Shown: positions 1 through 64,000 of the stretch, one piece after another
Layout of the letters: every line of letters starts with the position of its first letter
Position numbering within the stretch: the stretch's first letter is position 1
Assembly (NCBI GenBank): GCA_965198675.1
Contig: OZ240666.1
Span: forward strand, 3,172,776 to 3,236,775
DNA from: Prochloron sp.
Lineage (GTDB): Bacteria > Cyanobacteriota > Cyanobacteriia > Cyanobacteriales > Prochloraceae
Length of the DNA stretch: 64,000 nucleotides
Direction of reading: 5' to 3'
Made by a program: the position numbers and the translations under genes
The notes under the pieces: generated by a model
Databases searched by the model: none
What the model saw: the letters and a program-made list of their open reading frames with translations, nothing else
Told to the model about the DNA's origin: nothing

Positions 1-210
1 TCAGCTAATTTTAAGCGGACTAATTTGACCAATGCAGTGCTAGAGGGTGCTTTTGCTGCTAGTGCTAGGTTCGATGGAGCTATTATTGACGGGGCTGATT
101 TTACCAATGTTTTGTTGAATGTGAATCAGGAAACAAAGCTTTGTGAAATAGCGACGGGAACCAATCCCACTACAGGAAGGGATACTCGGGATACTTTGTT
201 TTGTTTTTAA
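1..210 (+). CDS. pentapeptide-repeat protein, C-terminal part (5' end outside window)
   Basis: Frame 1 is open from nt 1. It shows consecutive 5-residue repeats (ANFKR TNLTN AVLEG AFAAS ARFDG AIIDG ADFTN VLLNV) followed by a short tail. Stop at 208-210. Confidence 0.6.
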   Translation, partial: SANFKRTNLTNAVLEGAFAASARFDGAIIDGADFTNVLLNVNQETKLCEIATGTNPTTGRDTRDTLFCF

Positions 211-220
211 TTGGTTTAAT

Positions 221-245
221 GGTGCGTTATCCGCACCGCTTTTCC
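221..245 (+). terminator. putative intrinsic terminator after the pentapeptide gene
   Basis: GGTGCG-TTATC-CGCACC hairpin (221-237) followed by GCTTTTCC. Confidence 0.4.
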
Positions 246-374
246 TAAGGGGATCGCTTCCATAACAATGAGCAATAAACAAGGTTCTTCTGGGAGAGAG
301 CGGGAGTAATCCCGCTGACTTACCCGATATCCAAAAAATATGGTACCCTTTTTATTTGCAAGTTGATGTAACCT

Positions 375-742
375 ATGCAGCAAGATCCAATAACCGAAAG
401 CGAGATTTGGTGCCCTGAAATTCTTGACTATCGATCCAGCACCGATGCCAAGAGAATCAAATATTTACAGTGTCAGTCAGACATTCTCATCTATGACCAA
501 ATCAAAAAGCAGCTCGTGGATTACATTTGGTCTTTAGATCCAAGCCGCAAACTTAGCGTTGAAGAGGCTGCCAATGAAATTCCTTCAATTATCGAACAAA
601 TCCCATTAGAAGAATATGGTAACTGGGTTTTCTATCCTTGGTCTCGACGACTAGTACATGTTTTGCCGCCCAATGCTTTTGTTGCTTTGCGCACCAACCG
701 TAATCGCTATAAGATTACTCCAGAAGAACAGGAACTTCTCAC
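375..742 (+). CDS. ThiF/E1-like + nitroreductase fusion protein (Rv1355c/MoeY-like), exon 1
   Basis: The ORF from ATG 375 runs into GTGCG at 743, the group II intron 5' end. After intron removal the frame continues exactly into the ThiF Rossmann motif (…EEQELLT|PPSTLIKKRIGIVGLSVGHS). Confidence 0.7.
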
Positions 743-3353
743 GTGCGGCTCGTTCCCTGTGAAAGCTGAGGCGTAAGCCAAACATAAGCAGGGGCTTGGT
801 TTTGGGACATCGGGACTGTTAATCTAAGCCACCGAAAGGGGCTGAAAAACAGAACTCTGAGTCACTACCTGAGCGCTAGACCCGCAAGGGAAATGCGAGG
901 GAAATTAGGAGAACTAAAGTGGAACTCCGAAACTCTAAGGCAGTGATTACCGAACCATGACAACTGAATGAATTATGAGAGTGAGGACACGGTCAGGAAT
1001 CGTGAAACCAAGTCTCTCCCGCGTGGGAATCGCGTGAATCCTTATCTGGCCACAGTGAGGTTAATCACCAGGCTGAAGCTGGCAACAGGGCGGTAAAGTG
1101 CGACCGAACGGTTAGGTAGAGATACTTCCGCTAATAGGGAGAACACAGGGATAACTTAACGTGAATCATCTGAGAAAAGACCTAAGTTCCGACACTGTCG
1201 GAAGGCCGTTATATACGACAGAAGAGACACCGAATAAAGACTCGTAAGGGTAAGTGTTTGCCACTTACATTCCTGAGTTGGTAGTGGGTCAAAGGGTGAG
1301 TCCCCAAGGGTTCGTAACAATAGTTCATTCGGAACGAGTAAAAACTCGCTCGACTTCGACTAAAACAGGGGATTCCAAGCCCAACATGTGAGGTGGTGGG
1401 GCTGCTTGATTAACAGCCTAACGGAAGAGCGAGGGTAAGAGAGGGCGTAACTGCCCGAGGGTTTCTAAAGAGAAGACACACAATGTAATTATCAGAGCGA
1501 ATTAAGGAGCTTAAGCTGTGCAAAGCACTAAGGTAGCCCCAATCGAATACCGCAGCATAGAGGATTTAAAACTTCACCTTGCAGTATTCCTGCGGGGTAG
1601 AAAGATAAGTCTGAAGGCTGACGATGTCTGGAAAGATTTGCCGTGGAAGCGATTCCGGGGTCAGGTCTTTCGATTACAGAGGAGTATCTTCAAAGCGCTT
1701 GCATACAATCAGAAAGTTAAGGTCAAACTCTTACAACGGCTTCTATTGAGAAGTCGTGCAGCTCAAGCTTTGGCCGTCAAACAAGTAACACAGCTGAATC
1801 AAGGGAAGAAGACCCCCGGAGTTGATGGAAAAACTGCACTCTCTACACGAGAGCGTCTGGTGTTGTGTCAGAGGCTAAATAAGCACTGGTACCACTGGAG
1901 ACACCAACAACTAAGAAGGGTAAACATCCCCAAGCCTAACGGCAAAACACGAGGATTAGGCATACCAACAATAGCAGACAGAGCATGGCAAGCGCTGCTT
2001 AAATTAGCAGCAGAGCCAGCTTATGAAGCTATAGCCGGGGAAAGAAGCTACGGCTTCAGACCCGGTCGCTGTACTGCGGACGCACAGAAGCTAATATTTG
2101 ACAACCTAAAAAGCAAGGCTAAGGGTAAGGATAAGCTGGTTCTGGAGACGGATATCAGTAAATGCTTCGACGAGATTGACCACAAAGTCATACTCAAAGG
2201 CGTTATCTTACCAACTGAAGCCAAACTAGGTTTGAAAATTGCGGTTAAAGCTGGTGTCCGTGGTGAATACCCCTCCAGTGTGAAGGGCACGCCGCAAGGT
2301 GGAGTGATATCCCCATTACTGGCAAATATAGCCCTAGATGGATTCGAGAACCTAGGGTCAGACCAAATTACGAGAACCCAAAAATACCACAAAGGTAAAA
2401 AGAATGGGTTTACAAAATCTGAAAGTATAAGGGGTATACGTTACGCGGATGACGCGGTCTTTATCTGTAAATCAAAAGCTGATACCAAAAAGCTGAGGCG
2501 AGATATAGACGAATTTCTCAAGTCCAGAGGGCTAAGAATAAACGAAGATAAGACTGAGATGAGGAGAGCTACGGATGGATTTGACTTTCTGGGATGGCGT
2601 TTTCGCGTCAACTCACGAGGAACATTTAAATCCGCACCGAGCCAAAAGAATTATGCGGAAATAAAGGCCAAAGTTAAAGCAACCTGGAAGAACAAAGAGT
2701 TGAGCACAGAAGCTCGGCTAAAGAAAATAGGAACACAGGTCCGTGGCTGGAGGAATTACCATAAATTCTGCGATATGTCAAAACACGCTCTATGGTCACT
2801 GCGCCAATGGTTATGGCGCAAACTAAGGGCAGATAAACGCAGGCAAGACCAAAAGGAGGCCGAAAAAGCGCGTCGTCAAGCCATTGAAGGTAAGAAGGCG
2901 AAGAAGGGAGCAGCAAAGCGCCAGCTCACGAAAGAGCAGGTGGATAAAGCATTTCCTAAAGTTTCCTGGGAAGTGAATAGTCACGTAATGGTCAAAGGTA
3001 GTGCCTCACCCTTCAATGGGAATATAGCCTATTGGGTTGGTCGGAACTCTGAACTTTATGAGGGATCAACCGCTAAAGCTATTAAGCGACAGAAAGGGAA
3101 ATGTACGCATTGCAACCGATTGTTCATGGAGATAGATGGTCCGGTGGAGTTGCACCACAAAGACGGGGACCACAACAACTGGGATATGAAAAATCTAGTT
3201 GCTCTTCATAGGGAATGTCACCAAGCTCAGACGATTCATCGGAAGAGAATTAAAGACGGACTCGTAAAGCGCGCCGTAAAGGCATAGAGATACCTGAGCT
3301 GTATGAGGTGAAAGTCTCACGTACAGTTCGTAGGAGAGGGGCGAGGTGGTAAC
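743..3353 (+). mobile_element. group II intron (bacterial, ORF-containing) interrupting the ThiF/nitroreductase gene
   Basis: 5' GTGCGGC at 743. Domain V GAGCTGTATGAGGTGAAAGTCTCACGTACAGTTC at 3296-3329. A short domain VI ends ...GGTAAC at 3353. An RT/maturase ORF sits in domain IV. Candidate EBS1 GTGAGG (981-986) pairs with exon-1 end TCTCAC (737-742). Removal restores the host reading frame. Confidence 0.9.
1518..3287 (+). CDS. group II intron-encoded protein: reverse transcriptase / maturase / HNH endonuclease
   Basis: GTG start preceded by AAGGAG. RT motifs are present, including IRYADDAVFIC (YADD). A maturase X region follows (GWRNYHKFC). The C-terminal HNH reads CTHCN…HHKDGDHNNWDMKNLVALHRECH. 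Confidence 0.95.
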   Translation: MQSTKVAPIEYRSIEDLKLHLAVFLRGRKISLKADDVWKDLPWKRFRGQVFRLQRSIFKALAYNQKVKVKLLQRLLLRSRAAQALAVKQVTQLNQGKKTPGVDGKTALSTRERLVLCQRLNKHWYHWRHQQLRRVNIPKPNGKTRGLGIPTIADRAWQALLKLAAEPAYEAIAGERSYGFRPGRCTADAQKLIFDNLKSKAKGKDKLVLETDISKCFDEIDHKVILKGVILPTEAKLGLKIAVKAGVRGEYPSSVKGTPQGGVISPLLANIALDGFENLGSDQITRTQKYHKGKKNGFTKSESIRGIRYADDAVFICKSKADTKKLRRDIDEFLKSRGLRINEDKTEMRRATDGFDFLGWRFRVNSRGTFKSAPSQKNYAEIKAKVKATWKNKELSTEARLKKIGTQVRGWRNYHKFCDMSKHALWSLRQWLWRKLRADKRRQDQKEAEKARRQAIEGKKAKKGAAKRQLTKEQVDKAFPKVSWEVNSHVMVKGSASPFNGNIAYWVGRNSELYEGSTAKAIKRQKGKCTHCNRLFMEIDGPVELHHKDGDHNNWDMKNLVALHRECHQAQTIHRKRIKDGLVKRAVKA

Positions 3354-5268
3354 ACCTCCCTCGACTCTAATTAAAAAGCGCATCGGCATTGTTGGACTTT
3401 CTGTAGGGCACAGCATCGCTATAGGGTTGGGGTTAGAAAGGTGTTTCGGAGAACTGCGTCTGGCTGATTTTGATACCATCGATCTCTCCAATCTTAATCG
3501 CATCAATACACCCATTCACAATATTGGGGTCAACAAAGCGATTGTTGTCGCCCGTGAACTATTGGAAATCGATCCTTATCTCAACATTTCATGTTATCCC
3601 GAGGGCATTAACACGAAAAACATAGAAGACTTCTTGTGTCGAGATGGTCAGCTAGATCTGCTTATCGATGAGTGTGACAGCATCGACATTAAGTTTAGTC
3701 TCCGCTACGCAGCGCGAAAACAGCATATTCCTGTACTAATGGACACCAGCGACAATGGACTTATAGATGTGGAACGATACGATCTCGAACCGAATCGCAA
3801 GCTATTCCATGGTCTTGTGGAGGAAGTTTCTCCCGAAAAGATGAGAGGATTGTCCAATCGCGAGAAAGTACCCTATGGTTTGGCAATACTTGGGATAGAT
3901 GGAGTTTCTGACCGACTGCAACTCTCCCTCTTGGAAATAGAGAGCACCGTTTCCACATGGCCACAACTAGGTTCTGCTGTCTTGCTTGGTGGTGGGGCTG
4001 CCACTGATACTACTCGACGTATATTACTGGGACAGTCCATACAGTCTGGAAGGTATTCTCTTGATTTGAATCAGATAATCAGATGCGGCAGCATTCCTGA
4101 ATCAACACATTCCGGCAAAGAAGAACCAGGTTTTCAATGGTTTGCTAAGAAGCAAATACAAAGTCTGCCACCAGTTTCATCAACTGCCGGTACCATGCCG
4201 TCGATGCCGATGCTTCGTGACTTGATTAGGGTGGCTTCCCTTGCACCTTCTGGGGGAAATTCCCAACCATGGCTCTGGGTATCCACCAACCATGGGCTCC
4301 ATCTCTTCCTCGATCCCCGCACCAAAGCAACATTGATAGATTTTTGGAATTTAGGGAGCACCCTAGCCCTTGGAGCAACGGCGGAAAGTTTCATTCTTGC
4401 AGCCGGGAAATCGGGACTTGGAGTCAGTAGAGAAGAGTTCTGCCCATCCCTTTTTCCTGTTGCCCGATTCACCTTTCCCATAGGCGAACCTAACGTATCT
4501 AACTGCGAACTCGCCGAAGGACTTACCCATAGGACCACTAATCGCAGCAATTTGCCATCCGATCCCTTACCCACCGATCTGGGGGAGAGAATCGATGGGA
4601 TTCTAGCTCCGTTTTCAGGGGTTCACTGTAGGATCGTAACAGATCCAGAAGTGATAACAGCCATTGGCAGGATAGCCGGTGAAGCTGACCGTTTACGCTT
4701 TCTCAACTCAGCCGCTCATGGCGAAATGATGGAGGAACTACGTTGGGATTCTGAAGAGGCAGAGCGCACTCGCGATGGCATCGAGGTAGCTCACTTGGGG
4801 CTGGATGAGATAGATCTTTGCGGCTTGCAGGTACTTCGCAACCCAAAGATAGTGGCAGAAGCTAACAAATGGGGTATTATGGGGGCAAATCTCGTGAAAG
4901 GGGCACAAACTGCCTTTAATAATTCAGGCGGTGTCGGGCTCTTATTCGTTGAAAAGCCCACTTGCCCAGACTTTTTCATAGCTGGGCGAGCATTGATGCA
5001 CCTCTGGTTATATCTTGAGAAGTGTGGTTTTGGGCTGCACCCTTGGACGGCGTCTATTTATTTTATCATGCGTTTTGTGCAGGAAAAAGGCCTAGGTTTT
5101 AGCCCATCTGAACAACGTTCCCTGTCCGTGCTTCGAGAGGAGTTCCACCGGTGCTTTGGTCTCGATGGGTCCCAGGGGCTAGCAGTTATGTTTCGGATCA
5201 CAACATCCCCCAAACCTATGGGTCGCTCAAAGCGCAAGTCAGTAGACGATATTCTAATTACCTACTAA
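3354..5268 (+). CDS. ThiF/E1-like + nitroreductase fusion protein, exon 2
   Basis: Contains the ThiF-type dinucleotide fold (IGIVGLSVGHSIAIGL…DFDTIDLSNLNR). This is followed by nitroreductase-like repeats (LASLAPSGGNSQPW…; RTTNRS…; HPW…). The spliced product would be about 760 aa. Confidence 0.75.
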
Positions 5269-5326
5269 AACAAAAATAAATTTTCCGAACCATATTAATA
5301 TAATTTTAGATGACGGAGATATAAAA

Positions 5327-5881
5327 ATGAATTTGGGGAAAAATGCTCAAATCAAAATCCTAGATTGTATAACTGATGACATTATTCAACTAAGGAAGGA
5401 TGTCTATGTTCAAGAAAAAGGTCTCATAAAAGAGTAAAATGTGATTACAGAAGATGACAAAAATGGAGTTCACATTTGTCTTTATAGTGAGGGTACACTT
5501 ATTGCTACAATACTGGGAGTAAGAGCTGTTCAATCTTATTTTCAGCATCTTACAAATATTTCTTCAAATTTTTTAGAAAATTCTTTTTATCTTACTCGTG
5601 CTGTAATCAAGAAGGAATATAGTGGTAAGGGTATATTTCAGTTCTTGATGTATCTCGCTTTAAGAGAAGGTCGCAAACAAGGAAAAAAAGTTTGTGTAAA
5701 TCTGTTTGAAAGAACGTCTCTCATAAATAATCTGATGAAAGTAGAGTGGTTGGATTTAGATATATCCTATTCCCACTACAAGCTATATGCTGGAAAATTT
5801 TATATTGAATATGGTTTAAGCAAAACTTGGAACCGAATGTCTTCTGATTTACAAAAGCTTGTTCTAGATTCTAATCTTTGA
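5327..5881 (+). pseudogene. GNAT-family N-acetyltransferase with one in-frame TAA (5435-5437)
   Basis: ATG 5327 (MNLGKNAQIKILDCITDDIIQLRKDVYVQEKGLIKE*) is in the same frame as ORF 5441-5881. The downstream part carries the GNAT acetyl-CoA motif (RAVIKKEYSGKGIFQFLMYLALREGRKQGKK). The region is AT-rich compared with its neighbours. Confidence 0.55.
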
Positions 5882-5960
5882 GTTTCGGATGTTTAACTAA
5901 CAGCTTTAGTAGGTTGGGTAGAGCGTAAGCGTTACCCAACAGCACCAACCCAACCAACGG

Positions 5961-6347
5961 CTATATGTGGGATGAATTTTTTGTTTCTAAAGTTAGCACA
6001 TCGGAAGCCATATCTACCACCAGTCGCCGAGTTTTTAACCACTGACGACCAAGTAAAATTTCTGGCACTCCATTCCCTGTATGAACGGGTATATCAAATG
6101 TAATCCCATCTAAACACACTCTACCTGCATAAAGATTAAACTCTGCTTCGGTTCCTTTTGCCATCTGCATCTTCCTCTGTCCTAAATAAATCCAACCAAG
6201 TCCCTCTAAATCTTGCATATCAATTGCTAACCAACCTGAAAATCCAGTATCGAGTATTGCTTCAATAGGTAATTCTAATCCGTCAGCAGCGATTAACTCA
6301 ATTTCAAATAATAACTCGTCTTCATCCCCAAATCTACCTTGAATCAT
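5961..6347 (-). CDS. retropepsin-like (clan AA) aspartic protease
   Basis: Shows the DTGFSG active-site motif in a 128-aa protein. It overlaps the upstream small ORF by 4 nt. Confidence 0.7.
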   Translation of the reverse strand: MIQGRFGDEDELLFEIELIAADGLELPIEAILDTGFSGWLAIDMQDLEGLGWIYLGQRKMQMAKGTEAEFNLYAGRVCLDGITFDIPVHTGNGVPEILLGRQWLKTRRLVVDMASDVLTLETKNSSHI

Positions 6348-6661
6348 ATGCTTCCAGATACCCCTGTCTCGTTAATCCGGAAAAGATAGAAAGGAGCATT
6401 GGGGTGTTTCTGACGGGACATATTGATAGCGGTTAATTCATCTTCAGCAAGAAAATAATCCCCTGTTTCTGGTTCTACCGTCAGATACCAATTGTAGCAA
6501 GTTTCCATCAATTCCGATTTGACTCTTTCAAAAATTGGCTTGCATCGTTGATAGAATGCTTCCTGTTCCAATCGACTCTTTGCTTTCTTTTCTGGAGACC
6601 ACTGGATTTCTGGAAATACTCTTCCTCTACGCACTTTGGTAATTGGTTTTGCTTGAGTCAT
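6344..6661 (-). CDS. small conserved-looking hypothetical protein, translationally coupled to the aspartic protease
   Basis: 105-aa ORF whose stop overlaps the protease start (ATGA-type overlap). I recognise no motif. Confidence 0.45.
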   Translation of the reverse strand: MTQAKPITKVRRGRVFPEIQWSPEKKAKSRLEQEAFYQRCKPIFERVKSELMETCYNWYLTVEPETGDYFLAEDELTAINMSRQKHPNAPFYLFRINETGVSGSI

Positions 6662-7216
6662 TTTGTGTTTTCCTTAAGAATTATCGATTTTATCTTTCCA
6701 CTCTCTAATATTATATACCAAGATGCCATTTGTCAAGTAAATCTTCGAGCTAATTTGTAAAGATAATATTCAAAGTTTGCACGGCATCTTCTTAGGTTTA
6801 GGCAGCAACTGATTTGTTGGGTTGAGGCACGAAACCCAACAGCACCAAACCATGTTGGGTTTTGCTGGCGCTCAACTACAGCTATAGCAGTGAGCGCTGA
6901 GGTATTTACAAATTCACCAAACGAACGATTGCTAAAACCTTTTTACATAGCTTTTCACGAACCCGATTCCCGATTCCCGATTCCCCCGCGCAGCGCTATA
7001 TTTTGTCAATTATCCGGTCTTTTGATGGTAAATTACCACCCTACAAGGGTCTGAAATAATAATATTATTATGTAATTCTTGAGTTGCTCTAGCTTTACCC
7101 ATTCCCTCTCATATTATTATAATAATGTAAAGTTTTGAACAAGATTCAATATTTGGGGTAAATCGCTTATTTTAGATGTATACTATAGATATAGACCTTT
7201 GGAAGGAATAACGAAA

Positions 7217-7405
7217 ATGACTCTCAAACTTGAACTGAAAGACCTACCACTTCGCTCTCGCCAGCCCTCTACATCTGAAATCGACCAATTTGGGGGGGCG
7301 CTACCCGAGAAGCAATTTGTAAGTCAACTAAAGACTGTGAAAGTGGTCAATACTGTTGTCCTCCAAATGAGAATGTACATGTATGTCGATGGGGCATTGC
7401 AGTGA
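7217..7405 (+). CDS. hypothetical small peptide (62 aa) with a double-glycine-like leader
   Basis: ATG 7217 follows GGAAGGAATAACGAAA. The N-terminal part MTLKLELKDLPLRSRQPSTSEIDQFGG|A resembles GG-type leader peptides. Upstream sequence is AT-rich and promoter-like. There is no homology evidence. Confidence 0.25.
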   Translation: MTLKLELKDLPLRSRQPSTSEIDQFGGALPEKQFVSQLKTVKVVNTVVLQMRMYMYVDGALQ

Positions 7406-7514
7406 TAGAAATCCAAATGGCAGTTAACAATACTCCTGGGAGATGTGTCTAGTGGCATAGAAGTGGCGATAACCTACAACCTTTTGCGTCTTTGCGGGCG
7501 CAAGGGTTGCGCCC

Positions 7515-8567
7515 CTACAGTAGTTGCTGATATTTAGGATCGCCTTGAAGTTGTTTGAGAACCTGTTTTATTTCCTGGGTGCGGTGTTTATTCACTACTA
7601 AGGTAACATTTCCATCCCGCACAATGACCACATCTTCTAAACCAATAGTTACTATAGCCTCTTTTTCATTACTGCTATAAATAATCGCTCCTTTTGTATC
7701 TCTTCCCACGTGGTTTGCTAAGGTGATATTTTCTCCCTTTCCTGGTAATAATCTTTCCAAGGAAGACCAGTCTCCCAGGTCGTCCCAACCGAAGTTAACA
7801 GAGAGCACATAGGCTAATTGGGTTTTCTCCATGACAGCATAGTCAATGCTTTTCTTCTCTAACTCTTTATAAGCGTCTTTCCCTTTTGTTCTCAAAAGTT
7901 GGATAATTTGCGGTGCGTGTATTTCTAGTTCCTGTAACATTACTTGAGGACGGAAGATAAACATACCGCTATTCCAACTATAGCGTCCGGTGTCTATAAA
8001 GGATATTGCTGTTGTCTTGTTGGGCTTTTCGGTAAAGCGACTCACTTTATAAACCGGTAACCCACCAAAATCACCTTCTTTTTCCCCTTGTTCAATATAA
8101 CCATACCCAGTAGAAGGGTAGTTAGGTTTTATTCCCAGAGTAACTACAGCTTGTTTGGTAACTGCTAGTTCTGTAGCTGCTTCAATAGTGCGGGCGAAAC
8201 CGTGGGTATCCCCTATCCAGTGGTCCGCAGGAAAAAAGCCCAGGGGTGTTTGACCGTGGCGTTGTGCTGCTTCTAGGGTAGCCCAAGCTACGGCAGGAGC
8301 TGTGTCTTTCCCTTCTGGTTCTATTAATAAGTTTTCTGCTGGTAATTCTGGTAACTGTTCTCTCACTCCCTGGGCAATTATAGCAGATGTCACTACCCAT
8401 AATTTATCCCAATTCCCTGCTAGGGGTAAGAGACGGTCTGCTGTTGCTTGGAGCAGGCTTTTGCCGCTACCATCGAGGGAAAGGAACTGTTTGGGGCGCT
8501 TTCTGCGACTGAGGGGCCAAAATCTTTCTCCTTTACCACCTGCGAGAATAATTGGAATTAGAGTCAT
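7515..8567 (-). CDS. manC: mannose-1-phosphate guanylyltransferase (nucleotidyltransferase domain only)
   Basis: N-terminal IPIILAGGKGERFWPLSRRKRPKQFL motif, with typical ManC/CpsB length and layout but no isomerase domain. Confidence 0.85.
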   Translation of the reverse strand: MTLIPIILAGGKGERFWPLSRRKRPKQFLSLDGSGKSLLQATADRLLPLAGNWDKLWVVTSAIIAQGVREQLPELPAENLLIEPEGKDTAPAVAWATLEAAQRHGQTPLGFFPADHWIGDTHGFARTIEAATELAVTKQAVVTLGIKPNYPSTGYGYIEQGEKEGDFGGLPVYKVSRFTEKPNKTTAISFIDTGRYSWNSGMFIFRPQVMLQELEIHAPQIIQLLRTKGKDAYKELEKKSIDYAVMEKTQLAYVLSVNFGWDDLGDWSSLERLLPGKGENITLANHVGRDTKGAIIYSSNEKEAIVTIGLEDVVIVRDGNVTLVVNKHRTQEIKQVLKQLQGDPKYQQLL

Positions 8568-8627
8568 AATAGGGTGATAGGAGGATAGGGGTGATAGGAG
8601 TAATCTTTTTCTGGTTTGGTGGGAAAA

Positions 8628-10022
8628 TTATGAAAGAACTGGTAACTGAAAAGGATTTGCTGCTTCTAATTGGGCCGCTATTGCAATTATAGTGGCTTCT
8701 GCTGCTGGACGACCGATTAGTTGGATGGCTATGGGTAAACCATGGTGGTCAAAATTGCCTGTGGGAAGGGCGATCGCTGGTAGTCCGGTAGCATTTGCCA
8801 GGGGGTTGGGAGTCATCCAAGCAATCACTTTAGCGACGGTTTCTGGGGGAGGAACATGGTCCCACTCCCCAACTTTTATGGGTGAATGCATTAATACGGG
8901 AAGCAGGAGGACGTCAAATTTGTGGAAGAAAGCAATAATTTGCCTTGATACTATTTGCATTTTAGCAATTGCTCGCAAGTATTCTCCAGCGGAACCTGTT
9001 TGAGAAGCAAGCCAAGCGTTCATAGGACTCATGGCTGCTAGAGGAACTTCACTGCATGTCACTCCTGCTTGCCAAACTTGCTTAAAGGGTTCCACCAAAG
9101 GGGTCAAATCGGGACAGCTTTCTGTTATGATATGGCCCATAGCTGCCAAGGTCTGGGCTGTCTGTTCTACTGCCTGCTGATAAATCTCTACCGCAGCTCC
9201 TGTAGGTAGAACTGTACTGGAAAAGGCAATGCGCAACTGGGGTGGTTTTTGCTGGGCTGCTTCCAGGAAGGGGGTTTCCGGGTTGGGTAACCAATAGGGG
9301 TCTCCAGGAGCATAGCCTGCCATTACATCTAAGAGTGCTGCTGCATCGGCAACGGTATGAGCCAGGGGACCGTGGGTGGCGATGCCGTTTTGATAGTCTC
9401 CTAGGGGGGCATTAGATACCCTCCCTCTGGCTGGTTTTAGCCCCACTAAGCCACAACAAGCTGCGGGAATGCGAATTGAGCCTCCTCCGTCGGAACCGTG
9501 GGCTATGGGGCATAAACCTGCGGCTACGGCTGTGGCTGCTCCCCCACTAGAACCGCCGGAAGTGTGATGGGGATTCCAGGGGTTGCGGGTGGGAGGGAAA
9601 CCTGGGGGTTCCGTATAAGGTAAGGAACCGAGTTGGGAGGTGGCGGTTTTACCTAAAATAACGAATCCAGCCTTTTTCATCCGGGTTACTACCCCTTCAT
9701 CATACTTAGCTATGTTATGTTTTAGTGCTTGGACGCCATAGCTAGTCGGCACTTCAGATAGATTGTATAAATCTTTTATGGCAGTGGGAACGCCGAAAAA
9801 AGGAGTTTTTGGGGGATCGGTTTGAGCTAGTTGTTCTGTTTTTCTTCTAGCATCATCCAGTGCAAGTTCGGCGATGATAGTAGAGAAACTGCCTAACTGA
9901 GGATCGAACTGTTCAATGCGATCCAGATAGAGTTGGGTTAATTCTAAAGGGGATACCTCGCGATTTTTAATTAGTTTTGCTTGCTCTAAAGCTGAAGTAA
10001 AGGCTAAATCAGTTTTATTCAT
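8628..10022 (-). CDS. amidase (amidase-signature family, GatA-like)
   Basis: Amidase signature segment GGSSGGAATAVAAG…GSDGGGSIRIPAACCG in a 464-aa protein. Confidence 0.85.
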   Translation of the reverse strand: MNKTDLAFTSALEQAKLIKNREVSPLELTQLYLDRIEQFDPQLGSFSTIIAELALDDARRKTEQLAQTDPPKTPFFGVPTAIKDLYNLSEVPTSYGVQALKHNIAKYDEGVVTRMKKAGFVILGKTATSQLGSLPYTEPPGFPPTRNPWNPHHTSGGSSGGAATAVAAGLCPIAHGSDGGGSIRIPAACCGLVGLKPARGRVSNAPLGDYQNGIATHGPLAHTVADAAALLDVMAGYAPGDPYWLPNPETPFLEAAQQKPPQLRIAFSSTVLPTGAAVEIYQQAVEQTAQTLAAMGHIITESCPDLTPLVEPFKQVWQAGVTCSEVPLAAMSPMNAWLASQTGSAGEYLRAIAKMQIVSRQIIAFFHKFDVLLLPVLMHSPIKVGEWDHVPPPETVAKVIAWMTPNPLANATGLPAIALPTGNFDHHGLPIAIQLIGRPAAEATIIAIAAQLEAANPFQLPVLS

Positions 10023-10361
10023 TATATATCCGCAGATGTACGCAGATGAACACAGATGAGCCCCCTTTATCCCCCCGATCTAAGGGGGGTACCCGAAGGG
10101 TGGGGGGATCGAGAAACAAGAAATGAACTACGCCGAGCCGCTACGCTGTATTGACGTCGCGGTCTTCTTGATGCCCGCAATGCTGACAAACATGAACGCG
10201 CTCGCTCAATGTTTTCTTGGTAGTTTCCCAACATTTAGCACATCTTTGAGTGGATTTTAACTTTTGTGTCGGTGCTTCTAAATAAACATCCCCCGCCTCA
10301 ATGACCTTGTATTTAATGGCATCTTTCGTCATGCCAATAGCTACATCTAAGAGGGACCGAT

Positions 10362-10442
10362 ACCCACCCCCATCCCCTCCTGGGAGGGGGGCTACCCACC
10401 CCCCAACCTCCCTCCTGGGAGGGGGGCGAAGGGGGGTGGGTT
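10362..10442. repeat. GC-rich nested palindromic element (1.5 tandem copies)
   Basis: ACCCACCCCCATCCCCTCCTGGGAGGGGGGCT + ACCCACCCCCCAACCTCCCTCCTGGGAGGGGGGCGAAGGGGGGTGGGTT. Confidence 0.85.
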
Positions 10443-10831
10443 GGCCTTTCTGGGACACAATTAACTGTTATGGAAGCGTACCATTTGTTATTGCTCAGAA
10501 ATATAGTGCAAGTAGTTGGCTTCCCCCAGGTTCTGGCCTTCCCCCTCATGGGGATTTGTATTCCGAAATGCCGCAACTCAAGTTGGCCATTCACTCCCAT
10601 ATTACTGTGAACTTTCCAACCAGCACTGCTTGGATAAGTCCATCCTCTGTAACAGCGTTTTGCTTTGAATCTAGGATATTTGGCTAATCCATTGAAAAAG
10701 CGCTGATAGGCAAAATCTACTCGTTTTAGAGTTGCTTGGAGAGTTTGAGCCCCTAATTCTTTATATTCCGGCCAAACATCCTTGAAAGCTGGCAAAGAGT
10801 TCTGTTGCTCAAAATAGTCCACTGAATGTCC

Positions 10832-10881
10832 AACCCACCCCCCAACCCCCCTCCCAGGAGGGGGGCGAAGGGGGGTGGGTT
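10832..10881. repeat. GC-rich nested palindromic element
   Basis: AACCCACCCCCCAACCCCCCTCCCAGGAGGGGGGCGAAGGGGGGTGGGTT. The tnpB relic reads through it as …TQPTPLRPPPGRGVGGWV…. Confidence 0.85.
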
Positions 10882-11168
10882 GAGTTCGGCGATTAGCGAT
10901 GGCTGCGTTGTATAGCTCACAGTGCATCTTGCGAGCTCTGTACAATTTACGTTCGCTCTCGACGCTTGGATATAAACGGTAGGTTATTCGGCGGGTTGGC
11001 ATACAGTCTCGGTCGCTCTGTACTCTTACTATAGCTGTTTTTGTCGCTTGTTGTAAAGCCCAACTCTAAAATGGTAACATAGCTCCGTTGAGAATTGAGG
11101 GGGTATCACCCAGAAATGCCCGTGCTATCCATCCCCACCCCGTAAAACGCTGTCATATCGCGTTTTAC

Positions 11169-11425
11169 GTAGGATGCGTTACGCTAACCCATTTAATTTA
11201 GGATGCTGCTACGTACGATGCGTTACGCCAACAAAGTTTGTATTGTTGCTACTACTTACGGTTAGTAACGCATCCTACGACAGAAGGCCGCATCTTAGAT
11301 GCGTTACGCTAACCCATTTAATTTAGGATGCTGCTACGTACGATGCGTTACGCCAACAAAGTTTGTATTGTTGCTACTACTTACGGCTAGTAACGCATCC
11401 TACGACTTCTTAGCATCCTACGGGT
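11169..11425. repeat. two tandem copies (about 108 nt each) of the GTAGGATGCGTTAC hairpin element, probable left end of the adjacent TnpB element
   Basis: The unit GATGCGTTACGCTAACCCATTTAATTTAGGATGCTGCTACGTACGATGCGTTACGCC-loop-GGNTAGTAACGCATCCTACGA occurs twice. Each copy contains an inverted repeat GTACGATGCGTTAC / GTAACGCATCCTAC. Confidence 0.75.
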
Positions 11426-11444
11426 AGGGACTTCCGCGCATTCG

Positions 11445-12375
11445 TTAAACAAACTGGAAACTATCTGCTGTGAGGTTATCAATTCCTTCGAGAATGAGTA
11501 AGTCTTGAGGAGCACCCCCTATATTAGCAGCAATGGTAGTATTACCTTCCTCTACGGTTAAAGTCAAGTCAGCAAACTCATTCAATTCCTGGTCAACATT
11601 ATTGCCAATACTAATTATATCTCCATCTTCCACACTGAAGTCGGTGATAGTGTTAGCCCCAGCGGGTAATTCCCCACTGACGATAATAAATGTGTCAGCA
11701 CCTTCATTCCCTTGGATGGTATTATTACCACCAGTATTGAGAGAGAAACTATCGTCACCACTACCTCCGAAGACAGTGTCGTTTTGACGGAGGGAGAATA
11801 AGTCGTCTCCCTCGTTACCGAAGAGATAATTCTCACCCCCTCCAGCATTACCTTCCAGAGTGTCATTTCCCAACCCCCCCCACCAGGACATCTCCGGTTC
11901 CGGCAATTAATTCATCGTTGCCTTCATTTCCGTAGAGACGGTTCCCACCAGCTCTTTGAGAGGCGTCCAGAATATCATTCCCCAGCTCCCCGAAGACGCG
12001 ATCGTTGGTTTCAGCAAAAATTCGGTCATTTTCTGAACCTGCATAGAAGCGATCTGGAGCGGTGAAATTAGCTACAACGGCATCGATTTGGTCAACTCCT
12101 GCTCCTGTAAAGGTAATTTGAGCATTAGGGGTGAGTTCTGGTTCCAACACGTCGTCTCCGGGAGTTGTGAAGACCAGTTTTGGTGCTTCATCGACATTCG
12201 TTAAACTAACCGTTACCGTAGCTGTATCGGACAATCCTCCCTGGTCTGTTACAGTTACAGTGAGAGGAAAACTGGTAGTTGTCTCAAAGTCCAACTGACT
12301 GCTATCTGCTACAGTTATTGCTCCTGTAGCTGTATCAATAGTAAAGGCTCCAGATTCGTTCGGGTCGAAGGAGTG
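11445..12375 (-). pseudogene. cadherin-repeat / RTX calcium-binding protein, exon 2 (frameshifted at a G8 run)
   Basis: Cadherin-like segment …[31 protein letters not shown]…VTVTDQGG. It is followed by GGxGxD nonapeptides ([39 protein letters not shown]). Two overlapping ORFs are joined by a 1-nt shift at 11874-11881. Confidence 0.7.
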
Positions 12376-13129
12376 GTCACCCACCCCATCCCTGTAGGAA
12401 CCGTGCATGAAACTTTCGCCTCACACGGCTCCTATGACCTATGGGTTGAAACAAGCCTTTTAGAAGGCTAAAAAACCCTTTGATTACCTCTATCCAGCTG
12501 GTACTGGGGGTTGTGGCAATCTTCGCTTTTTACTATTCCATTTCAGTTTCCTGATTCCTACTCGGATTTACCAGAGCCTTAATTTCGGAATTAGTTTAAT
12601 TTCCTACTCGGCTTTCATCTTACCTGGACCTTAAATTCAGAACTAGGTTATCCTCATCATCCGTATCTCTACGGTGGAATCGGCTATATTTCAGCCACAG
12701 GCGTCCCTATTAGTTAGTAAATTCAGCTCTCGGTCATTGCGGGCAATTGTTTAGCTATTAGCTTTCGTTCCCGCGTCCTACCCGAATGGCCTCGATAGAA
12801 GTATGCCTGCCTTCCCTCTTCGGGTACCACCCCTGGAAGAGAGAACCATTCGTTTTTCCTCGTTCCAAATTAGAAATTGTTTTGAATCTTTAGGTCTCAC
12901 CAGTTCGCCTACCGACCCCCTAAGGAAGCTGCTATCAGTACAATAACGCAGCAGGGTTTTGATTATCGGTTAAGAAGTCCATTAAGGAGGAGGTTGCCTC
13001 TAAACTGAACGCTGTACTCTCACCAATAAGACGCTTTTTCCGGTGATTCGCTTCACCTATTTCTAGGATACCTGTTACACCGAAGGTGCCGCCCTTGGCG
13101 TCCCATGGATTCTCCTCATTAGCAGCAGT

Positions 13130-13239
13130 GTACGATGCGTTACGCCAACAAAGTTTGTATTGTTGCTACTACTTACGGCTAGTAACGCATCCTACAGTGG
13201 CTAGTAACGCATCCTACAGTGGCTAGTAACGCATCCTAC
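13130..13239. repeat. GTAGGATGCGTTAC hairpin element with a triplicated 22-nt arm, nested in the ORF-less intron
   Basis: GTACGATGCGTTACGCC…GGCTAGTAACGCATCCTACAGT x3. Confidence 0.75.
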
Positions 13240-13422
13240 AGTGTCTGATTCCGCCCTGCTCCCTGCCTGCTCAGGCGCGGCTGCGCAGGAGCAGGGGTGC
13301 GCTTTCCACCTCGAATGCGATTCGAGGTGGGTCGCACCGCAGCTTCACACTCCAGAGGCTAACCTGGCAAGCCTGCTTGAATTCACAGTTGTGTGTGGGC
13401 AGATTGAGATTCGCTCATCCCC

Positions 13423-13488
13423 GTAGGATGCGTTACTCTTCTTAATTCTGTTTTGTTTCTACTACTAACGATGGCTAACGCATCCTAC
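13423..13488. repeat. GTAGGATGCGTTAC hairpin element, nested in the ORF-less intron
   Basis: GTAGGATGCGTTAC-36 nt-GCTAACGCATCCTAC. Confidence 0.75.
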
Positions 13489-13626
13489 GCGGTTGGACTT
13501 GGAAACTGATTGCTGACCAGCTCCTCACCAACAATTCTAATTTAGTTGTCAAGGTACATAAGTACCCAGCCTGGGGTTATATCATTCGGCTTTTAAGCCG
13601 CGACTTTCGCCCAGAACGAGTCGCCC

Positions 13627-14211
13627 TATACTATAGGTTAGGGTGTCACCTGCATCTGGATCCGTAGCCATTACGGTCCCTACTGCTGTACCAACACCGC
13701 TATTTTCAGCCAAACTGAAGGTAGCATCGTTTAGAGTAGGTGCTTGATTTACTACCTGCGCTCCTATACTTACAGGTTGAGCATCTAATTCAAATCCTGG
13801 TACCGTTTTGGCAGTAAAATTGATGGTTGTGGCAGCGAAATCCCCTGAGGTGGTAAATTCGGCTGTATATAATGTCGCTGGTGTCGTACCTACACCGGGC
13901 CAATTTCCATTTAAATCTGACCAGTTTAACAGGAGAATGCTATCTGTTGCAGGGTCGCTATCTAAATCATCTGTATCCGCAGAAATCTGTGGATTACCAA
14001 ATATACTGGTTTGTAGCACATTGGATAAGTCGTTCAGATCTAACGTCAAAGCGGAAGAATCATAATGCAAATTCAAAGCTATCCCAAGCAGGGTTTCATC
14101 TACAGGATCTGCTGTGGAATAGATAACATCAATAGTAAAATTACTATTTGGGGATGGATTGGTCTCTGAAAGCTGAACCTCAATGATTTGCCGCATGGTA
14201 ACCTCTGTCAA
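13627..14211 (-). pseudogene. cadherin-repeat / RTX protein, exon 1
   Basis: N-terminal domain followed by the start of a cadherin repeat (NQAPTLNDATFSLAENSGVGTAVGTVMATDPDAGDTLTYSI). The ORF then runs into the intron 5' end. Confidence 0.7.
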
Positions 14212-15012
14212 TTAACTTTAATACAATCCAATATAATGAGCCAACAATAAATATCGTATCCAATATCAGCAGAGCACAAAAAATCATCTTCCCGGAAATC
14301 TCTGCATTTTTTTCCTTGGAATAGATAAGCACAGATTTACATAGGTATCAGTGGTTCTGTTGAACCGCAATCAGTAATTATAGCAACCGCCAGGGCGATT
14401 GATACACCCAAGTAAGTTGGATATAGTTGGCTCGAAATGTTATAACCCTTACCTGTCGGCAATTTTCAAAGCATGCTACCGGTCGAACTCATAACTGTCA
14501 TGGTACGTGGTCACTGTCAAGGTACTTGCTATAACTCTATCATTAGGGTACCAACTTTTTCCCCAATTGCCCACCCTACCACCTTTCCTCCGACCCAGCA
14601 ATTTATTACCGGGCGGATCCGAAGTGCTCCAAGGCATAATACATAAAACATAAACAGGTAGGGTGTAGGGTGTGGTGAAGAGGAAAGCCATGTTTTATAA
14701 GGGTTTGAGTAATAGTTCATTTTTTGAATCTGTAAATATGCCAAAAAATTGTTAACATAAGTTAAATATTTATGCAATATATAGCAAGGGCCAGGGCGAT
14801 CGCCATAACTGGTAGGGGCACGGCACTGCCGTGCCCCTACACTGGTAACTGCTAATTGTTTTTTTGTTCCAGCAAGCGATCAGCTCGTTGCTTTTCCAAG
14901 TCTGCTCGTTGTCGTTCTCGTTGGACTAACTCAAAACTCCACAACAACAACTCCCCCTCTTCGTTCCACCACCGCAACCAGTATCCCGTGCGACGTTCTC
15001 GGGTTCCTGGTT

Positions 15013-15462
15013 ATGGGAACTCTTCACACCCGCAGCGCTCTGGAGGTGATAGACCGCTTGTTGAGTTTCTACAACAATAACGAACAGAAACCGATGCGAG
15101 TGCAAATACTGAACTCTCTGGTAGCAGTCATTTCCCAACTTTTGGTAATCACAACTGATGATAAACGTCGCCTGCCAGTTAACGATATATTAATTAATAC
15201 TCCCACCATGAAAGATTATCTCTTGGCGGATGACAAAGAAGAAGCAAAGAGACTGATGGAAACGGATATTGAAGGTATGCAGGTGATGAATCAAGCTATT
15301 TACGAACACCTATTCCAGGAAAATATCACCATGGCTGAAGCCTGGAAAATGTCTCCAAATCGAGAAGATCTCGAACGCCGGATTCGCACTGGAGATATAG
15401 ACCCCCATTCTTTAGCTCGGGAATGGTTGGCTGACGATGAGATAGATGATGAGGAACTTTGA
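15013..15462 (+). pseudogene. PilT/PilU-type ATPase, C-terminal fragment only
   Basis: GTLHTRSALEVIDRLLSF…QILNSLVAVISQLL matches the PilT segment after the His box. No Walker A/B region lies upstream, where sequence from 14860 is degenerate and out of frame. The 5' side is replaced by repeats. Confidence 0.55.
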
Positions 15463-15526
15463 ATTCTGCGCGCAAAGCCGCAAAGACGCGAAGGACTAAT
15501 ACCCACCCCAGTCTAGTGTTGGCTGG

Positions 15527-17794
15527 TCACTGGTAACTGCTAACTGCTTTAGGTACCCTCCAGAAGTACTGCTGTTGAAATTGTTCCTCCCGAACTGCTT
15601 CTAGAAAAGCGGAGATCCTCTCATCAACCAATTCAGACAAAACATTCTCAGACCAACTCCATTGCATTGACTCTTCAGTGTGGGTGCAATTAAAACCAAG
15701 AGCAGTCAGAGCAAGCATCCCCAAATCTAAAGTGCGATCGCTCAATTGTAGTTTTGCTCTCAATTGGTCTCTTCTAGCTATTTGCCCGGTGCGGCTGAGA
15801 TACTTGGCAATACCCACAAGCTGTTGCCAGATTTCCGAGGGAGGTAATTGCTGGGGGGGTGGATAGGTGAGGGCAAGTTTTCCCTCCTGAGCAATCACCT
15901 TTTCATAACCCCGAGCCATTTCTTCCCAACTTGCTGGACATTCTTCCATCCCTATCGCTCCCTCTATCACTTCCGACTCTTGTTGCTTTCTGCGACAATC
16001 CATAATTAGCTCAAAAGGCAACATTCCCTTATAACCAAAAGAGTCATCCTTTGTCTCTCTCACTGCAATCAACCGCACTTCGTAGCGCTCTTTATAAGTA
16101 TTAAAATCTAGTTCCACAATAGCATCCCATTGCTTGTCTTGGGGCAATTCATCTTTATTTTTCCCCCACCAAATACCAGGAAAACCCTCTTCTACGCTAT
16201 CATCCCAGAGTAGAAAAGTAGTTTTGAGATATTGCACCTTTTTGCCCCGAAAGTCTTGGTCATTTTCATGTCCAACATGCTCAAACCAGCAGTTTTTAAT
16301 TAATAATTTCGGCACCGGATTCCCCATACCGCAGGGTTCCAGTAGTTTTAGTTCTCGAAACAGGGCCTGTGATAAATCAGATACCTTAATAGTTAAATCC
16401 GCTGTTACCATAGGAGTCATATTACTAACATCGGCAATTTGCTGCCGCAGGTGCCGATCTATCCCTTCCCGCAACAGGGGAATATTATCTACTGGCAGAC
16501 TCAAACCAGCAGCAAAGGGATGTCCTCCAAAGCGCTCAAGCAAATGGGCCTGAGACTGAACTAATTCATATAAATCAATATTATTTACCGAACGAGCAGA
16601 ACCTCTGGCTAAGTTATCTTGACTACTCAATAAAATTGTCGGGCGACCATATTCTTGGGCAATTTGACCCGCTACTAATCCTAAGACCCCCCCTTGCCAT
16701 TGAGGGTCTTCCAAAACTATAACACTGGTGGTGGATAAATCTATCTGTGCCAGCTTCTTTTTTACTTGCTCCGTAATTTCCTTTTGTAAAGACTTGCGAC
16801 GAGTATTAGCTAATTCCGTTTGAGCAGCTAATTCCTTACAGCGTTGGGGATCTCTACTGGTGAGTAACTCCACGCAAAAACTAGCATCTCCTTGAATGCG
16901 ACTGACAGCGTTAATTCGCGGACCGAGTCCAAAAGAAATATCCATCGGGCGATCGCCACTTCTTTTACACAATTGCAACAAATAGGCAACCCCCGGACGC
17001 TTTGTTTGCTGTAGTTTTTCAATCCCCAGTTGAGCCAAATAACGACAATCCCCACTTAACTGGACCAAATCCGCTACCAAACCGATCGCCACCAAATCCA
17101 ACAAATCTTCCCGAGGTTGTTGGGGGATATCTGGAAAACTGACATATAAAGCTTCCACTAATTTATAAGCCACTGCCACCCCAGAAAGATGAAACAAAGG
17201 ATGAGTCGGGGCAAAATAGCGAGGATTGATAATCGAGACCACAGGGGGACGTTCTGGCAGCAGAGTGTGGTGATCCGTGATAATAATATCTATCCCCAAC
17301 TGACCAGCATAATCAATTTCCTTGAGATTAGTGCTGCCAGTGTCGCAAGTGACAATTAGTTTCGTTCCCCATGTCACCAATTTATCAATTCCCCCTTCAT
17401 TCAAACCGTGAGATTCTGTCAGGCGATTGGGAATGTAGTAAGTTAATTGTCCATGGTGGGGGAAAAATTCCCTGAGCACCTCCCAAAGAACGCTAGTAGA
17501 GGTGATGCCATCCGCATCGAAGTCCCCCCAGATAGCAACTTTTTCCCCCTCTCTACGAGCCTGTTCCAAGCGTCTGACAGCCCGTTTCATCTCCTGTCCA
17601 AAAGCAAAAGGACTGGTGGGTTGATAGGCAGAAGGATCCATAAAACTAGCTAATTGTTCCCTGGTCCTAATACCTCGCTGCCACAACAATTGAGCCACAT
17701 AACCACCATAGGTAGCTTGAGGATAAGATTGGACAGCTTTGAGGAACCATTGGGGTACTTCCTCAAGTGGCAAAACTCGCCATAATATTCCCAT
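15527..17794 (-). CDS. recJ: single-stranded-DNA-specific exonuclease RecJ
   Basis: DHH-family motifs GDFDADGITS, CDTGS, ITDHH and the DHHA1 motif FGGHPFAAG in a 755-aa protein. Confidence 0.9.
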   Translation of the reverse strand: MGILWRVLPLEEVPQWFLKAVQSYPQATYGGYVAQLLWQRGIRTREQLASFMDPSAYQPTSPFAFGQEMKRAVRRLEQARREGEKVAIWGDFDADGITSTSVLWEVLREFFPHHGQLTYYIPNRLTESHGLNEGGIDKLVTWGTKLIVTCDTGSTNLKEIDYAGQLGIDIIITDHHTLLPERPPVVSIINPRYFAPTHPLFHLSGVAVAYKLVEALYVSFPDIPQQPREDLLDLVAIGLVADLVQLSGDCRYLAQLGIEKLQQTKRPGVAYLLQLCKRSGDRPMDISFGLGPRINAVSRIQGDASFCVELLTSRDPQRCKELAAQTELANTRRKSLQKEITEQVKKKLAQIDLSTTSVIVLEDPQWQGGVLGLVAGQIAQEYGRPTILLSSQDNLARGSARSVNNIDLYELVQSQAHLLERFGGHPFAAGLSLPVDNIPLLREGIDRHLRQQIADVSNMTPMVTADLTIKVSDLSQALFRELKLLEPCGMGNPVPKLLIKNCWFEHVGHENDQDFRGKKVQYLKTTFLLWDDSVEEGFPGIWWGKNKDELPQDKQWDAIVELDFNTYKERYEVRLIAVRETKDDSFGYKGMLPFELIMDCRRKQQESEVIEGAIGMEECPASWEEMARGYEKVIAQEGKLALTYPPPQQLPPSEIWQQLVGIAKYLSRTGQIARRDQLRAKLQLSDRTLDLGMLALTALGFNCTHTEESMQWSWSENVLSELVDERISAFLEAVREEQFQQQYFWRVPKAVSSYQ

Positions 17795-17839
17795 ATCGTC
17801 AACTCTGCTTTATTTGATTATAATAGAGACGTCTAAGTT

Positions 17840-18433
17840 ATGGAAACTGCAACAGCGAAGAAAATGGAAGTTATCCCATTAACCATTCCCAGTCTAACAC
17901 CAAAAGGATTTGTGGAACTATGCCAAGCCAATCAAGATCTAAACTTAGAAAGAGATGCAGCAGGAGAAGTAATTCTGATGGGACCCACCTTTCCTTGGAC
18001 TGGTCAACAAAACTTTAGCTTATATGTTAAACTTGGAATTTGGATTGACAGAACAGGCTTGGGTATTGGCTTTGACTCTTCTACTGGCTTTACTCTACCA
18101 AAGGTCGCGGTAAGATCCCCAGATGTTTCTTGGGTAAGTAATGAGCATTGGAGAAGATTAACTGAAAGTCAAAAAAAGGAGAAGTTTTCACCCCTAGCTC
18201 CCGATTTTGTTGTAGAATTGCGCTCGAAGAGCGATTCTCTCCAAAAGCTCCAGTCCAAAATGGTAGAATATAGAGAGAATGGAGTCAAGTTAGGTTGGTT
18301 AATCGATTCTGGTAATAAGCGGGTCGAAATATATCGTCCGAGTCTAGATGTAGAAGTTTTGACATCTCCAACAAACCTCTCTGGAGAGAATATATTGCCG
18401 GGCTTTGTGTTAAATTTACAAAAGATTTGGTAA
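17840..18433 (+). CDS. Uma2-family (DUF820) putative endonuclease
   Basis: Typical cyanobacterial Uma2 core …PDVSWVS…PLAPDFVVELRSKSDS…KMVEYRENGVKLGWLID…RVEIYRP. Confidence 0.8.
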   Translation: METATAKKMEVIPLTIPSLTPKGFVELCQANQDLNLERDAAGEVILMGPTFPWTGQQNFSLYVKLGIWIDRTGLGIGFDSSTGFTLPKVAVRSPDVSWVSNEHWRRLTESQKKEKFSPLAPDFVVELRSKSDSLQKLQSKMVEYRENGVKLGWLIDSGNKRVEIYRPSLDVEVLTSPTNLSGENILPGFVLNLQKIW

Positions 18434-18559
18434 GAGGAGAAGCTAGTATTTATTTATGCACTAACTAACTACATAACATAAATAATTAAGACAAAGATTG
18501 CGAAGATGGGGAGAAGTTTTGTAAAACAATCCCCCGTACCCCCAATCCTCCCATCAGAC

Positions 18560-18691
18560 TTAATCTTCATGGTCTTCAAATGGATCACTCAAAGAAGCGG
18601 AAGGAGGTCCGAAAGCAGTGTAGATAGAGATTGCAGTAATAGCGATGGTCAACACACCGATACAGATGGTCACAACTGTTGCAGGTTCCAT
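18560..18691 (-). CDS. psbN: photosystem II protein PsbN (43 aa; below the ORF-track cutoff)
   Basis: Minus-strand translation is MEPATVVTICIGVLTIAITAISIYTAFGPPSASLSDPFEDHED. It is divergent from psbH, the classical arrangement. Confidence 0.9.
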   Translation of the reverse strand: MEPATVVTICIGVLTIAITAISIYTAFGPPSASLSDPFEDHED

Positions 18692-18777
18692 AGACTGTTG
18701 CTATAATTAGGAGTCATATTATTCTATAATATTACGGAAAATTACAAAAAACCAACTTAGATAATCATAGGTGAGAT

Positions 18778-18981
18778 ATGGCACAGCGTACTTGGTTGGG
18801 AGAAGTCCTCAGACCCCTAAACTCTGAATATGGTAAAGTTTCTCCCGGTTGGGGAACCACAGGACTCATGGGAGTGTTCATGGTCTTATTCTTCGTCTTC
18901 CTCCTAATCATCCTGCAAATTTACAACTCATCCCTGCTACTGGAAGGAGTTGGAGTAGATTGGTCAAGTCTAGCTCAATAG
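18778..18981 (+). CDS. psbH: photosystem II reaction-centre phosphoprotein PsbH
   Basis: [28 protein letters not shown]…single TM…; a canonical PsbH sequence. Confidence 0.95.
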
Positions 18982-19010
18982 AGAGCAGCCAACTAAAGCG
19001 GCAGGATTGA

Positions 19011-19044
19011 GAAAGATATTACCCGGCGCGGATACCCAGCGTCC
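19011..19044 (+). terminator. intrinsic terminator downstream of psbH
   Basis: ACCCGGCGC-loop-GCGTCCGGGT stem followed by TTTTTT. Confidence 0.6.
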
Positions 19045-19213
19045 GGGTTTTTTCCACCAAAATACAAACCGCAGATACACGCAGATAAACGCAGATGGAT
19101 ACGGATTATCCTCTTCATCTGCTCTCGCCTTGGGCGGTTGCTTGCGCAAAGCTTGCGCAAAGCTTCGCAATCATCTGTGGATCACAAATTGACAGGCACG
19201 CAGGAGAACTTTT

Positions 19214-19498
19214 ATGAATGTTTTTGGCATTGGTCTGCCAGAAATGGCTTTAATTATGGTCCTAGCCCTCTTGGTATTCGGTCCGAAAAAGTTACCGGAA
19301 ATTGGCCGCAGTTTGGGTAAAGCCATTCGCGGTTTTCAAGAAGCATCCAAAGAATTTGAGAACGAATTCAAGCAAGAAGCACAAAAGATAGAAGAATCGG
19401 TGAAAATGAATGCTCAGTTAGAATCTACTGTCCAAGGAAAAGAACTAGCAACAAAATTAGCGGAAACTACTTCTGCTACCACCACCGAAAAAAGTTAA
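19214..19498 (+). CDS. tatA: twin-arginine translocase subunit TatA/E
   Basis: MNVFGIGLPEMALIMVLALLVFGPKKLPEIGRSLGKAIRGFQ, a canonical TatA N-terminus. Confidence 0.9.
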   Translation: MNVFGIGLPEMALIMVLALLVFGPKKLPEIGRSLGKAIRGFQEASKEFENEFKQEAQKIEESVKMNAQLESTVQGKELATKLAETTSATTTEKS

Positions 19499-19550
19499 AA
19501 TATAGCAGTAGAGGAAATCCCTGGGTGTTGCATCTTTCCTCGGCTTATCT

Positions 19551-20261
19551 TTATTCGGACTGAACCGAAGCTTGAAATTTATACCCCACTCCTCTCACAG
19601 TTTGAATCCAAGATGTCCCAGAAGCATCCACTTCAATTTTTTTGCGAATTTGACCAATATGAACGTCAACCACTCTCGGAGCGCCAACATAGTCGTAGTC
19701 CCAAACCCGTTCAAGCAGTTCCGAACGACTCCAAGCGCGACCGGGGCTGCTGGCCAAAAGATGTAGCAGTTCGAATTCAAGAGCAGTCAAGACAACCAGT
19801 TCGCCGTTGAGTTTCACTTCTCGACCCACTGGGTCAATGACCAAGTTATCAAAAGTAAGAATTTCTTTTTTCGAATCAGTAGCAACAGTTCGCTGTCTTC
19901 GCAAAATAGCTTGGACTCGATATTCCAATTCTTGGAGATCGAAAGGTTTGGTCAGATAATCATCAGCTCCTTTTGAGAAACCTTCAATTTTATCAGAAGC
20001 ATCAATACGACTGGTAAGCATGAGAACAAAAACATCGTTACGTCCCTGCATATCCTCGCAGAGGACATAACCATTGATATCTGGCAAATTGACGTCCAGG
20101 ATAACTAGGTCTGGCTTGAATTGCTCGAATGCTTCTAAAGCCAATTTGCCATCCTGAGCTGAGGACATTTGATAGTTTTTCTGGGACAGAAAGCGGCAGA
20201 TTAATTTTCGGATTGCCGGGTCATCGTCCACAACAAGAATCTTAGCAGCAGCTATAGTCAT
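19551..20261 (-). CDS. OmpR-family two-component response regulator
   Basis: Likely start is MTIAAAKILVVDDD (ATG 20261). The receiver domain shows DD…D(VNLPDINGY)…KPF. The C-terminal winged helix reads LTALEFELLHLL…RVVDVHIGQIRKKIE. The longer ORF-track N-terminus lies inside the IS relic. Confidence 0.85.
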   Translation of the reverse strand: MTIAAAKILVVDDDPAIRKLICRFLSQKNYQMSSAQDGKLALEAFEQFKPDLVILDVNLPDINGYVLCEDMQGRNDVFVLMLTSRIDASDKIEGFSKGADDYLTKPFDLQELEYRVQAILRRQRTVATDSKKEILTFDNLVIDPVGREVKLNGELVVLTALEFELLHLLASSPGRAWSRSELLERVWDYDYVGAPRVVDVHIGQIRKKIEVDASGTSWIQTVRGVGYKFQASVQSE

Positions 20262-21553
20262 AAATTTTTCGTTCCCAACTTGCGGCACTCTTGAGAAGTG
20301 TAGGCGGGGTTTACAGCGATAACGGGATGTCCTAACTTCGACCCAACCCAGTCGATTTTTGCGAACAAATCGCCCCAAGATGCGTCGGTGATCGCTCGAT
20401 TAAGACCGCGTTTTGCTGATTGACCGTTTGGTAAGAAACGCCCGATATCCTTGCATCGCTTAGTCTTACACCGTTTTTTCATCCTCTTCAGATTCAAATC
20501 CTCGCGCACCACAGCGTCAACATGGGCATGGGCTTGGTGGGCAACCTTCCAGTTGTAATCATTCCGCTTATTGGCAACCTCGTGATGAATCCGAGCAACG
20601 GCTTTACCAGTTTTGGCTTTGTTGCTAGACCCTTTTCGCTTTCGAGACATACGCTTCTCGCGAATTCTCAAGCGACGCGCTGACTGCTTGGCAAAACGCT
20701 TGTTTTGGGCGAACGAACCATCAGAGAAGGATGCGAGTTTGTTTATTCCCACATCCAAACCCCGCGCACTTTTGACATCCTCAATAGGAAGTTGGGGCGG
20801 TAATTCGTCTGGAACGTTAACCAAAACGGACATGTACCAGCCATCGGCTTTTCTCTTAATGGTGACAGTACGAGTTTCTACCCCAGTCAGCGATCGCGAA
20901 TCAAAGTATCTCATCCATCCGATACCGGGCAGATAAACCCTGCTGTAGCGGTGTTTCGTTCTCTTAGCGGGATTTATGTCGAACTTGCATTGGTTGGGCT
21001 TGTACTGAAAACTTTTGAAGTTCGAGGCTTTACGAAATGCCGGGTAGCCACCAAGACTGTTGTAGAAACGACTAAAAACTGCGGTTAACTTAGCAATATT
21101 TCCTTGGAGAGGGCTGCTGGCGATCCGCTTGAAATAGCTGTTAGTTTTCCGCAACTGTGTTGTTACCTTCGATTGGATTCCATCGGCACTATCCCATTTA
21201 ACGATCGCGGGCTTGAGAATTTCTCCCGAAATCCTATCAACTTTGGCTCGGGTCGTTTTAGTTAAAGCTACCCCCGATGGGACGACTTCATACTTGATAA
21301 TTGGACATGTCAACGGGCAAAACCCGCTAAATTCTTCTTTCGTTTCGAGAGAGCACAGCTCCGCTTCGCGAGCGCAGAATGCACCATACTCGTAAGCGAT
21401 TGGGGTGTCTGACTCGCTGTTGTTGGTTCTGTACTCTTCGATTCGTTACCGAAGCATATAATTCCGATGCTTTCTCAGCGTGATCAACCACTTGTCCATG
21501 AGTTTGAATTGGGTTTTATTCGGCTTAAGTTTGTAGTTGTACCTGAGTTGCAT
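20258..21553 (-). pseudogene. tnpB: IS200/IS605-family TnpB, one in-frame TAA and 3'-truncated
   Basis: MQLRYNYKLKPNKTQFKLMDKWLITLRKHRNYMLR*RIEEY… has its TAA at 21446-21448. It continues in frame into ORF 20258-21313, which carries RuvC-I GLDVGINKLA and …NPAYTSQEC. The zinc ribbon and RuvC-III are missing. The stop overlaps the regulator ATG (ATGA). Confidence 0.8.
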
Positions 21554-21618
21554 GATCCATCTATCGACCATTTTATATATAATTAGTATAGCAATACGTT
21601 CTCTGGATTGTCAAGGTT

Positions 21619-21792
21619 ATGGGAAAAAAAAGAATACGTGGTGAACCCGTGCATTACGACGAGCTTAAGAAAGTGCGATCAATACGATTGACCGATACCG
21701 CTTGGACAAACATCAAGATCGCAGCCAAGAAAAAAGGATTGAGCATGGGTGAGTTCATGGAGCGCTGGGCTAGATTGCTGGGAGGGGGATAA
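21619..21792 (+). CDS. small ribbon-helix-helix (CopG-like) protein, 57 aa, divergent from tnpB
   Basis: MGKKRIRGEPVHYDELKKVRSIRLTDTAWTNIKIAAKKKGLSMGEFMERWARLLGGG. The pattern is beta strand (VRSIRLTD) followed by two helices, typical of RHH proteins. It is below the ORF-track cutoff. Confidence 0.5.
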   Translation: MGKKRIRGEPVHYDELKKVRSIRLTDTAWTNIKIAAKKKGLSMGEFMERWARLLGGG

Positions 21793-22008
21793 ATCCCCCG
21801 CGTCGCCTTATCCCCCGCATGAATGACGCTTGTTCTGCGGCCTCCCGTACTAATTCGTCATGCAAGATATTTGTAATCTAGATGAGGGAGTTTTAATTGC
21901 AATGGTTGCTGCTAATAGCGGTTTTGCTCGCTTATGGAGTACAATGGGCACAATACCCGTCCCCGTCGATGCTCCAAATACAACCGTCAATATCAAAGGA
22001 GATTTTAG

Positions 22009-22635
22009 ATGACCGTTCAAAGTCCTTATGAAAAGCTTGGGTTAAAGGAAACTGCTTCCTTTGAGGAGATCCAAGATGCAAAAAAACGCCTGAGCGATCG
22101 CTATCGTGAAGATAACAAGATCGTCGAAAGCATTGAGGCTGCTTATGATGCTATTATCATGGATCGCCTCAGATTGCGAGCCGAGGGAAAAATAAAAGTG
22201 CCAGATCGGATTCGCTTTGCCGAACCAGCAGTGGAAAAATCCTCCCCAACCACATCCGTGACTGAAAATAACTCTCCTAGTTGGGTACAAGATTTAATCG
22301 ATACTCCAACGAGCCAGGATATTCTCTGGCCGGCTGGGGTCTTTTTAACTTTGGCAACCTGGACTTCTGTTGCTGGGAAAGATCCGGCTATGCTCTTCTT
22401 ACCCATCGCTTTCGGTTTTATGGCCACTGTTTATTTCCTCAACCGCAAGGAAAACCGTTTTGGTCGCTCCTTGTTAATCGGATTTATTGGTTTGGTTGTG
22501 GCAATTGCATTGGGTAACGGACTGGGTAACTTGCTAGCGATCGCCCAAGGGTCTGGCAACTTATTAAGTGTAGAACAGTTTACCACTCTTGTGATATTCT
22601 CCTTTTTCTGGCTGATTAGTAGCTTCCTGCGTTGA
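22009..22635 (+). CDS. J-like-domain membrane protein (DUF3353 / CPP1-CDF1-like)
   Basis: N-terminal degenerate J domain (SPYEKLGLKETASFEEIQDAKKRLSDRY) followed by 3-4 predicted TM helices. Confidence 0.7.
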   Translation: MTVQSPYEKLGLKETASFEEIQDAKKRLSDRYREDNKIVESIEAAYDAIIMDRLRLRAEGKIKVPDRIRFAEPAVEKSSPTTSVTENNSPSWVQDLIDTPTSQDILWPAGVFLTLATWTSVAGKDPAMLFLPIAFGFMATVYFLNRKENRFGRSLLIGFIGLVVAIALGNGLGNLLAIAQGSGNLLSVEQFTTLVIFSFFWLISSFLR

Positions 22636-22729
22636 GAGTTAATCTTAACGCCCCTATTATTAATTATAACTTTGTTTGATTTTCAAAAAAGCAGCTTTGC
22701 CCATACTTTCTTATGGGCAAACTGGTAGA

Positions 22730-23203
22730 TTAATCATCTACTTTTTCCACATTACCTGCCTTCACCCAAGCCTCTTGAGAGCTAGAAGGAATACGTACTT
22801 TTTGCCACTTTTTGTCATTACTATCTTTAAGGATAATAATTTTTGCCTTGTAAGCGATGCCGCCAATACGGTTAGCATCGGCACTGGGGCGATCGCGCAA
22901 ACTCAGTCCTTCCGGCCAAGTTACCCTAGCGTAGTAAGCTCCAGGTTCTAACTGTTCCTTCTTAACAGGAACGGGCTGAGAGCTTTTCTGCTCCCCGGAA
23001 GGTTCCAGATTCGCTGGTTTACTATTTTCTGCGGATGTCTCAGGAGAAGATTCTTCCAATTCTTCGGAGAATACTGGTTTGGGTGGATTAACGGACATTT
23101 TTGTAAAATAATAATAAGCGGCGGCTGCAGTTCCACCCGCTAAGAGCATGACACCGAGGAGAAAACCGAGAAGAAACTGAATCAGAGTTACAATGTGCTT
23201 CAT
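22730..23203 (-). CDS. membrane-anchored SH3b-domain protein
   Basis: N-terminal TM helix, a Pro/Glu-rich linker, and a C-terminal SH3-like segment (YYARVTWPEGLSLRDRPSADANRIGGIAYKAKIIIL…WQKVRI). Confidence 0.55.
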   Translation of the reverse strand: MKHIVTLIQFLLGFLLGVMLLAGGTAAAAYYYFTKMSVNPPKPVFSEELEESSPETSAENSKPANLEPSGEQKSSQPVPVKKEQLEPGAYYARVTWPEGLSLRDRPSADANRIGGIAYKAKIIILKDSNDKKWQKVRIPSSSQEAWVKAGNVEKVDD

Positions 23204-23211
23204 AACTGTAC

Positions 23212-24723
23212 CTAACCATTAAGTTGACGCTGAATGCGGCTGCTCAAAGGAGTCTCCCTTGAGGCTAAACGAGCTTTACCAGCAGCAGCCCAATTCTGCA
23301 AAAACTCAATTTGCTCACTGGCAGTTCGAGCTAAAGGAACTAACTGGCTAGCTGCTTCTAAAATATCATCGGTAGTAAAGTCTCGATTTTGGCTAAAACC
23401 AATGTGCATGGCTTCGATGAGGGTCTGCTCGATTTCCGCTCCAGAAAAGTCTGGCGTTTCGTAAGCCAATCGTTTGATATCGTAGTTTTTGAGATTGTGA
23501 GGGCGTAATCGGGATAAATGAACGGCAAAAATGGCTTCCCTTTCATCTTGAGTGGGCAACCCGACAAAAAATATTTCGTCAAACCTCCCTTTGCGGAGCA
23601 TCTCCGGGGGCAAAGCCCTGATATTATTGGCGGTAGCAACTACAAAGACGGGAGATTTTTTCTCCGCCAGCCAATTAATAAAAGTACCGAAGACTCTACT
23701 TGCGGTACCAGAATCACCCTTACCATCAATACCTGCAAAACCTTTATCAATTTCATCGATCCAGAGGATGCAGGGAGCGAGAGCTTCAGCTAAACTGATG
23801 GTTTGTCTGGTGCGAGATTCCGATTCTCCCACTAATCCGCCGAACAAACGACCTACATCCAGACGGAGTAAAGGAAGGTGCCAGTGATGGGCGATCGCTT
23901 TAGCGGTGAGGGATTTGCCAGTTCCCTGAATTCCCACCAGCAGTAAACCTCGGGGATGGGGCAAACCATAAGTCCGGGCCCGTTCGCTAAAAGCACCTCC
24001 TCGGCGCAACAGCCAATCTTTCAAATTATCTAAACCGCCGATATCAGAAATTTGCTCTGTGGCGGGGTAGAAATCCAGAATTTTGGTTTGGCGGATGGAT
24101 TGACGCTTTTCTTCCAGAATCAGTTGCACATCTTCCTGTTCTATTTTACCGTGAGAGGCGATCCCCCGAGTCAGAACCCGACGAATTCGCTCCAGAGAAA
24201 GACCTTGAGCTGAACGCACTAACTCTGCTATCAGTTTATCCCCGGTATCCTGACAATTGAGGAGACGCTGCACTTCAGTTTTAATCTCTGCTGCTGTGGG
24301 GAGAGGAAAGTCCACTACTGTAAGTACTTCCGTCAACTCGTTTGGAATAGCAATTTGGGGGGAGACAATGACAATATTCTTGGGCTGGGATTTGAGCAAC
24401 CGGGCGAGATTGCGAAGTTTCCGGGCAATGGAAACATCTTCTAGAAAGCGGTGGAAATCCCGCAGGATAAACACTCCCGGTGCACGAATCGGTAATTTTT
24501 CCAGTAATTCTAATGCCTGTAAGGGATTGCGCTTTCCAAACCCTGCATAATTGGGATTATCCTGATAGCCATCGACAAAATCCCAAGTATAGACCATGCG
24601 ATTGCCAGCAGCCTTAGCACACTGGGCGATCGCTGCTTCTACTCGCTCTTCTTCTAGGGTTGGAATGTAAATCAAAGGATAACAAGCCCTCAGCAGTAAT
24701 TGAAATTCTTGAGTAAAACTCAT
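23212..24723 (-). CDS. ycf46: AAA+ ATPase Ycf46
   Basis: Ycf46-type N-terminus (FQLLLRACYPLIYIPTLEEERVE), Walker A GIQGTGKS and Walker B ILWIDEIDK in a 503-aa protein. Confidence 0.85.
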   Translation of the reverse strand: MSFTQEFQLLLRACYPLIYIPTLEEERVEAAIAQCAKAAGNRMVYTWDFVDGYQDNPNYAGFGKRNPLQALELLEKLPIRAPGVFILRDFHRFLEDVSIARKLRNLARLLKSQPKNIVIVSPQIAIPNELTEVLTVVDFPLPTAAEIKTEVQRLLNCQDTGDKLIAELVRSAQGLSLERIRRVLTRGIASHGKIEQEDVQLILEEKRQSIRQTKILDFYPATEQISDIGGLDNLKDWLLRRGGAFSERARTYGLPHPRGLLLVGIQGTGKSLTAKAIAHHWHLPLLRLDVGRLFGGLVGESESRTRQTISLAEALAPCILWIDEIDKGFAGIDGKGDSGTASRVFGTFINWLAEKKSPVFVVATANNIRALPPEMLRKGRFDEIFFVGLPTQDEREAIFAVHLSRLRPHNLKNYDIKRLAYETPDFSGAEIEQTLIEAMHIGFSQNRDFTTDDILEAASQLVPLARTASEQIEFLQNWAAAGKARLASRETPLSSRIQRQLNG

Positions 24724-25090
24724 TTAACAGTTACCAGTTACCAGTTACCAGTTACCAATTATAGCGCCCAAGCGCCCTTAACAGGGATCCGGGAACTGGG
24801 AATAGGGACGGGCTCCCACCCAAGGCAAAAGCAAGTCCCGATTTGGTTGTTATGAATTCTGGGCTTCACCATTTGTCAAACTTCAAGATTGCGTATTGCT
24901 ATACCAGTCGTTAATTTAGTATGCTCCGACGAGGTCGTACTAGATAACGGTTTTTCTGACCAAACCTAATTAAATATTATTATTCCTTATGGGGGTTGAC
25001 AAAAAGGGGATGGTGATACTACAATTATATCAGATTTCCCCAGCGATGGGGAGGCTTGAACAGGTTAAATGTTGCACAGGAAATAAGAAC

Positions 25091-25243
25091 ATGGAATCAA
25101 CGCCGCTGACAGAATTGAATCATTTTCGTTTACTGGGTGGAAGTGGGCTTCGAGTTTCGCCACTTTGCCTAGGAACTATGACTTTTGGTCCCAACTGGAG
25201 CTCGGGAGCAAACAAAGAAGAAAGTCGAAAGATATTCAACGAT
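25091..25243 (+). pseudogene. aldo/keto reductase, 5' fragment (gene split by an IS insertion)
   Basis: MESTPLTELNHFRLLGGSGLRVSPLCLGTMTFG…ESRKIFND, then IS sequence. It joins 26774 to give …IFND|YLERGGNFIDTANFY. Confidence 0.75.
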
Positions 25244-25263
25244 ACGCGCGGGAGTCCCCACCC

Positions 25264-25329
25264 GTAGGATGCGTTAGTTGCCTTTAGTAGTAGCAACAAT
25301 ACAAATTTTGTTGGCGTAACGCATCCTAC
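25264..25329. repeat. GTAGGATGCGTTAC hairpin (left-end structure of the IS)
   Basis: Same family as 11169-11425, 13130-13239 and 13423-13488, in opposite orientation. Confidence 0.75.
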
Positions 25330-25454
25330 TACAAAACGCGGTATCAAAGCGTTTTTCGGAGTGGGGAGGGATAGCGCGCTAAATGATGGAGTTCGATGCC
25401 CCATCATTTAGCAATCCGTGTTATACTAGTAGCAGAAAACTTCATTGTTTGAAA

Positions 25455-26764
25455 ATGCCTCAGGTTCTCACAGTTTCTTGCAAATTGGATGTCAAACCAG
25501 AACAAGCTGACAAGCTAGACCTGGTTCTGTCTAACTTTGCCAAATGTTGTGAGTTCGTAAATAAAGAGGTTCCACCTAAATTAACGAACCAAATAGCGGT
25601 TCAGTCACTTATTTACAAGGAAACTAGGGCTTATTCTGGATTGTCTTCCCAGCTAACCATATTGACTATTCGTAGAGTCTGTGGAAATCGTAAAACAGCA
25701 AAGCAAAAGAATAAACCCGTCAGACGGTTTAAGCCCACTTCCGCTAGCTATGACGCAAGGACCTTTACTTTTAGAGAAGATAGTTGGTCTGTCTCGTTAA
25801 CAACGATGAAAGGTAGAGAAAAATTCTCTTTGGCTATTGGGGATTATCAGCGTCATTTGTTGACAGGACAGAGAGCTTCGTCAGCGACATTAGTAAGGAG
25901 AATTGACGGGAGTTATTATCTACAAATTCAGATAAAATCCACTCCACCAACGGCTGCAAAGACTAAGGACTGCTTAGGTGTCGATTTAGGGCGTCGTGAT
26001 ATTGCGACAACATCACACGGGGACTCCTGGAGTGGAGAGAAAATTCAAGCAACTAGAGATAGATATAGCTTCGTTAGAGCAAGTATTCAAAGGAAAGCTT
26101 CCAAAGGCACGCTTGAGTGGACGCCGCCGCTGTAGGCAACTCCAGAAACGGTTAAGTGGAAGAGAAAGAAGATTCCAAACCTCGCGCCAAGGCGCTAAGA
26201 CGCAAAGGAACACAATTACATCCCTACTGCGGGATAGCACCGTCTCCTCCTCATCCTTCGCGGGCTTTGCGTCTTTGCGTGACCAAACCTGGCTAAATCA
26301 CAATATTAGTAAGAAAATCGTAGCTGGCGCTAAAATTAGGCAACCAGGTCATCGCCTAAGAAGACAAGACAGGAATTAGAGACAGGCAAAACGAACTACC
26401 TCGCTCTAAAACGGAGCGACGGCGGACGAATAGTTGGGCTTTCTACCAATTGAGGCAATTCTTAGGTTACAAGGCTGTTAGAGATGGCATTAAGATAGTT
26501 TTCGTAAATCCGGCTTACACCAGCCAGATCTGTCATATATGCCTGCACATTCATCCAGTGAAGGGCAAATCCTACAGGAGCGGCAAAAACTTTAGATGTG
26601 GTCATTGCCATTGGTCTGGGGACGCAGATTGGAATGGAAGCCAAAATATTAGATTATTGGGGTTGTCTGTAAACCAACCCGGAGGTTCGGGGTATTTGAG
26701 TTGTGGCTTGGATACCCCAGGGCTACTAAAAGCACCCGCCGAGGGCGTAAGCGGGCGGGTGTAG
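25455..26764 (+). pseudogene. tnpB: TnpB (frameshifted, with a repeat insertion)
   Basis: MPQVLTVSCKLDVKPEQ…, RuvC-I GVDLGRRDIATTS, …VNPAYTSQICHIC…FRCGHCHWSGDADWNGSQNI. It is spread over three frames. A CTTTGCGTCTTTGCG-type repeat lies at about 26180-26280. Confidence 0.8.
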
Positions 26765-26773
26765 TTTACTTTG

Positions 26774-28020
<1,247 letters not shown>

Positions 28021-28587
28021 AATCTCCCGAATCCTTTAAAAAGGTATGCACTTGACGGCGCTCTGCTGAAGATAAAGATTTCATTTCCACCTCAAGACCT
28101 GTCTCTCGTACTTGTTGAGCCACTGTTTCAGCTACCCGCAGCAGTTTTGCTTGTCGGCGGGCGCGGTAATCATTTAGTTCCACTGTGAACCCCCTTTGCT
28201 CTATATTGAGCAGAGTATTCGCAAGATATTGGATCGCATCAATAGTTTCCCCATCCTTACCGATTAAGATATCCGTTTGTGCTGGGGTGAGGGTGGATTC
28301 ATCAATGGTTAACCAGCAGGCTGATTCTCTGCCGATATCGCCTGAGTCCGGGTGGCTCTCCATTCTTACCTGAGCAGGAATGCCAATTAAACCTAACAGT
28401 TGTTCCAACCACTGCTGAGCGGGTTTAATTTGCGGCTCTATCATCTAAAAACCTCCAGGAGTGTGGAAACTTATAAATATAACCATCATTAGTTTATTTA
28501 AACTATACCATACTTTATTATTAATTGAGTTTAGTGACTGGTAGTGTATGTCACTTATCTACTACCAACCACCAACCACCGAAGCTA

Positions 28588-29736
28588 CTATCCAGAAGTG
28601 CTTCCTTTTTTCTTAGAACGCTTGCGCTCAAAGGGAAGTGATTCTCGCTGTTGTGCTGCTTTTTCCTGTTGCTCGACGAGTTTTTGCAGATTTTCTGGTA
28701 ATGGTTCCTGGGACAAAATAAAGGTTTGACCCATCTGGAAAATATTGGCAATGACGATATACATCAAAACTCCAGCTGGTAGGGGGAAGAAGAGGAACAT
28801 ACCACTGAAAAGAACTGGGGTGAGTTTGTTAATTGTTTGCTGTTGCTGCTCGTTAGCACCCCCTCCTGGTTGACCGGAAATTTGCTGATTGACATACAGA
28901 CTAATGCCAAAAAACAAAACCATTGCTAGAATGTCCCAATTAATTGTTCCGTCGGCAGTAACAGCTCCTGTGCGCCCCAGGGCTTTAATGAAGAGAAATC
29001 CTTTATTGGCGGCAATTCCGGGAATTGTTCCCTGAATTGTTGCAGTGCCCACCTCTAAAGCTTCTAGAGTTCCATCTTCTTGGATTTGTAATCTTTCGGA
29101 TCCTTTGGTTACTTCCCATCTCGGTAAAATGTCCCTATTGCCATATTCGGCGACTAATTTTTCTATGGGCTTTCCTTCAGTAGTTTGAAACTCAATCTTG
29201 CTGGAGGCTCCAATCCCTAATTTATTACCTCCTGGTAGCAAAGCAGCGATTTTCTCATGAACACCGTCATTGATGTATATGTTTTGGGGTTTGGTGACGA
29301 AAGGTTCTAGCTGAATATACTCGATCTGTTCTGGAGGGAAGATTTGGACATCCACTGTATAGTTGATGTCTGTAAAAGGTGAACCCCGCAAGGTAGCAAA
29401 CAGGGCGAAAAGAATGGGCATTTGCAGGAGCAGGGGCAAGCATCCCGCTAGGGGATTGCCAAACTCTTGCATCAGTTTGCCCATTTCCTCCTGCTGTTTC
29501 GCAGGATCATCTTTGTAACGTTTTTTTATTTCTTCTTGCCGCTCCTTCATGAGGGGTTGAGTGATTCGCATTTTCCGCATATTGCGAATCTGTCCTGCAC
29601 TGAGAGGATAGACAGCAAAGCGAATTACCAGTGTCAGGGCTACGATTGCAAAGCCATAGCTAGGGACAATCCCGTAGAAAAAGTCCAGGATTGGCAGCAT
29701 GACGTTGTTAGAAAGAAATCCGATCCCAAAATCCAT
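28588..29736 (-). CDS. yidC: membrane protein insertase YidC/Oxa1/Alb3
   Basis: YidC core with multiple TM helices, …[16 protein letters not shown]…, and a basic C-terminal tail. Lies in the rnpA-yidC-jag block. Confidence 0.9.
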
Positions 29737-29801
29737 TCGTCCTCAGTAGATGGCGCTAAGTTTGTTTTCTCTGTTTAATTTAGCTAATCTTGGCGTCGCA
29801 G

Positions 29802-30197
29802 TTATCCACTAGTTATCGATTCTAGAGATTTGCCTGTTTTACCTGCGACTTTTTGGGCCATGTAATCAGCTATTTCCCGGAACTGGGGCATAGCACGCAA
29901 TTCCAAGCGACTCCTATCTTGGAGAGTAACAACGATATCCCCCCACAACCCAACTCCCCGGGGAAGTCTGGCAATCTTGGTTATTTCCGCGTAAATAATG
30001 TCTGTGCGATCTCGTCCCATCCATCCTCCAGTAACGGAGATGCGACGGTCAGTAATTTTGTAGCGTAACCAAATCGCTCGCACGATAGCCCCCACTGTCA
30101 GAGGTAAGCAGATGACGGTAAACCCGAGTAAAATATTGAGGATTAAATCCCCAATATGAGGACCCCCTTCATAGAAAGTGCTTTCTTTAATACCCAT
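29802..30197 (-). CDS. PH-domain (bPH_2/YdbS-like) membrane protein
   Basis: Two N-terminal TM helices followed by RYKITDRRISVTGGW…YAEI…. It sits in the usual cyanobacterial position between rnpA and yidC. Confidence 0.6.
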   Translation of the reverse strand: MGIKESTFYEGGPHIGDLILNILLGFTVICLPLTVGAIVRAIWLRYKITDRRISVTGGWMGRDRTDIIYAEITKIARLPRGVGLWGDIVVTLQDRSRLELRAMPQFREIADYMAQKVAGKTGKSLESITSG

Positions 30198-30558
30198 TTA
30201 TTAACTTGGATTTTTGCAACAATTCCTTTAATTCTCGCAAAAAATGTTCATATTTGCACTCAATGGCTCTCGGTCGCACCACCACGACAATCTTCCAACC
30301 CCCTTCCATGTAGGGGAGCAACTCTCGGAAAGCGCTGCGGATTTGTCGCTTGATTCGATTGCGAATCACTGCTTTTTTGCTCGTTTTCTTGCTAATGGAG
30401 ATGCCGATTTGAGTAGGAGGTTGCTCAATTTGTTCCCCAGAATTAGATATTAGCAGCGCTCGCAGGGTTAAATGGGGACTCTTTCGGCTAATCCCATGTT
30501 GATAAACAGCTTTAAAATCCCGCCGCTCTCGCAGTCGATTAGCTTTAGGCAATCCCAC
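30187..30558 (-). CDS. rnpA: ribonuclease P protein component
   Basis: LPKANRLRERRDFKAVY…KKAVIRNRIKRQIRSAFR (RNR motif). Lies downstream of rpmH. Confidence 0.9.
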   Translation of the reverse strand: MGLPKANRLRERRDFKAVYQHGISRKSPHLTLRALLISNSGEQIEQPPTQIGISISKKTSKKAVIRNRIKRQIRSAFRELLPYMEGGWKIVVVVRPRAIECKYEHFLRELKELLQKSKLINGY

Positions 30559-30573
30559 AATAACCTCAAAACT

Positions 30574-30711
30574 CTATACTGCCAGACGATGCCTTCCTTT
30601 CTTTCTCCGCGCTTTAATTACGTTACGACCGGTGTGGGTACGCATTTTTGCTCGGAACCCAGAGGTTCTTTTTTGCTTGCGATTCGTACCTCCCAGAGTG
30701 CGCTTAGTCAC
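30574..30711 (-). CDS. rpmH: 50S ribosomal protein L34 (45 aa; below the ORF-track cutoff)
   Basis: GTG start 8 nt after GAGGAGGGG. Translation is [45 protein letters not shown]. Confidence 0.9.
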
Positions 30712-30760
30712 GAATTATCCCCTCCTCAATCTTATCTCGAAATCACAATCCATTATTATA

Positions 30761-31312
30761 TCATCTGTTGATGCTCAAAATCCAAGTTCCCAGGTAGCTG
30801 GGTTCGGGGCGACCCTTGCTAGTTAAGACTTGACAATGGAAATAATAGGTGCCACCAAAGTCCGGGTTTTTGACGTTAGACAATTTCAGCTGGACTTTAG
30901 TATCTGGTTCGATGGCTTCTTCCAGATCAATAGAGAGGCGATAATTGTCTTGATCCCAATCTACTTGAGCAATGGTGGCTGATTTTTTGTACTTGTCCCC
31001 ATAGTTTACCTGGATTTTGTCGGTGTCAAACTTGCCGTCGTAATAATCTGGGTAGGTAATAATGAACTTGTAGGCTCCCTGCTTCATTTTATTGGCGGGA
31101 ATGCGCAGTTTATAACGATCCCATTGGTTGGGACGACCGCCAAAATCCGTGTGGTATTGGAGGATATATTCCCGCCGCACTCCACTCCAGAGAGTCAATC
31201 CGGAACCTGATTGGGCTAAAGTGGAAGGTACGCTAGCCAGCAAACAACCGGATAGGGCTAAAGCACTAAGAATTGGTTTGAACATAAGATTTGAGAGAAA
31301 ACTGGACATCAT
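30761..31312 (-). CDS. DUF2808-domain secreted protein
   Basis: Likely start is MMSSFLSNLMF… (signal peptide). It continues …GGRPNQWDRYKLRIPANKM…ITYPDYYDG…, a typical cyanobacterial DUF2808 pattern. Confidence 0.65.
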   Translation of the reverse strand: MMSSFLSNLMFKPILSALALSGCLLASVPSTLAQSGSGLTLWSGVRREYILQYHTDFGGRPNQWDRYKLRIPANKMKQGAYKFIITYPDYYDGKFDTDKIQVNYGDKYKKSATIAQVDWDQDNYRLSIDLEEAIEPDTKVQLKLSNVKNPDFGGTYYFHCQVLTSKGRPEPSYLGTWILSINR

Positions 31313-31545
31313 CTCTATCCTATACCAAAGAAATGGGCGATCGCTGGCAGCTGGGCAATTATTTCTCTCAGTTGGGTGCATACCTTTTTTCCTGTCTTCT
31401 TCATCGCTCCATTACGGGTATTTTTCCCTCCCACCCTACCACTGGTATTTTACCAAGCTTCTACTATTTCTCAGCAAAATCAATAACTAACGCACCGATA
31501 TAATCTAGATTATATTCAGATATTTATCACAAAACTTATTGAATT

Positions 31546-32682
31546 ATGTGCTATATTATAGATATAATGATAAGGGATAAATTACAATCAGATTACGATA
31601 GTCTCTGGAAAGAAACACTAAACATTTATTTGAAGCAATTTACAAAGTTATGTTATTCTGAAGTTTATAAGGATATTGATTGGTCCAGAGGCTATGAATC
31701 CCTGGATACAAAACTGCAAGAAATTATCCGAGACGCTGAAACCGGAAGACGTTTTGCGGACAAATTACTCAAGGTGTGGCTGCACTCCGGGGAAGAAACT
31801 GTAGTGTTAATTCACATTGAAGTTGCGCTAATGTAGGGTGGGCATCGCCCACCATGCGGCTCGCCGCAAAAAATATATAAATTATTTATGCTAAGTTTTT
31901 AGGTACGTTGTCACTGATAAAATGAGGAGCTTTCTCTTGTTATCATTAAATATCAGGATTTGATAGATAACGTCTGAAGGTGGGCATTGCCCACCCTACA
32001 AGCTCTCAAAACAAAGGGTAAACCTCAGGAACGCTTGCAATCGAAATTGAGCTTAGTGCGTCGATTGTACCGACTGGGTTATACTAAGAGTGAGATTCTA
32101 AAATTATTCCGGTTAATCGAATAGATGATGGTGTTACCGGAAGAACTGAAGGGCGAGTTTAAAACTGAAGTAAGACGAATTGAGGAGGGCGATCGGATGT
32201 CATATATTACAGATTTTGAACGAGACGCTATTGTGGAAACTTCTCGCGAGTCAGTATTTGAAATTTTGCTGGGGCGGTTTGAAGTTGTGCCACAACAGAT
32301 CAGCGATCGCCTGAATGCTATTAAAGAACCGCAAAAGTTAAAACCATTAGTCAGACAGGCTGTTGCTGTAGCTTCCCTGGAAGATTTTGAGCAAATCTTG
32401 GCACAACCTACCGCTAAAAATCTGCCAATTAAGACGAATTTTCCGGTGCCATATATGACAGATTCTGAACGAAACGCTATCCGCATAGGTAATTTAGAAA
32501 CTGCTCGCGAGTCAGTGTGTGAAGTTTTGGAGACGCGGTTTGAAGTGGTGTCACAACAAATGAGGTATCGCCTCGATACTATTAAAGACATAACAGTCTT
32601 GAAACAGCTACATCGACAGTCGATACTTGTAGCTTCTCTAGAAGATTTTGAGCAAATCTTAGCACAAACTGAGGCTAACTAA
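31546..32682 (+). pseudogene. Rpn/PD-(D/E)XK putative transposase with duplicated DUF4351 C-terminus; disrupted
   Basis: The N-terminal part DYDSLWKETLNIYLKQF…VVLIHIEV is cut by GGTGGGCAYYGCCCACC repeats (31833-31999). Then …RLYRLGYTKSEILKLFRLIE*MMVLPEEL has TAG 32122-32124 where W is expected. Two DUF4351-like modules follow, each ending …ASLEDFEQILAQ. Confidence 0.65.
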
Positions 32683-32924
32683 AAGATTAAATCCCTGTAG
32701 GTTGGGTAGAAGGAAGTACCCAGAAGCTGGAAAATGTTGGGTTTCGTTCCCCGACAGTTGCCTGTCGGCCCAACCTACGGGCTACGGGCTATCCGCATAT
32801 AATCACCAGTTACTCAAACCAACCTACGCGCTGAATTGAGCTAGTGGATAAGTGTAGCGAGCCTAAATGAATTATACACCTGGGAGGGCGATTGCCGGGT
32901 GGCCCCTACACCATCACAAGAGGA

Positions 32925-34112
32925 TATAGCGCGTCTAAATCATTTGTGCAAATCGTGACTTTTGTGCTATGATGCCTTCAAACCAAACAAAAAGAGGATA
33001 AAATCATGTTAATGAATGATAAGAATCATCCTAACTTTACTAAAATACAGGAATTGAATGAGTTTATTCACAACACTAAGAATTTAAAAGAATGGAAAAG
33101 AGTACAAGCAGTAAAATTGAGATTATTGGGGTTGGATTATAAAAGTATTGAAGTAAGTTTAGGTGTTTCAACAAGCTTTATTGCCCAAACACAGAGAAAA
33201 TATTTGCTACAAGGTGTATCGGGATTAAGCCTGGGACATCAAGGTTCAAGAAGTTACCTAACTAGGGAGCAAAAAAAAGAAATTATAAAATGGCTCCAGC
33301 CACCAGAAAGACGTAACATTTCTGAATTAGAAAGACATCTTATAGAAGAATATGATGTCCTATTTAGGTCAAAAGAGAGTTATTATCAAATCTTGCGAAA
33401 CGCCAATTTAATATGGCAAAAAGGCAATAAAGAAAATCCCAGAAAAAATCCAGCTCGTATCAAAGAAAGAAATAAAGAATTAGCTGCTATATTACGCGAT
33501 AGCCTCGATAAGATAAAAGCTGAAAAACTTGTGGTATATGCTTTAGATGAGTGTCACCTTCAAGGCGATGAGATTTGTGGTTACCTTTGGGGAGACAAAA
33601 AAAACGAGAAATTGTTAAGATTGATAATTATAGAGCTAGACAAACTTACTATGGTGCTTTAAACATTTGGAATAATGAATTTATTGTTTGTCCTTATCCC
33701 AGCGGCAATGGACAAAATACTGTGAAATTTGTTGAAGAGATAAAGAATCGTCATCCTAACCAACAAATTATGTTACTTTGGGATGGTGCGTCATATCATA
33801 AAGGAGAGGAAATGAAAAAAATCTTAGCCAAATATAATGATGGATTAGCCAAAGATGAATGGTTGATTACTTGTGAATTGTTTGCTCCTTATAGTCCGGA
33901 AGAAAATCCTGTAGAGGGAATTTGGTTACAAGCCAAGAATTTTTTGAGGCGTTTTTATTACAAATGTAAAAATTTTACAGTTGTGAAAAGATTGTTCAAG
34001 CTATTTTTGGCTCTCAAACTTTTCAATCCGGAGAGATTGGAACGATACGATGTGTTTGCACAAATCATTTAGGCTCGCTATATATTTACACAAATGATTT
34101 AGACGTGCTATA
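32925..34112 (+). mobile_element. IS630-family insertion sequence
   Basis: IRL TATAGCGCGTCTAAATCATTTGTGCAAA (32925-32952) matches IRR TTTACACAAATGATTTAGACGTGCTATA (34085-34112) at 26/28. A second IR-like copy lies at 34055-34082 and a solo copy at 34712-34739. TA dinucleotides flank the element. Confidence 0.8.
33006..34072 (+). CDS. IS630 transposase (two frames joined by a -1 shift on A8 at 33597-33604)
   Basis: ORF1 has the HTH region. ORF2 has DDE residues (…ALDECH…, LLWDGASYH, YSPEENPVE). The frames overlap at GGAGACAAAAAAAACGAG. Confidence 0.8.
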
Positions 34113-34205
34113 TTGATGATCGATGAGAAGGAAACTACTACTTAAAATATCCATTCGCGATCTCCCTCCTTTGTAACTCAAGCGCAAAAAAGGAAAATAA
34201 AAGAG

Positions 34206-34661
34206 ATGAGACGACACCTGATAAGTATCTCGATCGTTAGTTTAGCTTTCGTTGAAGGATATCACCTCTGGACGATAAACGAGCGTGGATTCCATAGATA
34301 TTTGACTCGGTGGTTCAAAGAAAAAGAGGTTGATCCGCCAAATTTCTCCTGCGAGATGAACGGCGGTGGAGGATTGTTTGCTGGAAGCCGTGCCGGTACA
34401 TGTATTTTTAATATTAATCCGACAAAATTTAAAGTGTTAATCGAAAGACTTACATTTGAATCAATTCCTGTTGAGAAGCAATTAGAAGGCTGTTTCACTC
34501 TAGAATCATTTCAACTTTTCTTTTCAGGAAAGCAAAAATTTGATGTATATGAATCTCTAGAGCCACCGGGTCCTATTAATACTTCAACCTTATTTAAAAG
34601 GCTTTATTTTAATAAATCGTCTGGCGAAGGATGTATTGATCTAGAATACCCCTATGGTTAG
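34206..34661 (+). CDS. hypothetical protein (N-terminal hydrophobic segment)
   Basis: 151-aa ORF between IS630 end-like repeats. No motif recognised. Confidence 0.3.
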   Translation: MRRHLISISIVSLAFVEGYHLWTINERGFHRYLTRWFKEKEVDPPNFSCEMNGGGGLFAGSRAGTCIFNINPTKFKVLIERLTFESIPVEKQLEGCFTLESFQLFFSGKQKFDVYESLEPPGPINTSTLFKRLYFNKSSGEGCIDLEYPYG

Positions 34662-35148
34662 GAAAGCTCCTACATCAGCTTGATGTCCTAACCTACTATC
34701 GTAACGCTATATTTGCACAAATGATTCAGGCTCGCTATATATACCATATTAGCAGTAAAGTTGAACCAGTAGACTTGTCTCAATTACGAGAAGAAATGAG
34801 TTTATCCCCAGGGAATTTATTAGCTGCTATGGAGTCTTTACAGAGGCGATCCGTAATGGATACCCTACGGGGTGCGTTTCTGGAAGAAAAACTCTTTATC
34901 ATTCAGCCTTTAATTAAAGAATGTCTCCGAACAAATTAATTAATATTAGGGTGGGTACAGTAAAAAATATGATAACACAAAAGTAAAAATTGATATCAAC
35001 CTTGTTCACCCTACGCACCGGGCGCAAGCCTTGCGGGCGCATGCCATGCGCCCCTACCCCCGCAATGATGGGATGATTTACTCCTTTGCGTCTTGGCGAC
35101 TTTGCGCGAAACTCTTCCTAGTTGTCTGGTTTGGTGGGCAATGCCCAC

Positions 35149-36519
35149 CTACAGTTTTGTTTCTAATTCTTGACGCAGTCGATAAATAATCGTATTCGGT
35201 TCAACAGTAGCGAGAATATCTTGAATAACAGTACTCGGTCCCAAATTTCCCCAACTACAACCCCTTTCTAAATATTTTACCGCCACTTTCCCCACTGCAT
35301 AAGCCCCATATCCAGCAATACCTCCTTGAGTAAGAGCAGTACTTGCATAAGCAGTCAAAGCAGCAGGACTTTCCCACATGGTAACTACTGTACTCTTTCC
35401 CAGTCCTAAAACAAAGCTACTACCAATTTCCCCTAAGAGCAAACTGCCAGAACTCAGGAGTATCTTACGCCAAAGTTTCCCGGCGTCTTTACTGGTCATA
35501 GGTAAACCATATAACTTTGCCAGAGAGCGAATCAAGCCTAAATCAGTTATCATTCCCCCCAGGATATCTAAGAGAGGGATAGGATTAACTGCAACTGCGA
35601 AAGCCTTATATTGGGCATATTTCCAGATTATCTCCTCTGCTTCTTCTCGACGCAATGCAATGGTCTTCTGAGCAATATTTGTTTCGGCGGAGCGCCCTTG
35701 CATGAGAGCATTTAAAGCTAAGAGCGATCGCCCTTCCCGGTTCAAAATCTGGAGAATTATCCCTCGCAATTCATCTATTTGTGGTGGTTGCGGTTCCCAT
35801 TCTTGGGTTACCCTCCCATCCGCCCATTCTACCCGCACTGGTAAGGGTGAGGGTTCCGCAGCTACCATGGCAATTTCCGAACTGGTTAATAATTCTTCTA
35901 CTCCTGTACCAGTTCCCAATGCTTGTAATTGGCGGTAAATGGACTCTCTGTCTTGCTCAGGGTAGAGGTCGATTTTGTTAAATACCAGTATGAGGGGTTT
36001 TTGACTTCTTCGCAGTTCTGATAATGCCTCATATTCAGTACGGGTAATATCTCCAGCTACCACAAAGAGAATTAAATCTGCTTCCTGCGCCACTTCCCGC
36101 GCCATTTCAGCCCTTGTTTCCCCTTCAATTTCATCCAAACCCGGGGTATCGATTAATTCTACCTGTACCTTACCACTGCTGGGGGTCCAACACACGGATT
36201 TTGGCCATTTTGTAACACCATGAAGTGGTCCCGTGGGCATTACTTTGTCTCCTAATAAGGCGTTTATGATGGCTGATTTACCCCGGCTGACTAAGCCAAA
36301 AGTGGCAATGTGAATTACTTTTTGGTCTAGTTTAGCCAAGGCAGATTTTAATGCTTGTAAATCTGGGCGTACTGCTCCTTGCAATTCTACATTGGGAAGA
36401 TGATTTTTCCCGTGACGCCCAAAACTAGAATACCAAGACATTGCTCGCTGTAAACTAGCGCGCGCTCTTGTAAAGTGGGTTTCTTGTTGGCTTTGACTCA
36501 AGGTTAGGGGTTGGTACAA
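35149..36519 (-). CDS. GTP-binding protein with C-terminal DUF697-like membrane region
   Basis: G1 GLVSRGKSAIINAL, G3 DTPG, G4 NKID. It is a paralog of 62403-63827. Confidence 0.8.
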   Translation of the reverse strand: MYQPLTLSQSQQETHFTRARASLQRAMSWYSSFGRHGKNHLPNVELQGAVRPDLQALKSALAKLDQKVIHIATFGLVSRGKSAIINALLGDKVMPTGPLHGVTKWPKSVCWTPSSGKVQVELIDTPGLDEIEGETRAEMAREVAQEADLILFVVAGDITRTEYEALSELRRSQKPLILVFNKIDLYPEQDRESIYRQLQALGTGTGVEELLTSSEIAMVAAEPSPLPVRVEWADGRVTQEWEPQPPQIDELRGIILQILNREGRSLLALNALMQGRSAETNIAQKTIALRREEAEEIIWKYAQYKAFAVAVNPIPLLDILGGMITDLGLIRSLAKLYGLPMTSKDAGKLWRKILLSSGSLLLGEIGSSFVLGLGKSTVVTMWESPAALTAYASTALTQGGIAGYGAYAVGKVAVKYLERGCSWGNLGPSTVIQDILATVEPNTIIYRLRQELETKL

Positions 36520-36696
36520 TTTTTGGGAATGAAAGTTTCACGCAGAGGCGCAGAGGCGCAGAGAGGCACGGAAAGTCATTGTACCTATATATTAGCAAGT
36601 CTTGACAGATTAGATTGTAAACATTTGTAACAAATACTTTAAATCCCCTTGACAGTCTCTGTATTTGCATTATATTATGGAATAAATCAAAAACCT

Positions 36697-36834
36697 GCGA
36701 CAGGTGGCGGAATGGTAGACGCGATAGTTTAAAAAAATCTTGATTCACATCTTGCTTGAAAAGGCCGTAGAGTTGAGAGTTATCGGAAACTATTAACTGT
36801 TTAGTTGTGGAGGTTCAAATCCTCCTCTGTCGCA
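36697..36834 (+). ncRNA. tRNA-like / Y-RNA-like chimeric RNA, unit 1 (Leu-type scaffold)
   Basis: Promoter is TTGACA 36649-36654 with TATATT about 17 nt downstream. The acceptor is GCGACAG/CTGTCGC and the D arm is GGCGGAATGGTAGACGC. A long variable hairpin reads AACT-GTTT-AGTT and the T arm is GGAGGTTCAAATCCTCC. A 7-bp stem ATAGTTT/AAACTAT carries a divergent Ro-type hairpin (CTTGCTTGAAAAGGCCGTAGAGTTGAGAGTTATCG). A T-run follows. Confidence 0.6.
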
Positions 36835-36932
36835 CTTTCGAGTTATTTTAATCCAATGCTTGAATTTGAGATTTTTTTGACCCAACCCCTTGACCAATGA
36901 ATTATTATTGTAGTAAACTGTAAATAAGTAGA

Positions 36933-37032
36933 TGGCGGGATGGTCGCCCTTATTCATTCCTTGCCTGACAAGGCCGCAGAATGAGGTTTATCGTTGGTAA
37001 AGACAATGCGGGTTCGACCCCCGTCCCCGCCG
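36933..37032 (+). ncRNA. tRNA-like / Y-RNA-like chimeric RNA, unit 2 (truncated, no D arm)
   Basis: Promoter is TTGACC 36890-36895 with TAAACT. The terminal stem is GGCGGG/CCCGCC. The module is CCTTATTCATTCCTTGCC-TGACAA-GGCCGCAGAATGAGGTTTATCG. The T arm is GCGGGTTCGACCCCCGT, followed by CATTTTT. Confidence 0.45.
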
Positions 37033-37299
37033 CTCCCATTTTTCTCAAATTACCTCTATAGCAGTGAGCACGTACCTTGACAGTTACCAGTACTAATGAC
37101 TAGTTATAGCAATGTCCCGAAAGCTTTATACCACTGTCATTGAGCTAACTTCGTGCAGATGTATATCCAAGTTTAATCTGTAACTCAAGAGTGCGCGAAT
37201 CGCTCTATCTCAAAATTAGATTGTAAATATTTATTACAAATGCTTGAACCCCCTTGACAGTTACTGTATTTCCAGTGTAATATAAAATATATAAACCTT

Positions 37300-37434
37300 T
37301 GGCGGAGTAGCTTAAATGGATAGAGCATTTGTCCAGATTCCTTATTCGTTTCTTGCCCTAGGGGCCGAAGAATTGAGGATTATCGACTCCTGGCTTTACC
37401 GGGAAAGATGCGGGTTCGACTCCCGTCTCCGCCA
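37300..37434 (+). ncRNA. tRNA-like / Y-RNA-like chimeric RNA, unit 3
   Basis: Promoter is TTGACA 37254-37259 with TAATAT 37278-37283. The stem is TGGCGGAG/CTCCGCCA and the D arm is GCTTAAATGGATAGAGC. The module is TTCCTTATTCGTTTCTTGCCC-TAG-GGGCCGAAGAATTGAGGATTATCG. The T arm is GCGGGTTCGACTCCCGT, followed by a T-run. Confidence 0.6.
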
Positions 37435-37510
37435 TCAATATTTTTCTCTTACCTCTTGACAAGTAAAATATGTTTGTAGTAAAATTAGAATAGAGAAGTT
37501 AATAAAGCTT

Positions 37511-37629
37511 GTGGCGAGTAGCCAAGTGGTAAGGCAGTTTCCTTGTTCGTTCCTTGCCCCATGGGCCGAAGAATTGAGGATTATCGTTTTGGGAACGACT
37601 ATTCGGGGGTTCGACTCCCCCTTCGCCAC
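37511..37629 (+). ncRNA. tRNA-like / Y-RNA-like chimeric RNA, unit 4 (retains a UGG anticodon hairpin)
   Basis: Promoter is TTGACA 37456-37461 with TAAAAT 37480-37485. An 8-bp stem GTGGCGAG/TTCGCCAC is followed by TA and the D arm GCCAAGTGGTAAGGC. The Ro-type module is present. The anticodon-like hairpin is TCGT-TTTGGGA-ACGA and the T arm is GGGGGTTCGACTCCCCC. A T-run follows. Confidence 0.7.
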
Positions 37630-37707
37630 CTTCATTTTTTTTTAATTACCTCTTGACAAATGAAATATGTTTGTAGTAACATTAGAATATAAAAGTTAAT
37701 AAAGTTT

Positions 37708-37839
37708 GTGGCGAGTGGCCGAGTGGTCAAAGGCGAGTTGTTTTTACTATCCCTTGTTTATTCCTTGCCCTATGGGCCGAAAAATTGAGGGTTATCAAAC
37801 TTGATTATATCTTCGGAGGTTCAAATCCTTCCTCGCCAC
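37708..37839 (+). ncRNA. tRNA-like / Y-RNA-like chimeric RNA, unit 5 (Ser/Leu-type D arm)
   Basis: Promoter is TTGACA 37653-37658 with TAACAT 37677-37682. The stem is GTGGCGAG/CTCGCCAC and the D arm is GGCCGAGTGGTCAAAGGCG. A stem AGTT/AACT carries the module CCCTTGTTTATTCCTTGCCC-TAT-GGGCCGAAAAATTGAGGGTTATC. The T arm is GGAGGTTCAAATCCTTC. Confidence 0.65.
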
Positions 37840-37913
37840 CTTCATTTTTATCCAATTACCTCTTGACAGTAAAAATATGTAGTAAAATAAGAATACAGTC
37901 ATTAATAAAGCTT

Positions 37914-38011
37914 GTGGCGAATCGTCTAGAGGCCTAGGACACTTATCCTTATTCGTTCCTTGCCTTACGGGCCGAAGAGGAGAGACGGGGGTTCGAATCC
38001 CCCTTCGCCAC
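37914..38011 (+). ncRNA. tRNA-like / Y-RNA-like chimeric RNA, unit 6 (Glu-type D arm, 3' half of module deleted)
   Basis: TTGACA 37863-37868 is only 14 nt from TAAAAT. The stem is GTGGCGAA/TTCGCCAC and the D arm is GTCTAGAGGCCTAGGAC. The module is truncated after GGGCCGAAG. The T arm is GGGGGTTCGAATCCCCC. Confidence 0.5.
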
Positions 38012-38089
38012 TTTCATTTTTTTTTAATTACCTCTTGACGAATGAAATATGTTTGTAGTAACATTAGAATATAAAAGTTAATAAAGTTT

Positions 38090-38210
38090 GTGGCGAGTAG
38101 CTCAGTGGTAGAGCGAGTTTTCCTTATTCATTCCTTGTCTAATGGGCCGAAGAATTAGGATTATCGACTTATAAGCGACTTGATCGGGGGTTCGATTCCC
38201 TCCTCGCCAC
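38090..38210 (+). ncRNA. tRNA-like / Y-RNA-like chimeric RNA, unit 7 (UAU anticodon-like loop)
   Basis: Promoter is TTGACG 38035-38040 with TAACAT 38059-38064. The stem is GTGGCGAG/CTCGCCAC and the D arm is GCTCAGTGGTAGAGC. The Ro-type module is present. The hairpin TCGA-CTTATAA-GCGA has one mismatch. The T arm is GGGGGTTCGATTCCCTC. Confidence 0.7.
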
Positions 38211-38288
38211 CCCATTTTTATCAAATTACCCCTTAACAAATAAAATATATGTGTAGTAAACTAAAAATATAAAAATTTATAAAATTGG

Positions 38289-38421
38289 TGGCGAGTGGCT
38301 GAGTGGTTGAAAGCAAGTTATTGTAACTTATCCTTGTCCTGATCCTTGGTTGCTTCTTTGCCCTAGGGGCCGTAAATTGAGGGTTATCTAAGGGATCGGG
38401 GGTTCGAATCCCCTCTCGCCA
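38289..38421 (+). ncRNA. tRNA-like / Y-RNA-like chimeric RNA, unit 8
   Basis: Promoter is TTAACA 38233-38238 with TAAACT 38257-38262. The stem is TGGCGAG/CTCGCCA and the D arm is GGCTGAGTGGTTGAAAGC. A hairpin AAGTTA-TTG-TAACTT precedes an expanded module (…CTTCTTTGCCC-TAG-GGGCCGTAAATTGAGGGTTATC). The T arm is GGGGGTTCGAATCCCCT. Confidence 0.6.
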
Positions 38422-38501
38422 GTTTCAATTTTTTTCCAATTACCTCTTGACCAATGAAACATATGTGTAGTATAATTAAAATATAGAGATTAATAAAGCA
38501 T

Positions 38502-38622
38502 GTGGCGAGTAGCTCAATGGTAGAGCGAGTACTCCTTGTTCATTCCTTGCCCTAGGGGCCGAAGAATGAGGATTATCGACTCATAATCGACTAGGTAGGG
38601 GGTTCGATTCCTTCTTCGCCAC
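38502..38622 (+). ncRNA. tRNA-like / Y-RNA-like chimeric RNA, unit 9 (retains a CAU anticodon hairpin)
   Basis: Promoter is TTGACC 38447-38452 with TATAAT 38471-38476. The stem is GTGGCGAG/TTCGCCAC and the D arm is GCTCAATGGTAGAGC. The module is TCCTTGTTCATTCCTTGCCC-TAG-GGGCCGAAGAATGAGGATTATCG. The hairpin TCGA-CTCATAA-TCGA has a canonical Met-type loop. The T arm is GGGGGTTCGATTCCTTC. Confidence 0.7.
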
Positions 38623-38644
38623 ACCATTTTTCTCAAATTCCCCC

Positions 38645-38674
38645 TTGACACTTGAAGTCTTAATGTAGTATAAT
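38645..38674 (+). promoter_or_regulatory. tenth copy of the array promoter, positioned to drive the Ro60/rsr gene
   Basis: TTGACA (38645-38650), an 18-nt spacer, then TATAAT (38669-38674). It has the same context (…AATTCCCCCTTGACA…GTAGTATAAT) as the promoters of units 4-9. Confidence 0.6.
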
Positions 38675-38816
38675 AGGAGTATAAAGCAAAATAAGGAGGA
38701 TTGAGATAAGAGAAGTGAAAAGCGATCGCCTTGGAGAGCCACTAAGGATTTGCAAGGCAATATCACTGGGAAGGTGGGCGATGCCCACCCTACGAAACTC
38801 TTCTGCCCCAAACCAA

Positions 38817-38844
38817 TTTTTGCCTGAAAAGGCTGTAGAATAAA
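38817..38844 (+). promoter_or_regulatory. Ro-module-like hairpin in the rsr 5' UTR, ending 6 nt before the ATG
   Basis: TTTTTGCC-TGAAAA-GGCTGTAGAATAAAA resembles the module cores of unit 1 (CTTGCT-TGAAA-AGGCCGTAGAG) and unit 2 (CTTGCC-TGACAA-GGCCGCAGAATGAGG). Confidence 0.35.
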
Positions 38845-38850
38845 ACAACA

Positions 38851-40158
38851 ATGAATTATCAGTTTTTTACTCAAAAAAAGACAGGAACGCCTCAAAATAA
38901 ACCCATACCGGGACGGGAAGCGGAGATGATTCAAGGGCGCTCCGGGGGCTTCATGTTCGATGCTGGCATTTGGCAAATGCTGCGACGCTGCTTGCTTATT
39001 GGCACAGCTCAAAGCACCTACTATGCAGGAAAGAAAGAATTAACAGAAGATTTTGTCCAAGTTATTAAAGAGGCGATCGCTACTAACCCGAATAAAGTAG
39101 CAGAAAAAATAGTCTACGCTAGTGACGGTAAGGCTATCAATAATAGCGCCCCTTTATTTGCTTTGGTACTCTTATCTATGGGAGCAACACCAGAAGCAAA
39201 AAAGGCATTTCAGGAAATCTTTCCCCAAGTAGTTCGCACTGGAAGTCATTTTTATGAATGGTTGAGCTACACCAAAGCTCTGAGAGGATTTGGGAAGGTA
39301 GTGCGAGAAGTGGGGAGGCAATGGTTATCTCGGGAAAATGTTAAAAATTTAACTTATCAACTACTGAAATACCAACAGCGTCACGGCTTTTCTCATCGGG
39401 ATGCTTTGCGTCTATTTCACGTTCAACCTCCTACGGAAGAGCATAACCAATTGTTTCGTTGGGTAGTCAAAGGTTGGGATGAACTGCCAACAGAAATTCC
39501 CAGGTCAGCACTGGCTCAAATTTGGTGGTATGAGTGGTTGAAACGGAACCCTAATAAAACCCATGAGGCGATTGCCAAAGGTAACCTCACCCACGAAATG
39601 GTTGCCCCAGTAGGGAAAATGGATAAGCAAGCATGGCAATTATTATTTGATAAAATGCCCATTGGTGCAATGCTGCGGAACTTAGGTTCTCTGACGGAAC
39701 TAGGAGTACTCCGGGCTGACACACCAGGTAATTTAGACAGGGTGGAAGGAGTACTCAACAATTCTATCTATCTACGTAAAGGAAGAATCCACCCTATAGA
39801 CGTACTTAAAGCCTTGAAAACTTATCAATCTGGAGGTAGAATCGGGAGGAGCAAGAAAACCTGGAACCCAGTAGGGCGGATTGTGGATATCTTAGAAAAG
39901 GCAGTGGAATTGTCTTTTGATGTGGTGGAACTTACAGAGAAGGTATTCATGCACGCGGTGGATATATCCGGTTCCATGTCTTGTGGTGTGGTGGAGTCAG
40001 TAGGAATGAGCTGCTGCGAGATTGCCACTACTATGGCATTAGTTACAGCTAAGGCGGAGAAAAACTACGCTATTAGGGGATTTTCCACCAAGTTCCGCGA
40101 TTTGGGTATCTCTAAAAAAGATAGCTTTAGGAGTGCAATCGCCAAAGCTAGCAATTAA
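38851..40158 (+). CDS. rsr: Ro60/Rsr ortholog (TROVE domain + start of vWA domain), terminated by an in-frame TAA
   Basis: TROVE-like N-terminal region (…QGRSGGFMFDAGIWQMLRRCLLIGTAQSTYYAGKKELT…). The vWA MIDAS start is AVDISGSMS. The stop at 40156-40158 is in the same frame as the next ORF. Confidence 0.8.
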   Translation: MNYQFFTQKKTGTPQNKPIPGREAEMIQGRSGGFMFDAGIWQMLRRCLLIGTAQSTYYAGKKELTEDFVQVIKEAIATNPNKVAEKIVYASDGKAINNSAPLFALVLLSMGATPEAKKAFQEIFPQVVRTGSHFYEWLSYTKALRGFGKVVREVGRQWLSRENVKNLTYQLLKYQQRHGFSHRDALRLFHVQPPTEEHNQLFRWVVKGWDELPTEIPRSALAQIWWYEWLKRNPNKTHEAIAKGNLTHEMVAPVGKMDKQAWQLLFDKMPIGAMLRNLGSLTELGVLRADTPGNLDRVEGVLNNSIYLRKGRIHPIDVLKALKTYQSGGRIGRSKKTWNPVGRIVDILEKAVELSFDVVELTEKVFMHAVDISGSMSCGVVESVGMSCCEIATTMALVTAKAEKNYAIRGFSTKFRDLGISKKDSFRSAIAKASN

Positions 40159-40455
40159 AACTTTGGAGGTACTGACGCCTCTGTGGCTTATGATTGGATG
40201 ATAAAGAATAAGTTCAAAGCTGATATCATCTGTTTTTGGACAGATAGCGAAAGTTGGGCTGGTAATAGTCATCCTGCTCAAGCATTAGCTAAATATCGTC
40301 AGAAGGTGAATGAGAATATTAAGGCAGTATATGTCACTCTTGCTCCCTATGGTATTACCTTAGTAGATCCAAAAGACCCCTTATCTTGGGATTTGGGTGG
40401 ATTTGATCCAGGAATACCTCGTCTCATCCAAATGCTGGCTCAAGGAGAAGTTTAA
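40159..40455 (+). CDS. rsr: remainder of Ro60/Rsr vWA domain (same frame, downstream of the TAA)
   Basis: NFGGTDASVAYDWMIKNKFKADIICFWTDSESWAGNSHPAQALAKYRQ… is the conserved Ro C-terminal vWA segment (GGTD, TD.E). The whole gene would be 534 aa if the TAA were a sense codon. Confidence 0.7.
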   Translation, partial: NFGGTDASVAYDWMIKNKFKADIICFWTDSESWAGNSHPAQALAKYRQKVNENIKAVYVTLAPYGITLVDPKDPLSWDLGGFDPGIPRLIQMLAQGEV

Positions 40456-40566
40456 AACAGTGAAATGTAGGCCTAGTGCATAGGCTATAACCGTAATGTT
40501 CTCAATTATTCAAAGTTTTGTTCCGTCATGATTTTGATTCAATGCTGTCACGATTAAGATTTTCTT

Positions 40567-40917
40567 TTAAAAGAACAGAATTTTAGCAAGACCACCCACA
40601 AAACCGATGACTATAGCTGTCACGGTAGCTTTACCTACAAACTCTGCATTTTCCAGTCGTTTTTCCCAAACATTAGACTTGGTATCAAGTGTTTGCTTGA
40701 TTTCTTTCATCCCATTGTCAGTTTTTTCTTCAATACGCTTCAACTCCACATCGACGCGCTTAAACTCTCCTTCTACCTTCGCAAAACCCACCTGTACCTC
40801 CTTGTCTAAATTTTGGACTCTGTTGTCTAAATTTTGAATTCTACTGTTTAGGTTGTTAAATCCTTCCTTGATTTCTGATTTGAGTTCTAAAATTAATGTT
40901 TTCAATTCGTCGTCCAT
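40567..40917 (-). CDS. hypothetical coiled-coil protein with C-terminal TM anchor
   Basis: Heptad-like repeats (NSRIQNLDNRVQNLDKEVQ…) and a hydrophobic tail (ATVTAIVIGFVGGLAKILFF). Confidence 0.45.
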   Translation of the reverse strand: MDDELKTLILELKSEIKEGFNNLNSRIQNLDNRVQNLDKEVQVGFAKVEGEFKRVDVELKRIEEKTDNGMKEIKQTLDTKSNVWEKRLENAEFVGKATVTAIVIGFVGGLAKILFF

Positions 40918-41252
40918 GATGTCCCCCTCTTGGTTGTTGTACTATTTTAGTGTAACCAAATTGTAACCCTACAGACTCTTGGTGGGCAATGCCCACCCTA
41001 CCCATTAGATTTTTTTTAACTACAGAGTCAATTCTTGTGGCTACACAGCTTGAAAAATAGTAGCTTCACCCCGAGATTTCCCACGATAGTGCAAGGATTT
41101 TGAGACGCCTTATGGGATCGCCTTGCACTTTGGGAGTTGTCAAAAGCTGAAAACCATTATCTGGATAGACTTTTGGCTTTATTCAGCAAGCCCTACTTAT
41201 TGGATTGGCGTACTACATTTGTCGTACAAAATGCCCGTTTTTGTAATACATA

Positions 41253-42230
41253 CTATGTTACAATTTGTCGTGCGGAATGTGGGTTAAAAGAATTCAAAAA
41301 TTCCCAAGCAAACTCAATGCAATCGGACAATACCTCATGATTTTTTTCTCCCAAAATCACCAAGTTTTTGTTTTGAGGATAAGCCCAGCGTTGCATATGG
41401 GCAATACTGAATCCTGCCTGTTTTTGTTCTTCTAAAGGTGCTTTTCTCACCGCATCCCACAACACAATACTCGGCTTCTCCAGAGCAGTAGCAATGTGAG
41501 ATGGTCCCGTATCGAAGCCAATATAGATGTCGCTAGCCCAGATCAAAGCCATCATCTGGCGAACAGTTGTTTTGGTACTAAACACGGGCAAGGGCTTCTG
41601 CTGGAAATTCTCGTGGCGAATCTGGAAAAAGCTAACTTGCTCTTTGAGGATTTCAACTAAAAGTAACCATTTATCCAGATACCAGGGAGATTCTGACGAA
41701 CTGGCAGATCTGCCATAGGGACATAAACAGATGACTGGACGTTTGAGGTGAGAGAGCGAGCGCAATCCCCACTGCATTTCCTCAAAGGAAAGAAACAGAG
41801 AACCGTGCAACTGCCGAGGACGGAGATTGTAGGGAGCGCAGAGATTGATAATTTCATGTCGGGATTGGCAGAAGTTATCGAACTCTGGATTTATTGCCTT
41901 CATAATAGCTGGATCTAGCTTATTGGCATCAATAATTTCCTCAACATAAGGATTGTTTTCCCAAATGATAGTATTCCAATCCTCTCCTGGGTCATCTGGA
42001 TCGTTAGGGTTTTTGATAATGTCAGAAGCGCAGAGGATTTTGACTGGACTCCCTTTTTTTAAAGCAAATTCCTCTGCTAGGCGAGTGTAACAAACTAAGC
42101 TACCGATAGCCAACCAACTGGGAATAGCTAAATCGCAGTCATATTTGGCAGCATAGTGTTTGGAGTATTGAAAAGGTTCTGTTTCTAGAAATCTACGGGG
42201 TTCTTCAGTAGGGCATGGGCTGTTTCTCAT
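41253..42230 (-). CDS. glycosyltransferase family 9 (heptosyltransferase-like)
   Basis: C-terminal GT9 motif …IGFDTGPSHIATALEKPSIVLW… in a 325-aa protein. Confidence 0.7.
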   Translation of the reverse strand: MRNSPCPTEEPRRFLETEPFQYSKHYAAKYDCDLAIPSWLAIGSLVCYTRLAEEFALKKGSPVKILCASDIIKNPNDPDDPGEDWNTIIWENNPYVEEIIDANKLDPAIMKAINPEFDNFCQSRHEIINLCAPYNLRPRQLHGSLFLSFEEMQWGLRSLSHLKRPVICLCPYGRSASSSESPWYLDKWLLLVEILKEQVSFFQIRHENFQQKPLPVFSTKTTVRQMMALIWASDIYIGFDTGPSHIATALEKPSIVLWDAVRKAPLEEQKQAGFSIAHMQRWAYPQNKNLVILGEKNHEVLSDCIEFAWEFLNSFNPHSARQIVT

Positions 42231-42375
42231 TGACTTAGTCTCCTATTTAATATACACAAAAAATATTTACGGTAACGCTATTAATTTAGGGTGCGTTCGC
42301 AACACACCGCACCGTATATTTGGCTCATGGTAAGGGCAAAGGGGGAGGGGAAGGGCGCACCGTTGTTGTGCGCCC

Positions 42376-43761
42376 CTAGATATCAGAAATAGCATCAGGT
42401 AATTCATCCTCCAAATATCGTAAACGAGGCAACAAGTAAGCGATGCAAGTCATCAAAATAGTCAAGACTCCCATGGAAATAAACATTAGACCAATACCAC
42501 GACCAGGACCTGTACCAATCACTCTGCCAATGGTTTTTGCAACAATACTATCTTGAGTCATTAAGGGTTCAAAGAAGCGATCGGCTAGTGGACCAGCAAT
42601 AAAATAAGAGAGAGGAAGCGTTGCTAAAGCTACTGATTTCCGAAATGCAAAAACCCTTCCCTGGACTTCCGGAGCCACCTTGCGCTGGTAAATAGCTTGA
42701 ATAGCACTATTGACTATGGGAATAGTTAGTAGCATGGAAAAATTTGCACAAGCCAGAAGAATAGCTGAGGGGCGAAGACCTACAAAGATGACAGATAGGC
42801 CAATGGCAAACATACTGATAAAAACAGTGGTCATTTGATTCTCTAGACCACCCCAAATGGTCATCACTAAGCCCCCAATGACCATGCCAGCATTGGCGCA
42901 GGAGACCACAATGCCTAGGGTTGTTACCGATGCAAAAGAAAGAACTAATGGGATATCGAGAACCTCAGTGGCTCCAATCAAAAAATTACACAGAGCAACC
43001 AACAGTACCAATCCCAAAAGACCGGGTCGCTGCACGAAATAGTTCCAGCCATAGGTTAAATTGTGTAAAAATGATTCCTGTTCCGTTTGCTCGTCAGTCC
43101 CAGTTGAAAGCTCCGGAAAATTGACTATCCATAGAGATAGCAAGGCAAATAGTAGGGTAATAAAGTCAATCGCAATAATCCCTGGTAACTGAATAATGGC
43201 AAGTAGAGTTACGGCAAAGGTAGGAGCTGCTAAATCTGAGATGGCTTGCCCAGTGAAGACCATACCACTAGCACGGGCAAGATTAGCTTTGGGAACCAGC
43301 AGAGTGGTTGCGGCAGAATAGGCTAAACCTTGAAATGTATTGAAACTAGACCTCAGCACATTTGTTAGACAGATATGCCAAATTTCCAGACTGCCATTAA
43401 GGTATAACCAAGCCACCAGCAAGGTACACAAACCGGCAGAGAAGTCACTAATAATCATCGTCCAACGACGACTCCAGCGATCGACATAGACTCCGGCAAT
43501 CGGACCAATTAAAATCGGAGGAATCGCTGCCGAGAGTACGGGTAAGGAAAATTGGGTCACAGAATCGGTTTGCTGGTAAACCCAAATGCTGAGGGCAAAA
43601 CTGGTCAGACTGGTACCGATCAGTGAAATAACTTGGCCAAACCAGATGAAGGTAAATGTTTCCATCCCTTGAAGTGATGGAAACCGCTTAGTGATGGCGC
43701 TGATGATACTGGACTTGCCATCATTAGCCGTCTGTTGTTGGATATCAGTGGTTTGGTTCAT
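42376..43761 (-). CDS. MFS transporter (EntS/MFS_3-like exporter)
   Basis: About 12 predicted TM helices, with a DRWSRR loop motif after TM2. It lies immediately downstream of the NRPS. Confidence 0.85.
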   Translation of the reverse strand: MNQTTDIQQQTANDGKSSIISAITKRFPSLQGMETFTFIWFGQVISLIGTSLTSFALSIWVYQQTDSVTQFSLPVLSAAIPPILIGPIAGVYVDRWSRRWTMIISDFSAGLCTLLVAWLYLNGSLEIWHICLTNVLRSSFNTFQGLAYSAATTLLVPKANLARASGMVFTGQAISDLAAPTFAVTLLAIIQLPGIIAIDFITLLFALLSLWIVNFPELSTGTDEQTEQESFLHNLTYGWNYFVQRPGLLGLVLLVALCNFLIGATEVLDIPLVLSFASVTTLGIVVSCANAGMVIGGLVMTIWGGLENQMTTVFISMFAIGLSVIFVGLRPSAILLACANFSMLLTIPIVNSAIQAIYQRKVAPEVQGRVFAFRKSVALATLPLSYFIAGPLADRFFEPLMTQDSIVAKTIGRVIGTGPGRGIGLMFISMGVLTILMTCIAYLLPRLRYLEDELPDAISDI

Positions 43762-43854
43762 TGGTGAATAGAAAAATAGGGGAACTGGAATTAAAAAAGG
43801 GAATCTAGGGATCCTCTAGACGCTCTTTCCATTTTCCATTAAAGGCTTTGAAGG

Positions 43855-46800
43855 TTAATTCTCCAAAAAACCACTTTCTCTGAAGTAGCAGAGGTAAGTT
43901 TTAAATAAATCCTGATTAACCTCCGGTAACTTGATACCACTTCCCCTTAAACCATCAACCACATTGCGACAATCGTACTCAATTAAGTTTGTTGTGCTTG
44001 ACGGTGATTCCGGGAAGTTGGGTAAGTAAGGGTAGAGAGGATTTTCCATATCCTCTATCAACTTGGAACGCCAATCAGTATAGTCAATTTCTTCCAAGCT
44101 ATAGCCCAGGGAGCGCACCCACTCAAAAATCTCCCTCAGAGGCACCGATTTTGGATTAATTAAATGAAATGCCTTCCCAAATAAACTGTTTTGTTGTGAG
44201 AGACAAACAATCGCTCGGCTGACATAATCTACTGGGACAAGGTTTTCTGGTAAACCACTCCAGCTAGGAAAACTTTTGAGTCGAATACATCCTTTCACCA
44301 GTCGCGAGAGTAAGTCATCGAAACTAGAGACACCGGTTTGACTGTGACCACTAATCCTCGACGGTCGATAGATAGTTATGGGCAAACCGCGCTTGGCAGC
44401 TTCCCAAACTAACTGTTCTCCTACCCACTTGGTCTGAACATAGCCTACTTTTAGTAAATCATAATGATTGGCAGTTGCTGACTCGAGAATGGGTTGGTCA
44501 GTTTGGGATGTTGAGAATAGAGTAGAAACGTAATGAACAGGTTTGAGCTTTCCTAAACTGGCCAGTCTTAACACGTCTTGGGTTCCCAAAACATTCGCAT
44601 CTTTTAAAAGAGCGTAAGACCACAGATGATGAACCTTAGCTCCAACGTGATAAATAACATCAATTTGTTGGCATAAATTATTATACTCAGTTGCTGAGAG
44701 TCCAAAACGACTGCTTCCTAAATCTCCGATGATGGGAATAATTCGACATGTAAAATTATCACTCCATAAACCAGAAGCTTCTAACTTGTTCTTGAGTCTT
44801 TCTTTGCCAGCATCTACATGCTCGGCGCGAACCAAGCAATAAACAGTAGCGTCCGTTGTGGTCAAGAGTTCAGAAAGTAAATGAATTCCCAAGAAACCTG
44901 TTGCACCGGTTAGGAAAATTCGTTCAATTGGACTGACGATTGGCGCGATCGCAGTTGATGGCTGAATATCTGGATCTAAAGCAGCTTCTGCTTCTAAATC
45001 CCAAGTCTGGGATTGATAGTTTCCAGTTACTAAAGCTTGGTCGATTGCACTAGCCAAATCAGAAACAGAGGGATAATCAAACAATGCCCTTAGAGATAAA
45101 TTAATCTCGAAGGCTTCACGAATGCGAAACATCAGTTGAGTGGCCAATAGGGAATGACCACCTAAGTCAAAGAAACTATCATCAAGGCTAATGGTCTCAG
45201 GGTGCAGGGAGAGAATTTCGGCAAAAAGACTAGCGATAAGAATTTGACTCTCTGTCTTCGGTGCAACGAACTCACTGCTTTGGCTGAAGGCAGCATAGGG
45301 GGCAGGTAATGCTTTGCGGTCTATCTTACCACTGACAGACAGGGGTAATGACGTCAGGGGCACCACTACACTGGGAACCATGTAGTCTGGTAACTGCTGT
45401 TTGCAGTACTCTTTCAGAGCCTTAATGTCAAAATCATCATCCCCAACTACATAGGCTACCAGCCGCTTGTTCCCTGGGGTATCTTCCCAGGGGATGACGA
45501 CGCATTCCTGCACCTGCTGGTGGCCACTGAGCAAGGATTCAATTTCCCCTAGTTCGATACGGAAGCCTCTGATTTTGACTTGATGGTCAATGCGACCGAG
45601 GAATTCAATATTACCATCCCGGCGGTAGCGAGCCAAGTCTCCTGTCTTGTAGAGACGACCTTCGCCGAAGGGATTGGGAATGAATTTTTCTACGGTTAGC
45701 TCCGGGCGATTCAAATAACCTCGGGCTATACCCAGACCACCAATATGAAGTTCTCCAGGAATGCCAATCGGGGTAGGATTACCATTACTATCCAAGATAT
45801 AGATAGTTCGATTCGGCAAAGGACGACCAATAGGCACTCGTGGCATAGAGCTATCGGTCTTTAAGGCTCCAGCAATATCAAATGTGGTTGTGGTAATGGT
45901 TGCTTCTGTTGGACCGTAAGCATTGAGCAAGCCCACTGAATCTAACCAGGGATTTTTTTGGCACAGTTGTTGCCAAAGTTTTATGGTTTCTGGTTGAAGG
46001 ACATCGCTACCAGAAACCACTAGTCGCAGATGAGGTAGAGGGGGAGCATCTTGAGGATTTTGCTGTTGCCAGTGTAACCATTGATGCCAGTAGCTGGGGG
46101 GGAGATTGACAAATGTCAGTTCCAGTTCAATCAATTTCTGGTGAAACTCAGGCACAGTCCACAGGTCAGGGTCTCTCAGCACCAAGGTGGCTCCACTGAT
46201 TAAAGGGGGGAAGATTTCTTCTAGGGCAGCGTCAAAACTGAAAGAGGTAAATTGAAGAAACCGATCCTGACTCGTTACTTGATAATGTTCTGTAATGGCA
46301 TAACAATGGCTAGCAATGGCCTGATGTTCGATTAAAACTCCCTTAGGTTGACCAGTAGACCCAGATGTATAAATGACATAGGCAAGGTGTTGGGGTTGGA
46401 CATTGACAGGAGCTGAAACGGTATCTTGCTGCGCGCACCGCGTAGCGGATCCCTTCGGGATCGCTGACCAATCTGCATCCAAATAAACGACTTCTACCTG
46501 AGATTCGGGCAATCTTGCCCGTAACGCTTTTTGAGTGAGCAAAACAGCAATTCCTGAATCTTCCAGCATATAAGTCAGTCGAGTGTTAGGATAATCAGGA
46601 TCGAGGGTGACATAAGCCCCTCCTGCTTTAAGAATCCCCAACAAGCCCACCACCATCTCTATAGAACGCTCCAGACAAATGCCCACCAAGGTTTCTGGCT
46701 TCACCCCCAAGCCTTGGAGATAGTGAGCTAACTGATTGGCACGGGCATTCAGCTCTTGATAAGTCAACTGCTCACCGGCAAAGACTACTGCCACAGCCTC

Positions 46801-49800
46801 TGGTGTTCGCTCTGCCTGTGCTTCAAATAGGTGATGAATGCAATGTTCTTGGGGATAGTCTACCCTGGTGTCATTCCACTCCACCAACAACTGCTGGCCC
46901 TCGTCAGCACTCAGTAACGGCAACTGCTCAACCCGTTCCTCTGGATTAGTCACAATCCCAGCTAGTAAGGTTTTAAAGTTACTAGCCATCCGAACAATGG
47001 TCTCTCGGTCAAACAAATCACTGTTGTATTCCCAGTATCCGCTTAGCTCGGAAGGGCTATCTACCATTGATAGAGTAAGGTCAAACTTGGCGGTTTGATG
47101 CTCTCGCTCAATAGGGGTGAGGGTTAGGCCAGGAAACTCCCCATAAGTTGGGCTTTGCTCTAAAGCAAACATGACCTGAAACAAGGGACTATGACTCAGG
47201 GAACGTTCTGGTTGCAGAATTTCCACCACTTTTTCAAAAGGAATATCCTGATGACTATAGGCAGACAGAGCAACCTGACGCACCTGCTGAAGCAGTTCTC
47301 TAAAAATGGGATTTCCTTCAGTTCGAGTCCGTAGCACTAACGTATTCACAAAGAAGCCAATCAGGGATTCGGTTTGACGGTGATGGCGATTGGCAACAGG
47401 GGTACCAATGAGGATATCCTGCTGGCTGCTGTAGCGTGAGAGGAGGATGGCAAAGGCAGCCAGCAAGGTCATAAACAAGGTACTATTAGTCCCTCGCGCT
47501 AAGGTCCGCAACTTTTGGGACACAGCGGTGTCGAGCTGAAAATGGAATTGCCCTCCCCGAAAACTTTGTACAGATGGTCGGGGGCGATCCGTAGGTAAAT
47601 TGATCGGGGAGCATACATCAGCTAACTGCCCTTTCCAATAATCTGCCTGTTGCTCAATCACATTTACTTCCAACCACTGACGTTGCCAAGCAGCATAGTC
47701 AAGGTACTGAATTGGTAAAGGTTTGAGGGGAGAAGGTTGCCCAGCCACAAAAGCGGCATAGAGGGTTGACAGTTCCTGTAGAAGCAGTTCCATGGACCAG
47801 CCATCCGACACAATGTGGTGCAGGGTCAGGAATAGGGCATGGTCTTCTGGGGATAACTGCAATATAGTAGCCCTGATTGGCAAATCCTGCTTCAAATCAA
47901 AGGGTTGATCAGCTTCTGCTGTCGCCCATTTCTGGAGGTTCTGTTGGTGATTACCTTCCTGTTGAAGCTCCACTACAGCTAACGTAAACTCAGCAGAGGG
48001 ATCGATTGTTTGCAGTGGGATACCGTTAACAACCTGAATGCGGGTTCGCAGAATACTATGGCGTTGAATAATTTCCTGAAGTCCTCGCTCCAAAGCTCCC
48101 ACATCTAGGGAACCTGTAATTTTCAGGGCAACCGCAATGTTATAGGTGGCGTTAGGCCGTTCTTCTAGCTGATTGAGAAACCAAAGGCGGGCTTGGGCAA
48201 AAGAGAGGGGGAGGGGTTGGCCTTCGGACTCCCTTGGAACAATGTCCGGTAGGGTCAATCCAGGAGTCGTTTGTTGGCTATTAATAATGATGGAGGCTAA
48301 ACCAGCAACTGTGGGGGATTCAAATATAATCTTCACTGGTAATTCAACCTCAAACGCTTCCCGCAGTCGAGAAATAACCTTGGTTGCCAACAACGAATGG
48401 CCCCCGAGGGCAAAAAAGTTATCGTGGATACCCACTCGTTCTTGCCCTAATACCGTAGCTATAATATTGGCAATAACTGTTTCAGCTTGGGTGCGGGGAG
48501 CAACAAAATTTGTTTCTCGCTCTTGTTCAAAATCTGGAATGGGTAACCTACGGCGATCAACTTTACCATTGGGGGTTAAGGGAAAGCTATCCAGCCAGAC
48601 AATGGCATTGGGCACCATGTAATCCGGCAACTTTTGCTTGAGAAAAGAGCGGAGTTCATTTCCACTAACCTGGGTTTCACTTCTTTTCACATAAGCCACC
48701 AGGGACTTATCCCCAGAACCATCTTGTCGTACTATGACGATCCCTTGGCTTACCTGGGGATGTTGATTTAAGACAGCTTCAATTTCTGAAAGCTCAATCC
48801 GAAAGCCGCGAATTTTGACTTGATTGTCGATTCTACCCAGAAACTCAATATTGCCATCCGGTAAATAGCGAACTAAGTCCCCCGTCTTGTAAAGAATCTC
48901 ACCCTCTAGAAAAGAACTGGCAATAAAACGTTCGGCGTTCAGTTCGGGACGATTCAGATAGCCTCTTGCCACTCCATCTCCCCCAGCGTACAGTTCTCCC
49001 ACTACTCCAATGGGAACAGGTTGATGTTGCCCATCTAAGATGTAAACTCGGGTATTGGCAACGGGGCGACCAATGGGAATTGATTGTCCCAAAGAAGCTC
49101 CCGTGGGAACAGGATAGCAACAGGTAAAGGTGGTGTTCTCCGTGGGACCATAGCCATTAATAAACTGACAATGAGGCAGAGTTTGACAACATTTCTGCAC
49201 ATGGGACACAGATAGCACATCTCCACCTGCCATCAGAATACGTAGAGATTGCAAATCTTCCAACCGCTCATCCACCATCAAGTGAAACAATCCAGCGGTG
49301 AGCCATAGGGCTGTGATCTGATGTTGCCCAATGACTTGCCCCAAGGTTTCCAAGGAGGGTTTCGGTTCCGGGAACAGAACCAGACGGGAGCCATTGAGCA
49401 AACTGCCCCAGATTTCCCAGGTAGCTGCATCAAAAGAAACCGATGCCAACTGCAGAAACACATCATTGCTGGTAAATTGAGCATAGTTAGTATTCTTCAC
49501 CAGCCGCACAATATTGCGATGGGTCACGCCGACCCCTTTAGGTTGTCCTGTAGACCCTGAAGTATACATGACATAGGCCAAAGACTTAGCCGTAACTCTC
49601 CCCTCTCTCCCCTCTTTCTCTGCGTCCTCTGCGTCTCTGCGGTTTATCATTCCCGAACCTATATCGATAGAATAAGCCACCTCTGGCAAATTCTCCCTCA
49701 CACCCGTTTCCGTCACAATTACCTGCAAACCAGCATTCTCTACCATGAAAGCCAGTCGCTCAGGAGGATAAGTTGGGTCGAGGGGAACGTAGGCTCCACC

Positions 49801-52800
49801 TGCTTTCAGAATTGCCAACAGGGCGATAATTAGGTTAGGGGACCGCTCTAAACAAACCCCCACCAAACTCTCTGAACCAACCCCCAAGCTTTGCAAATAA
49901 TGGGCCAGTTGGTTTGCCTTTTGATTCAACTCCTGATAGGTTAAGGTTTGGTCTGCCAAAACCACTGCTACTGCATCTGGTGTCTTTTGGACTTGAGCTT
50001 CAAATAACTGGTGAACGCAGGCATTACGAGGATAATCGGTTTGAGTCTGATTCCACTCCAGTAACAATTGCTGTCGTTCAGCAGCACTCAAAATGGGCAA
50101 TTGGGCAATGGTTTGTTCTGGATTGAGAACTATCCCTTCGACAAAAATGTGGAAATTTCTTGCCATCCGCTCAATGGTTGCCCCATCAAACAGGTTGGCA
50201 TTGTATTCAAAAGCGCCAATCAGTTCTGTATTGCTTTGGGTGAGGGATAAGGTTAAATCAAAGGTAGCCCCAGCAGTAGGTTTATCTAAGGGCTTAGGAT
50301 TGACAGTCAGCCCCGACAACTCTAGGGTTTCCTTCGGGACATTTTGCAAGGTAAACATCACCTGAAAGAGGGGACTAACCCCTGGCAGCCGTTCCGGTTT
50401 CAGTTGCTCTACGAGAAGGTCGAAGGGGACATCGGCATGGGCATAAGCGTCTAAGGCCACTTGACGAACCTGGGAAAGCAACTCAAGGAAGGTATGCTCT
50501 AGCTGAGGTCGAGTGCGCAAGACTAAGGTATTAACGAAGAAGCCAATCAAAGCCTCTGTTATGGCTGGGGTTCGGTTGGCGATGGGAGTCCCTACCACAA
50601 TATCGTCTTGATTGCAATAACAGGAGAGAAAAGCGGAAAAGGCAGCAAAAAGTGTAATAAATAGAGTTGTATTAGAGCGTTTGCTTAAGATATGGAGTTT
50701 CTGAGTTAGGTCAGTATTGAAGTGAAAGGGAACCCACCCCCCGTAGCCCCCCTCCCGGGTTCCCCTCCTGGGAGGGGGTAGGGGTGGGTGGGGTTGGGGG
50801 GTGGGTTCAGTTGTGTGAGGACGATCCAAGGGGAGGTTAAGCACTGGGGGAGCATCTGCTAATTGCTGTTGCCAGTATTTAATTTGGGCATCTCTAAACT
50901 TACCTGTGAACCGGTGGCGTTGCCAGTGAGCATAATCTACATACTGAATGGGTAGGTCAGAAAGGGATGGTGCTGTTGACCTATGATAGCTTGTGTAAAA
51001 GCACGAAAGTTCTCTGAGTAAAACTTGTATTGACCAATCATCACTAATGATGTGGTGCATAGTCAGTAGTAAAATTTGCTTTTCCTGTGCTAAGCAAATT
51101 AGCGTAAATCGCACCAGAGGCTCTTGAGTTAAATCGAAGGGGCGATTTTGTTCTTGGAGAATAACTTTCTCAAGGACATCTTTCCCTTCAGTGGTCAAGT
51201 CTACAACTGATAAGGGTAAAGGAATATGGGGGGCAATTATCTGAATTGGCGAACCATTTTGGGTTTCAAATGTCGTTCGGAGTATTTCGTGGCGGTCTAT
51301 GAGAGTGGCGATCGCCTTTTCTAAACTCTTCCTATCCAACGACCCAGTTAGCACAAAAGCTCTGACCAAGTTATAAGCAGCACGATTTTCTTCTAGTTGA
51401 GCCAGAAACCAGAGACCTTGTTGTGTTAGGGATAGGGGAATGTCTGCCTCTCTTGCCGTGGGTGTGGGGGCTAAGGGATATTCAGAAGTGCTAGTATTTA
51501 CGGATTCTATATACTTTGAAAGTAGGCTAATTGTTGGTGCTTCAAAAATCTGCTTCAATGGCATTTCAATACCTAGTTTCTCTGCAATACGAGCCAAAAC
51601 TTGGCTAGCATGAAGGGAGTGTCCCCCTAATTCAAAGAAATTATTCTCAATGCCAATCGGCTCTATTTTAAGGACTTCAGACCAAATTTTGACTAATATT
51701 TCTTCTATATTAGTACGGGGGGCAATAACATTTAATTCTAATGCTGATGTTGCCAGAATTGATTCTGGTTTAGGTAGAGCTAGTCGGTCAATTTTACCAG
51801 TTGCAGTTAAAGGTAATGACTCTAGCCAAATGAAGCAAGCTGGAATCATGTAACTGGGTAATTTATCCCCTAAAATAGCTTTTAATTCTTGAGCTGTAAG
51901 TTTGTTTTGAGGATTTACCGGAGTCAAATAAGCCACTAGCTGTAAATCGCCCACTGCTCCCCCTTTTTCTGTCTGGGCAACTACAACCGCCTCTCCAACA
52001 GCTTCTAGGTTCAACAAAGTGGCTTCCACTTCACTGGTTTCAACCCGATAACCTCGGATTTTAACCTGAAAATCTTTACGGCCTAGGTGCAATAAACAAC
52101 CATCGGGCAACAACTTACCTAAATCACCTGTTTTAAAATATTTATGATTATTTTTACTAATAAACACTCGTTTAGTTAACTCAGGCTGTTGCCAGTACCC
52201 CAAGGCAAGTTGGCGAGAACGAATTACAATTTCACCAACGTCTCCTGGGGCAACCTCCTGTCCTGATTCATCCCAAAGCAAAACTTCCGTTCCCTCAACC
52301 CTATAGCCCGCAGGCACGGTGGGACCAGTGAGAACTGTATCTTTGGTAATGGGAAATTGTCGCACCGGACTAATCTCTGTACCCCCCAGATTCACCATTA
52401 AGGTGCATTGCGGGGAAAAATGGCGCTGAAACAGTTCTGCATCCTGTCGGTAAACGGTTTCGCTCCCAATTTGGATCAGTCGCAACTTGGGAAAATCTGC
52501 TTCCTCGTTCAAAGTGGCAGCGAAGTGACGAAACAGGGTGGCAACCATGAACGTCACGGTAATCTCATTGTCTTGCAACCATCCAGCCAATTTGTGCAAA
52601 TTGATTTGCTTTACGTCTAGAGGCAATAAGGTGGCACCGTTCAACAAGGCACAGTAAATATCTCGCACTGCACCACCGAAGGCGGCTGAATACAACAGTG
52701 AAAAGCGATCGCCACAGGTCATCTTTCCGCTGTTGCTATAGTTGCGATAGAGATTGAGAACATACCGATGGTTTTGCATGACACCCTTGGGGCGGGAGGT

Positions 52801-53313
52801 GGAACCGGAGGTGTAAAGGATATAAGCTAGGTCATCAGGATGACACTGAATCTCTAGGTTCTCATCTGAGATTTCTTTATCTAGGGTGTCAATCCTCAAA
52901 ACATCTTGGCTCAAAATGCTCTGCTCAAACCCTGAAGCCTGGAGATGGTGGCGATGGCTTAAAATTAATTTAGCTTTTGAGTCTTTCAGAATCAGGCTAA
53001 GGCGAGACTCTGGCAACGATATATCTAAGGGAACGTAAAATTTCCCCGCCTTGAGTACCCCCAACATGGCTGCAATCATTGCTGGTTCTGTTGCAAAGAG
53101 GAGAGCGACGGGTTCAGCTACGGTATTACGGCAATCTAGAATTGCTCTGGCAATTTGATTAGACCAGCGATTTAACTCATTGTAGGTTAGGGAGCGCCCT
53201 TGAAAGATAATGGCTGGGCGCGAGCCATGTTGTAAGACTTGAGTCTGAAATCGTTCTGGGATAGATTGTTCCAGAATTTCTCCACCAATATTGTTAGTCG
53301 CCTTTGATACCAT
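43855..53313 (-). CDS. non-ribosomal peptide synthetase, A-T-C-A-T-C-A-T-R (3 modules, terminal thioester reductase)
   Basis: Three adenylation cores are present (LAYILYTSGSTSRPKG, LAYVMYTSGSTGQPKG, LAYVIYTSGSTGQPKG, each with YKTGDL and GRxDxQVKIRG). Three carrier motifs are present (FFELGGHSL, FFALGGHSL, FFDLGGHSL). Two condensation domains are present (MHHIISDDWS, LHHIVSDGWS). The C-terminal SDR-type reductase reads IFLTGATGFLGIHLL. Confidence 0.95.
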   Translation of the reverse strand: MVSKATNNIGGEILEQSIPERFQTQVLQHGSRPAIIFQGRSLTYNELNRWSNQIARAILDCRNTVAEPVALLFATEPAMIAAMLGVLKAGKFYVPLDISLPESRLSLILKDSKAKLILSHRHHLQASGFEQSILSQDVLRIDTLDKEISDENLEIQCHPDDLAYILYTSGSTSRPKGVMQNHRYVLNLYRNYSNSGKMTCGDRFSLLYSAAFGGAVRDIYCALLNGATLLPLDVKQINLHKLAGWLQDNEITVTFMVATLFRHFAATLNEEADFPKLRLIQIGSETVYRQDAELFQRHFSPQCTLMVNLGGTEISPVRQFPITKDTVLTGPTVPAGYRVEGTEVLLWDESGQEVAPGDVGEIVIRSRQLALGYWQQPELTKRVFISKNNHKYFKTGDLGKLLPDGCLLHLGRKDFQVKIRGYRVETSEVEATLLNLEAVGEAVVVAQTEKGGAVGDLQLVAYLTPVNPQNKLTAQELKAILGDKLPSYMIPACFIWLESLPLTATGKIDRLALPKPESILATSALELNVIAPRTNIEEILVKIWSEVLKIEPIGIENNFFELGGHSLHASQVLARIAEKLGIEMPLKQIFEAPTISLLSKYIESVNTSTSEYPLAPTPTAREADIPLSLTQQGLWFLAQLEENRAAYNLVRAFVLTGSLDRKSLEKAIATLIDRHEILRTTFETQNGSPIQIIAPHIPLPLSVVDLTTEGKDVLEKVILQEQNRPFDLTQEPLVRFTLICLAQEKQILLLTMHHIISDDWSIQVLLRELSCFYTSYHRSTAPSLSDLPIQYVDYAHWQRHRFTGKFRDAQIKYWQQQLADAPPVLNLPLDRPHTTEPTPQPHPPLPPPRRGTREGGYGGWVPFHFNTDLTQKLHILSKRSNTTLFITLFAAFSAFLSCYCNQDDIVVGTPIANRTPAITEALIGFFVNTLVLRTRPQLEHTFLELLSQVRQVALDAYAHADVPFDLLVEQLKPERLPGVSPLFQVMFTLQNVPKETLELSGLTVNPKPLDKPTAGATFDLTLSLTQSNTELIGAFEYNANLFDGATIERMARNFHIFVEGIVLNPEQTIAQLPILSAAERQQLLLEWNQTQTDYPRNACVHQLFEAQVQKTPDAVAVVLADQTLTYQELNQKANQLAHYLQSLGVGSESLVGVCLERSPNLIIALLAILKAGGAYVPLDPTYPPERLAFMVENAGLQVIVTETGVRENLPEVAYSIDIGSGMINRRDAEDAEKEGREGRVTAKSLAYVMYTSGSTGQPKGVGVTHRNIVRLVKNTNYAQFTSNDVFLQLASVSFDAATWEIWGSLLNGSRLVLFPEPKPSLETLGQVIGQHQITALWLTAGLFHLMVDERLEDLQSLRILMAGGDVLSVSHVQKCCQTLPHCQFINGYGPTENTTFTCCYPVPTGASLGQSIPIGRPVANTRVYILDGQHQPVPIGVVGELYAGGDGVARGYLNRPELNAERFIASSFLEGEILYKTGDLVRYLPDGNIEFLGRIDNQVKIRGFRIELSEIEAVLNQHPQVSQGIVIVRQDGSGDKSLVAYVKRSETQVSGNELRSFLKQKLPDYMVPNAIVWLDSFPLTPNGKVDRRRLPIPDFEQERETNFVAPRTQAETVIANIIATVLGQERVGIHDNFFALGGHSLLATKVISRLREAFEVELPVKIIFESPTVAGLASIIINSQQTTPGLTLPDIVPRESEGQPLPLSFAQARLWFLNQLEERPNATYNIAVALKITGSLDVGALERGLQEIIQRHSILRTRIQVVNGIPLQTIDPSAEFTLAVVELQQEGNHQQNLQKWATAEADQPFDLKQDLPIRATILQLSPEDHALFLTLHHIVSDGWSMELLLQELSTLYAAFVAGQPSPLKPLPIQYLDYAAWQRQWLEVNVIEQQADYWKGQLADVCSPINLPTDRPRPSVQSFRGGQFHFQLDTAVSQKLRTLARGTNSTLFMTLLAAFAILLSRYSSQQDILIGTPVANRHHRQTESLIGFFVNTLVLRTRTEGNPIFRELLQQVRQVALSAYSHQDIPFEKVVEILQPERSLSHSPLFQVMFALEQSPTYGEFPGLTLTPIEREHQTAKFDLTLSMVDSPSELSGYWEYNSDLFDRETIVRMASNFKTLLAGIVTNPEERVEQLPLLSADEGQQLLVEWNDTRVDYPQEHCIHHLFEAQAERTPEAVAVVFAGEQLTYQELNARANQLAHYLQGLGVKPETLVGICLERSIEMVVGLLGILKAGGAYVTLDPDYPNTRLTYMLEDSGIAVLLTQKALRARLPESQVEVVYLDADWSAIPKGSATRCAQQDTVSAPVNVQPQHLAYVIYTSGSTGQPKGVLIEHQAIASHCYAITEHYQVTSQDRFLQFTSFSFDAALEEIFPPLISGATLVLRDPDLWTVPEFHQKLIELELTFVNLPPSYWHQWLHWQQQNPQDAPPLPHLRLVVSGSDVLQPETIKLWQQLCQKNPWLDSVGLLNAYGPTEATITTTTFDIAGALKTDSSMPRVPIGRPLPNRTIYILDSNGNPTPIGIPGELHIGGLGIARGYLNRPELTVEKFIPNPFGEGRLYKTGDLARYRRDGNIEFLGRIDHQVKIRGFRIELGEIESLLSGHQQVQECVVIPWEDTPGNKRLVAYVVGDDDFDIKALKEYCKQQLPDYMVPSVVVPLTSLPLSVSGKIDRKALPAPYAAFSQSSEFVAPKTESQILIASLFAEILSLHPETISLDDSFFDLGGHSLLATQLMFRIREAFEINLSLRALFDYPSVSDLASAIDQALVTGNYQSQTWDLEAEAALDPDIQPSTAIAPIVSPIERIFLTGATGFLGIHLLSELLTTTDATVYCLVRAEHVDAGKERLKNKLEASGLWSDNFTCRIIPIIGDLGSSRFGLSATEYNNLCQQIDVIYHVGAKVHHLWSYALLKDANVLGTQDVLRLASLGKLKPVHYVSTLFSTSQTDQPILESATANHYDLLKVGYVQTKWVGEQLVWEAAKRGLPITIYRPSRISGHSQTGVSSFDDLLSRLVKGCIRLKSFPSWSGLPENLVPVDYVSRAIVCLSQQNSLFGKAFHLINPKSVPLREIFEWVRSLGYSLEEIDYTDWRSKLIEDMENPLYPYLPNFPESPSSTTNLIEYDCRNVVDGLRGSGIKLPEVNQDLFKTYLCYFRESGFLEN
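50731..50807. repeat. GC-rich nested palindromic element (composite copy) in frame inside the first condensation domain of the NRPS
   Basis: AACCCACCCCCCGTAGCCCCCCTCCCGGGTTCCCCTCCTGGGAGGGGGTAGGGGTGGGTGGGGTTGGGGGGTGGGTT. It is translated as …PQPHPPLPPPRRGTREGGYGGWVP…. Confidence 0.85.
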
Positions 53314-53332
53314 TAATTAACTTCCTCCCATA

Positions 53333-54364
53333 TCAAGTAAAGGTTTGCTCGAAAAACCTTTCTCTTCCCTTTGCGCCTTTGCGCCTTTGCGCGAGATGCA
53401 ACGCCAAACAGACAGGGTCTAAAATCTCAACCTGAGCTAGAAATTCCTGGGCTGAGAACCATGAAGAATTAGAGTTAGAGCAGGCAATTTTTGCTTGCAA
53501 CCAATCCAGAAAAATAGGAATTTCCGTGCAGCATGCGATGGCAGAATCTATCCTGGAAACATTCTCTAACAAGGAAAAAAGCTGTTCTCCCATGGCACAG
53601 GCATATTCTTTGTCAAATGCCTTGACTCCGTAATAGATAATATCCATCAATCTAGATTGGCAAGAATCCGGCAAGACTGAGAAATCAATCCCTAACTGTT
53701 GAAGAGGCTGAGTATAGACTCCCCCCATCAGGGTTGCAGTAGTGCCTAAAACCAACACTTTTTGCCACCTTCGGCATTGCAAAACCTCTACAACTGCATC
53801 CACAAGGGAAACAAAATTGAGACGACGGGCAATTGCTGGATAGCGGTTTTCTAAGTCTTGCTGAATTTGAGGTATAAAGTAATGAACTGCATTACACAGC
53901 AGCATGACTTGAATATTGCAATTGTCGGCTTGTAGATATTCCGTTGCCTGGATAATGGAATCAGATGCTAACTTTACTAAGCGATCCCTGAGAGAGATTC
54001 CTTCCACCAGGCGATTGGGATCTAACATGACCTTAACACGACTGGGAATACCACAAGCTTGGTAAAGAACAATTTCCCGACTGTTGCCACAATATTGACA
54101 AGCTTTCTGAAAGCTCATGGCTCCCGCAAGGGGTCCCATCCCTCCTAAGAGAATGAGAGGTGTTTTATTAGGATGAGGTGGGTGCAGAGAGAGGATATCC
54201 ACGGGAAAATCTTGGTCTTCTACCCATTTCCCTTGAGCCTTCATTTGGGAGGCTATCCCTTTCAATTTGGCCATGTATACAGGCATGTAAGCGATGGCCT
54301 CATGAGCAACAGCAAACTGCTTCCAGGAACCAACTTTAGGCGACAGTAGCGAGTTTACGTGCAT
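53333..54364 (-). CDS. aspartate/glutamate racemase-family protein
   Basis: LILLGGMGPLAG and …IACCTEIP… supply the two Cys-containing racemase motifs. The N-terminal extension is long and the start is uncertain, because it overlaps the upstream gene by 29 nt. Confidence 0.75.
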   Translation of the reverse strand: MHVNSLLSPKVGSWKQFAVAHEAIAYMPVYMAKLKGIASQMKAQGKWVEDQDFPVDILSLHPPHPNKTPLILLGGMGPLAGAMSFQKACQYCGNSREIVLYQACGIPSRVKVMLDPNRLVEGISLRDRLVKLASDSIIQATEYLQADNCNIQVMLLCNAVHYFIPQIQQDLENRYPAIARRLNFVSLVDAVVEVLQCRRWQKVLVLGTTATLMGGVYTQPLQQLGIDFSVLPDSCQSRLMDIIYYGVKAFDKEYACAMGEQLFSLLENVSRIDSAIACCTEIPIFLDWLQAKIACSNSNSSWFSAQEFLAQVEILDPVCLALHLAQRRKGAKGRERFFEQTFT

Positions 54365-55190
54365 TCTTTTGTTGCTCCATGAGACTTAACAAGGCTTCCA
54401 TTACTTGGCCAATACCACGCAAGTACTGCCGGAAAAGGGCTTGGGTTAACTCGTAATCAATGGGGGTTTGAGTCGTCTCGCAGTAAGCATTTAATGCTTT
54501 GACCACCACCAAAAAGTGGTCTACCTCCGTCTCATCAGCAACGTGAACATGGACGTATTGCAGTGCTTTCTCCCGTTCAACAGGGGACAAATTATACTGT
54601 TGGTCAATGAGATTTCCAAAAGCGCCAAGGGCAACACTATATTCAGCATGGTTGTATATTTCCGAGAACATGTTGGTGAATAATCCAGTTTGGATATCAG
54701 CCACTACCATGTTTTGATAGATCCATCCCCTGAACTCACGGGCTTTGGGAAGACAATACTTTTCCAGAGACCAGGGAAAATCCCCCACCAGATAATGAGC
54801 GAGGTCATGGAAAAGTTGAGCATGGGTTTCTCCCCCAAAGTCCAATCCCAAATCTTCATAACTGGTTTCGGCATTGTGAGAACTGGCAAGCATTAACTGG
54901 GCACGAGTTGCGGTATCTTCTGTCGCCATAGCGAGCCGTTGTAGCCGACAAGACAATCCATATATGGCCAACATCTTGAGATGGGTTGCTTTCCAGGAAC
55001 TGAGGATCTGAGATAGCTGCTCCTTGGACCACTTATAAGAGGGCAACAAGGCAAAAAAGCGTTCTACCTTGTTGATAACGTCTGAGGATGCAGCCACGCT
55101 CTCAATGAGGGCAGATTTAAGTTGCTCATCATTAACCAAGCCAGCCAGCTCGTAGATATAGTTAGTCAGTGTTTTGTTGGTTTTCACCAT
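54336..55190 (-). CDS. heme-oxygenase-like-fold (di-iron oxidase/'iron-containing redox enzyme'-type) protein
   Basis: All-helical 284-aa protein with spaced E/H pairs (AETSYED, GETHAQLFHDLAHY, SEIYNHAEY, HVADETEVDH). It is the first gene of the NRPS operon. The assignment rests on motif pattern only. Confidence 0.45.
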   Translation of the reverse strand: MVKTNKTLTNYIYELAGLVNDEQLKSALIESVAASSDVINKVERFFALLPSYKWSKEQLSQILSSWKATHLKMLAIYGLSCRLQRLAMATEDTATRAQLMLASSHNAETSYEDLGLDFGGETHAQLFHDLAHYLVGDFPWSLEKYCLPKAREFRGWIYQNMVVADIQTGLFTNMFSEIYNHAEYSVALGAFGNLIDQQYNLSPVEREKALQYVHVHVADETEVDHFLVVVKALNAYCETTQTPIDYELTQALFRQYLRGIGQVMEALLSLMEQQKNARKLATVA

Positions 55191-55607
55191 TATCTTGATT
55201 TTTTTTGATGATGGAGATATGAGAGCTGAAAATAGACTCTTGTTGTCTAACTCAGGGAAGATGCACTTAACCCTACAACCTTCGACAGTTTTTTGTCAAG
55301 CATATTTTTGTAAAAAGTTTTTTTCTTGGTGCAATACCCTTTGTGGGGCACACTAATTTCGCACTATGCGATGACCTAGGGAGATCTGAAGGTTAGGCGT
55401 CGGGTGTTGACTGTCTGACACAAGTGCCTAAAACTGAGGAATGACAAAACTTTAGAGAAAAGAGACAAAGTGATACGCCTCCGCCAGAGTTACAACACAA
55501 CCAGCCTCAGGGGTTTGTTGCGGATCGGCTGTGCCCTTGTTGTTACAGTTATCCCGGGAGGAGTTATTAGCTAGGTTTGGAAATGAAAACTAAGGAAAAT
55601 TGGCATT

Positions 55608-56571
55608 ATGACCAGATTCTTACACGATCAGTTCGCTAAAGAATACCTCAAGGAATTGTTAAAACCCATGGGGCTGACAGAAACTGGTCAAGAGTTAGCC
55701 TCAGAAGTGCAACAAATTGATGTCTGCTTTTCCCCAAAACCACAACCAAACCAAGACCAAGAACAGAAAGAGCTGGGGTTACTAGGAAGGTTCGCCTCAA
55801 CTCCAGCAATATTTGAACCCTTTCGCTCCCCAGTAAAGAAAAATGAAGTTCTCAGTTGTCTTGGTAAGCTGTTCAATGTTAATCGCTTATCTCAAAGAAC
55901 GCTACGCAAGAAAAGGAAGCTGTCGGACAGGGAATTACATCATCTCTGGATTCTAACACCAACAGCGTCTCCTGACTTCCTAGCCAGCTTTGGAGCTTCT
56001 CCAGATGAAGAAAACTGGGATCCAGGGGTCTATTTTTTGCCAGAATCACTCAAAACTGCTATTGTGGTGATTCATCAATTACCGCAAAACCCACCCCCCC
56101 AACCCCCCCTCCCGGGAGGGGGGCGAAAGGGGGGGTGGGTTAAGAATTTTGGGCAAAGGAAAAGTGCAGCAACAGGCAATTAATGAATTAAAAGCCATAC
56201 CAGAAAGTCCCCGACGGGAAAATACACTAGAATTGTTATATAACCTCTTCCATCTTTTAGAAGTTCGTCAAGATGTAGAACCAGATGACCAGGAGTTGAT
56301 TATGAAGTTATCCTCTCTTTATACGCAAAGGCTAGAAGCTGCTACAGAACAAGGATTACAGCAAGGATTACAGCAGGGATTACAGCAAGGAGAACGACAG
56401 ACAACCCGTCGCTTCATTACCAATCTCCTGGAAGTGCGATTTTCCCAGGTAGACGAGGAACTGACAACAGTTATTGAACCTTTAATGGAACTGCCTACAG
56501 AAGAACTTACTCCTTTGTTGTTACAATTATCTCGGGAGAAGTTATTAGCTAGGTTTGGAAATGTTAACTAA
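55608..56571 (+). pseudogene. DUF4351-type (PD-(D/E)XK-like) cyanobacterial family protein, frame broken by a palindromic element
   Basis: The N-terminus is MTRFLHDQFAKEYLKELL…EVQQIDVCF. The frame changes at the element 56088-56141. The downstream frame reads LRILGKGKVQQQAINEL…LLLQLSREKLLARFG. A QQGL x3 repeat is present. Confidence 0.6.
56088..56141. repeat. GC-rich nested palindromic element
   Basis: AACCCACCCCCCCAACCCCCCCTCCCGGGAGGGGGGCGAAAGGGGGGGTGGGTT, with longer C/G runs than the other copies. Confidence 0.85.
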
Positions 56572-56730
56572 GGAAAATTGGCATTATGACCAGATTCTTA
56601 CACGACCAGTTCCCTAAAGAATACCTCAACAGCTGTAGTTTTGGTGGGCAATAAGCAATTTACTCTCATTATAGGGTACCAAACGTTTCCCAAATTGCCC
56701 ACCCTACTGTACTCTCGAACTGGTGACTGC

Positions 56731-56973
56731 TCACTGTTTCGGACGAATGCCATAATGGCGATAATTCCAATAATCTTTCAGAATTTTGTCATGGTCGAAA
56801 CAGAGATTTGGGGGTATTTCCCAGGAATGAAAAATCCCCAGATTCTTAGCATCATCCGCTGCTTGAGGTTCCCCCTGAGCGGTAGCAATAAATACTACAC
56901 TCAGGGTATGTTGCCGAGGATCCCGATTTGGTTCTGAATAAACTTGGATCGGAAACTCACCGTCAACTATCAT
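56731..56973 (-). pseudogene. NUDIX-hydrolase-like C-terminal fragment
   Basis: …[29 protein letters not shown]…[15 protein letters not shown] resembles the end of ADP-ribose-pyrophosphatase-type NUDIX proteins. No Nudix box is present. Confidence 0.35.
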
Positions 56974-57534
56974 GGTAACTGATTACTGTTAAATTATATA
57001 GCAATCTATCATGATTGGATCCCCCCGCCCTATCGGGCACCCCCCTTAAAAAGCTATCCTTTATAAGTAACTCTGAAACCCTTGATTGATAAGGGGATAG
57101 GGGGATAGGGGGATAGGGAGGTAGGGAGGTAGGGGGAGTAGCAAGTGAAGTAAAGACAACTATTGTATTTAGATTTAGATATTTCTACCCCATCACCCCA
57201 TCACCCCATCACCTTTCAGTTACCAGTGACCAGTAATCACGTACCATGGTAGCAGCTCAACCTTGGGTTTGAGGCCCCCACCAAATAAGTGGTGGCAAAC
57301 CACTTATTGGTGGAAGGCGTTGGTGCGGGACCAAAGCCCGCACCATACGCCTGGTAACTGTCATGGTACAAGGTCACTGTTTTACCCCAGCTCCCCAGCT
57401 CCCCACCCAGCAAGACTTATAGCGTTTCTTATAAGGGTTAGCCTTAAAAAGGGGGAATCTAGCGTTATTGCTCCTTACAAATGATTTAAAACTGCTATAG
57501 TACTACCCTTGAAAGAAAGCCTTAGAATAAGAGA

Positions 57535-58458
57535 GTGACAGAAAGAAAAAAAATCTTAACTATCCTGGGTGCAGGGGTCTGGGGTTGTGCTTTAGCTACC
57601 TTAGCCTCTCGGAACCACTGTGAAGTCCGCAGTTGGTCTCGTCGCAGTTCTGCAACTCTAGAGTCAGCAGTAGAAGGGGCTGATATCCTCTTATCTGCTG
57701 TCGACCTAAGGGGAGTTCGCCCTACTATTGAGAAACTCCTCAAAATAAAAATAAGCCATTCCCCGATCCTGGTAACAGCCACTAAAGGTTTAGATCCTCT
57801 GACCACTGGCACTCCTTCCCAAATTTGGCAAGAAGCTTTTCCCCATTATCCCCTGGTGGTTTTGTCTGGACCCAACCTTTCTAGAGAAATTGAACGGGGT
57901 TTACCAGCAGCGACGGTAGTGGCTAGTTCTGACTTAAAAGCAGCAGAGACGGTGCAAAGTACACTGGCTTCTGATAGTTTTCGCGTCTACGTTAATGACG
58001 ACCCCTTGGGAACGGAGTTGGGGGGTATTTTAAAAAACGTCATGGCGATCGCAGCTGGGGTATGCGATGGTTTGGAACTGGGAACTAATGCTAAAGCTGC
58101 TCTCTTGACCAGAGCATTACCGGAAATGATTCGGGTGGGGATTTGTTTGGGGGCGACAAGCTCCACTTTCTTTGGTTTGTCTGGTTTGGGAGACTTGCTG
58201 GCTACTTGTAATAGTCCCCTTTCTCGCAATTATCAAGTGGGGTATGGACTGGGTCAGGGTAAATCTCTAGAACAAACCTTAGCTGCTCTGAAAGGTACTG
58301 CTGAGGGAGTCAATACCACTAAAGTATTGATGGAAATCGCTGCCAAGCAAGGTCTGAGGGTTCCTATTACCCAGGAAGTCTATGGACTCCTGGAAGGAAA
58401 AACTACCCCCCGACAAACAGTTAGGGCTCTCATGGAGCGGGATCTCAAACCTGAATAA
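57535..58458 (+). CDS. gpsA: NAD(P)H-dependent glycerol-3-phosphate dehydrogenase
   Basis: ILGAGVWGCALA dinucleotide fold, …GPNLSREI…, and GLGDLLATCNSPLSRNYQVG. Confidence 0.9.
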   Translation: MTERKKILTILGAGVWGCALATLASRNHCEVRSWSRRSSATLESAVEGADILLSAVDLRGVRPTIEKLLKIKISHSPILVTATKGLDPLTTGTPSQIWQEAFPHYPLVVLSGPNLSREIERGLPAATVVASSDLKAAETVQSTLASDSFRVYVNDDPLGTELGGILKNVMAIAAGVCDGLELGTNAKAALLTRALPEMIRVGICLGATSSTFFGLSGLGDLLATCNSPLSRNYQVGYGLGQGKSLEQTLAALKGTAEGVNTTKVLMEIAAKQGLRVPITQEVYGLLEGKTTPRQTVRALMERDLKPE

Positions 58459-58574
58459 CGTACTCAATGACCAGTGAAGCAGTGACCACGTACCTTGACA
58501 GTTACCAGTTATGAGTTTGACAGGTAGGATGCTGGGAAAATTGCTGACAGGTAAGGGTTCTAACGTTTCGAGCC

Positions 58575-58618
58575 AACCCACCCCCATCCCCTCCTGAGAG
58601 GGGAGCAGAGGGGTGGGT
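58575..58618. repeat. GC-rich nested palindromic element (intergenic copy)
   Basis: AACCCACCCCCATCCCCTCCTGAGAGGGGAGCAGAGGGGTGGGT. Confidence 0.8.
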
Positions 58619-58724
58619 CACCCTGGGTGTATCAATCGCCTTGGCGACTGCTATACCTATTAACTGGAAACTAATAACTGTTAAACAACTGGTAACTGGT
58701 AACTGGTTACTGGTAACTGTGATC

Positions 58725-59711
58725 TTAATCTTGCAAAGCAGCTAAGACGGTATCGTGAATTAAGCCATTGCTCACCACTATGCCCCGGTTATCCACCATT
58801 TTCGTACCCGTAGCAAAATCCAGGGGTTTACCATACATATCCGTCACCCGTCCCCCTGCTTCTTCCACGACAATGGAACCTGCTGCATGATCCCAAATGT
58901 TTTCCCGGTAGTTGGGAGCTTTAGGGGAAGGGAGACGCAGGTACAGAGCAGCTTGTCCTGCTGCCACTATACCATATTTGGCTTGGGAGTCCACCCGCAC
59001 CGAATCTGCTGTAATGCCGATGGCCTCTGCTACCGCTTTCTGGCGGGATTGGTCTCCGTGACTGGCTTCCACGCTCTCCACAAAACAGAAGTTGGCTCCA
59101 TCATTGCTGCTGACTACCTTAATTGGGTGGGGTACCCACCCCCAACCCCCTCCCGGGAGGGGGCGAAGGGGGTGGGTGGTGGTCCCTTCTCCTCGTACCG
59201 CCACAAAGATAAGGCCCATTTCACCAGGTAATATTGGTAAGGTAAGGGCTGGGCAACCCAATATACCTAACTTAACTTCACCTTTTTCTATCAAAGCCAA
59301 GGCTATGGCGTATTGGTCTTGACGCAGAAACCCTTTTGTGCCGTCAATGGGGTCTAAGGTCCAATAGCGATCGCCAACCTTACCATTTCCCAGGTCAATC
59401 CATTGGGTTACCTTTTCTTGGGTAGTATTATTGACCACTAAAGATACATATTTAGTTATCTTACTTAAAGTATCAGCCAGAGATGGTTGGCGCAATTGAG
59501 CAGCATCTTCTTCCCCTACAATAGAGTCATCAGGAAAAGCTTCCCCTAATGCTTGGCAAATAACTGCTTGGGAACCATAGTCAGCTACGGTTACGGGACT
59601 TTTGTCATCTTTTGTCATGGCTTGGGGAATGTCCCGACGTACTTGCTGGCAAAGTTTTGCAGCTCGTTGTACTGCCTCAATGGCAATTTCTTTTTCTTTT
59701 TCGTAAGACAT
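58725..59711 (-). CDS. 3'(2'),5'-bisphosphate nucleotidase / inositol-monophosphatase family (HAL2/CysQ-like) with an in-frame palindromic-element insert
   Basis: Likely start is MSYEKEKEIAIEAV (59711). Motifs are EED, WTLDPIDGTKGF and WDHAAG. The insert at 59134-59177 is translated as …THPLRPLPGGGWGWVPHP…. Confidence 0.8.
   Translation of the reverse strand: MSYEKEKEIAIEAVQRAAKLCQQVRRDIPQAMTKDDKSPVTVADYGSQAVICQALGEAFPDDSIVGEEDAAQLRQPSLADTLSKITKYVSLVVNNTTQEKVTQWIDLGNGKVGDRYWTLDPIDGTKGFLRQDQYAIALALIEKGEVKLGILGCPALTLPILPGEMGLIFVAVRGEGTTTHPLRPLPGGGWGWVPHPIKVVSSNDGANFCFVESVEASHGDQSRQKAVAEAIGITADSVRVDSQAKYGIVAAGQAALYLRLPSPKAPNYRENIWDHAAGSIVVEEAGGRVTDMYGKPLDFATGTKMVDNRGIVVSNGLIHDTVLAALQD
59134..59177. 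repeat. GC-rich nested palindromic element inside the phosphatase ORF
   Basis: ACCCACCCCCAACCCCCTCCCGGGAGGGGGCGAAGGGGGTGGGT. Confidence 0.85.
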
Positions 59712-59794
59712 CCCTTTCTCTCCGCGCCTCTGCGTTTCTGCGTGAAACTTTATCATAAACTATAATCAAATCCTGTATTCTTAATTTAACTAAA

Positions 59795-60028
59795 TTGAGC
59801 CAAACTTGTTCTAACGTTACCACCGGTCAACCCCTGAAACCTTGGCAACAGTCAGGGTTAGAGTTGGTTGCTCTGCTTCAAGGGAAAGATGTAGTTTTAG
59901 CTATGGACTTGACGGAAAGCGTGGACTTCAATGCTGAGGGAAGGATTCGCTTGAGTCAAATTGTCCAAGATAGCTTGGATCCGGGGGATTGGCTAAATAG
60001 CTTACCCTTAAAGGAGCGATCCCGCTAA
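59795..60028 (+). pseudogene. possible vWA-domain gene fragment
   Basis: KDVVLAMDLTESVDF…IRLSQIVQDSLDPGDW resembles a degenerate vWA N-terminus (DxSxS changed to DLTES). It has a TTG start and is truncated after 77 aa. Confidence 0.25.
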
Positions 60029-60044
60029 CGCACCCTACCCCTGG

Positions 60045-61517
60045 TTAAACTTTTATTTCTTCTAACATCAACTTAGAACCCTTAACCCTGTCGGGAATAG
60101 CAATGGGATATTTTCCGGTAAAACAAGCAGAGCAAAAATGTTTTGGATTTTTTCCGGTGGCTTCGAGCATACCTTCCCAGCTAAGATAAGCTAGAGAGTC
60201 TACCCCTATGTGCTGGGCAATCTCTTCTACGGACTTAGTAGCGGCAATGAGCTGGTCCTGACTGTCTGTATCGATACCGTAGAAACAGGGGTGAGTGACT
60301 GGGGGGGAGGAGATGCGCATATGTACTTCCTTCGCTCCAGCATCCCGCAGTGCTCTAACTATTTTGCCACTAGTAGTCCCCCGCACGATGGAGTCATCCA
60401 CAATAATAGCTCGTTTCCCCCTTAAAACATCTTTCAGGGGATTCAGTTTCATGCGAATGCCGTATTCCCGCATCCTTTGAGTTGGTTCAATGAAGGTGCG
60501 ACCAACGTAGCGGTTTTTAATCAATCCTTCTCCGTAAGCAATACCAGATTCTCGGGAAAAACCGATGGCCGCTGGAATACCAGAGTCGGGAACTCCCATG
60601 ACCAAATCTGCATCCACTCTTGACTCTTTAGCCAGTTGCTTTCCTAAACGCAGGCGATAACTATAGAGGGTTTCATCCTGCATGATGCTATCGGGACGAG
60701 CAAAGTAAATCATCTCGAAGATACATAGTTTTGGTTCTGGTTTGGACAGAACCCGAAAGGAAGTCATCCCTGTTGAACTGATTACTACCAATTCTCCTGG
60801 TTCTACATCCCGCACATATGACCCACCGATAATATCTAAAGCGCAGGTTTCCGATGCTAACACATAACGATTGCCTTCTAAAATACCAATGACCAAGGGA
60901 CGAATGCCATTAGGATCTCGCACTCCCATTAACCCTGCGGGAGTTCCGATAACGAGACTGTAAGCCCCAGAACAGGATTGTAAAGCCTTAATTGCTGCAT
61001 CAGTCCAGTCTTTACCCCCATCTACTTCTTGAGCCATAAGTCCGGCAATCATTTCCGAATCAGTGGTGGTTTGAAAATCATGATTGCGCTCCTCTAACTG
61101 CTGCCGCAGTTCCATGGTATTGACTAAGTTGCCGTTGTGAGCCAAGGTGAGAATACCTAAACGGGTGGAAATCACTGCTGGCTGAGCATTGACTTTCAAG
61201 CTGGATCCCGTGGTAGAATAGCGGGTATGACCCACTGCCCAGGAACCAGGCAACTGATTCAAAACTGATTCGCTAAAGACTTGAGATACCAGCCCCATGT
61301 CTTTGTGACAATGTACTGTATCTCCGTCATAGGTGACTATCCCCGCCGATTCTTGACCTCGATGCTGGAGGGCATAGAGACCAAAATAAGTCAGTCTCCC
61401 TACTTTCAATTCTGGTGCATAGATCCCGAAGACGCCGCAGGCTTCTTGGGGCTTGTCCTGTGCCGTTGGCGCAGAGTGGACAGATTCCTTGGCGATTGTC
61501 TTCTTGACTTGGCTCAT
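60045..61517 (-). CDS. purF: amidophosphoribosyltransferase
   Basis: Ntn nucleophile context EACGVFGIYAP, PRPP loop AIIVDDSIVRGTT, and C-terminal Fe-S cysteines (PCFYGID, CSACFTGKYP). Confidence 0.95.
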   Translation of the reverse strand: MSQVKKTIAKESVHSAPTAQDKPQEACGVFGIYAPELKVGRLTYFGLYALQHRGQESAGIVTYDGDTVHCHKDMGLVSQVFSESVLNQLPGSWAVGHTRYSTTGSSLKVNAQPAVISTRLGILTLAHNGNLVNTMELRQQLEERNHDFQTTTDSEMIAGLMAQEVDGGKDWTDAAIKALQSCSGAYSLVIGTPAGLMGVRDPNGIRPLVIGILEGNRYVLASETCALDIIGGSYVRDVEPGELVVISSTGMTSFRVLSKPEPKLCIFEMIYFARPDSIMQDETLYSYRLRLGKQLAKESRVDADLVMGVPDSGIPAAIGFSRESGIAYGEGLIKNRYVGRTFIEPTQRMREYGIRMKLNPLKDVLRGKRAIIVDDSIVRGTTSGKIVRALRDAGAKEVHMRISSPPVTHPCFYGIDTDSQDQLIAATKSVEEIAQHIGVDSLAYLSWEGMLEATGKNPKHFCSACFTGKYPIAIPDRVKGSKLMLEEIKV

Positions 61518-61667
61518 GATTTAGGAAGGTTAGTCATTGTGGTTGCTCGTTATTTGCATGGTACCATTGGATAAAACTGCCCTTCTGTTCTTCGAGATGT
61601 TGGCATGGTATCCGTATCTACAGAGCTACTGGGAATCAAGCTTTCATCCCCCATACTCCTATAATAT

Positions 61668-61846
61668 GTCTGTCAGCACCCCGCGCTAAATCTCCGGGCT
61701 GCTCGAGCCTCAGAGCATGAAGCTGCGAGACCAGTCTAAGTCGCAACGAGCGGCTACGTTTTTTGAGTCACGACACCCACGAATGCGTCGCTAGTTCATG
61801 GCCCTGTCGCTTGCGACTAAACAGTTTTACGAGGGGTAAGACAGTG
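61668..61846 (+). ncRNA. candidate structured sRNA (6S-RNA-like extended hairpin), speculative
   Basis: TATAAT lies at 61660-61665. The 5' TGTCT…CCCC pairs with the 3' GGGG…AGACA. An internal helix forms between CATGAA…GCGA and TCGC…TTCATG. The candidate is divergent from purF. No sequence-family match could be verified by eye. Confidence 0.2.
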
Positions 61847-62402
61847 TTGCAAGCCTAACAAACTCTTAAAACAAAGACTCATGCGAACTTAACCCTAGCA
61901 ATAGGAGTATTACGATTAGGGGACAATCTATCTGTATTCATCTGTGTTCATCTGCGTGCATCTGCGGTTCAAAAATTGCCACTTATGTCGGTAGAATTGC
62001 CACTAGAGCAACTGGTTCTTTTGATGTTGCCACTGTCAAGGGGAGGATTTCAGGGATTAGCTACAAATATTGTCAAGCCATTCATCGTTCATGATGGATA
62101 CAGTTACCAATTTCACGGCGGATAAATCCGCCGAGTCGAACTTCCTGGGCGAGTTAAAACATCGCGGCTTCCGTTCTCCCGAAAAATATCGTGATAAATG
62201 TCTGTAACCGCTGGGCTATTGAATCTCCCACGAAGGAAACAGCTTGGATTATCGAACAAGCACTCAGAACAATCAAGAAAAAGGGGTGTCAGGAGGGATA
62301 GGGGCAGAAATGTTGAATCTATAAAAATTATCAATTATCAATTTTTGGGTGTCTATTGCCGTGCCCCCACCACACACCCTACATCCCTTGGCATAAATTT
62401 GT

Positions 62403-63827
62403 TTATAAATATTTAAGTTTAGCCTTTAATTCAGCTTCAATGCGATTTAAAATAGAAGTTTGATCCAAAGAATCCAAAATTCTTCTCACCACTACCTTAG
62501 GTCCATCTTCCCCCCAACTGGCCCCATTGGCAAGATAAGTTTTGGTAATTTGGCCCATACTATAGGAAGAAACTCCAGCCACCCCAGCTTGAGCCATAGC
62601 CACCGTTACATAACCAGTTAAAGAAGCTCCCCCTGTGGCGGGAATAGAGATGCCAAAAATACCTTTCAGGGAACTCAAACCCAAGGATACCAGTAATTCG
62701 CTCCCAGTAATCCCCCCCATACTCAGAGCAATCTTTCGCAGCAAACGGACTGCCCCAGAGCGAGTCATAGGGATACCGTAAAGGCGAGAAAGGGCTAAAA
62801 TCATGGCAATATCCATCACTGCCCCTGTGAACAAATCTATCGCCGTCACCGGGTTCAGGGCGATCGCCCCTGCTTTCGCCATCATTCCCTTGTGAATCAG
62901 TCGTTGGGCAGCATCATCGCGAATAGTCATTTTTCGCTCCACCAACCGTTGGTTGACAGAACTAGCGTACAACATAGTATTCAGGGCTACCAGGGACTTC
63001 CCCTCCCGATGCAAAATCTCCAGAATTTTCAGTTTCAGCTCCTCTACCTGGGGTGTACCTCGCCCCAGTAGCACCTTGTAACTGCCCCCTGGACGGCGGA
63101 CAGCTTCCCTCACCAAGGGAGAAGCAGCCACCATGACGATTTCCGACGGTTTTAATAACTGGCGCACCCGTTCGTCCCTGATTTTGCGGTAAATAGCAAG
63201 GCGATCTGCTTCTGGATACTGGTCGATTTTATTGAATACTAGCACCATAGGCTTACCAAACTGCCGCAACAGACGGATTGCTTTATATTCAACTTTAGTT
63301 AAATCTCCGGCGATAACAAAGAGAATTAAATCTACCCGTTGGGCAATTTGACGGGCCAAAGCTTCCCGAGTTTCTCCTGCAACCTCGTCGATACCAGGGG
63401 TATCTATTAACTCAATGCCGCTATTTTTCCCCCCAGGTAAAGAAAGACGGAGTACAGAGCTATCCCCGGTTGCCAAACTTTCCTGACTCAGTTGCCACTT
63501 CGCACTTGCTACAGAGCGGGTGACCCCGTGGAGCGGTCCCACTGTAAAGATATCTTCCCCTAAAAGGGCATTGAGAACAGAAGATTTGCCCCGTCCCACC
63601 ATACCGAAAACAGCAATTTGGACAACATATCTTTCTAACTTATCTAGCATCGTAGCAAGGCGATCTATTTGCTCAGACAACCCCGCTTGTTCCACAGAAG
63701 TTAAGTCAATATCCCCCACTAATTTGCGCAGGGAGTTTTGCGCCTTCTTGTAGTTCAGTTCTTCCTGAATTTCAGCGAAGCTGAGAATAGCGCCGGACAA
63801 GTCGAATTCCGGGGATAGGTTAGACAA
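62403..63827 (-). CDS. GTP-binding protein with C-terminal DUF697-like membrane region (paralog of 35149-36519)
   Basis: G1 GMVGRGKSSVLNAL, G3 DTPG, G4 NKID. The architecture matches the other copy. Confidence 0.8.
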   Translation of the reverse strand: MSNLSPEFDLSGAILSFAEIQEELNYKKAQNSLRKLVGDIDLTSVEQAGLSEQIDRLATMLDKLERYVVQIAVFGMVGRGKSSVLNALLGEDIFTVGPLHGVTRSVASAKWQLSQESLATGDSSVLRLSLPGGKNSGIELIDTPGIDEVAGETREALARQIAQRVDLILFVIAGDLTKVEYKAIRLLRQFGKPMVLVFNKIDQYPEADRLAIYRKIRDERVRQLLKPSEIVMVAASPLVREAVRRPGGSYKVLLGRGTPQVEELKLKILEILHREGKSLVALNTMLYASSVNQRLVERKMTIRDDAAQRLIHKGMMAKAGAIALNPVTAIDLFTGAVMDIAMILALSRLYGIPMTRSGAVRLLRKIALSMGGITGSELLVSLGLSSLKGIFGISIPATGGASLTGYVTVAMAQAGVAGVSSYSMGQITKTYLANGASWGEDGPKVVVRRILDSLDQTSILNRIEAELKAKLKYL

Positions 63828-64000
63828 GGTATGGTGTAGATGGTCGAGACATGACTGTTTCTATAATAAGATTGTATAACTAATAACTGATGAACTATTT
63901 GCCGGAGACAACTGCCTACGTTAGAATTATCAAGCAGTGCTGGCGACAGGGCAAAATAGAAGGGGAAGTGAGGGCTGGGGCCTATAAATGGCAGTTTCAG

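Follow-up and report, generated by a model that had tools for sequence, protein, structure and literature searches.

The background to the RNAs analysed here is YrlA, a known bacterial Y RNA that, according to the literature, binds Rsr, the Ro60 orthologue. For the M. smegmatis YrlA, cleavage by RNase P and addition of CCA have been described (PMC4201824), and Chen et al. mention YrlAs of cyanobacteria 'with a longer acceptor stem'. In mycobacteriophage ET08 and Streptomyces phage Belfort, where canonical YrlA RNAs lie right next to the Ro genes, the order of the elements was read as Ro 5' strand, a small hairpin with a 7-nt loop, T arm, closed acceptor, D arm and Ro 3' strand. Rfam was found to hold no bacterial Y RNA family, and two covariance models were employed: R1, built from 32 diverse relatives with the structure set by hand, and R2, built from cyanobacterial units that had been circularly permuted in silico.

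In the window, meaning the whole 64-kb stretch of Prochloron DNA that was analysed, R1 produced nine matches and no others, all of them on the + strand between 36698 and 38622 and upstream of an rsr gene, with scores of 48-110 bits and E-values from 2.5e-24 to 1.2e-9, confirming the nine same-strand units observed in an earlier note on this DNA. The Rfam tRNA model accepted six of the nine (u1 to u9) above its gathering score, always with an insertion of 48-74 nt, and ARAGORN called none of the nine as a tRNA. The gene that follows (38851..40455, + strand) carries the Pfam domains TROVE and vWA_Ro60, as expected for the Ro60/Rsr orthologue that the note had recognised behind a tenth copy of the promoter. 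A homologue matches PDB 2NVO and 1YVP at 1e-71, and Rsr is homologous over its full length to the Rsr and Ro60 proteins of known crystal structure. A feature that had gone unmentioned is an in-frame TAA at 40156-40158, which splits rsr; codon comparison identifies it as a CAA to TAA change at Gln436, a CAA codon in relatives, and all 120 rsr homologues compared (about 534 aa) are uninterrupted.

A consensus scan detected 24 promoter-like sites compared to 5.8 ± 2.6 in shuffles. Such sites, all on the + strand, precede u1 (TTGACA-18-TATTAT, 36649..36678, 11/12), u2 (TTGACC-18-TAAACT, 36890..36919, 9/12), u3 (TTGACA-18-TAATAT, 37254..37283, 10/12), u4 (TTGACA-18-TAAAAT, 37456..37485, 11/12), u5 (TTGACA-18-TAACAT, 37653..37682, 10/12), u7 (TTGACG-18-TAACAT, 38035..38064, 9/12), u8 (TTAACA-18-TAAACT, 38233..38262, 9/12), u9 (TTGACC-18-TATAAT, 38447..38476, 11/12) and rsr itself (TTGACA-18-TATAAT, 38645..38674, 12/12). 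For u6, a -35 hexamer TTGACA was located by regular expression at 37863..37868 (+), in the same layout as in the other units and with a -10 element unscored by the scan. A T-run lies 3' of every unit (9/9), so that the sigma70-like promoter and T-run assigned to each unit in the earlier note were both recovered; no canonical hairpin terminator was found. Also present as described there were the conserved leader (...TTAATAAAGYTTG), U8, the T arm GGGGGTTCGAWTCCC and, common to u4-u9, the terminal helix GTGGCGAG/CTCGCCAC. An inverted repeat, TTGTAAACATTTGTAACAA, was found by regular expression just 5' of the u1 promoter (36615..36633, +), with a second copy before that of u3 (37221-37239), and is a candidate regulator site; the element also lies 5' of the first unit in a related locus (L003). 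The arrangement of one promoter per unit is peculiar to the Prochloron window, most relatives being polycistronic, with a strict own promoter in 77 of 339 units.

In the family consensus, the RNA is a complete tRNA cloverleaf: an acceptor helix, then U8 and the D arm, an anticodon stem of 5 bp that carries a loop of 7 nt, a variable loop of the AGGUC type, and the T arm. The Ro arm is a closed hairpin of 45-55 nt that interrupts the anticodon stem in its 5' strand, between nucleotides 28 and 29 (in the consensus and in u4, u7 and u9). The conserved hairpin that the earlier note had seen at the anticodon-arm position is therefore real, but it does not replace that arm, as the distal anticodon-like stem-loop is kept in u4, u7 and u9 and in a variant form in u3. 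From base to tip, the Ro arm consists of a 9-bp helix, an asymmetric internal loop, a U-A and a U.G pair, a bulged C, and a 4-bp stem with a triloop or GNRA loop, the loop having 3-6 nt and being often GNRA. For the basal helix, the better-supported register is not the previously proposed TCATTC/GAATGA pairing with a TTGT loop but an unbroken run of nine pairs, UCCUUGUUC/GAA(U)UGAGGR, beyond which lies the asymmetric internal loop. The covariation check suggested in the earlier note came out positive for every helix: 22 of 36 pairs have double changes, compared to 14.3 in shuffles (reached in 0/500) and 6-10 in slid controls, and 97.2% of the cells are paired. The two proximal anticodon-stem pairs that flank the insert covary as well (CC/GG, CU/AG, CG/CG, GC/GC), and RNAalifold arrives independently at the acceptor, D and T helices, the apical Ro helix and the distal anticodon helix.

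The full family consensus is present in the window only in u4, u7 and u9. The first of these (37512..37629, +; R1 108.5 bits, E 4.3e-24) has an 8-bp acceptor helix with G-1 at 37511, a D arm, the Ro arm, GU/AC as pairs 27-28/42-43 and the anticodon-like loop TTTGGGA (37588-37594). In u7 (38091..38210, +; R1 103.8 bits, E 5.9e-23; Rfam tRNA 44.9 bits) the loop is CTTATAA (38168-38174), and in u9 (38503..38622, +; R1 109.5 bits, E 2.5e-24), which encodes ACCA immediately 3' of C73, it is CTCATAA (38580-38586). The remaining six are variants. Read from the sequence, u1 (36698..36833, +; R1 55.2 bits, E 2.5e-11; Rfam tRNA 37.4 bits) has a class-II (Leu-like) scaffold and a 7-bp anticodon-type stem, ATAGTTT/AAACTAT, capped by the Ro arm and followed by a variable-arm hairpin. 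In u2 (36934..37032, +; R1 49.7 bits, E 5e-10) the D arm is deleted in the alignment, leaving acceptor, 5-nt linker, Ro arm, short hairpin and T arm, whereas u3 (37301..37434, +; R1 81.9 bits, E 1e-17; Rfam tRNA 43.6 bits) keeps the full cloverleaf and Ro arm with an enlarged distal hairpin. A class-II-like D arm is found in u5 (37709..37839, +; R1 67.3 bits, E 3.2e-14), with a Ro arm and a degenerate distal hairpin, and in u8 (38289..38422, +; R1 48.1 bits, E 1.2e-9; Rfam tRNA 39.7 bits), where a further hairpin is present, the Ro arm is extended, the distal anticodon hairpin is missing and N73 is G. The short form u6 (37915..38011, +; R1 53.4 bits, E 6.5e-11) has lost the whole distal hairpin and part of the Ro 3' strand. 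Because rsr has a premature stop and u2, u6 and u8 are eroded in the D arm or the distal hairpin, the Prochloron locus may be decaying.

The Ro arm reproduces, in both of its strands, the helix by which metazoan Y RNAs bind Ro60. The likeness was compared against the published hY1 primers GGCTGGTCCGAAGGTAGTGAGTTATC and CTTCTCACTACTGCACTTGACTAGTCT (PMC3928194), which also agree with the hY1 sequence given in the earlier note. Only five of the nine window units, and 103 of 333 overall, have an exact match to the Ro-site motif GNCGAAN0-1G of the literature, which counts against the interpretation favoured below; the commonest form among the units is GGCCGACGA. The apical half of the Ro-binding helix is copied once more in the rsr leader, as the hairpin TTTTTGCCTGAAAAGGCTGTAGAAT (38817..38841, +), a candidate autoregulatory site. 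Among 81 distinct cyanobacterial rsr leaders, 76 have UU, a 4-bp stem, a loop (mostly GNRA), a 1-nt bulge and two further pairs, and in 50 of those the hairpin ends 14 nt 5' of the ATG.

The tRNA invariants are kept across 333 distinct units (U8 100%, A14 99.7%, G53 99%, T54 98%, A58 100%, C61 98%), and the Levitt pair covaries, being G15:C48 in 198 units and A15:U48 in 75. The acceptor helix has 8 bp, with G-1:C73 in 85% of units and pairable bases there in 97%, compared to only 43% for -2:74, where position -2 is U in 79%. An encoded ACCA follows C73 in 36-39% of units and an encoded CCA in 7-12%, the values varying with the set of units counted, so that about half encode (A)CCA. The anticodon-like loop has U33 in 97%, R37 in 99% and Y32 in 86% of units, but with 31 different triplets; among close orthologues, positions 34-36 are those that change fastest (0.45/0.25/0.18 vs. 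a mean of 0.073), whereas U33 (0.04), the TTAT of the insert (0.003) and N73 (0.00) are fixed. Since the loop architecture is kept while the triplet is free to evolve, the units would mimic tRNAs and not decode.

The family extends to at least 113 genome tiles, cyanobacterial with few exceptions, in which its members nearly always lie immediately 5' of rsr; R1 gave 382 matches in 100 related 8-kb tiles. In 101 of 120 pattern-hit tiles rsr lies on the same strand, and in 16 more the array is at a tile or contig edge, so the module was almost never found away from rsr, a co-occurrence that the earlier note had proposed to score. Arrays elsewhere have one to seven units (a single one in seven loci), the nine of the window being the maximum seen, with a median spacer of 55 nt. 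In 70 loci the end of the last unit is 36-37 nt away from the rsr ATG, 48 loci have a further unit 3' of the rsr stop codon, and in one (L042) the units remain although rsr is deleted. A CCA-adding-enzyme gene lies directly 5' of the array in four loci.

The two models separate the window from the phage RNAs. Phage YrlA RNAs are matched end to end by R2 (45-94 bits) and at no more than 39 bits by the unpermuted R1, whereas the Prochloron units reach 48-110 bits with R1 and at most 43 bits with R2. Canonical YrlA is thus a circular permutation of the cyanobacterial design, and the window units keep tRNA gene order; these results support the earlier interpretation of the units as tRNA/Y-RNA chimeras related to YrlA in that way. 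We consider it quite probable that the nine units are bacterial Y RNA genes of the YrlA lineage in ordinary tRNA gene order, whose products are presumably processed like tRNAs and bound by Rsr.

It could be argued that the RNAs are canonical YrlAs instead, running from the Ro 3' strand of one unit over the spacer, as a long 'acceptor' loop, to the Ro 5' strand of the next. The acceptor strands of neighbouring units are indeed largely complementary (mean 6.0 of 7), which counts against our preferred reading, R2 scores 72.7 and 68.9 bits across the junctions of Tolypothrix NIES-4075, whose spacers measure about 35 nt, and the 'longer acceptor stem' of Chen et al. points the same way. However, pairing within units is better (mean 6.9 of 7, and 7/7 in 328 of 344), the 3-6 nt loop that closes the Ro helix leaves no room for transcript ends, and every spacer of the window contains a promoter and a T-run and is not bridged by R2. 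As arrays moreover open with a full 5' half and close with a full 3' half, just one unit is present in seven loci, and (A)CCA stands right 3' of the acceptor in about half of the units, this arrangement appears highly improbable. Working tRNA genes with an intron-like insertion, either removed or tolerated during translation, would explain the Rfam tRNA scores of six units, the complete cloverleaf with U33/R37 loops and AGGUC variable loop, and the encoded CCA. Yet the 'anticodon' is the fastest-changing part of the RNA and the insert, with TTAT and both Ro strands, among the most conserved; units with different triplets have one acceptor sequence in common, which leaves no synthetase-specific identity sets; the acceptor helix has 8 bp; the units are found only at rsr; and ARAGORN calls none. 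We know of no bacterial machinery that splices an insert from the anticodon stem, and regard functional tRNAs as extremely implausible.

A mainly cis-acting array, serving as a structured rsr mRNA leader for processing, stability or translation and not as free RNAs, would fit the scarcity of own promoters among relatives, the spacers with their median of 55 nt, the 36-37 nt to the rsr ATG and the overlap of the Ro-site mimic with the rsr ribosome-binding site. We nevertheless judge it very unlikely, as in the window every unit comes with a promoter and a T-run of its own, rsr has a separate promoter, units occur beyond the rsr stop codon and persist in the locus that lost rsr, and the tRNA-end signals (G-1:C73, U at -2, ACCA) are conserved. 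A leader role and a free-RNA role do not exclude each other. Finally, the units could be decoys or sensors tethered to Rsr, directed at tRNA-targeting nucleases or at tRNA damage, with the loops as baits and the triplets diversified; this reading would specify a function within the main explanation. The strictly kept loop with its 31 triplets, the presence of several units with different loops per genome, and the rsr/YrlA genes in RNA-repair operons of other bacteria, described as responsive to damaged tRNA (10.1101/312249; PMC7790460), speak for it. Nonetheless, the triplets change at rates like those of the unconstrained T-loop 59 and D-loop 16, which fits neutral drift as well as diversification, and the loci examined show no consistent linkage to a gene for an RNA ligase or a nuclease, so that this role seems rather unlikely.

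According to the preferred reading, of Y RNAs in tRNA gene order, each window unit would be transcribed from its own promoter, and in most relatives one operon would include rsr. RNase P would cut one position upstream of the usual site, so that G-1 is kept and pairs with C73 in the 8-bp acceptor helix, and the 3' end would be trimmed to N74-CCA, encoded or added. The body would fold into the tRNA L-shape and the branch helix would be bound by Rsr, while the tRNA-shaped part, in line with a proposal made for YrlA, may tether or gate Rsr by way of a factor recognising the shape of tRNA. As YrlA homologues in unscrambled tRNA order, these RNAs bear on the origin of Y RNAs from tRNAs, and the 'missing link' between both that the earlier note had envisaged is a plausible description of them.

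The nine tRNA-like RNA units of the window (u1-u9, 36698-38622) all lie on the plus strand upstream of rsr, the gene of the Ro60 orthologue Rsr, which starts 228 nt after the end of the last unit. Read directly from the sequence, each unit consists of a -35 element of the TTGACA type, a spacer of 17-18 nt, a -10 element of the TAnAAT type, a leader of about 25 nt, whose 3' end reads ...TTAATAAAGYTTG in u4-u7 and u9, and an RNA of 97-136 nt followed by a T-run. The earlier note's description of nine same-strand units, each with a sigma70-like promoter, a leader and a T-run, was thus borne out. A consensus scan detected 24 promoter-like sites in 36500-38900 vs. 5.8 ± 2.6 in shuffled sequences, with sites preceding u1-u5, u7-u9 and rsr, the u6 site lying outside the scan list; no classical hairpin terminator was found in the array region. 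When aligned to R1, a covariance model in tRNA order made from 32 diverse relatives, u4, u7 and u9 were complete. As for the remaining units, u1 has a class-II scaffold with a 7-bp anticodon-type stem capped by the Ro arm (the inserted hairpin that resembles the Ro60-binding helix), u2 is without a D arm, the distal hairpin is enlarged in u3 and degenerate in u5, and u6 and u8 are without it.

Some further elements were recorded in the window. An inverted repeat, TTGTAAAnATTTnTTACAA, is present at 36615-36633 and 37221-37239, 15-20 nt 5' of the -35 elements of u1 and u3, and also 5' of the first unit in a syntenic Prochloron-like scaffold; it looks like a regulator binding site. The interval between u2 and u3 (37077-37240) contains a promoter-like TTGACA and, after it, some 160 nt that match neither R1 nor R2 (the model of the same seed units in permuted order) and are missing from the syntenic scaffold. 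Apart from the array, the window holds a HEARO RNA (61672-61893, 124 bits), two group II intron domain matches (3294-3371, plus strand; 12358-12433, minus strand), a two-ORF element judged by eye that may be a transposase (33006-34072) and an NRPS-like ORF of 3152 aa, recognised by eye from its translation (43855-53313, minus strand).

Relatives were sought with the pattern GAATN{0,1}GAGRRTTATCN{10,30}GGTTCRANTCC in one genome per species, which returned at least 120 stretches; viral contigs gave zero matches to this DNA pattern. Among the matches listed, all named ones were cyanobacterial except for the Firmicute Lihuaxuella thermophila and one Brumimicrobium, the latter (L098, Bacteroidota) being rejected as a chance match within a coding region. 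The expected co-occurrence of the module with a TROVE gene was found, as 101 of the 120 tiles among the listed matches contain a same-strand rsr, and in 16 further tiles the array sits at the edge of the tile or contig, facing the next one. The true exceptions among these matches are L042, where rsr has been deleted leaving a remnant of its leader and a CCA-adding-enzyme gene precedes the units, and L109, with no rsr within 900 nt. In L. thermophila (L106 783-1493, minus strand) five tRNA-order units lie upstream of an rsr that is 66% identical to the cyanobacterial gene, which looks like a horizontal transfer of the whole module.

The layout of the arrays varies. At the 105 rsr loci among the matches listed, one to nine units precede the gene (mode 3-4), the window having the largest array; Gloeothece PCC 7424 has two and the syntenic Prochloron-like scaffold seven, and in Tolypothrix NIES-4075 one promoter precedes five units with gaps of about 35-40 nt, one more unit lying after rsr. 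In 70 of these 105 listed loci, 36-37 nt separate the last unit from the rsr ATG, and in 48 of them a single D-arm-less unit lies about 27 nt past the rsr stop codon. Such downstream units were observed in many Nostocales (e.g. L005 11715-11824), with none in the window. The suggestion of one promoter per unit, valid in the window, does not extend to the family: among the matches listed, only in the window array does each unit have its own promoter, a strict own promoter was found in only 77 of 339 units, and the median spacer is 55 nt. Given how few the strict promoters are, most arrays are therefore polycistronic and require tRNA-type end processing. A gene of the CCA-adding enzyme/poly(A) polymerase family lies directly upstream of the array and on the same strand in four loci (L018 2680-4095, minus; L020 5061-6524, minus; L042 4228-5586, plus; L063 7676-7984, minus), and this linkage, present in one clade only, is consistent with tRNA-type 3' ends. 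An array-linked cca gene of this kind occurs in Microseira.

The earlier note had placed the conserved hairpin at the position of the anticodon arm, but in A2, an alignment of 32 diverse units, the Ro arm is instead inserted within the anticodon stem. On the 3' side of the D arm and N26 there are two nucleotides that pair with the two just 5' of the variable loop, and both pairs covary (CC/GG, CU/AG, CG/CG, UU/AA, GU/AC and GC/GC). Between them lie, in this order, an A-rich linker, the Ro-type hairpin, an invariant UUAU and a 3-bp stem with a 7-nt loop. Therefore, the cloverleaf is complete and its 5-bp anticodon stem is split after nucleotide 28, the insert occupying 45-55 nt between nucleotides 28 and 29 and producing a three-way junction. 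A description of the 7-nt-loop hairpin as a 4-bp stem was dropped, as the covariation of 27-28 with 42-43 makes it the distal part of the split 5-bp stem. Among the listed matches, 155 units have a perfect distal stem; 97% of their loops contain U33, 99% have a purine at position 37 and 86% a pyrimidine at position 32, and 31 kinds of triplet are found.

In the 333 distinct full-length units among the matches listed, U8 and A58 are present in 100%, A14 in 99.7%, G53 in 99% and T54 and C61 in 98%, the variable loop is AGGUC-like, and 198 units have the Levitt pair as G15:C48 and 75 as A15:U48. The Ro arm, followed from its base outwards, consists of a nine-pair helix, an asymmetric internal loop, a U-A and a U.G pair, a bulged C and a four-pair stem closed by a tri- or GNRA loop. 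A subclass of about 77 of these 333 listed units (e.g. L005 9220-9340) has a TGTAAAT T-loop and no 5' strand at the base of the Ro helix; a sequence 3' of UUAUCG may serve as the partner strand instead.

The final structure pairs 97.2% of the A2 cells. Two-sided changes were detected in 22 of its 36 pairs, vs. 14.3 in shuffles (0 of 500 reaching the observed value) and 6-10 in slid controls, so that the helix covariation anticipated for the module was confirmed; in the best 150 model matches the figures were 21 of 33 pairs vs. 9.1 in shuffles. Without an imposed structure, RNAalifold arrived at the acceptor, D and T helices as well as the distal anticodon helix and the apical one of the Ro arm. 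At the base of that arm it preferred nine continuous pairs, UCCUUGUUC/GAA(U)UGAGGR, and the register of the earlier note (TCATTC/GAATGA with a TTGT loop) was abandoned, as it pairs worse than this one and leaves two of its pairs unpaired in at least half of the sequences.

With respect to the ends of the RNA, G at -1 together with C at N73 was found in 85% of the units among the matches listed, positions -1 and 73 being pairable in 97% of these units vs. 43% for -2 and 74. Therefore, the acceptor helix has 8 bp and ends there. Among the same matches U occupies -2 in 79% of the units, and C73 is followed by ACCA in 36-39% and by CCA in 7-12%, depending on the unit set. If RNase P cuts so as to leave G-1, this U at -2 would directly precede the cleavage site, at which U is the preferred leader nucleotide. 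By analogy with tRNA-Sec, the 8-bp acceptor helix may exclude these RNAs from translation.

ARAGORN made no tRNA call anywhere in the 64-kb window, and the Rfam tRNA model (RF00005) passed its gathering score on six of the nine units, each time skipping 48-74 nt. Where a bona fide tRNA has an uninterrupted anticodon stem with a conserved anticodon and a 7-bp acceptor with synthetase-specific identity, the present units carry the insert and an 8-bp acceptor of which one sequence is common to units with different triplets. Among close orthologues from different genomes (88-98.5% identical), positions 34-36 change fastest (0.45, 0.25 and 0.18 vs. a mean of 0.073), and U33 (0.04), UUAU (0.003), N73 and the first three acceptor pairs (both 0.00) are fixed. 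That the shape of the loop is kept and its triplet is not, together with the common acceptor, argues against decoding and against a synthetase-specific identity.

The bacterial Y RNAs of the YrlA class have their ends in the Ro helix, a T arm 5' of the D arm, a closed acceptor-like stem and a poorly conserved 'V' stem-loop 5' of the T arm; the YrlA of M. smegmatis is an RNase P substrate and is given a CCA end, and an origin of YrlA from dimeric tRNA transcripts has been proposed by Sim and Wolin (PMC4201824, 10.1101/312249). Like the YrlAs of Salmonella, Mycobacterium and actinophages (PMC4201824, 10.1101/312249), the units adjoin rsr and have a predicted Ro60-binding helix with a bulged C and a strand close to the GNCGAA type, in addition to D and T arms in which the invariant nucleotides are the same and the Levitt pair covaries. 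However, YrlA genes come in ones and twos and the units in arrays of 1-9 (among the matches listed), with the D arm 5' of the T arm, an open 8-bp acceptor followed by N-CCA, and the Ro helix as a closed hairpin. They also differ from a Y RNA whose acceptor-like stem is cleaved by RNase P and extended by CCA: both have a free tRNA-like end, but the cut of a closed loop yields two pieces, whereas here the open end is encoded and the RNA is in one piece.

Two phages, mycobacteriophage ET08 and Streptomyces phage Belfort, have canonical YrlAs next to their Ro genes, and these were read directly. In both, a Ro 5' strand ending in GGUUAYC is followed by a 3-bp stem whose 7-nt loop has U at its second and A at its sixth position, two nucleotides that pair with the two after the D arm, AGGUC, the T arm, the closed acceptor, the D arm and the Ro 3' strand. 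Opening the cyanobacterial unit at its Ro loop and joining its ends at the acceptor gives the phage YrlA, whose 'V' hairpin appears to be the distal anticodon hairpin, judging from the 3-bp stem and the 7-nt loop with U33 and R37. R2, for which the 32 seed units of R1 were circularly permuted in silico, matched five actinophage Ro loci over its full length, with 94.0, 72.1, 57.5, 57.5, 51.0, 49.2 and 45.3 bits, whereas R1 reached ≤39 bits at those places and gave its top matches on the true tRNAs of the phages. This homology in sequence and structure supports the relation to YrlA by circular permutation that the earlier note had proposed. In the Rhodococcus phage Trina (L130), a 209-nt 'tRNA-OTHER' annotated as pseudo (2137-2345) overlaps YrlA matches of R2, and the Ro gene is followed by a band-7-like gene (coordinates listed as 4136-4990).

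Whether run at gathering thresholds or at E ≤ 10, Rfam searches yielded tRNA matches only and no Y RNA family, and the Y_RNA model (RF00019), to which the earlier note had looked for confirmation, had no match at E ≤ 10 in 36500-38900. The canonical phage YrlAs were likewise unmatched, because of which Rfam 15 is taken to be without a bacterial Y RNA family, and the missing Y RNA match of the window units is uninformative.

In the window, R1 scored 48-110 bits and R2 ≤43 bits without bridging the spacers. At the Tolypothrix junctions, R2 reached 72.7 and 68.9 bits by taking the 35-nt spacer as an acceptor loop, which probably explains the earlier reports of cyanobacterial YrlAs with long acceptor stems; few cyanobacterial YrlAs were found, some 'with a longer acceptor stem' (PMC4201824, 10.1101/312249), Stanieria cyanosphaera being the cited example. 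The model results suggest the tRNA-order units as the reason for these 'few'. A second protein search for the Stanieria cyanosphaera locus returned no match named Stanieria. The alternative that the RNA runs across neighbouring units, instead of being a unit in tRNA order, is disfavoured by several observations. A loop of 3-6 nt closes the Ro hairpin, the spacers of the window hold promoters and T-runs, complete halves are present at both array ends, and (A)CCA is encoded 3' of the acceptor 3' strand. Furthermore, among the matches listed, seven loci have a single unit, and the acceptor pairs within the unit at 7/7 positions in 328 of 344 cases vs. a cross-unit mean of 6.0. The units in tRNA order are placed by homology within the YrlA lineage, yet they fall outside its topological definition.

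Other known systems share part of these traits. The likeness to the Ro60-binding helix of metazoan Y RNAs that had been noticed holds for both strands, GGGCCGAAGAAU(U)GAGGAUUAUC vs. GGUCCGAAGGUAGUGAGUUAUC of hY1 and CCUUGCCC vs. CACUUGACU, the hY1 sequence given in the earlier note proving correct against published primers (PMC3928194). It includes the bulged C followed by G.U, A-U, the internal loop and a long basal helix; however, metazoan Y RNAs end in this helix and have no tRNA body, and the resemblance is limited to the Ro-binding helix. The motif GNCGAAN0-1G is exact in five of the nine window units and in 103 of 333 overall among the matches listed, the remaining ones being one base off (GGCCGACGA, the commonest variant, and GGCCGTAG).

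Circularly permuted tRNA-like genes include the two-piece tmRNA of some cyanobacteria and alpha-proteobacteria and the permuted tRNA genes of Cyanidioschyzon, which are cited in 10.1101/312249. As in those cases, one RNA family is found in standard and permuted order and tRNA-processing enzymes set the ends, but those are tmRNA or true tRNAs and the present units are partners of Ro60, and in this family it is the permuted form, YrlA, that is widespread, the standard order being newly recognised. The b7a-tRNA of Burroughs and Aravind (2016) is described in 10.1101/312249 as a near-authentic tRNA linked to Band-7 proteins, in RNA-repair neighbourhoods and occasionally adjoining Rsr; that description mentions no Ro-binding insert, and the b7a-tRNA may overlap with the present units. 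No Band-7 or RtcB gene was found among the scanned ORFs adjoining rsr in the window, and a literature search found no description of tRNA-order Y RNAs or of cyanobacterial arrays.

The rsr ORF (38851-40455, plus strand) encodes TROVE and vWA_Ro60 domains, and the Rsr of D. radiodurans and the Ro60 of Xenopus, both crystallised, are matched by a close homologue at 1e-71. An in-frame TAA occupies 40156-40158, where four relatives have CAA (Gln436); the flanking codons and the remaining frame are intact, and the best 120 Rsr homologues are all uninterrupted (about 534 aa), the TAA being either a recent inactivation or a sequencing error. Among the matches listed, the nearest Rsr proteins are those of Candidatus Paraprochloron (94% identity) and of the Prochloron-like scaffold (93%), both with an intact rsr, and identity is about 80% across Nostocales, Oscillatoriales, Chroococcales and Pleurocapsales.

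A hairpin was also detected in the rsr leader, at 38817-38841 in the window, just before the start codon. Among the matches listed it is present in 76 of 81 distinct leaders as UU, a 4-bp stem, a loop, a 1-nt bulge and two more pairs; the bulged base is C in 48 leaders, U in 23 and A in 5, and the 3' end of the hairpin is 14 nt before the ATG in 50 of the 76. The stem covaries (GCCC/GGGC, GCCU/AGGC, GCCG/CGGC), the loop is mostly GNRA, and in most lineages the Shine-Dalgarno GGAG lies in the strand equivalent to the Ro-contact strand. To judge from these features, the predicted hairpin is a copy of the apical half of the Ro-binding helix and a natural candidate for translational autoregulation, in which this Y-RNA-like element, overlapping the ribosome-binding site, may allow Rsr to inhibit translation of its own mRNA.

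The overall interpretation of the feature as tRNA/Y-RNA chimeras is supported in its essentials and the feature is real, with gene structure, conservation, covariation, linkage to rsr, YrlA homology by permutation and a freely varying triplet as its observed parts. In the mechanism we propose, the units would be transcribed, RNase P cleavage would leave G-1, and the 3' end would be trimmed to a CCA terminus, encoded or added; the RNA body would adopt an L-shaped fold, Rsr would bind the branch helix, and the tRNA-shaped body would tether or gate Rsr in the manner proposed for YrlA. The units may be ancestral to YrlA and descend from tRNAs in whose anticodon stem a Ro60-binding hairpin was inserted, and the canonical YrlA would have arisen once transcription of a tandem array started and stopped inside neighbouring Ro hairpins. 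This ancestry may represent the 'dimeric tRNA' origin of Sim and Wolin with a living intermediate. The combination of all three elements, i.e. units that are the ancestral, unpermuted YrlA, a one-piece set matured by RNase P and CCA addition, and autorepression of Rsr through its leader, is put forward tentatively, as a possibility that we consider somewhat less probable than its failure in at least one part.

The feature is of interest to specialists in Ro and Y RNAs and in tRNA mimicry, and yields directly testable predictions: RNase P cleavage between -2 and -1, an N-CCA end, Rsr on the branch and autoregulation through the leader mimic. Annotators gain a model for several hundred genes missed or mislabelled by tRNA finders and Rfam. 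If the proposal is true, cyanobacterial Ro60 would be served by one-piece RNAs matured by RNase P and the CCA enzyme, and their free N-CCA end on an 8-bp acceptor would make them possible substrates of further tRNA enzymes, with aminoacylation or damage sensing among the possible roles. Y RNAs are conserved from bacteria to humans, and the question is where they come from and what the partner of their tRNA-like domain is; a large conserved set of Y RNAs that are ordinary tRNAs plus one arm would provide a concrete intermediate for the hypothesis of their origin from tRNA.

Follow-up and report, generated by a model that had tools for sequence, protein, structure and literature searches.

YrlA, the closest described counterpart of the genes analysed here, is a Ro60-bound Y RNA that mimics tRNA (PMC4201824; structure in Wang et al. 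2018, bioRxiv 10.1101/312249). Published YrlA RNAs are permuted: the T arm lies 5′ of the D arm, the acceptor-like end is a closed stem-loop, there is no anticodon loop, and the 5′ and 3′ ends reside in the Ro stem (PMC4201824; bioRxiv 10.1101/312249). Two sequence signatures were defined in PMC4201824, namely, GNCGAAN0-1G, a putative Ro60 contact, and YUAY. Cyanobacterial YrlA with longer acceptor stems have been reported (Chen 2014, PMC4201824; Wang 2018, bioRxiv 10.1101/312249), and, for one member, that of M. smegmatis, tRNA-type maturation by RNase P and at the 3′ end has been demonstrated experimentally. More distantly, D. radiodurans Yrn1 and the metazoan Y RNAs likewise combine a Ro60-binding bulged helix with an effector module, PNPase being the effector in the case of Yrn1, but they lack a full cloverleaf, and the Ro stem contains their ends; in Yrn1, there is a T-arm-like loop and, possibly, a 5-bp ‘anticodon arm’ with a 6-nt loop (Chen 2014, PMC4201824).

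Here, we analysed a tandem array of nine tRNA-shaped genes in the window (the whole stretch of 64,000 nt from Prochloron sp. contig OZ240666.1), three of which, units 4, 7 and 9, had been noticed as chimeras of a Ro-type hairpin and a tRNA with a complete anticodon arm. By sequence, these three are YrlA-class Y RNAs, given the GNCGAA motif in the hairpin and the end of the array about 230 nt upstream of the Ro60/Rsr gene; the ‘chimera’ is, thus, the design of a family rather than a local oddity. As in published YrlA, the genes lie within 4 kb of rsr, on the same strand, the GNCGAA-type motif sits in a bulged helix, the junction conforms to YUAY, and the D and T arms carry the nucleotides of tRNA tertiary interactions, with a covarying Levitt pair. 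By contrast, the acceptor stem of the cyanobacterial units is open and often 8 bp long, with N-CCA encoded after it, a small loop closes the Ro helix, and there is a complete anticodon arm with a 7-nt loop. Because the D arm precedes the T arm and the acceptor strands form the ends of the unit, we regard the units as a topological variant of YrlA and not as canonical members. What is new, compared with the published RNAs, is the native tRNA order, the free acceptor end and the complete anticodon arm, whereas the Ro60-bound YrlA class itself is known; our literature search on cyanobacterial Y RNAs returned nothing relevant, although part of the design may already be described.

The array and its distribution

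All nine units (Table 1) were matched on the plus strand by covariance model R1 and by nhmmer, unit 4 with an R1 score of 121.5 bits. The Rfam tRNA model matches six of the nine intact units above its gathering score (36-45 bits), accommodating the module as an insert of 48-74 nt; at E-values up to 10, the region 35500-39500 gave only this model and weak chance matches, with no Y-RNA family among them. Units 2 and 6 had been described as truncated, which holds for unit 6, a shortened copy, whereas unit 2 is more than a truncated copy: it represents a conserved subtype without the D arm that also occurs in other genomes and, in Nostocales, downstream of rsr. Units 6 and 7 are without a counterpart in the closest genome (L001).

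Table 1. The Prochloron Y-RNA array, its component features and the adjacent Ro60 gene (window coordinates)
Feature	Position	Strand	Remarks
Tandem array	36697..38626	+	units 1-9, all tRNA-shaped Y-RNA genes, preceding the Ro60 gene
Unit 1	36697..36834	+	class II, tRNA-Leu-like body; D arm GGCGGAAUGGUAGACGC, presumably of Leu type; long variable-arm hairpin; module at the 3′ side of a UUUAAAA loop
Unit 2	36933..37033	+	subtype without D arm; acceptor strand leads straight into the Ro hairpin
Unit 3	37300..37434	+	acceptor stem of normal length, 7 bp (GGCGGAG/CTCCGCC), A73; junction of a different kind, extra hairpin
Unit 4 promoter	37456..37485	+	sigma-70-like, TTGACA-18-TAAAAT; −10 box ends 26 nt before G-1
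Unit 4	37511..37629	+	G-1 to C73; cloverleaf with the Ro module; the anticodon-like arm has the loop UUUGGGA (‘UGG’)
Unit 4 Ro module	37538..37583	+	predicted Ro60-binding; motif as in PMC4201824
Unit 4 anticodon-like hairpin	37584..37600	+	TCGT-TTTGGGA-ACGA (proper, 37584-37598) and CT (37599-37600), which pairs with A26 G27
Unit 5	37708..37839	+	D arm resembling class II; U-rich hairpin preceding the module
Unit 6	37914..38011	+	shortened copy without anticodon hairpin and lower Ro helix; promoter spacer 14 nt
Unit 7	38090..38210	+	recent duplicate of unit 9; loop CUUAUAA (‘UAU’); A.G mismatch 31:39; then CCCA
Unit 7 Ro module	38118..38163	+	predicted Ro60-binding
Unit 7 anticodon-like hairpin	38164..38180	+	TCGA-CTTATAA-GCGA (proper, 38164-38178) and CT
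Unit 8	38288..38422	+	D arm resembling class II; hairpin preceding the module; anticodon hairpin absent on the 3′ side; G-1.G73
Unit 9 promoter	38447..38476	+	sigma-70-like, TTGACC-18-TATAAT
Unit 9	38502..38626	+	nearest rsr; loop CUCAUAA (‘CAU’); 8-bp acceptor stem; encoded ACCA 38623-38626
Unit 9 Ro module	38530..38575	+	predicted Ro60-binding
Unit 9 anticodon-like hairpin	38576..38592	+	TCGA-CTCATAA-TCGA (proper, 38576-38590) and CT
Ro60 gene promoter	38645..38674	+	perfect consensus TTGACA-18-TATAAT
Ro60 mRNA leader element	38817..38841	+	U-run, hairpin GCCUGAAAAGGC and UGUAGAAU
Ro60/Rsr ortholog	38851..40455	+	TROVE and vWA domains; in-frame TAA at 40156-40158 (Gln436 in homologs)

Promoter-like sites number 24 in this region of the window, against 5.8 ± 2.6 in shuffled sequences, and each unit is preceded by one (sites equivalent to that of unit 4 are at 36649, 37254, 37653, 38035, 38233 and 38447). 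Every spacer in the window contains a promoter and a T-run, and a downstream T-run accompanies 209 of the 307 units in the wider set. That set comes from 80 cyanobacterial Ro60 loci, which yielded 376 nhmmer and 350 covariance-model matches, all on the Ro60 strand and clustered upstream of the Ro60 gene or just downstream, with 3-12 units per locus. The spacers of Nostocales can be as short as 26 nt, so that the units there are probably co-transcribed. When viral contigs were scanned with the module pattern, five matches were obtained, none of which is a unit by the covariance model.

The inserted Ro module and the fold

Unit 4 begins with G-1 (37511) and the 5′ strand of the acceptor stem (37512-37518), followed by the D arm (37521-37535), A26 and G27 (37536-37537), the 46-nt module and the anticodon-like hairpin; the 3′ half consists of the variable loop ATTC, the T arm (37605-37621), the 3′ acceptor strand (37622-37628) and C73 (37629). 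Units 7 and 9 share this layout. The Ro-type hairpin is, as the preliminary description had it, inserted into the 5′ strand of the anticodon stem after the second pair and does not replace the arm, a reading that extends beyond Prochloron, to 115 of 115 aligned relatives. In a Lys/Asn-like lineage, the module follows the third pair, and the compensating extra G pairs with C41.

The motif GCCGAAG occurs in units 3, 4, 6, 7 and 9. Across the 307 distinct units, a relaxed GNCGA-type Ro-site motif is present in 261 and the strict GNCGAAN0-1G form in 121, and the YUAY junction reads UUAU in 300 of 304 units, UUAC in three and CUAU in one. A loop of 3-5 nt closes the Ro helix, and covariation extends to all 4 pairs of its apical part. 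Both the junction (GCU-UAAAC... / ...UUAC-CUC) and the split anticodon arm recur in a canonical permuted YrlA, that of mycobacteriophage ET08, and, for this reason, the ‘V arm’ of published YrlA looks like an anticodon arm.

ARAGORN finds no tRNA in the intact window. With the module deleted, units 4, 7 and 9 are called tRNA-Pro(tgg), tRNA-Ile(tat) and tRNA-Met(cat), respectively, and a tRNA is likewise called in 115 of 115 aligned cyanobacterial units, so that the expectation that module-deleted sequences would score as tRNAs was borne out (3/3 and 115/115), by ARAGORN rather than by a covariance model. The alignment itself speaks for the fold: both partners vary in 27 of 38 pairs, compared with 11.5 ± 1.6 in shuffles, of which 0 of 500 reach 27, and 91.7% of the alignment cells are paired, compared with 40-50% when the partners are slid. 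Among the 115 aligned units, pair 27:43 is C-G in 102, G-C in 4, U-A in 3 and A-U in 2; pair 28:42 is C-G in 63 and U-A in 43; and pair 31:39 is C-G in 52, A-U in 48 and U-A in 10. A G26.A44 mismatch is found in 93 of the 115, and the variable loop that follows is of the normal 5 nt. U8 and A14 are invariant, and 15:48, the Levitt pair, is G:C in 99 units and A:U in 9. Given the identical layout in all 115 relatives and the covariation, the architecture of units 4, 7 and 9 is more than chance, and chance hairpins were rejected as its explanation. By minimum-free-energy folding, the proposed structure is recovered for unit 4 and missed for units 7 and 9; the cloverleaf with the module lies 5-7 kcal/mol above the predicted minimum. 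Thermodynamic prediction alone is insufficient as proof of the fold, which is established by the comparative data.

Anticodon-like loops and acceptor ends

The loops are 7 nt long, with U33 in 100 of 104, R37 in 102 and Y32 in 87. The conservation of anticodon loops in homologous arrays, on which the preliminary description depended, is therefore real, with positions 35-37 held within lineages. Position 34 is the most variable of the loop, with 34 minor-allele cells compared with 0-8 at positions 33 and 35-38. Among Pro-like triplets, AGG is the most frequent; the triplets UAU and UUA, loops of 6 nt and deletions are also present, and in some lineages the loops are decayed or lost (for example, L054 at 7481). 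As a separate observation, the conservation of 35-37 hints at some function of the loop outside the explanation proposed below.

How closely the bodies follow particular tRNAs varies. The D arm of unit 4 is identical to that of a genuine cyanobacterial tRNA-Cys, and the closest match of module-deleted unit 9 is E. coli tRNA-Ile2(CAU); module-deleted unit 4 has no match in E. coli, and the body of a Gly-like Nostoc unit is generic, its best plasmid matches being tRNA-Arg and tRNA-Ser. A comparison of bodies with anticodons is constrained by the generic nature of class I bodies and by the presence of only four genuine tRNAs within the 80 loci. Derivation of the units from real tRNA genes is plausible.

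An extra G:C pair extending the terminal stem to 8 bp had been proposed for units 4-7 and 9; G-1:C73 is found in all five and also in unit 1. The feature is general, G-1:C73 being present in 190 of the 307 distinct units, 181 of which have it together with U1:A72. The claim that no CCA is encoded fared less well. It stands for unit 4, which has CTTCA, but unit 9 reads GCCAC-ACCA-TTTTT and unit 7 GCCAC-CCCA-TTTTT. Both are of the N-CCA type, which follows C73 in 79 of the 181 G-1:C73/U1:A72 units, with a direct CCA in 14 more, compared with about 1/64 expected. The same acceptor end (U1:A72 and G-1:C73) is found across units with Pro-, Gly-, Lys- and Ile-like loops.

In sum of traits, the resemblance to tRNA extends over the cloverleaf order, U8, A14, G18 G19, the T-loop, G26.A44, the 5-nt variable loop, the 5-bp anticodon stem, the 7-nt loop with U33 and R37, the layout of promoter, leader and trailer, and the CCA end. 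Unlike tRNAs, the units carry a 46-nt hairpin off the anticodon stem, occur only beside rsr, have a uniform acceptor sequence whatever the anticodon and leave position 34 unconstrained. An 8-bp acceptor stem, as in many units, is known from tRNA-Sec, and G-1:C73 is shared with tRNA-His, although most units have 8 bp, a discriminator and CCA instead of 8 bp directly followed by CCA.

Proposed role and alternative readings

We propose, with considerable confidence, that the array encodes YrlA-class, Ro60-binding Y RNAs in native tRNA order, which would act as Ro60-tethered tRNA mimics and would neither decode nor lose the module by excision. Each gene specifies a near-complete tRNA, that is, a free-ended acceptor stem, the D arm, an anticodon arm with a stem of 5 or 6 bp and a 7-nt loop, a 5-nt variable loop and the T arm, and the bulged GNCGAA hairpin of about 46 nt branches off the 5′ strand of the anticodon stem once two pairs have formed, so that a three-way junction results. 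Transcription of a unit probably yields a precursor that carries about 19 nt of leader, to be trimmed by RNase P and by 3′-processing or CCA-adding enzymes. Ro60 would then bind the inserted helix, which stays in the RNA, whereas the L-shaped tRNA body, including the anticodon arm, would serve as effector end by engaging tRNA-binding proteins. The triplets are unlikely to be used for decoding, considering that the acceptor end is uniform whatever the anticodon, that AGG is the commonest Pro-like triplet, and that UAU, UUA, 6-nt loops and deletions occur; the loop may be kept as a structural or recognition element, because U33 and positions 35-38 are held while 34 drifts.

The units bear on the question of what YrlA does and what binds its tRNA-like end, and they show how Y-RNA tRNA mimics are built and probably arose. 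A single structural rule, a tRNA with one helix inserted at 28/29, would describe the family and also fits the canonical phage YrlA. Tandem arrays offer a concrete evolutionary route between both topologies, in agreement with the ‘dimeric tRNA’ model from the literature. Wang et al. (2018) cite circularly permuted tRNA genes in red algae and archaea, which likewise show two topologies of one fold, related by circular permutation and with tandem duplication as a plausible route between them; those genes, however, give rise to true tRNAs through splicing and ligation, whereas the cyanobacterial and YrlA topologies both seem to be final products, with no splicing implied. Proteins recognising position 33 and positions 35-38 become testable effector candidates, and culturable hosts exist, for example, Chlorogloeopsis fritschii PCC 6912, Calothrix and Nostoc strains.

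A more ambitious version, which we consider tentative and on balance unlikely, makes the anticodon arms working parts. Each locus would supply 3-12 Ro60-tethered mimics with Pro-, Gly-, Lys/Asn-, Ile/Met-, Cys- and Leu-like loops, matured to an 8-bp acceptor stem and N-CCA and read by isoacceptor-specific proteins; aminoacyl-tRNA synthetases, enzymes modifying position 37 and anticodon nucleases would be candidates. Ro60 could thereby be targeted to particular tRNA-handling enzymes, or decoy them, and charging might occur. As corollaries, the ‘V arm’ of all YrlA would be a vestigial anticodon arm, the tRNA-ordered tandem of cyanobacteria would be ancestral, and permuted YrlA would derive from it through a shift of transcript boundaries within an array.

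Could the arrays instead encode YrlA of the canonical permuted kind, each RNA spanning two neighbours? [quoted passage not shown] The longer acceptor stems reported for cyanobacterial YrlA (Chen 2014; Wang 2018) would fit, and the 26-nt spacers of Nostocales imply co-transcription, so that precursors might adopt the permuted form. In that register, which is only moderately informative because units share acceptor sequences, neighbouring acceptor strands form at least 6 of 7 pairs in 91 of the 158 informative neighbour pairs but 5 or fewer in 67, and the 3′ strand of unit 1 (TCTGTCG) is unable to pair with GGCGGGA of unit 2. Moreover, both ends of an array are occupied by whole units in tRNA order, the conserved unit that immediately precedes rsr is followed, 37 nt on, by the rsr leader alone and not by a D arm, and a solitary unit occurs downstream of rsr. 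This makes the permuted reading quite improbable and, considering the array ends, the covarying Ro helix with its small closing loop, the promoter and T-run in each spacer of the window and the N-CCA directly after the acceptor 3′ strand, we rejected it as the sole reading. Decidedly improbable, too, is that the Ro helix replaces the anticodon arm and the hairpin after the module is the ‘V’ arm, its anticodon-like loops being coincidental. Such an assignment agrees with the nomenclature of PMC4201824, in which the V stem-loop lies upstream of T and YUAY begins the V loop, and with the crystal structure of S. Typhimurium YrlA, in which the Ro stem continues the anticodon-stem position and no such hairpin is seen (Wang 2018). 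It is difficult to reconcile, however, with 7-nt loops that carry U33, R37 and Y32 at the frequencies given above, loops of class II variable arms being short, with the 2-3 nt past the D stem that pair with the nucleotides past the hairpin to complete a covarying 5-bp stem, or with the G26.A44 mismatch. Furthermore, a canonical variable loop of 5 nt (AGGUC or AUGUC) is present separately in the units and has C48 or U48, the Levitt partner, as its last nucleotide, and the class-II-like units (1, 5 and relatives) carry another, different hairpin in the variable position.

Some cyanobacterial tRNA genes contain introns, and, the module once deleted, the sequences are tRNA-like; yet we find it barely credible that the module is an intron whose removal yields functional tRNA-Pro, tRNA-Ile and tRNA-Met. 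The insertion lies within a helix (28/29 or 29/30) and not at 37/38, a simple bulged hairpin of 46 nt is far below the size of self-splicing introns, no bulge-helix-bulge is evident on reading the junction sequences, and no Rfam intron family matches there. The module is, besides, the most conserved part, with the Ro60 motif, in genes that occur only beside rsr, and both the atypical uniform acceptor ends (8 bp, U1:A72) and the loops, with triplets such as AGG, UAU and UUA and instances of decay, argue against mature tRNAs. Alternatively, units matured by RNase P and at the CCA end might be aminoacylated, by a synthetase reading 35 and 36 or by HisRS, for which G-1:C73 is the main determinant in bacteria, and the amino acid would be delivered in a Ro60-linked process. 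The ends of the units are nonetheless unlike that of tRNA-His because CCA mostly comes after an extra nucleotide past C73, their discriminator and first pairs presumably mismatch the Gly, Pro, Lys and Ile identity sets, and loops are decayed or lost in some lineages. Although the encoded N-CCA or CCA and the conservation of 35-37 in the face of a variable 34 are compatible with charging, and aminoacylation of the M. smegmatis YrlA is possible in principle (Chen 2014, PMC4201824), we consider this very unlikely.

Returning to the Prochloron locus, the ORF with TROVE and vWA_Ro60 domains begins 229 nt past unit 9. The locus may be decaying, as the premature stop in Ro60, the shortened unit 6 and the stem mismatch in unit 7 would indicate. 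The leader of the Ro60 mRNA contains an element that copies the top of the Ro-binding module of the Y RNAs and is found in 71 of 73 loci; such a mimic of the Ro site in the rsr leader suggests autoregulation of Ro60.

A Ro60-linked array of tRNA-shaped genes

The window carries nine tandem tRNA-shaped genes (units 1-9, unit 9 lying nearest to rsr, the gene for the Ro60 ortholog Rsr), of which 6 of 9 are matched by the Rfam tRNA model at 36-45 bits, with 48-74 nt of the anticodon region treated as an insertion; ARAGORN, run over the intact 64-kb window, makes no tRNA call. The inserted hairpin contains GCCGAAG, which matches GNCGAAN0-1G, the motif through which bacterial YrlA RNAs probably contact Ro60 (Chen et al. 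2014, PMC4201824), and the array thus belongs to a known class, that of Y RNAs linked to Ro60 and containing a tRNA-like domain. Every spacer in the window contains a sigma-70-like promoter (24 sites versus 5.8 +/- 2.6 in shuffles), the end of the -10 box lies 26 nt from G-1 in units 4, 5, 7 and 9, and every unit is followed by a T-run.

The product of the Ro60 gene shares about 80-93% identity with TROVE/Ro60 proteins of cyanobacteria and most closely resembles those of Prochloron/Paraprochloron genomes. Codon 436 of the gene (40156-40158) reads TAA instead of CAA, an in-frame stop at a site where homologs encode Gln (ASN*NFGGTDAS versus ASNQNFGGTDAS), and beyond it the frame is unbroken until the normal stop at 40453-40455. 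The TAA may be a nonsense mutation, marking a recent pseudogene in a degenerating locus, or a sequencing error.

Using the Ro60 protein as the query, we gathered 80 cyanobacterial loci, in which a covariance model made from the window units detected 350 units (E < 0.01; 376 by nhmmer), in every case on the Ro60 strand. Each locus contains 3-12 units: the arrays lie no more than about 3 kb upstream of the rsr gene, and one further unit lies immediately downstream of it. The units score 37-122 bits, versus at most 34 bits for real tRNAs. Among 318 units parsed via the T arm and acceptor pairing, 304 have the Ro motif followed by a conserved junction, UUAU in 300 of the 304, which corresponds to the YUAY at the start of the YrlA 'V' region (Chen et al. 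2014, PMC4201824).

Features of the Ro60 locus in the window and in related cyanobacterial loci
Feature	Location	Strand	Description
Nine tandem units	window 36697-38626	+	each about 100-138 nt
ORF with TROVE and Ro60 vWA domains	window 38851-40158	+	next ORF after the array; TROVE E = 9.5e-17
rsr leader element	window 38817-38850; at about 7960-8000 in the 80 gathered loci (L001-L080)		just upstream of the Ro60 start codon
Divergent unit type	L027 7099-7232; L071 7447-7551; L007 6438-6567		first element of Nostocales arrays
Subtype without D arm	window 36933-37033 (unit 2); Nostocales loci at about 9645-9800		acceptor strand joined directly to the Ro hairpin

An anticodon-type arm split by the Ro module

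The preliminary description held that units 4, 7 and 9 keep complete anticodon hairpins, the Ro module being inserted into the 5' strand of the anticodon stem, and its coordinates and sequences proved exact on re-reading. When the 46-nt module is removed, these units shrink to 74-76 nt and are folded by ARAGORN into the cloverleaves of tRNA-Pro(tgg), tRNA-Ile(tat) and tRNA-Met(cat), respectively. The same holds across the homologous arrays, where anticodon-type loops are kept and all 115 aligned units of the commonest design are called tRNAs after module deletion. In this design (about 150 units), the stretch of 19-23 nt that separates UUA from the T stem contains a hairpin with a 7-nt loop. 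Its loop, in 104 distinct units, has U33 (100/104), a purine at position 37 (102/104) and a pyrimidine at position 32 (87/104), with triplets that vary by lineage: AGG (25), GCC (23), UCC (11), UGG (9), CAU (6), GAU (6), CGG (5) and, further, UUU, CUU and GUU.

Counted over the full cloverleaf-plus-module structure of the 115 aligned units, 91.7% of the pair cells are paired versus 40-50% with slid partners, a control that accounts for the relatedness of the units and remains far below the observed pairing. Changes on both sides affect 27 of 38 pairs versus 11.5 +/- 1.6 in shuffles that ignore relatedness, 0 of 500 of which reach 27. Of most weight are the module-bridging pairs, 27:43 (C-G 102, G-C 4, U-A 3, A-U 2), 28:42 (C-G 63, U-A 43) and 31:39 (C-G 52, A-U 48, U-A 10). 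G26.A44 is found in 93 of the 115 units, and the arm is followed by a canonical 5-nt variable loop, the last base of which forms the Levitt pair (G15:C48 in 99, A15:U48 in 9). In a Lys/Asn-like lineage, C41 is unable to pair with the usual C29, and an extra G ahead of the module pairs with it instead, so that the module follows pair 3.

Within three large lineages, minor-allele cells at positions 32 to 38 number 19, 0, 34, 8, 6, 2 and 5, that is, the wobble position drifts within a stable loop architecture whose positions 35-38 are conserved. That U33 and positions 35-38 vary so little suggests that something reads the loop. It has been floated that YrlA might competitively inhibit an anticodon nuclease (Hughes et al. 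2020), an activity that, we speculate, would suit the anticodon-type loops of cyanobacteria better than the loop-less Salmonella RNA.

Unit order, ends and the canonical YrlA

In published YrlA RNAs the T arm lies 5' of the D arm, the acceptor-like stem-loop is closed and the ends are within the Ro stem; these RNAs are said to be without a free CCA end and without an anticodon loop, and those of cyanobacteria are credited with a 'much longer acceptor stem' (PMC4201824; Wang et al. 2018, bioRxiv 10.1101/312249), the result expected if two adjacent units were read across. We favour the tRNA order for the cyanobacterial units, on several grounds in addition to the promoters and T-runs: the first and last array members are complete units; the conserved rsr-proximal unit is followed by the rsr leader rather than by a D arm; one unit stands solitary downstream of rsr; loops of 3-5 nt cap the Ro helix, whose apical stem covaries at 4 of 4 pairs; and for 67 of 158 informative neighbour pairs, the permuted register allows no more than 5 of the 7 acceptor pairs.

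The extra G-1:C73 pair previously noticed is indeed present and, together with U1:A72, yields an 8-bp stem in 181 of 307 distinct units. This stem is followed by N-CCA in 79 of the 181 (ACCA in 70) and directly by CCA in 14; the earlier statement that no CCA is encoded does not hold for two units of the window, as ACCA follows unit 9 and CCCA follows unit 7, each an N-CCA behind the 8-bp stem. Since Nostocales spacers can be as short as 26 nt, co-transcription followed by tRNA-type processing is likely in this order.

The insertion of the module into the anticodon stem is not peculiar to the window. One of the founding YrlA members, that of mycobacteriophage ET08 (Chen et al. 2014, PMC4201824), sits just upstream of the phage Ro gene and shows, in permuted order, the Ro 5' strand (...GGCCGAGAG...GGUUAC) and the hairpin plus two nucleotides CUC-AUUGAAA-GAG-AG, then an AGGUC variable loop, the T arm and the closed acceptor stem, and then UA, the D arm, G-CU and UAAAC... 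(the Ro 3' strand). The CU behind the D arm pairs with the AG behind the hairpin, producing a 5-bp stem split after pair 2 and a 7-nt loop. Thus, ET08 YrlA shares the cyanobacterial design, with the split 5-bp stem, U33 and A37 in the 7-nt loop, G26 and the 5-nt variable loop; re-permuted and with the module deleted, it is called tRNA-Ser(tga) by ARAGORN. Judging from this one canonical example, the V arm of the literature looks like an anticodon arm. At the locus of Streptomyces phage Francob, read by eye, one unit fits the design and one is without the hairpin. Several YrlA-like elements (GGGUCGGA... motifs, then T arms, then D arms) lie upstream of the phage Ro gene, at about 500-1900 of this locus (L087), and are interspersed among genuine tRNA genes of the phage. 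The permuted form would be obtainable from a tandem tRNA-order array by a trivial route, in agreement with the dimeric-tRNA origin model cited in Wang et al. 2018 (bioRxiv 10.1101/312249).

Provenance, possible roles and associated elements

Derivation from real tRNA genes, as proposed in the preliminary description, is plausible. A genuine tRNA-Cys in one of the loci (L005) has exactly the D arm of unit 4 (UAGCCAAGUGGUAAGGCAG), and the nearest match of unit 9 without its module is E. coli tRNA-Ile2(CAU), with 82.5% identity over 56 nt that include CGACUCAUAAUCG. The comparisons fall short of showing that different tRNAs were captured independently; acceptor stems are uniform between lineages, and the body of a Gly-like unit best matches plasmid tRNA-Arg and tRNA-Ser. 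Nostocales units with the unit 4 D arm have GCA (Cys) loops that decay to AAA, are shortened or are gone, and in units 1, 5 and 8 the D arms are of class-II type and additional hairpins are present. Unit 7 is a recent copy of unit 9, its UAU being most simply a C34-to-U change; the genome closest to the window has no counterparts of units 6 and 7. The rsr-proximal unit of Paraprochloron SP5CPC1 (L002 7-126, compared with 7437-7569 and 7841-7960 of L001, the closest genome) is of mixed type, joining a unit-9-type D arm to a unit-4-type anticodon hairpin and variable loop (UUUGGAU, CCAUUC), which suggests recombination between array members. The Nostoc sp. PCC 7524 plasmid pNOS7524.01 (L084 3002-5656) carries 20 tightly packed tRNA genes adjoining an HNH endonuclease gene; several of them are unusual, one being called tRNA-Pyl(cta) and another, a tRNA-Arg(acg), measuring 97 nt.

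The architecture, covariation, genomic linkage, promoters and, in many units, encoded CCA are directly observed. We consider it quite probable that the units are Ro60-bound Y RNAs with a near-complete tRNA as the effector end, and are less confident about how they act: RNase P and 3' enzymes would mature the cyanobacterial units, the inserted helix would be the part bound by Ro60, and the L-shaped tRNA body might engage tRNA-binding proteins. Decoding by the units as tRNAs is unlikely, because position 34 is free, there are AGG, UAU and UUA triplets, acceptor ends are alike and atypical, and the loops of some units have decayed. Excision of the module is likewise unlikely, given that the insertion site lies inside a helix and that the module is the most conserved part of the unit and bears the Ro motif.

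Of 73 loci, 71 carry the rsr leader element, which comes in 28 distinct versions (window UUUUUGCCUGAAAAGGCUGUAGAAU; Nostoc UUUUUGCCCGCAAGGGCCGGGAGAUGAAG). It consists of a conserved U-run, a hairpin of 4 bp capped by a GNRA-type loop and, behind this, (C/U)G(G/U)(G/A)AG, and is a copy of the apical hairpin and GNCG part of the Ro-binding module. At the fourth stem pair, 16 versions have C-G, 11 have U-A and 1 has U.G; the hairpin stops 14 nt short of the ATG, and in most genomes the element extends into the Shine-Dalgarno sequence. The element is a candidate site for autoregulation by Ro60 of its own mRNA.

Unit 2, earlier described as truncated, represents a conserved subtype that lacks the D arm, which in Nostocales stands alone just downstream of rsr and may be the counterpart of YrlB. 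The divergent first units of Nostocales arrays have a D loop without GG, a T loop UGAAAAU and a lower Ro helix in the canonical Y RNA orientation, with the 5' strand GGCCGACAUAUCGAGGG preceding the 3' strand CCUUGAU by about 25 nt. Elsewhere in the window, a HEARO RNA (124 bits, 61672-61893) and group II intron domain V/VI matches (3294-3371, plus strand; 12358-12433, minus strand) fit a cyanobacterial genome in which mobile elements abound.

Follow-up and report, generated by a model that had tools for sequence, protein, structure and literature searches.

The window, by which we mean the whole 64,000-nucleotide stretch of Prochloron sp. DNA that was analysed, contains six copies, full or composite, and a seventh that is partial, of a short, mostly G/C palindromic element. 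The original prediction had given coordinates for six copies, and the sequence agrees at each of them. The copies and the genes that contain or adjoin them are as follows.

10080..11002, minus strand: decayed tnpB of the IS605 family, which has changed frame and lost an internal segment; host of the 10362, 10394 and 10832 copies
10362..10392, plus strand: partial copy of the 'CAT' subtype, in which the left arm and the inner palindrome remain and the 10394 copy has taken the place of the right arm (about 15 nt expected)
10394..10442, plus strand: full copy, 49 nt, in the tnpB remnant; overwrote the right arm of the adjoining partial copy
10832..10881, plus strand: canonical copy, 50 nt, in the N-terminal remnant of the decayed tnpB
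43855..53313, minus strand: NRPS gene, 3152 aa, A-T-C-A-T-C-A-T-reductase by Pfam; host of the composite copy
50731..50807, minus strand: composite copy, 77 nt, in which a 30-nt partial copy (about 50761-50790) is nested within an outer one
55608..56571, plus strand: ancestral gene of a multi-copy cyanobacterial family, now read as two ORFs, 55608-56183 and 56149-56571, each in its own frame
56088..56141, plus strand: copy, 54 nt, frame-shifting, splitting this gene of about 305 aa
58575..58618, plus strand: intergenic copy, 44 nt, between the convergent gpsA and nucleotidase genes; 'CAT...AGCAGA' subtype as in Okeania
58725..59756, minus strand: gene for a 3'(2'),5'-bisphosphate nucleotidase, a phosphatase of the Inositol_P family (Pfam E = 1.4e-47); host of the 59134 copy
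59134..59177, plus strand: copy, 44 nt, on the antisense strand of the nucleotidase gene and in-frame

The core of the element, CCCTCCYRGGAGGG, has seven matches in the 64-kb window against 0.05 expected from shuffled sequences, and a profile search found no further copies in the window. The unit is 42-54 bp long, with compound forms of up to about 77 bp, and is laid out as A-CCCACCCC(C), a short loop, CCCCTCC-nn-GGAGGGG, a longer loop and GGGGTGGG-T. All copies start with the same A-CCCACCCC and finish with the same GGGGTGGG-T. One half is C-only and the other G-only, and a half alone is no palindrome. Each copy folds as one long hairpin with two internal loops, with predicted energies of -17 to -28 kcal/mol as DNA and -38 to -54 kcal/mol as RNA.

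The element had been described as GC-only and unable to create a stop codon in any frame. It is indeed mostly G/C, but 10-20 of the 44-77 bases in each copy are A or T, located at the tips and in the loops. Canonical copies are free of stop codons in all six frames, but six-frame translation of the 58575 copy gives one, and two non-coding-strand frames of the NRPS composite contain stops. Whatever the frame or orientation, the C-rich half reads as Pro/Thr/His/Ser/Leu and the G-rich half as Gly/Arg/Trp/Val/Glu, so that an in-gene copy that persists would yield a flexible loop free of stops; real host genes read the element in all three frames.

Host genes in the window

The composite copy entered the NRPS gene at the crossover loop of condensation domain C1. 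The frame through it reads ...DRPHTTEPTPQPHPPLPPPRRGTREGGYGGWVPFHF..., where the paralogous site in module 2 reads DRPRPSVQSFRGGQFHF; both this swap of a segment relative to module 2 and the open 3152-aa frame are as first proposed. The composite encodes EPTPQPHPPLPPPRRGTREGGYGGWV, residues 836-861 of the NRPS, in-frame (an example of a predicted element-encoded NRPS peptide is GTREGGYGGWVPFHFNTDLTQK). Compared with the empty site of a related genome, L001, which reads GAACC[GTTCAAATCTGGCA]GGGTTC, 14-21 nt have been lost and 68-75 nt gained, for a net change of +54 nt. The same composite is also found in a second genome, L003, and dN/dS for the NRPS against L003 is 0.25; a value of 0.78 for C1 against L001 was discarded, as the L001 gene is fragmented and the alignment unreliable. 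In the AlphaFold model of C1 (mean pLDDT 88.7), the sole segment below 50 lies within the insert, and Foldseek comparison of the model with solved C domains gives TMq values of 0.81-0.87. The C-domain fold is thus predicted to be intact, with the insert as its only low-confidence loop.

The 59134 copy encodes THPLRPLPGGGWGWV, an insert of 15 residues, in the frame of the nucleotidase, where approximately 24-27 host nucleotides have been exchanged for 44-48 nt, a net gain of 21 nt. L003 has a 71-nt composite variant at this site, with junctions identical to those of the 44-nt copy in the window, and the two nucleotidase genes have a dN/dS of 0.14 at a dS of 0.24. An AlphaFold model of the nucleotidase from a 14-sequence alignment had a mean pLDDT of 62.8 and was too poor to place the insert.

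L001 is a relative with 91-93% protein identity, and it has no copies in 21 kb. The NRPS and nucleotidase sites are empty in L001 and filled in the window and in L003, and distant orthologs are also empty: the segment is lacking from the NRPS of L001 and P0121 and from the nucleotidase of L001 and 11 more distant orthologs, as expected if these segments are insertions. Judged from these alignments, the element has been gained recently in the Prochloron lineage. Distances among the window, L001 and L003 are about equal, and all three are mosaic. An attempt to polarise the events on a tree of the three genomes was dropped for these reasons, and the pattern may reflect either a single ancestral insertion or repeated insertion into the same position. 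Both the NRPS and nucleotidase copies are in-frame gains in genes that, by their substitution rates, are still under purifying selection, the tolerance of the hosts being indicated by the two dN/dS values (0.14 and 0.25) between two element-bearing lineages and by the predicted integrity of the C-domain fold. At the 58575 and 56088 copies no empty site could be compared in L001, where the intergenic region is unalignable and the 56088 host gene is absent.

The remaining in-gene copies are at odds with the proposal that the element sits in coding sequence without breaking it. The 56088 copy replaced approximately 18-20 nt (codons for about TPETLW) of a gene whose homologs P0242, P0249 and P0253 are uninterrupted (...HQLPxTPETLWxRILGKGK...), and the gene is now split by a frameshift, with a TTA codon before the element and a second TTA at its 3' edge in the downstream frame. 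L003 shares this copy, with one extra G in a G-run; the gene family has no Pfam match. The host of the copies between 10362 and 10881 is a tnpB pseudogene, whose N-terminus and Zn-finger/RuvC-III tail come out in different frames on three-frame translation; tblastn matches to Okeania TnpB back this assignment. It is thus true mechanically that five of the six copies lie inside ORFs, but three of these five are in the decayed tnpB or in the gene that the element itself has split.

Replacement of a short target patch

We compared filled and empty sites drawn from three cyanobacterial lineages. At 11 of 11 sites the element stands in place of approximately 13-24 nt of target (approximately 24-27 at the nucleotidase), and at none of the 11 is there a target-site duplication. 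In addition to the sites described above, these comparisons include pcb/psbC-like paralogs of Paraprochloron, with 14-17 nt out and 41-44 nt in, and seven independent sites (A-G) in tnpB paralogs of Okeania and Dapis, with 13-21 nt out and 42-44 nt in. The ends of the element are exact at every compared site and fall at the foot of the hairpin. The flanks are unrelated from site to site, and no common target motif was found among the sites. At the level of sequence, then, the element integrates by replacing a patch of 13-24 nt of target, with exact ends and no duplication.

Because each insertion also deletes host nucleotides, survival of the reading frame is set by the inserted minus the deleted length, and not by the length of the element only, as had been supposed. 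Net gains in intact hosts are +54 in the NRPS, +21 in the nucleotidase, +27 in pcb and +30 in some tnpB genes. At most of the tnpB sites the net change is not a multiple of three, which indicates that loss of target belongs to the integration step itself and did not arise through selection on the reading frame; the copy at site A disrupts a catalytic strand. The comparisons show that in-gene copies persist where the difference between inserted and deleted length is divisible by three and the insert falls in a surface loop, that out-of-frame insertions break genes, as at 56088, and that the element makes its way into protein-coding genes as well as insertion sequences and intergenic DNA.

We considered two possible targeting rules and rejected both as general rules. 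Replacement by the element of the loop of a pre-existing hairpin in the target is a poor fit, as only three of 10 empty sites fold in this way. Bases resembling the element arms are present at both junctions of three chromosomal gene sites, GAACC...GGGTTC in the NRPS, CCCCACC...TGGGG in pcb and ACCACC...GGGTG in the nucleotidase, but junction microhomology as a rule fails at most tnpB sites, where neither junction is similar to the arms.

Distribution and relation to known small repeats

The architecture ACCCACCCC-x-CCCCTCCnnGGAGGGG-x-GGGGTGGGT is present in Okeania, Dapis, the Prochloron group and Crocosphaera, and also in Planctomycetota, Verrucomicrobiota, Calditrichota, Nitrospirota, Ignavibacteria and Bacteroidota, so that the family is not purely cyanobacterial. 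A pattern search matched more than 102 genomic stretches, against about 0.002 expected by calculated chance; since the pattern fixes 28 bases, the identity of stems across phyla is partly by construction. Among the first 80 matches listed, 55 are cyanobacterial and 25 come from at least seven other phyla, complete genomes included. Phage carriage amounts to one match in 2.9 million viral contigs. Nor is the family preferentially intragenic: of 90 copies from many genomes, 10 (11%) lie deep in long ORFs, taken as those that stay open for 100 codons or more to either side, whereas 33% of random positions do so. A protein search with the element-encoded peptides, six frames joined, gave 394 word-sharing candidates, none of which scored.

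In Okeania many copies are carried inside tnpB insertion sequences, and tnpB is at or around the element at 40 cyanobacterial loci. OrfB_IS605 is by far the commonest family among the neighbours (27 of 148 neighbouring ORFs by Pfam), and the element is inserted internally in these IS605-type tnpB genes, not at the ends of the insertion sequences. Copies at the same site are 88-94% identical at loop positions outside the search pattern, against 65-84% for their flanks, although the pairs counted here are not independent events; this excess of similarity suggests either conservation or homogenisation.

Searches with exact sequence strings and keywords found no published description of this repeat family, the keywords leading to reviews of MITEs and REPs. 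Among its closest known counterparts are the REP/BIME/REPIN repeats with their RAYT (Y1/HUH) transposases, which are likewise short, imperfect, G+C-rich palindromes, high in copy number, mostly extragenic and often situated between convergent genes (PMC3733652, PMC3116915). The two also have in common occasional copies within ORFs that encode short peptides, clusters and nested forms, and the lack of IS-type terminal inverted repeats. The present element differs in having no terminal GTAG or CGTC tag and in not being a REPIN doublet. A RAYT gene is typically flanked by its repeats, and none was found near any copy among the ORFs scanned. To our knowledge, replacement of the target has not been reported for REPs or for other known small bacterial repeats.

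Rickettsia palindromic elements (RPEs; Ogata et al. 2000), as summarised in PMC10969869, are palindromic pure insertions of approximately 100-150 bp with normal A+T content, restricted to Rickettsia and encoding a conserved peptide in one frame. Like these, the present element is a palindromic repeat found in-frame in unrelated housekeeping genes and absent from their orthologs, with a peptide tolerated at the protein surface and no known transposase. It has no sequence similarity to them, however, and by sequence, length and host it falls outside the RPE family: its copies measure 42-77 bp, are nearly all G+C and can be read in all six frames, they occur in many phyla, mostly outside genes, and they take the place of 13-24 nt of target. 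The RPE-like reading of the original prediction is thus borne out by the two in-frame copies in intact genes, but not by the split gene, the tnpB pseudogene or the intergenic copy. As an analogy of function the comparison holds, given those two copies and a composition that makes the frames of canonical copies stop-free and Pro/Gly-rich.

The cyanobacterial repeats SDR1-8 of Elhai et al. (2008) are, by the secondary description in PMC4390886, 21-27 nt long and of ordinary composition, and SDR5 is there said to insert cleanly and precisely between bases 3 and 4 of HIP1. As far as that description goes, they share with the present element very small size, mobility in cyanobacteria, nesting in other repeats, and the lack of a transposase and of target duplication, but differ in length, in composition and in the 13-24-nt patch that the present element replaces. 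MITEs such as Nezha, MaeMITE and Correia are 70-400 bp long and have target-site duplications and terminal inverted repeats matching a parent IS (PMC3184786, PMC10969869). Similarly non-autonomous, hairpin-forming, polymorphic between close relatives and able to fuse to or disrupt ORFs, the present element nevertheless shows target loss, with no duplication in 11 of 11 comparisons, and shares no terminal inverted repeats with a parent IS.

The palindrome-associated elements (PATEs) derived from IS200/IS605 have conserved sub-terminal hairpins and conserved flanking cleavage sites and insert 3' of a fixed tetra- or pentanucleotide with no loss of target, while at the present sites the flanks are unrelated, no shared target word was found and target bases are lost. 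The mobile GC clusters or 'byp' hairpins of fungal mitochondria, reportedly G+C-only and 30-55 nt long (Weiller et al. 1989; Lang et al. 2014), some with target motifs and short duplications and some skipped by the ribosome, resemble the present element as G+C hairpins scattered through a more A+T-rich genome, including the inside of protein-coding genes. They differ in being organellar, and the present element keeps the frame open throughout. We class the element as a variant of the REP/RPE-type repeats with an unusual integration signature.

Possible modes of spread

On balance, we think it probable that this is a small, non-coding, non-autonomous repeat of the REP/MITE/RPE type, recently gained and patch-replacing. 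A putative trans-acting enzyme may move it. Such an enzyme would recognise both the shape and the sequence of the extruded hairpin and swap the hairpin for a short piece of the target, a mechanism that we consider the likeliest candidate, though a little short of even odds. What suggests it is that the ends are exact, that deletion lengths vary little, that the asymmetry of the loops is conserved and that stems are identical from phylum to phylum (in part through the search pattern). Insertion sequences of the tnpB type that have picked up copies could then be the vehicles that multiply and spread them. We found no candidate mobilising gene among the window ORFs and neighbours, where neither Y1/HUH nor any other transposase is enriched beside the copies. 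Y1_Tnp has no match among the scanned window ORFs or among the best 25 of 115 Pfam families from the 148 neighbouring ORFs, and a partner transposase beside the copies was rejected, as the results listed for these scans gave tnpB families only. The only enriched neighbour family, tnpB, is itself an insertion target.

A tentative alternative, for which we would give appreciably lower chances, is that the hairpin has no enzyme of its own and spreads through copy-choice or templated repair. Approximately 13-24 nt would be lost at a break, a gap or a stalled fork, and the nascent strand would copy an element resident elsewhere and return, assisted by chance complementarity of 1-6 nt to the C-rich and G-rich arms; resident copies would be overwritten by gene conversion. 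The arm-like bases at the NRPS, pcb and nucleotidase junctions are what this predicts, and the overwritten partial copy at 10362, the different variants between identical junctions at the nucleotidase site of the window and L003, and the greater likeness of same-site copies than of their flanks are all readily accommodated. Four-tract G-runs (G4-type motifs), present on both strands, could stall replication, and the search for a transposase was negative. Most tnpB junctions, however, have no similarity to the arms, exact ends everywhere and a target loss never below 13 nt are unexpected for untargeted repair, and exact stem sequences are common to several phyla.

Of similarly doubtful standing is the more far-reaching reading that this is an undescribed form of DNA mobility, present in at least eight bacterial phyla, in which a hairpin of about 44 nt excises a patch of 13-24 nt and takes its place, with neither duplication nor an obvious target motif, and can overwrite existing copies, driven by an enzyme or repair pathway hitherto unconnected with mobile elements, and in which coding capacity in all frames would be adaptive or pre-adaptive.

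It is improbable that the hairpin is chiefly a structural signal that serves the host and is kept by selection (for instance as a stem that stabilises mRNA 3' ends or resembles a terminator, as a binding site for a protein, or as a G-quadruplex switch), with insertion sequences carrying copies about and the in-gene copies incidental. The majority of copies are extragenic, that at 58575 lies between convergent genes, the stems and the asymmetry of the loops are conserved and the G4-type motifs would suit such a switch, but no T-run follows the stem, and in Rfam nothing matches beyond generic hairpin models that score far under threshold. A gene is split by the copy at 56088, a catalytic strand of tnpB is disrupted at site A, and presence varies between close relatives, with L001 devoid of copies in 21 kb. 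We regard as very improbable the idea that in-gene copies go untranslated, through ribosome bypass or RNA removal as in yeast mitochondrial 'byp' elements or the T4 gene 60 gap, since the reading frame would then not matter, yet the NRPS, nucleotidase, pcb and some tnpB frames are open throughout, a signature of translation, and take-off and landing codon pairs are not conserved; the very stable RNA hairpins and the two TTA codons of the split gene are merely suggestive.

How REP-like repeats of less than 100 bp move is a long-standing open question, and a patch-replacing repeat of REP/RPE type gives an unusually clean handle on it, since in pair after pair of filled and empty sites a patch has been replaced and the ends are exact, a pattern that is both reproducible and atypical, and several of the hosts are culturable and have been sequenced repeatedly. 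For annotation, spurious Pro/Gly 'low-complexity' segments and split genes are to be expected, and NRPS predictions should allow for inserts. The in-gene copies bring with them G/C runs of 5-7 and stable RNA hairpins that could pause ribosomes and promote frameshift mutation. Rickettsia is not alone in having in-frame 'selfish DNA in proteins': in a condensation domain of an NRPS, a phosphatase and a photosystem antenna protein, the element is predicted to add a net 7-18 residues. If the reading as an undescribed form of mobility should prove true, Pro/Gly-rich coding in all frames would be what allows the element to persist even in essential proteins such as chlorophyll-binding antenna proteins, NRPS domains and phosphatases.

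Hairpin copies in the Prochloron window

The original prediction placed a G+C-rich hairpin repeat at six locations in the window, and at every one of them we found the sequence as described. The copies comprise five simple copies of 44-54 nt, a partial copy and a composite, and are given here with the two genes that carry in-frame copies.

10362-10392, partial copy
10394-10442, simple copy
10832-10881, simple copy
50731-50807, 77-nt composite copy
56088-56141, simple copy
58575-58618, simple copy
59134-59177, simple copy
43855-53313, minus strand, NRPS ORF (3152 aa; A-T-C-A-T-C-A-T-reductase synthetase)
58725-59756, minus strand, 3'(2'),5'-bisphosphate nucleotidase ORF

All copies share one plan: A-CCCACCCC(C), a 2-nt loop, CCCC(C)TCC-nn-GGAGGGG(G), a 4-6-nt loop and GGGGTGGG-T. 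Each folds into one extended stem interrupted by two asymmetric internal loops, at -17 to -28 kcal/mol as DNA and -38 to -54 kcal/mol as RNA. The inner palindrome, CCCTCCYRGGAGGG, occurs seven times in the window, against 0.05 expected from dinucleotide shuffles, and a profile built from the copies found no further ones across the window. There are two subtypes, with loops 'AA ... CGAA' or 'AT ... AGCAGA', the latter represented by the 58575 copy and the partial copy at 10362. Four-tract G-runs are present on both strands of the element. All six frames of the canonical copies are free of stop codons, and each translates into a stretch rich first in Pro, Thr and His, then in Gly, Arg and Trp.

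The window also contains other repeats and RNA genes. A third small G+C hairpin type (CCCCCTTTATCCCCCCGATCTAAGGGGGGTACCCGAAGGGTGGGGGG) lies at 10031-10108, preceded by a short CGCAGAT-type tandem repeat and just downstream of a tnpB remnant; the gpsA/nucleotidase spacer is full of similar ACGCAGAT repeats in two related loci, L001 and L003. Clusters of a second, unrelated inverted-repeat family (CGTACGATGCGTTAC / GTAACGCATCCTACG) occupy 11140-11404 and 13126-13495, parts of them 82-89% identical to a Paraprochloron contig. Short tandem heptamer runs CTGGTAA/CTGGTTA (58686-58720 and 15525-15545), of a type common in filamentous cyanobacteria, adjoin the intergenic hairpin copy. At 1518-3371 (plus strand) is a group II intron whose RT/maturase ORF is intact and precedes domain V/VI; of a second, at 12358-12433 (minus strand), domain V/VI alone is found, within a cadherin/RTX-repeat gene region (11445-14211) broken into several ORFs. 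At least seven tRNA-like genes, 118-136 nt long, are arrayed at 36690-38630 and 38851-40158 (both plus strand), immediately upstream of a Ro60/TROVE gene; six are matched by the Rfam tRNA model and none is called by ARAGORN. Every one has a 'cttgaca' box to itself and, in the place of the expected anticodon arm, a conserved ~50-nt insert, and the array looks like multi-copy YrlA-type tRNA-like Y RNAs beside rsr. A HEARO (IscB omega-type) RNA at 61672-61893 (plus strand, 124 bits), with a 77% identical copy in Candidatus Paraprochloron terpiosi (L067), is followed by no same-strand ORF of at least 120 aa; this IscB locus may be orphaned or in decay.

Host genes with and without the element

The composite encodes residues 836-861 of the NRPS, in condensation domain C1, after the DRP motif and before the first strand of the C-terminal half of the domain; the nucleotidase copy encodes THPLRPLPGGGWGWV. 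That these in-frame copies are insertions was borne out by orthologs lacking the element at both sites. The nucleotidase ortholog P0003, from the element-free relative L001 (GCA_018141785.1), is 91% identical, of normal length and reads ...GEGTTMMPLSGKGAYPIKVV..., a state shared by 11 more distant orthologs, while the window protein and P0002, from the element-bearing metagenome contig L003, have an extra Pro/Gly segment at the same position. The NRPS composite is present in the window and L003, and the empty state, DRPRTT(E/Q)PFKSGRVPF, in L001 and in the 79% identical protein P0121. Over 21 kb of each, L001 has no element and L003 has three. The two element-bearing lineages differ by ~8% in DNA; both host genes are still open in them and, judging by dN/dS between the two (0.14 for the nucleotidase, 0.25 for the NRPS T-C1 region), under purifying selection.

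An AlphaFold model of C1 from a 59-sequence alignment has a mean pLDDT of 88.7 and superimposes on solved C domains with TM 0.81-0.87. The sole segment with pLDDT below 50, residues 225-239, is within the element-encoded residues 220-245 and lies in a coil between helix 188-201 and strand 242-249. From this profile and superposition, the insert is predicted to be a floppy loop in an otherwise normal domain. In L001, the orthologous NRPS region (13419-20966) is broken up into a number of short ORFs, among which lies a group II intron reverse transcriptase, so the cluster may be inactive there.

ORFs 55608-56183 and 56149-56571 are the halves of one ~305-aa gene, as residues 1-163 of its ~300-320-aa homologs align with the first and residues ~168-310 with the second, and the homologs are unbroken across the site (...HQLPxTPETLW(F/L)RILGKGK...). 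The 54-nt copy at 56088 stands in place of the ~TPETLW codons, with the frame shifted, and has broken the gene. ORF 10313-11002 is the N-terminal remnant alone of an IS605-family tnpB, whose C-terminal Zn-finger/RuvC part lies in another frame past an internal deletion, so that its two and a half copies are in a pseudogene. The 58575 copy is intergenic, with convergent genes on either side. The element is thus tolerated in frame in some proteins and destructive in others, and the proposed resemblance to Rickettsia palindromic elements (RPEs) is partly supported, holding for the first group and not for the copies in the split gene and tnpB.

Integration by replacement of target DNA

DNA alignment of filled and empty sites revealed that the element integrates by patch replacement. 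At the NRPS site, GAACC[GTTCAAATCTGGCA]GGGTTC becomes GAACC[CACCCC...GGGGGGT]GGGTTC, with 14-21 nt lost and 68-75 nt gained (net +54); the nucleotidase lost ~24-27 nt and gained 44-48 nt (net +21). A copy is also present in one of three pcb/psbC-like paralogs of Candidatus Paraprochloron terpiosi (L010); relative to the closest paralog, with empty site CCCCACC[TCGCTACTTTAGGC]TGGGG, 14-17 nt were lost and 41-44 nt gained (net +27). A search of all fetched loci for copies with both flanks matched in another, element-free locus added seven more independent sites (A-G), all in tnpB paralogs of Okeania/Dapis, where a 42-44-nt element occupies the place of 13-21 unrelated, rather A+T-rich bases. The split gene, with ~18-20 nt lost, brings the comparisons to 11. 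The element ends exactly at the stem foot at all 11 sites, and a target-site duplication is present at none.

At most tnpB sites the gain (+23 to +29) is not divisible by three, so target loss is a property of integration itself rather than a product of selection for frame. It had been expected that element length alone would decide whether the host ORF survives; given the target loss at the 11 sites, inserted minus deleted length decides instead. This difference is 0 mod 3 in the surviving coding events (+54, +21, +27 and, at tnpB site A, +30) and not in the 56088 event, which split its gene. The replacement rule also fits the partial copy at 10362, whose ~15-nt right arm has been supplanted by the next copy. 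No common word was found at the junctions, and the lost segment folds as a hairpin loop at only 3 of 10 empty sites.

Occupied sites also change. Between the same junctions, the nucleotidase site has the 44-nt simple variant in the window and, in L003, a composite of 71 nt. This composite shares a 30-nt inner piece with that of the NRPS, so the composite is a propagating variant in its own right. The 56088 copy and its L003 counterpart differ by one G in a G-run, which shows that such runs slip.

Distribution and nature of the element

A scan of a single genome for each species, using the pattern CCCACCCC-N2-12-CCCTCCNNGGAGGG-N2-14-GGGGTGGG, gave at least 102 matching stretches, where ~0.002 would be expected by chance (our estimate, from 28 fixed bases, 143 gap combinations and 1.2e12 positions). 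Among the 80 matches listed, 55 are cyanobacterial (Okeania, Dapis, Oscillatoria, Prochloron, Candidatus Paraprochloron and Crocosphaera). The other 25, which include complete chromosomes, are from Brocadiaceae and other Planctomycetota, Verrucomicrobiota, Victivallales, Calditrichota, Nitrospirota, Ignavibacteria/Melioribacter, Bacteroidota (including the isolate Pontibacter arcticus) and one deltaproteobacterium. In Brocadiaceae the unit sits within longer arrays of related CCCCTC...GAGGGG hairpins. Viral contigs gave a single match in 2.9 million. In 117 same-site pairs, which are not independent, element positions left free by the search pattern are 88-94% identical and flanks 65-84%, which is compatible with conversion between copies, recurrent insertion at one spot or purifying selection acting on the element.

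Copies are underrepresented in coding DNA: 10 of 90 have a frame that stays open for 100 codons or more on either side, compared with 33% of positions drawn at random from these loci. In-frame copies elsewhere are in tnpB, an antenna protein, a Crocosphaera protein and T9SS-sorted proteins, and real in-frame hosts use all three frames. In a Bacteroidetes MAG (L070:2198-2241, with three tandem units) and an Ignavibacteriales chromosome (L083:2427-2470), related T9SS-sorted secreted proteins have the element in frame at homologous positions (...VERxNPPHSPLPGGEEKGWVKIGFV...), which may reflect either a hot spot or an old insertion that has been conserved.

In 40 cyanobacterial loci, tnpB is at or around the element. 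The commonest families of the 148 neighbouring ORFs are OrfB_IS605 (27), Cas12f1-like_TNB (18) and HTH_OrfB_IS605 (10), with no Y1 transposase among the families listed (best 25 of 115). The element occupies defined internal sites and positions near the 3' end in several tnpB families mutually just 25-40% identical. The simplest reading is that multi-copy, dispensable IS genes collect insertions; IS copies would then multiply the hairpin and may ferry it between genomes. At tnpB site A the strand preceding the catalytic Glu (SKIVI-EDL) is lost to the element, which probably leaves these TnpB proteins inactive. A second tnpB in the window (20258-21313, minus strand; 351 aa, OrfB_IS605) is apparently intact and has no hairpin copy.

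In composition, the nearest analogues are the mobile GC clusters of fungal mitochondria. Like RPEs the element occurs in frame in proteins that tolerate it, although it has neither their similarity nor their size. It is unlike MITEs in lacking their type of inverted repeats and target duplication, and unlike IS200/IS605-type elements in having no conserved flanks. It resembles REPs as a G+C-rich palindrome that is mostly extragenic and at times intragenic (PMC3733652), but has no GTAG/CGTC tag, and no RAYT gene was found among the window and neighbouring ORFs scanned. Cyanobacterial SDRs are shorter, and SDR5 goes cleanly into HIP1 (PMC4390886). In a body of 8 million papers with sparse coverage of subscription journals, the exact element strings did not occur and keyword searches returned no description of the family.

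The element is, then, a dispersed hairpin repeat recently active in the Prochloron sp. lineage. Its exact ends, narrow range of target loss, conserved loop asymmetry and identical stems across phyla lead us to favor, tentatively, integration driven by a trans-acting enzyme specific for the hairpin, which would recognize it by structure and sequence. The main rival, repair or copy-choice by no dedicated enzyme, seems somewhat less likely to us. In its favor are the lack of any candidate mobilizer gene among the ORFs scanned, the swapping of variants at one site, and junction bases at three chromosomal gene sites that are C-rich on the left and G-rich on the right and resemble the element arms; such bases are absent at most tnpB sites. 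It is unlikely that the hairpin is purely a functional motif, or that it is bypassed in translation where it lies in frame. Target replacement combined with spread across phyla is unusual, and its interest would be high should genome-wide and experimental work confirm it.
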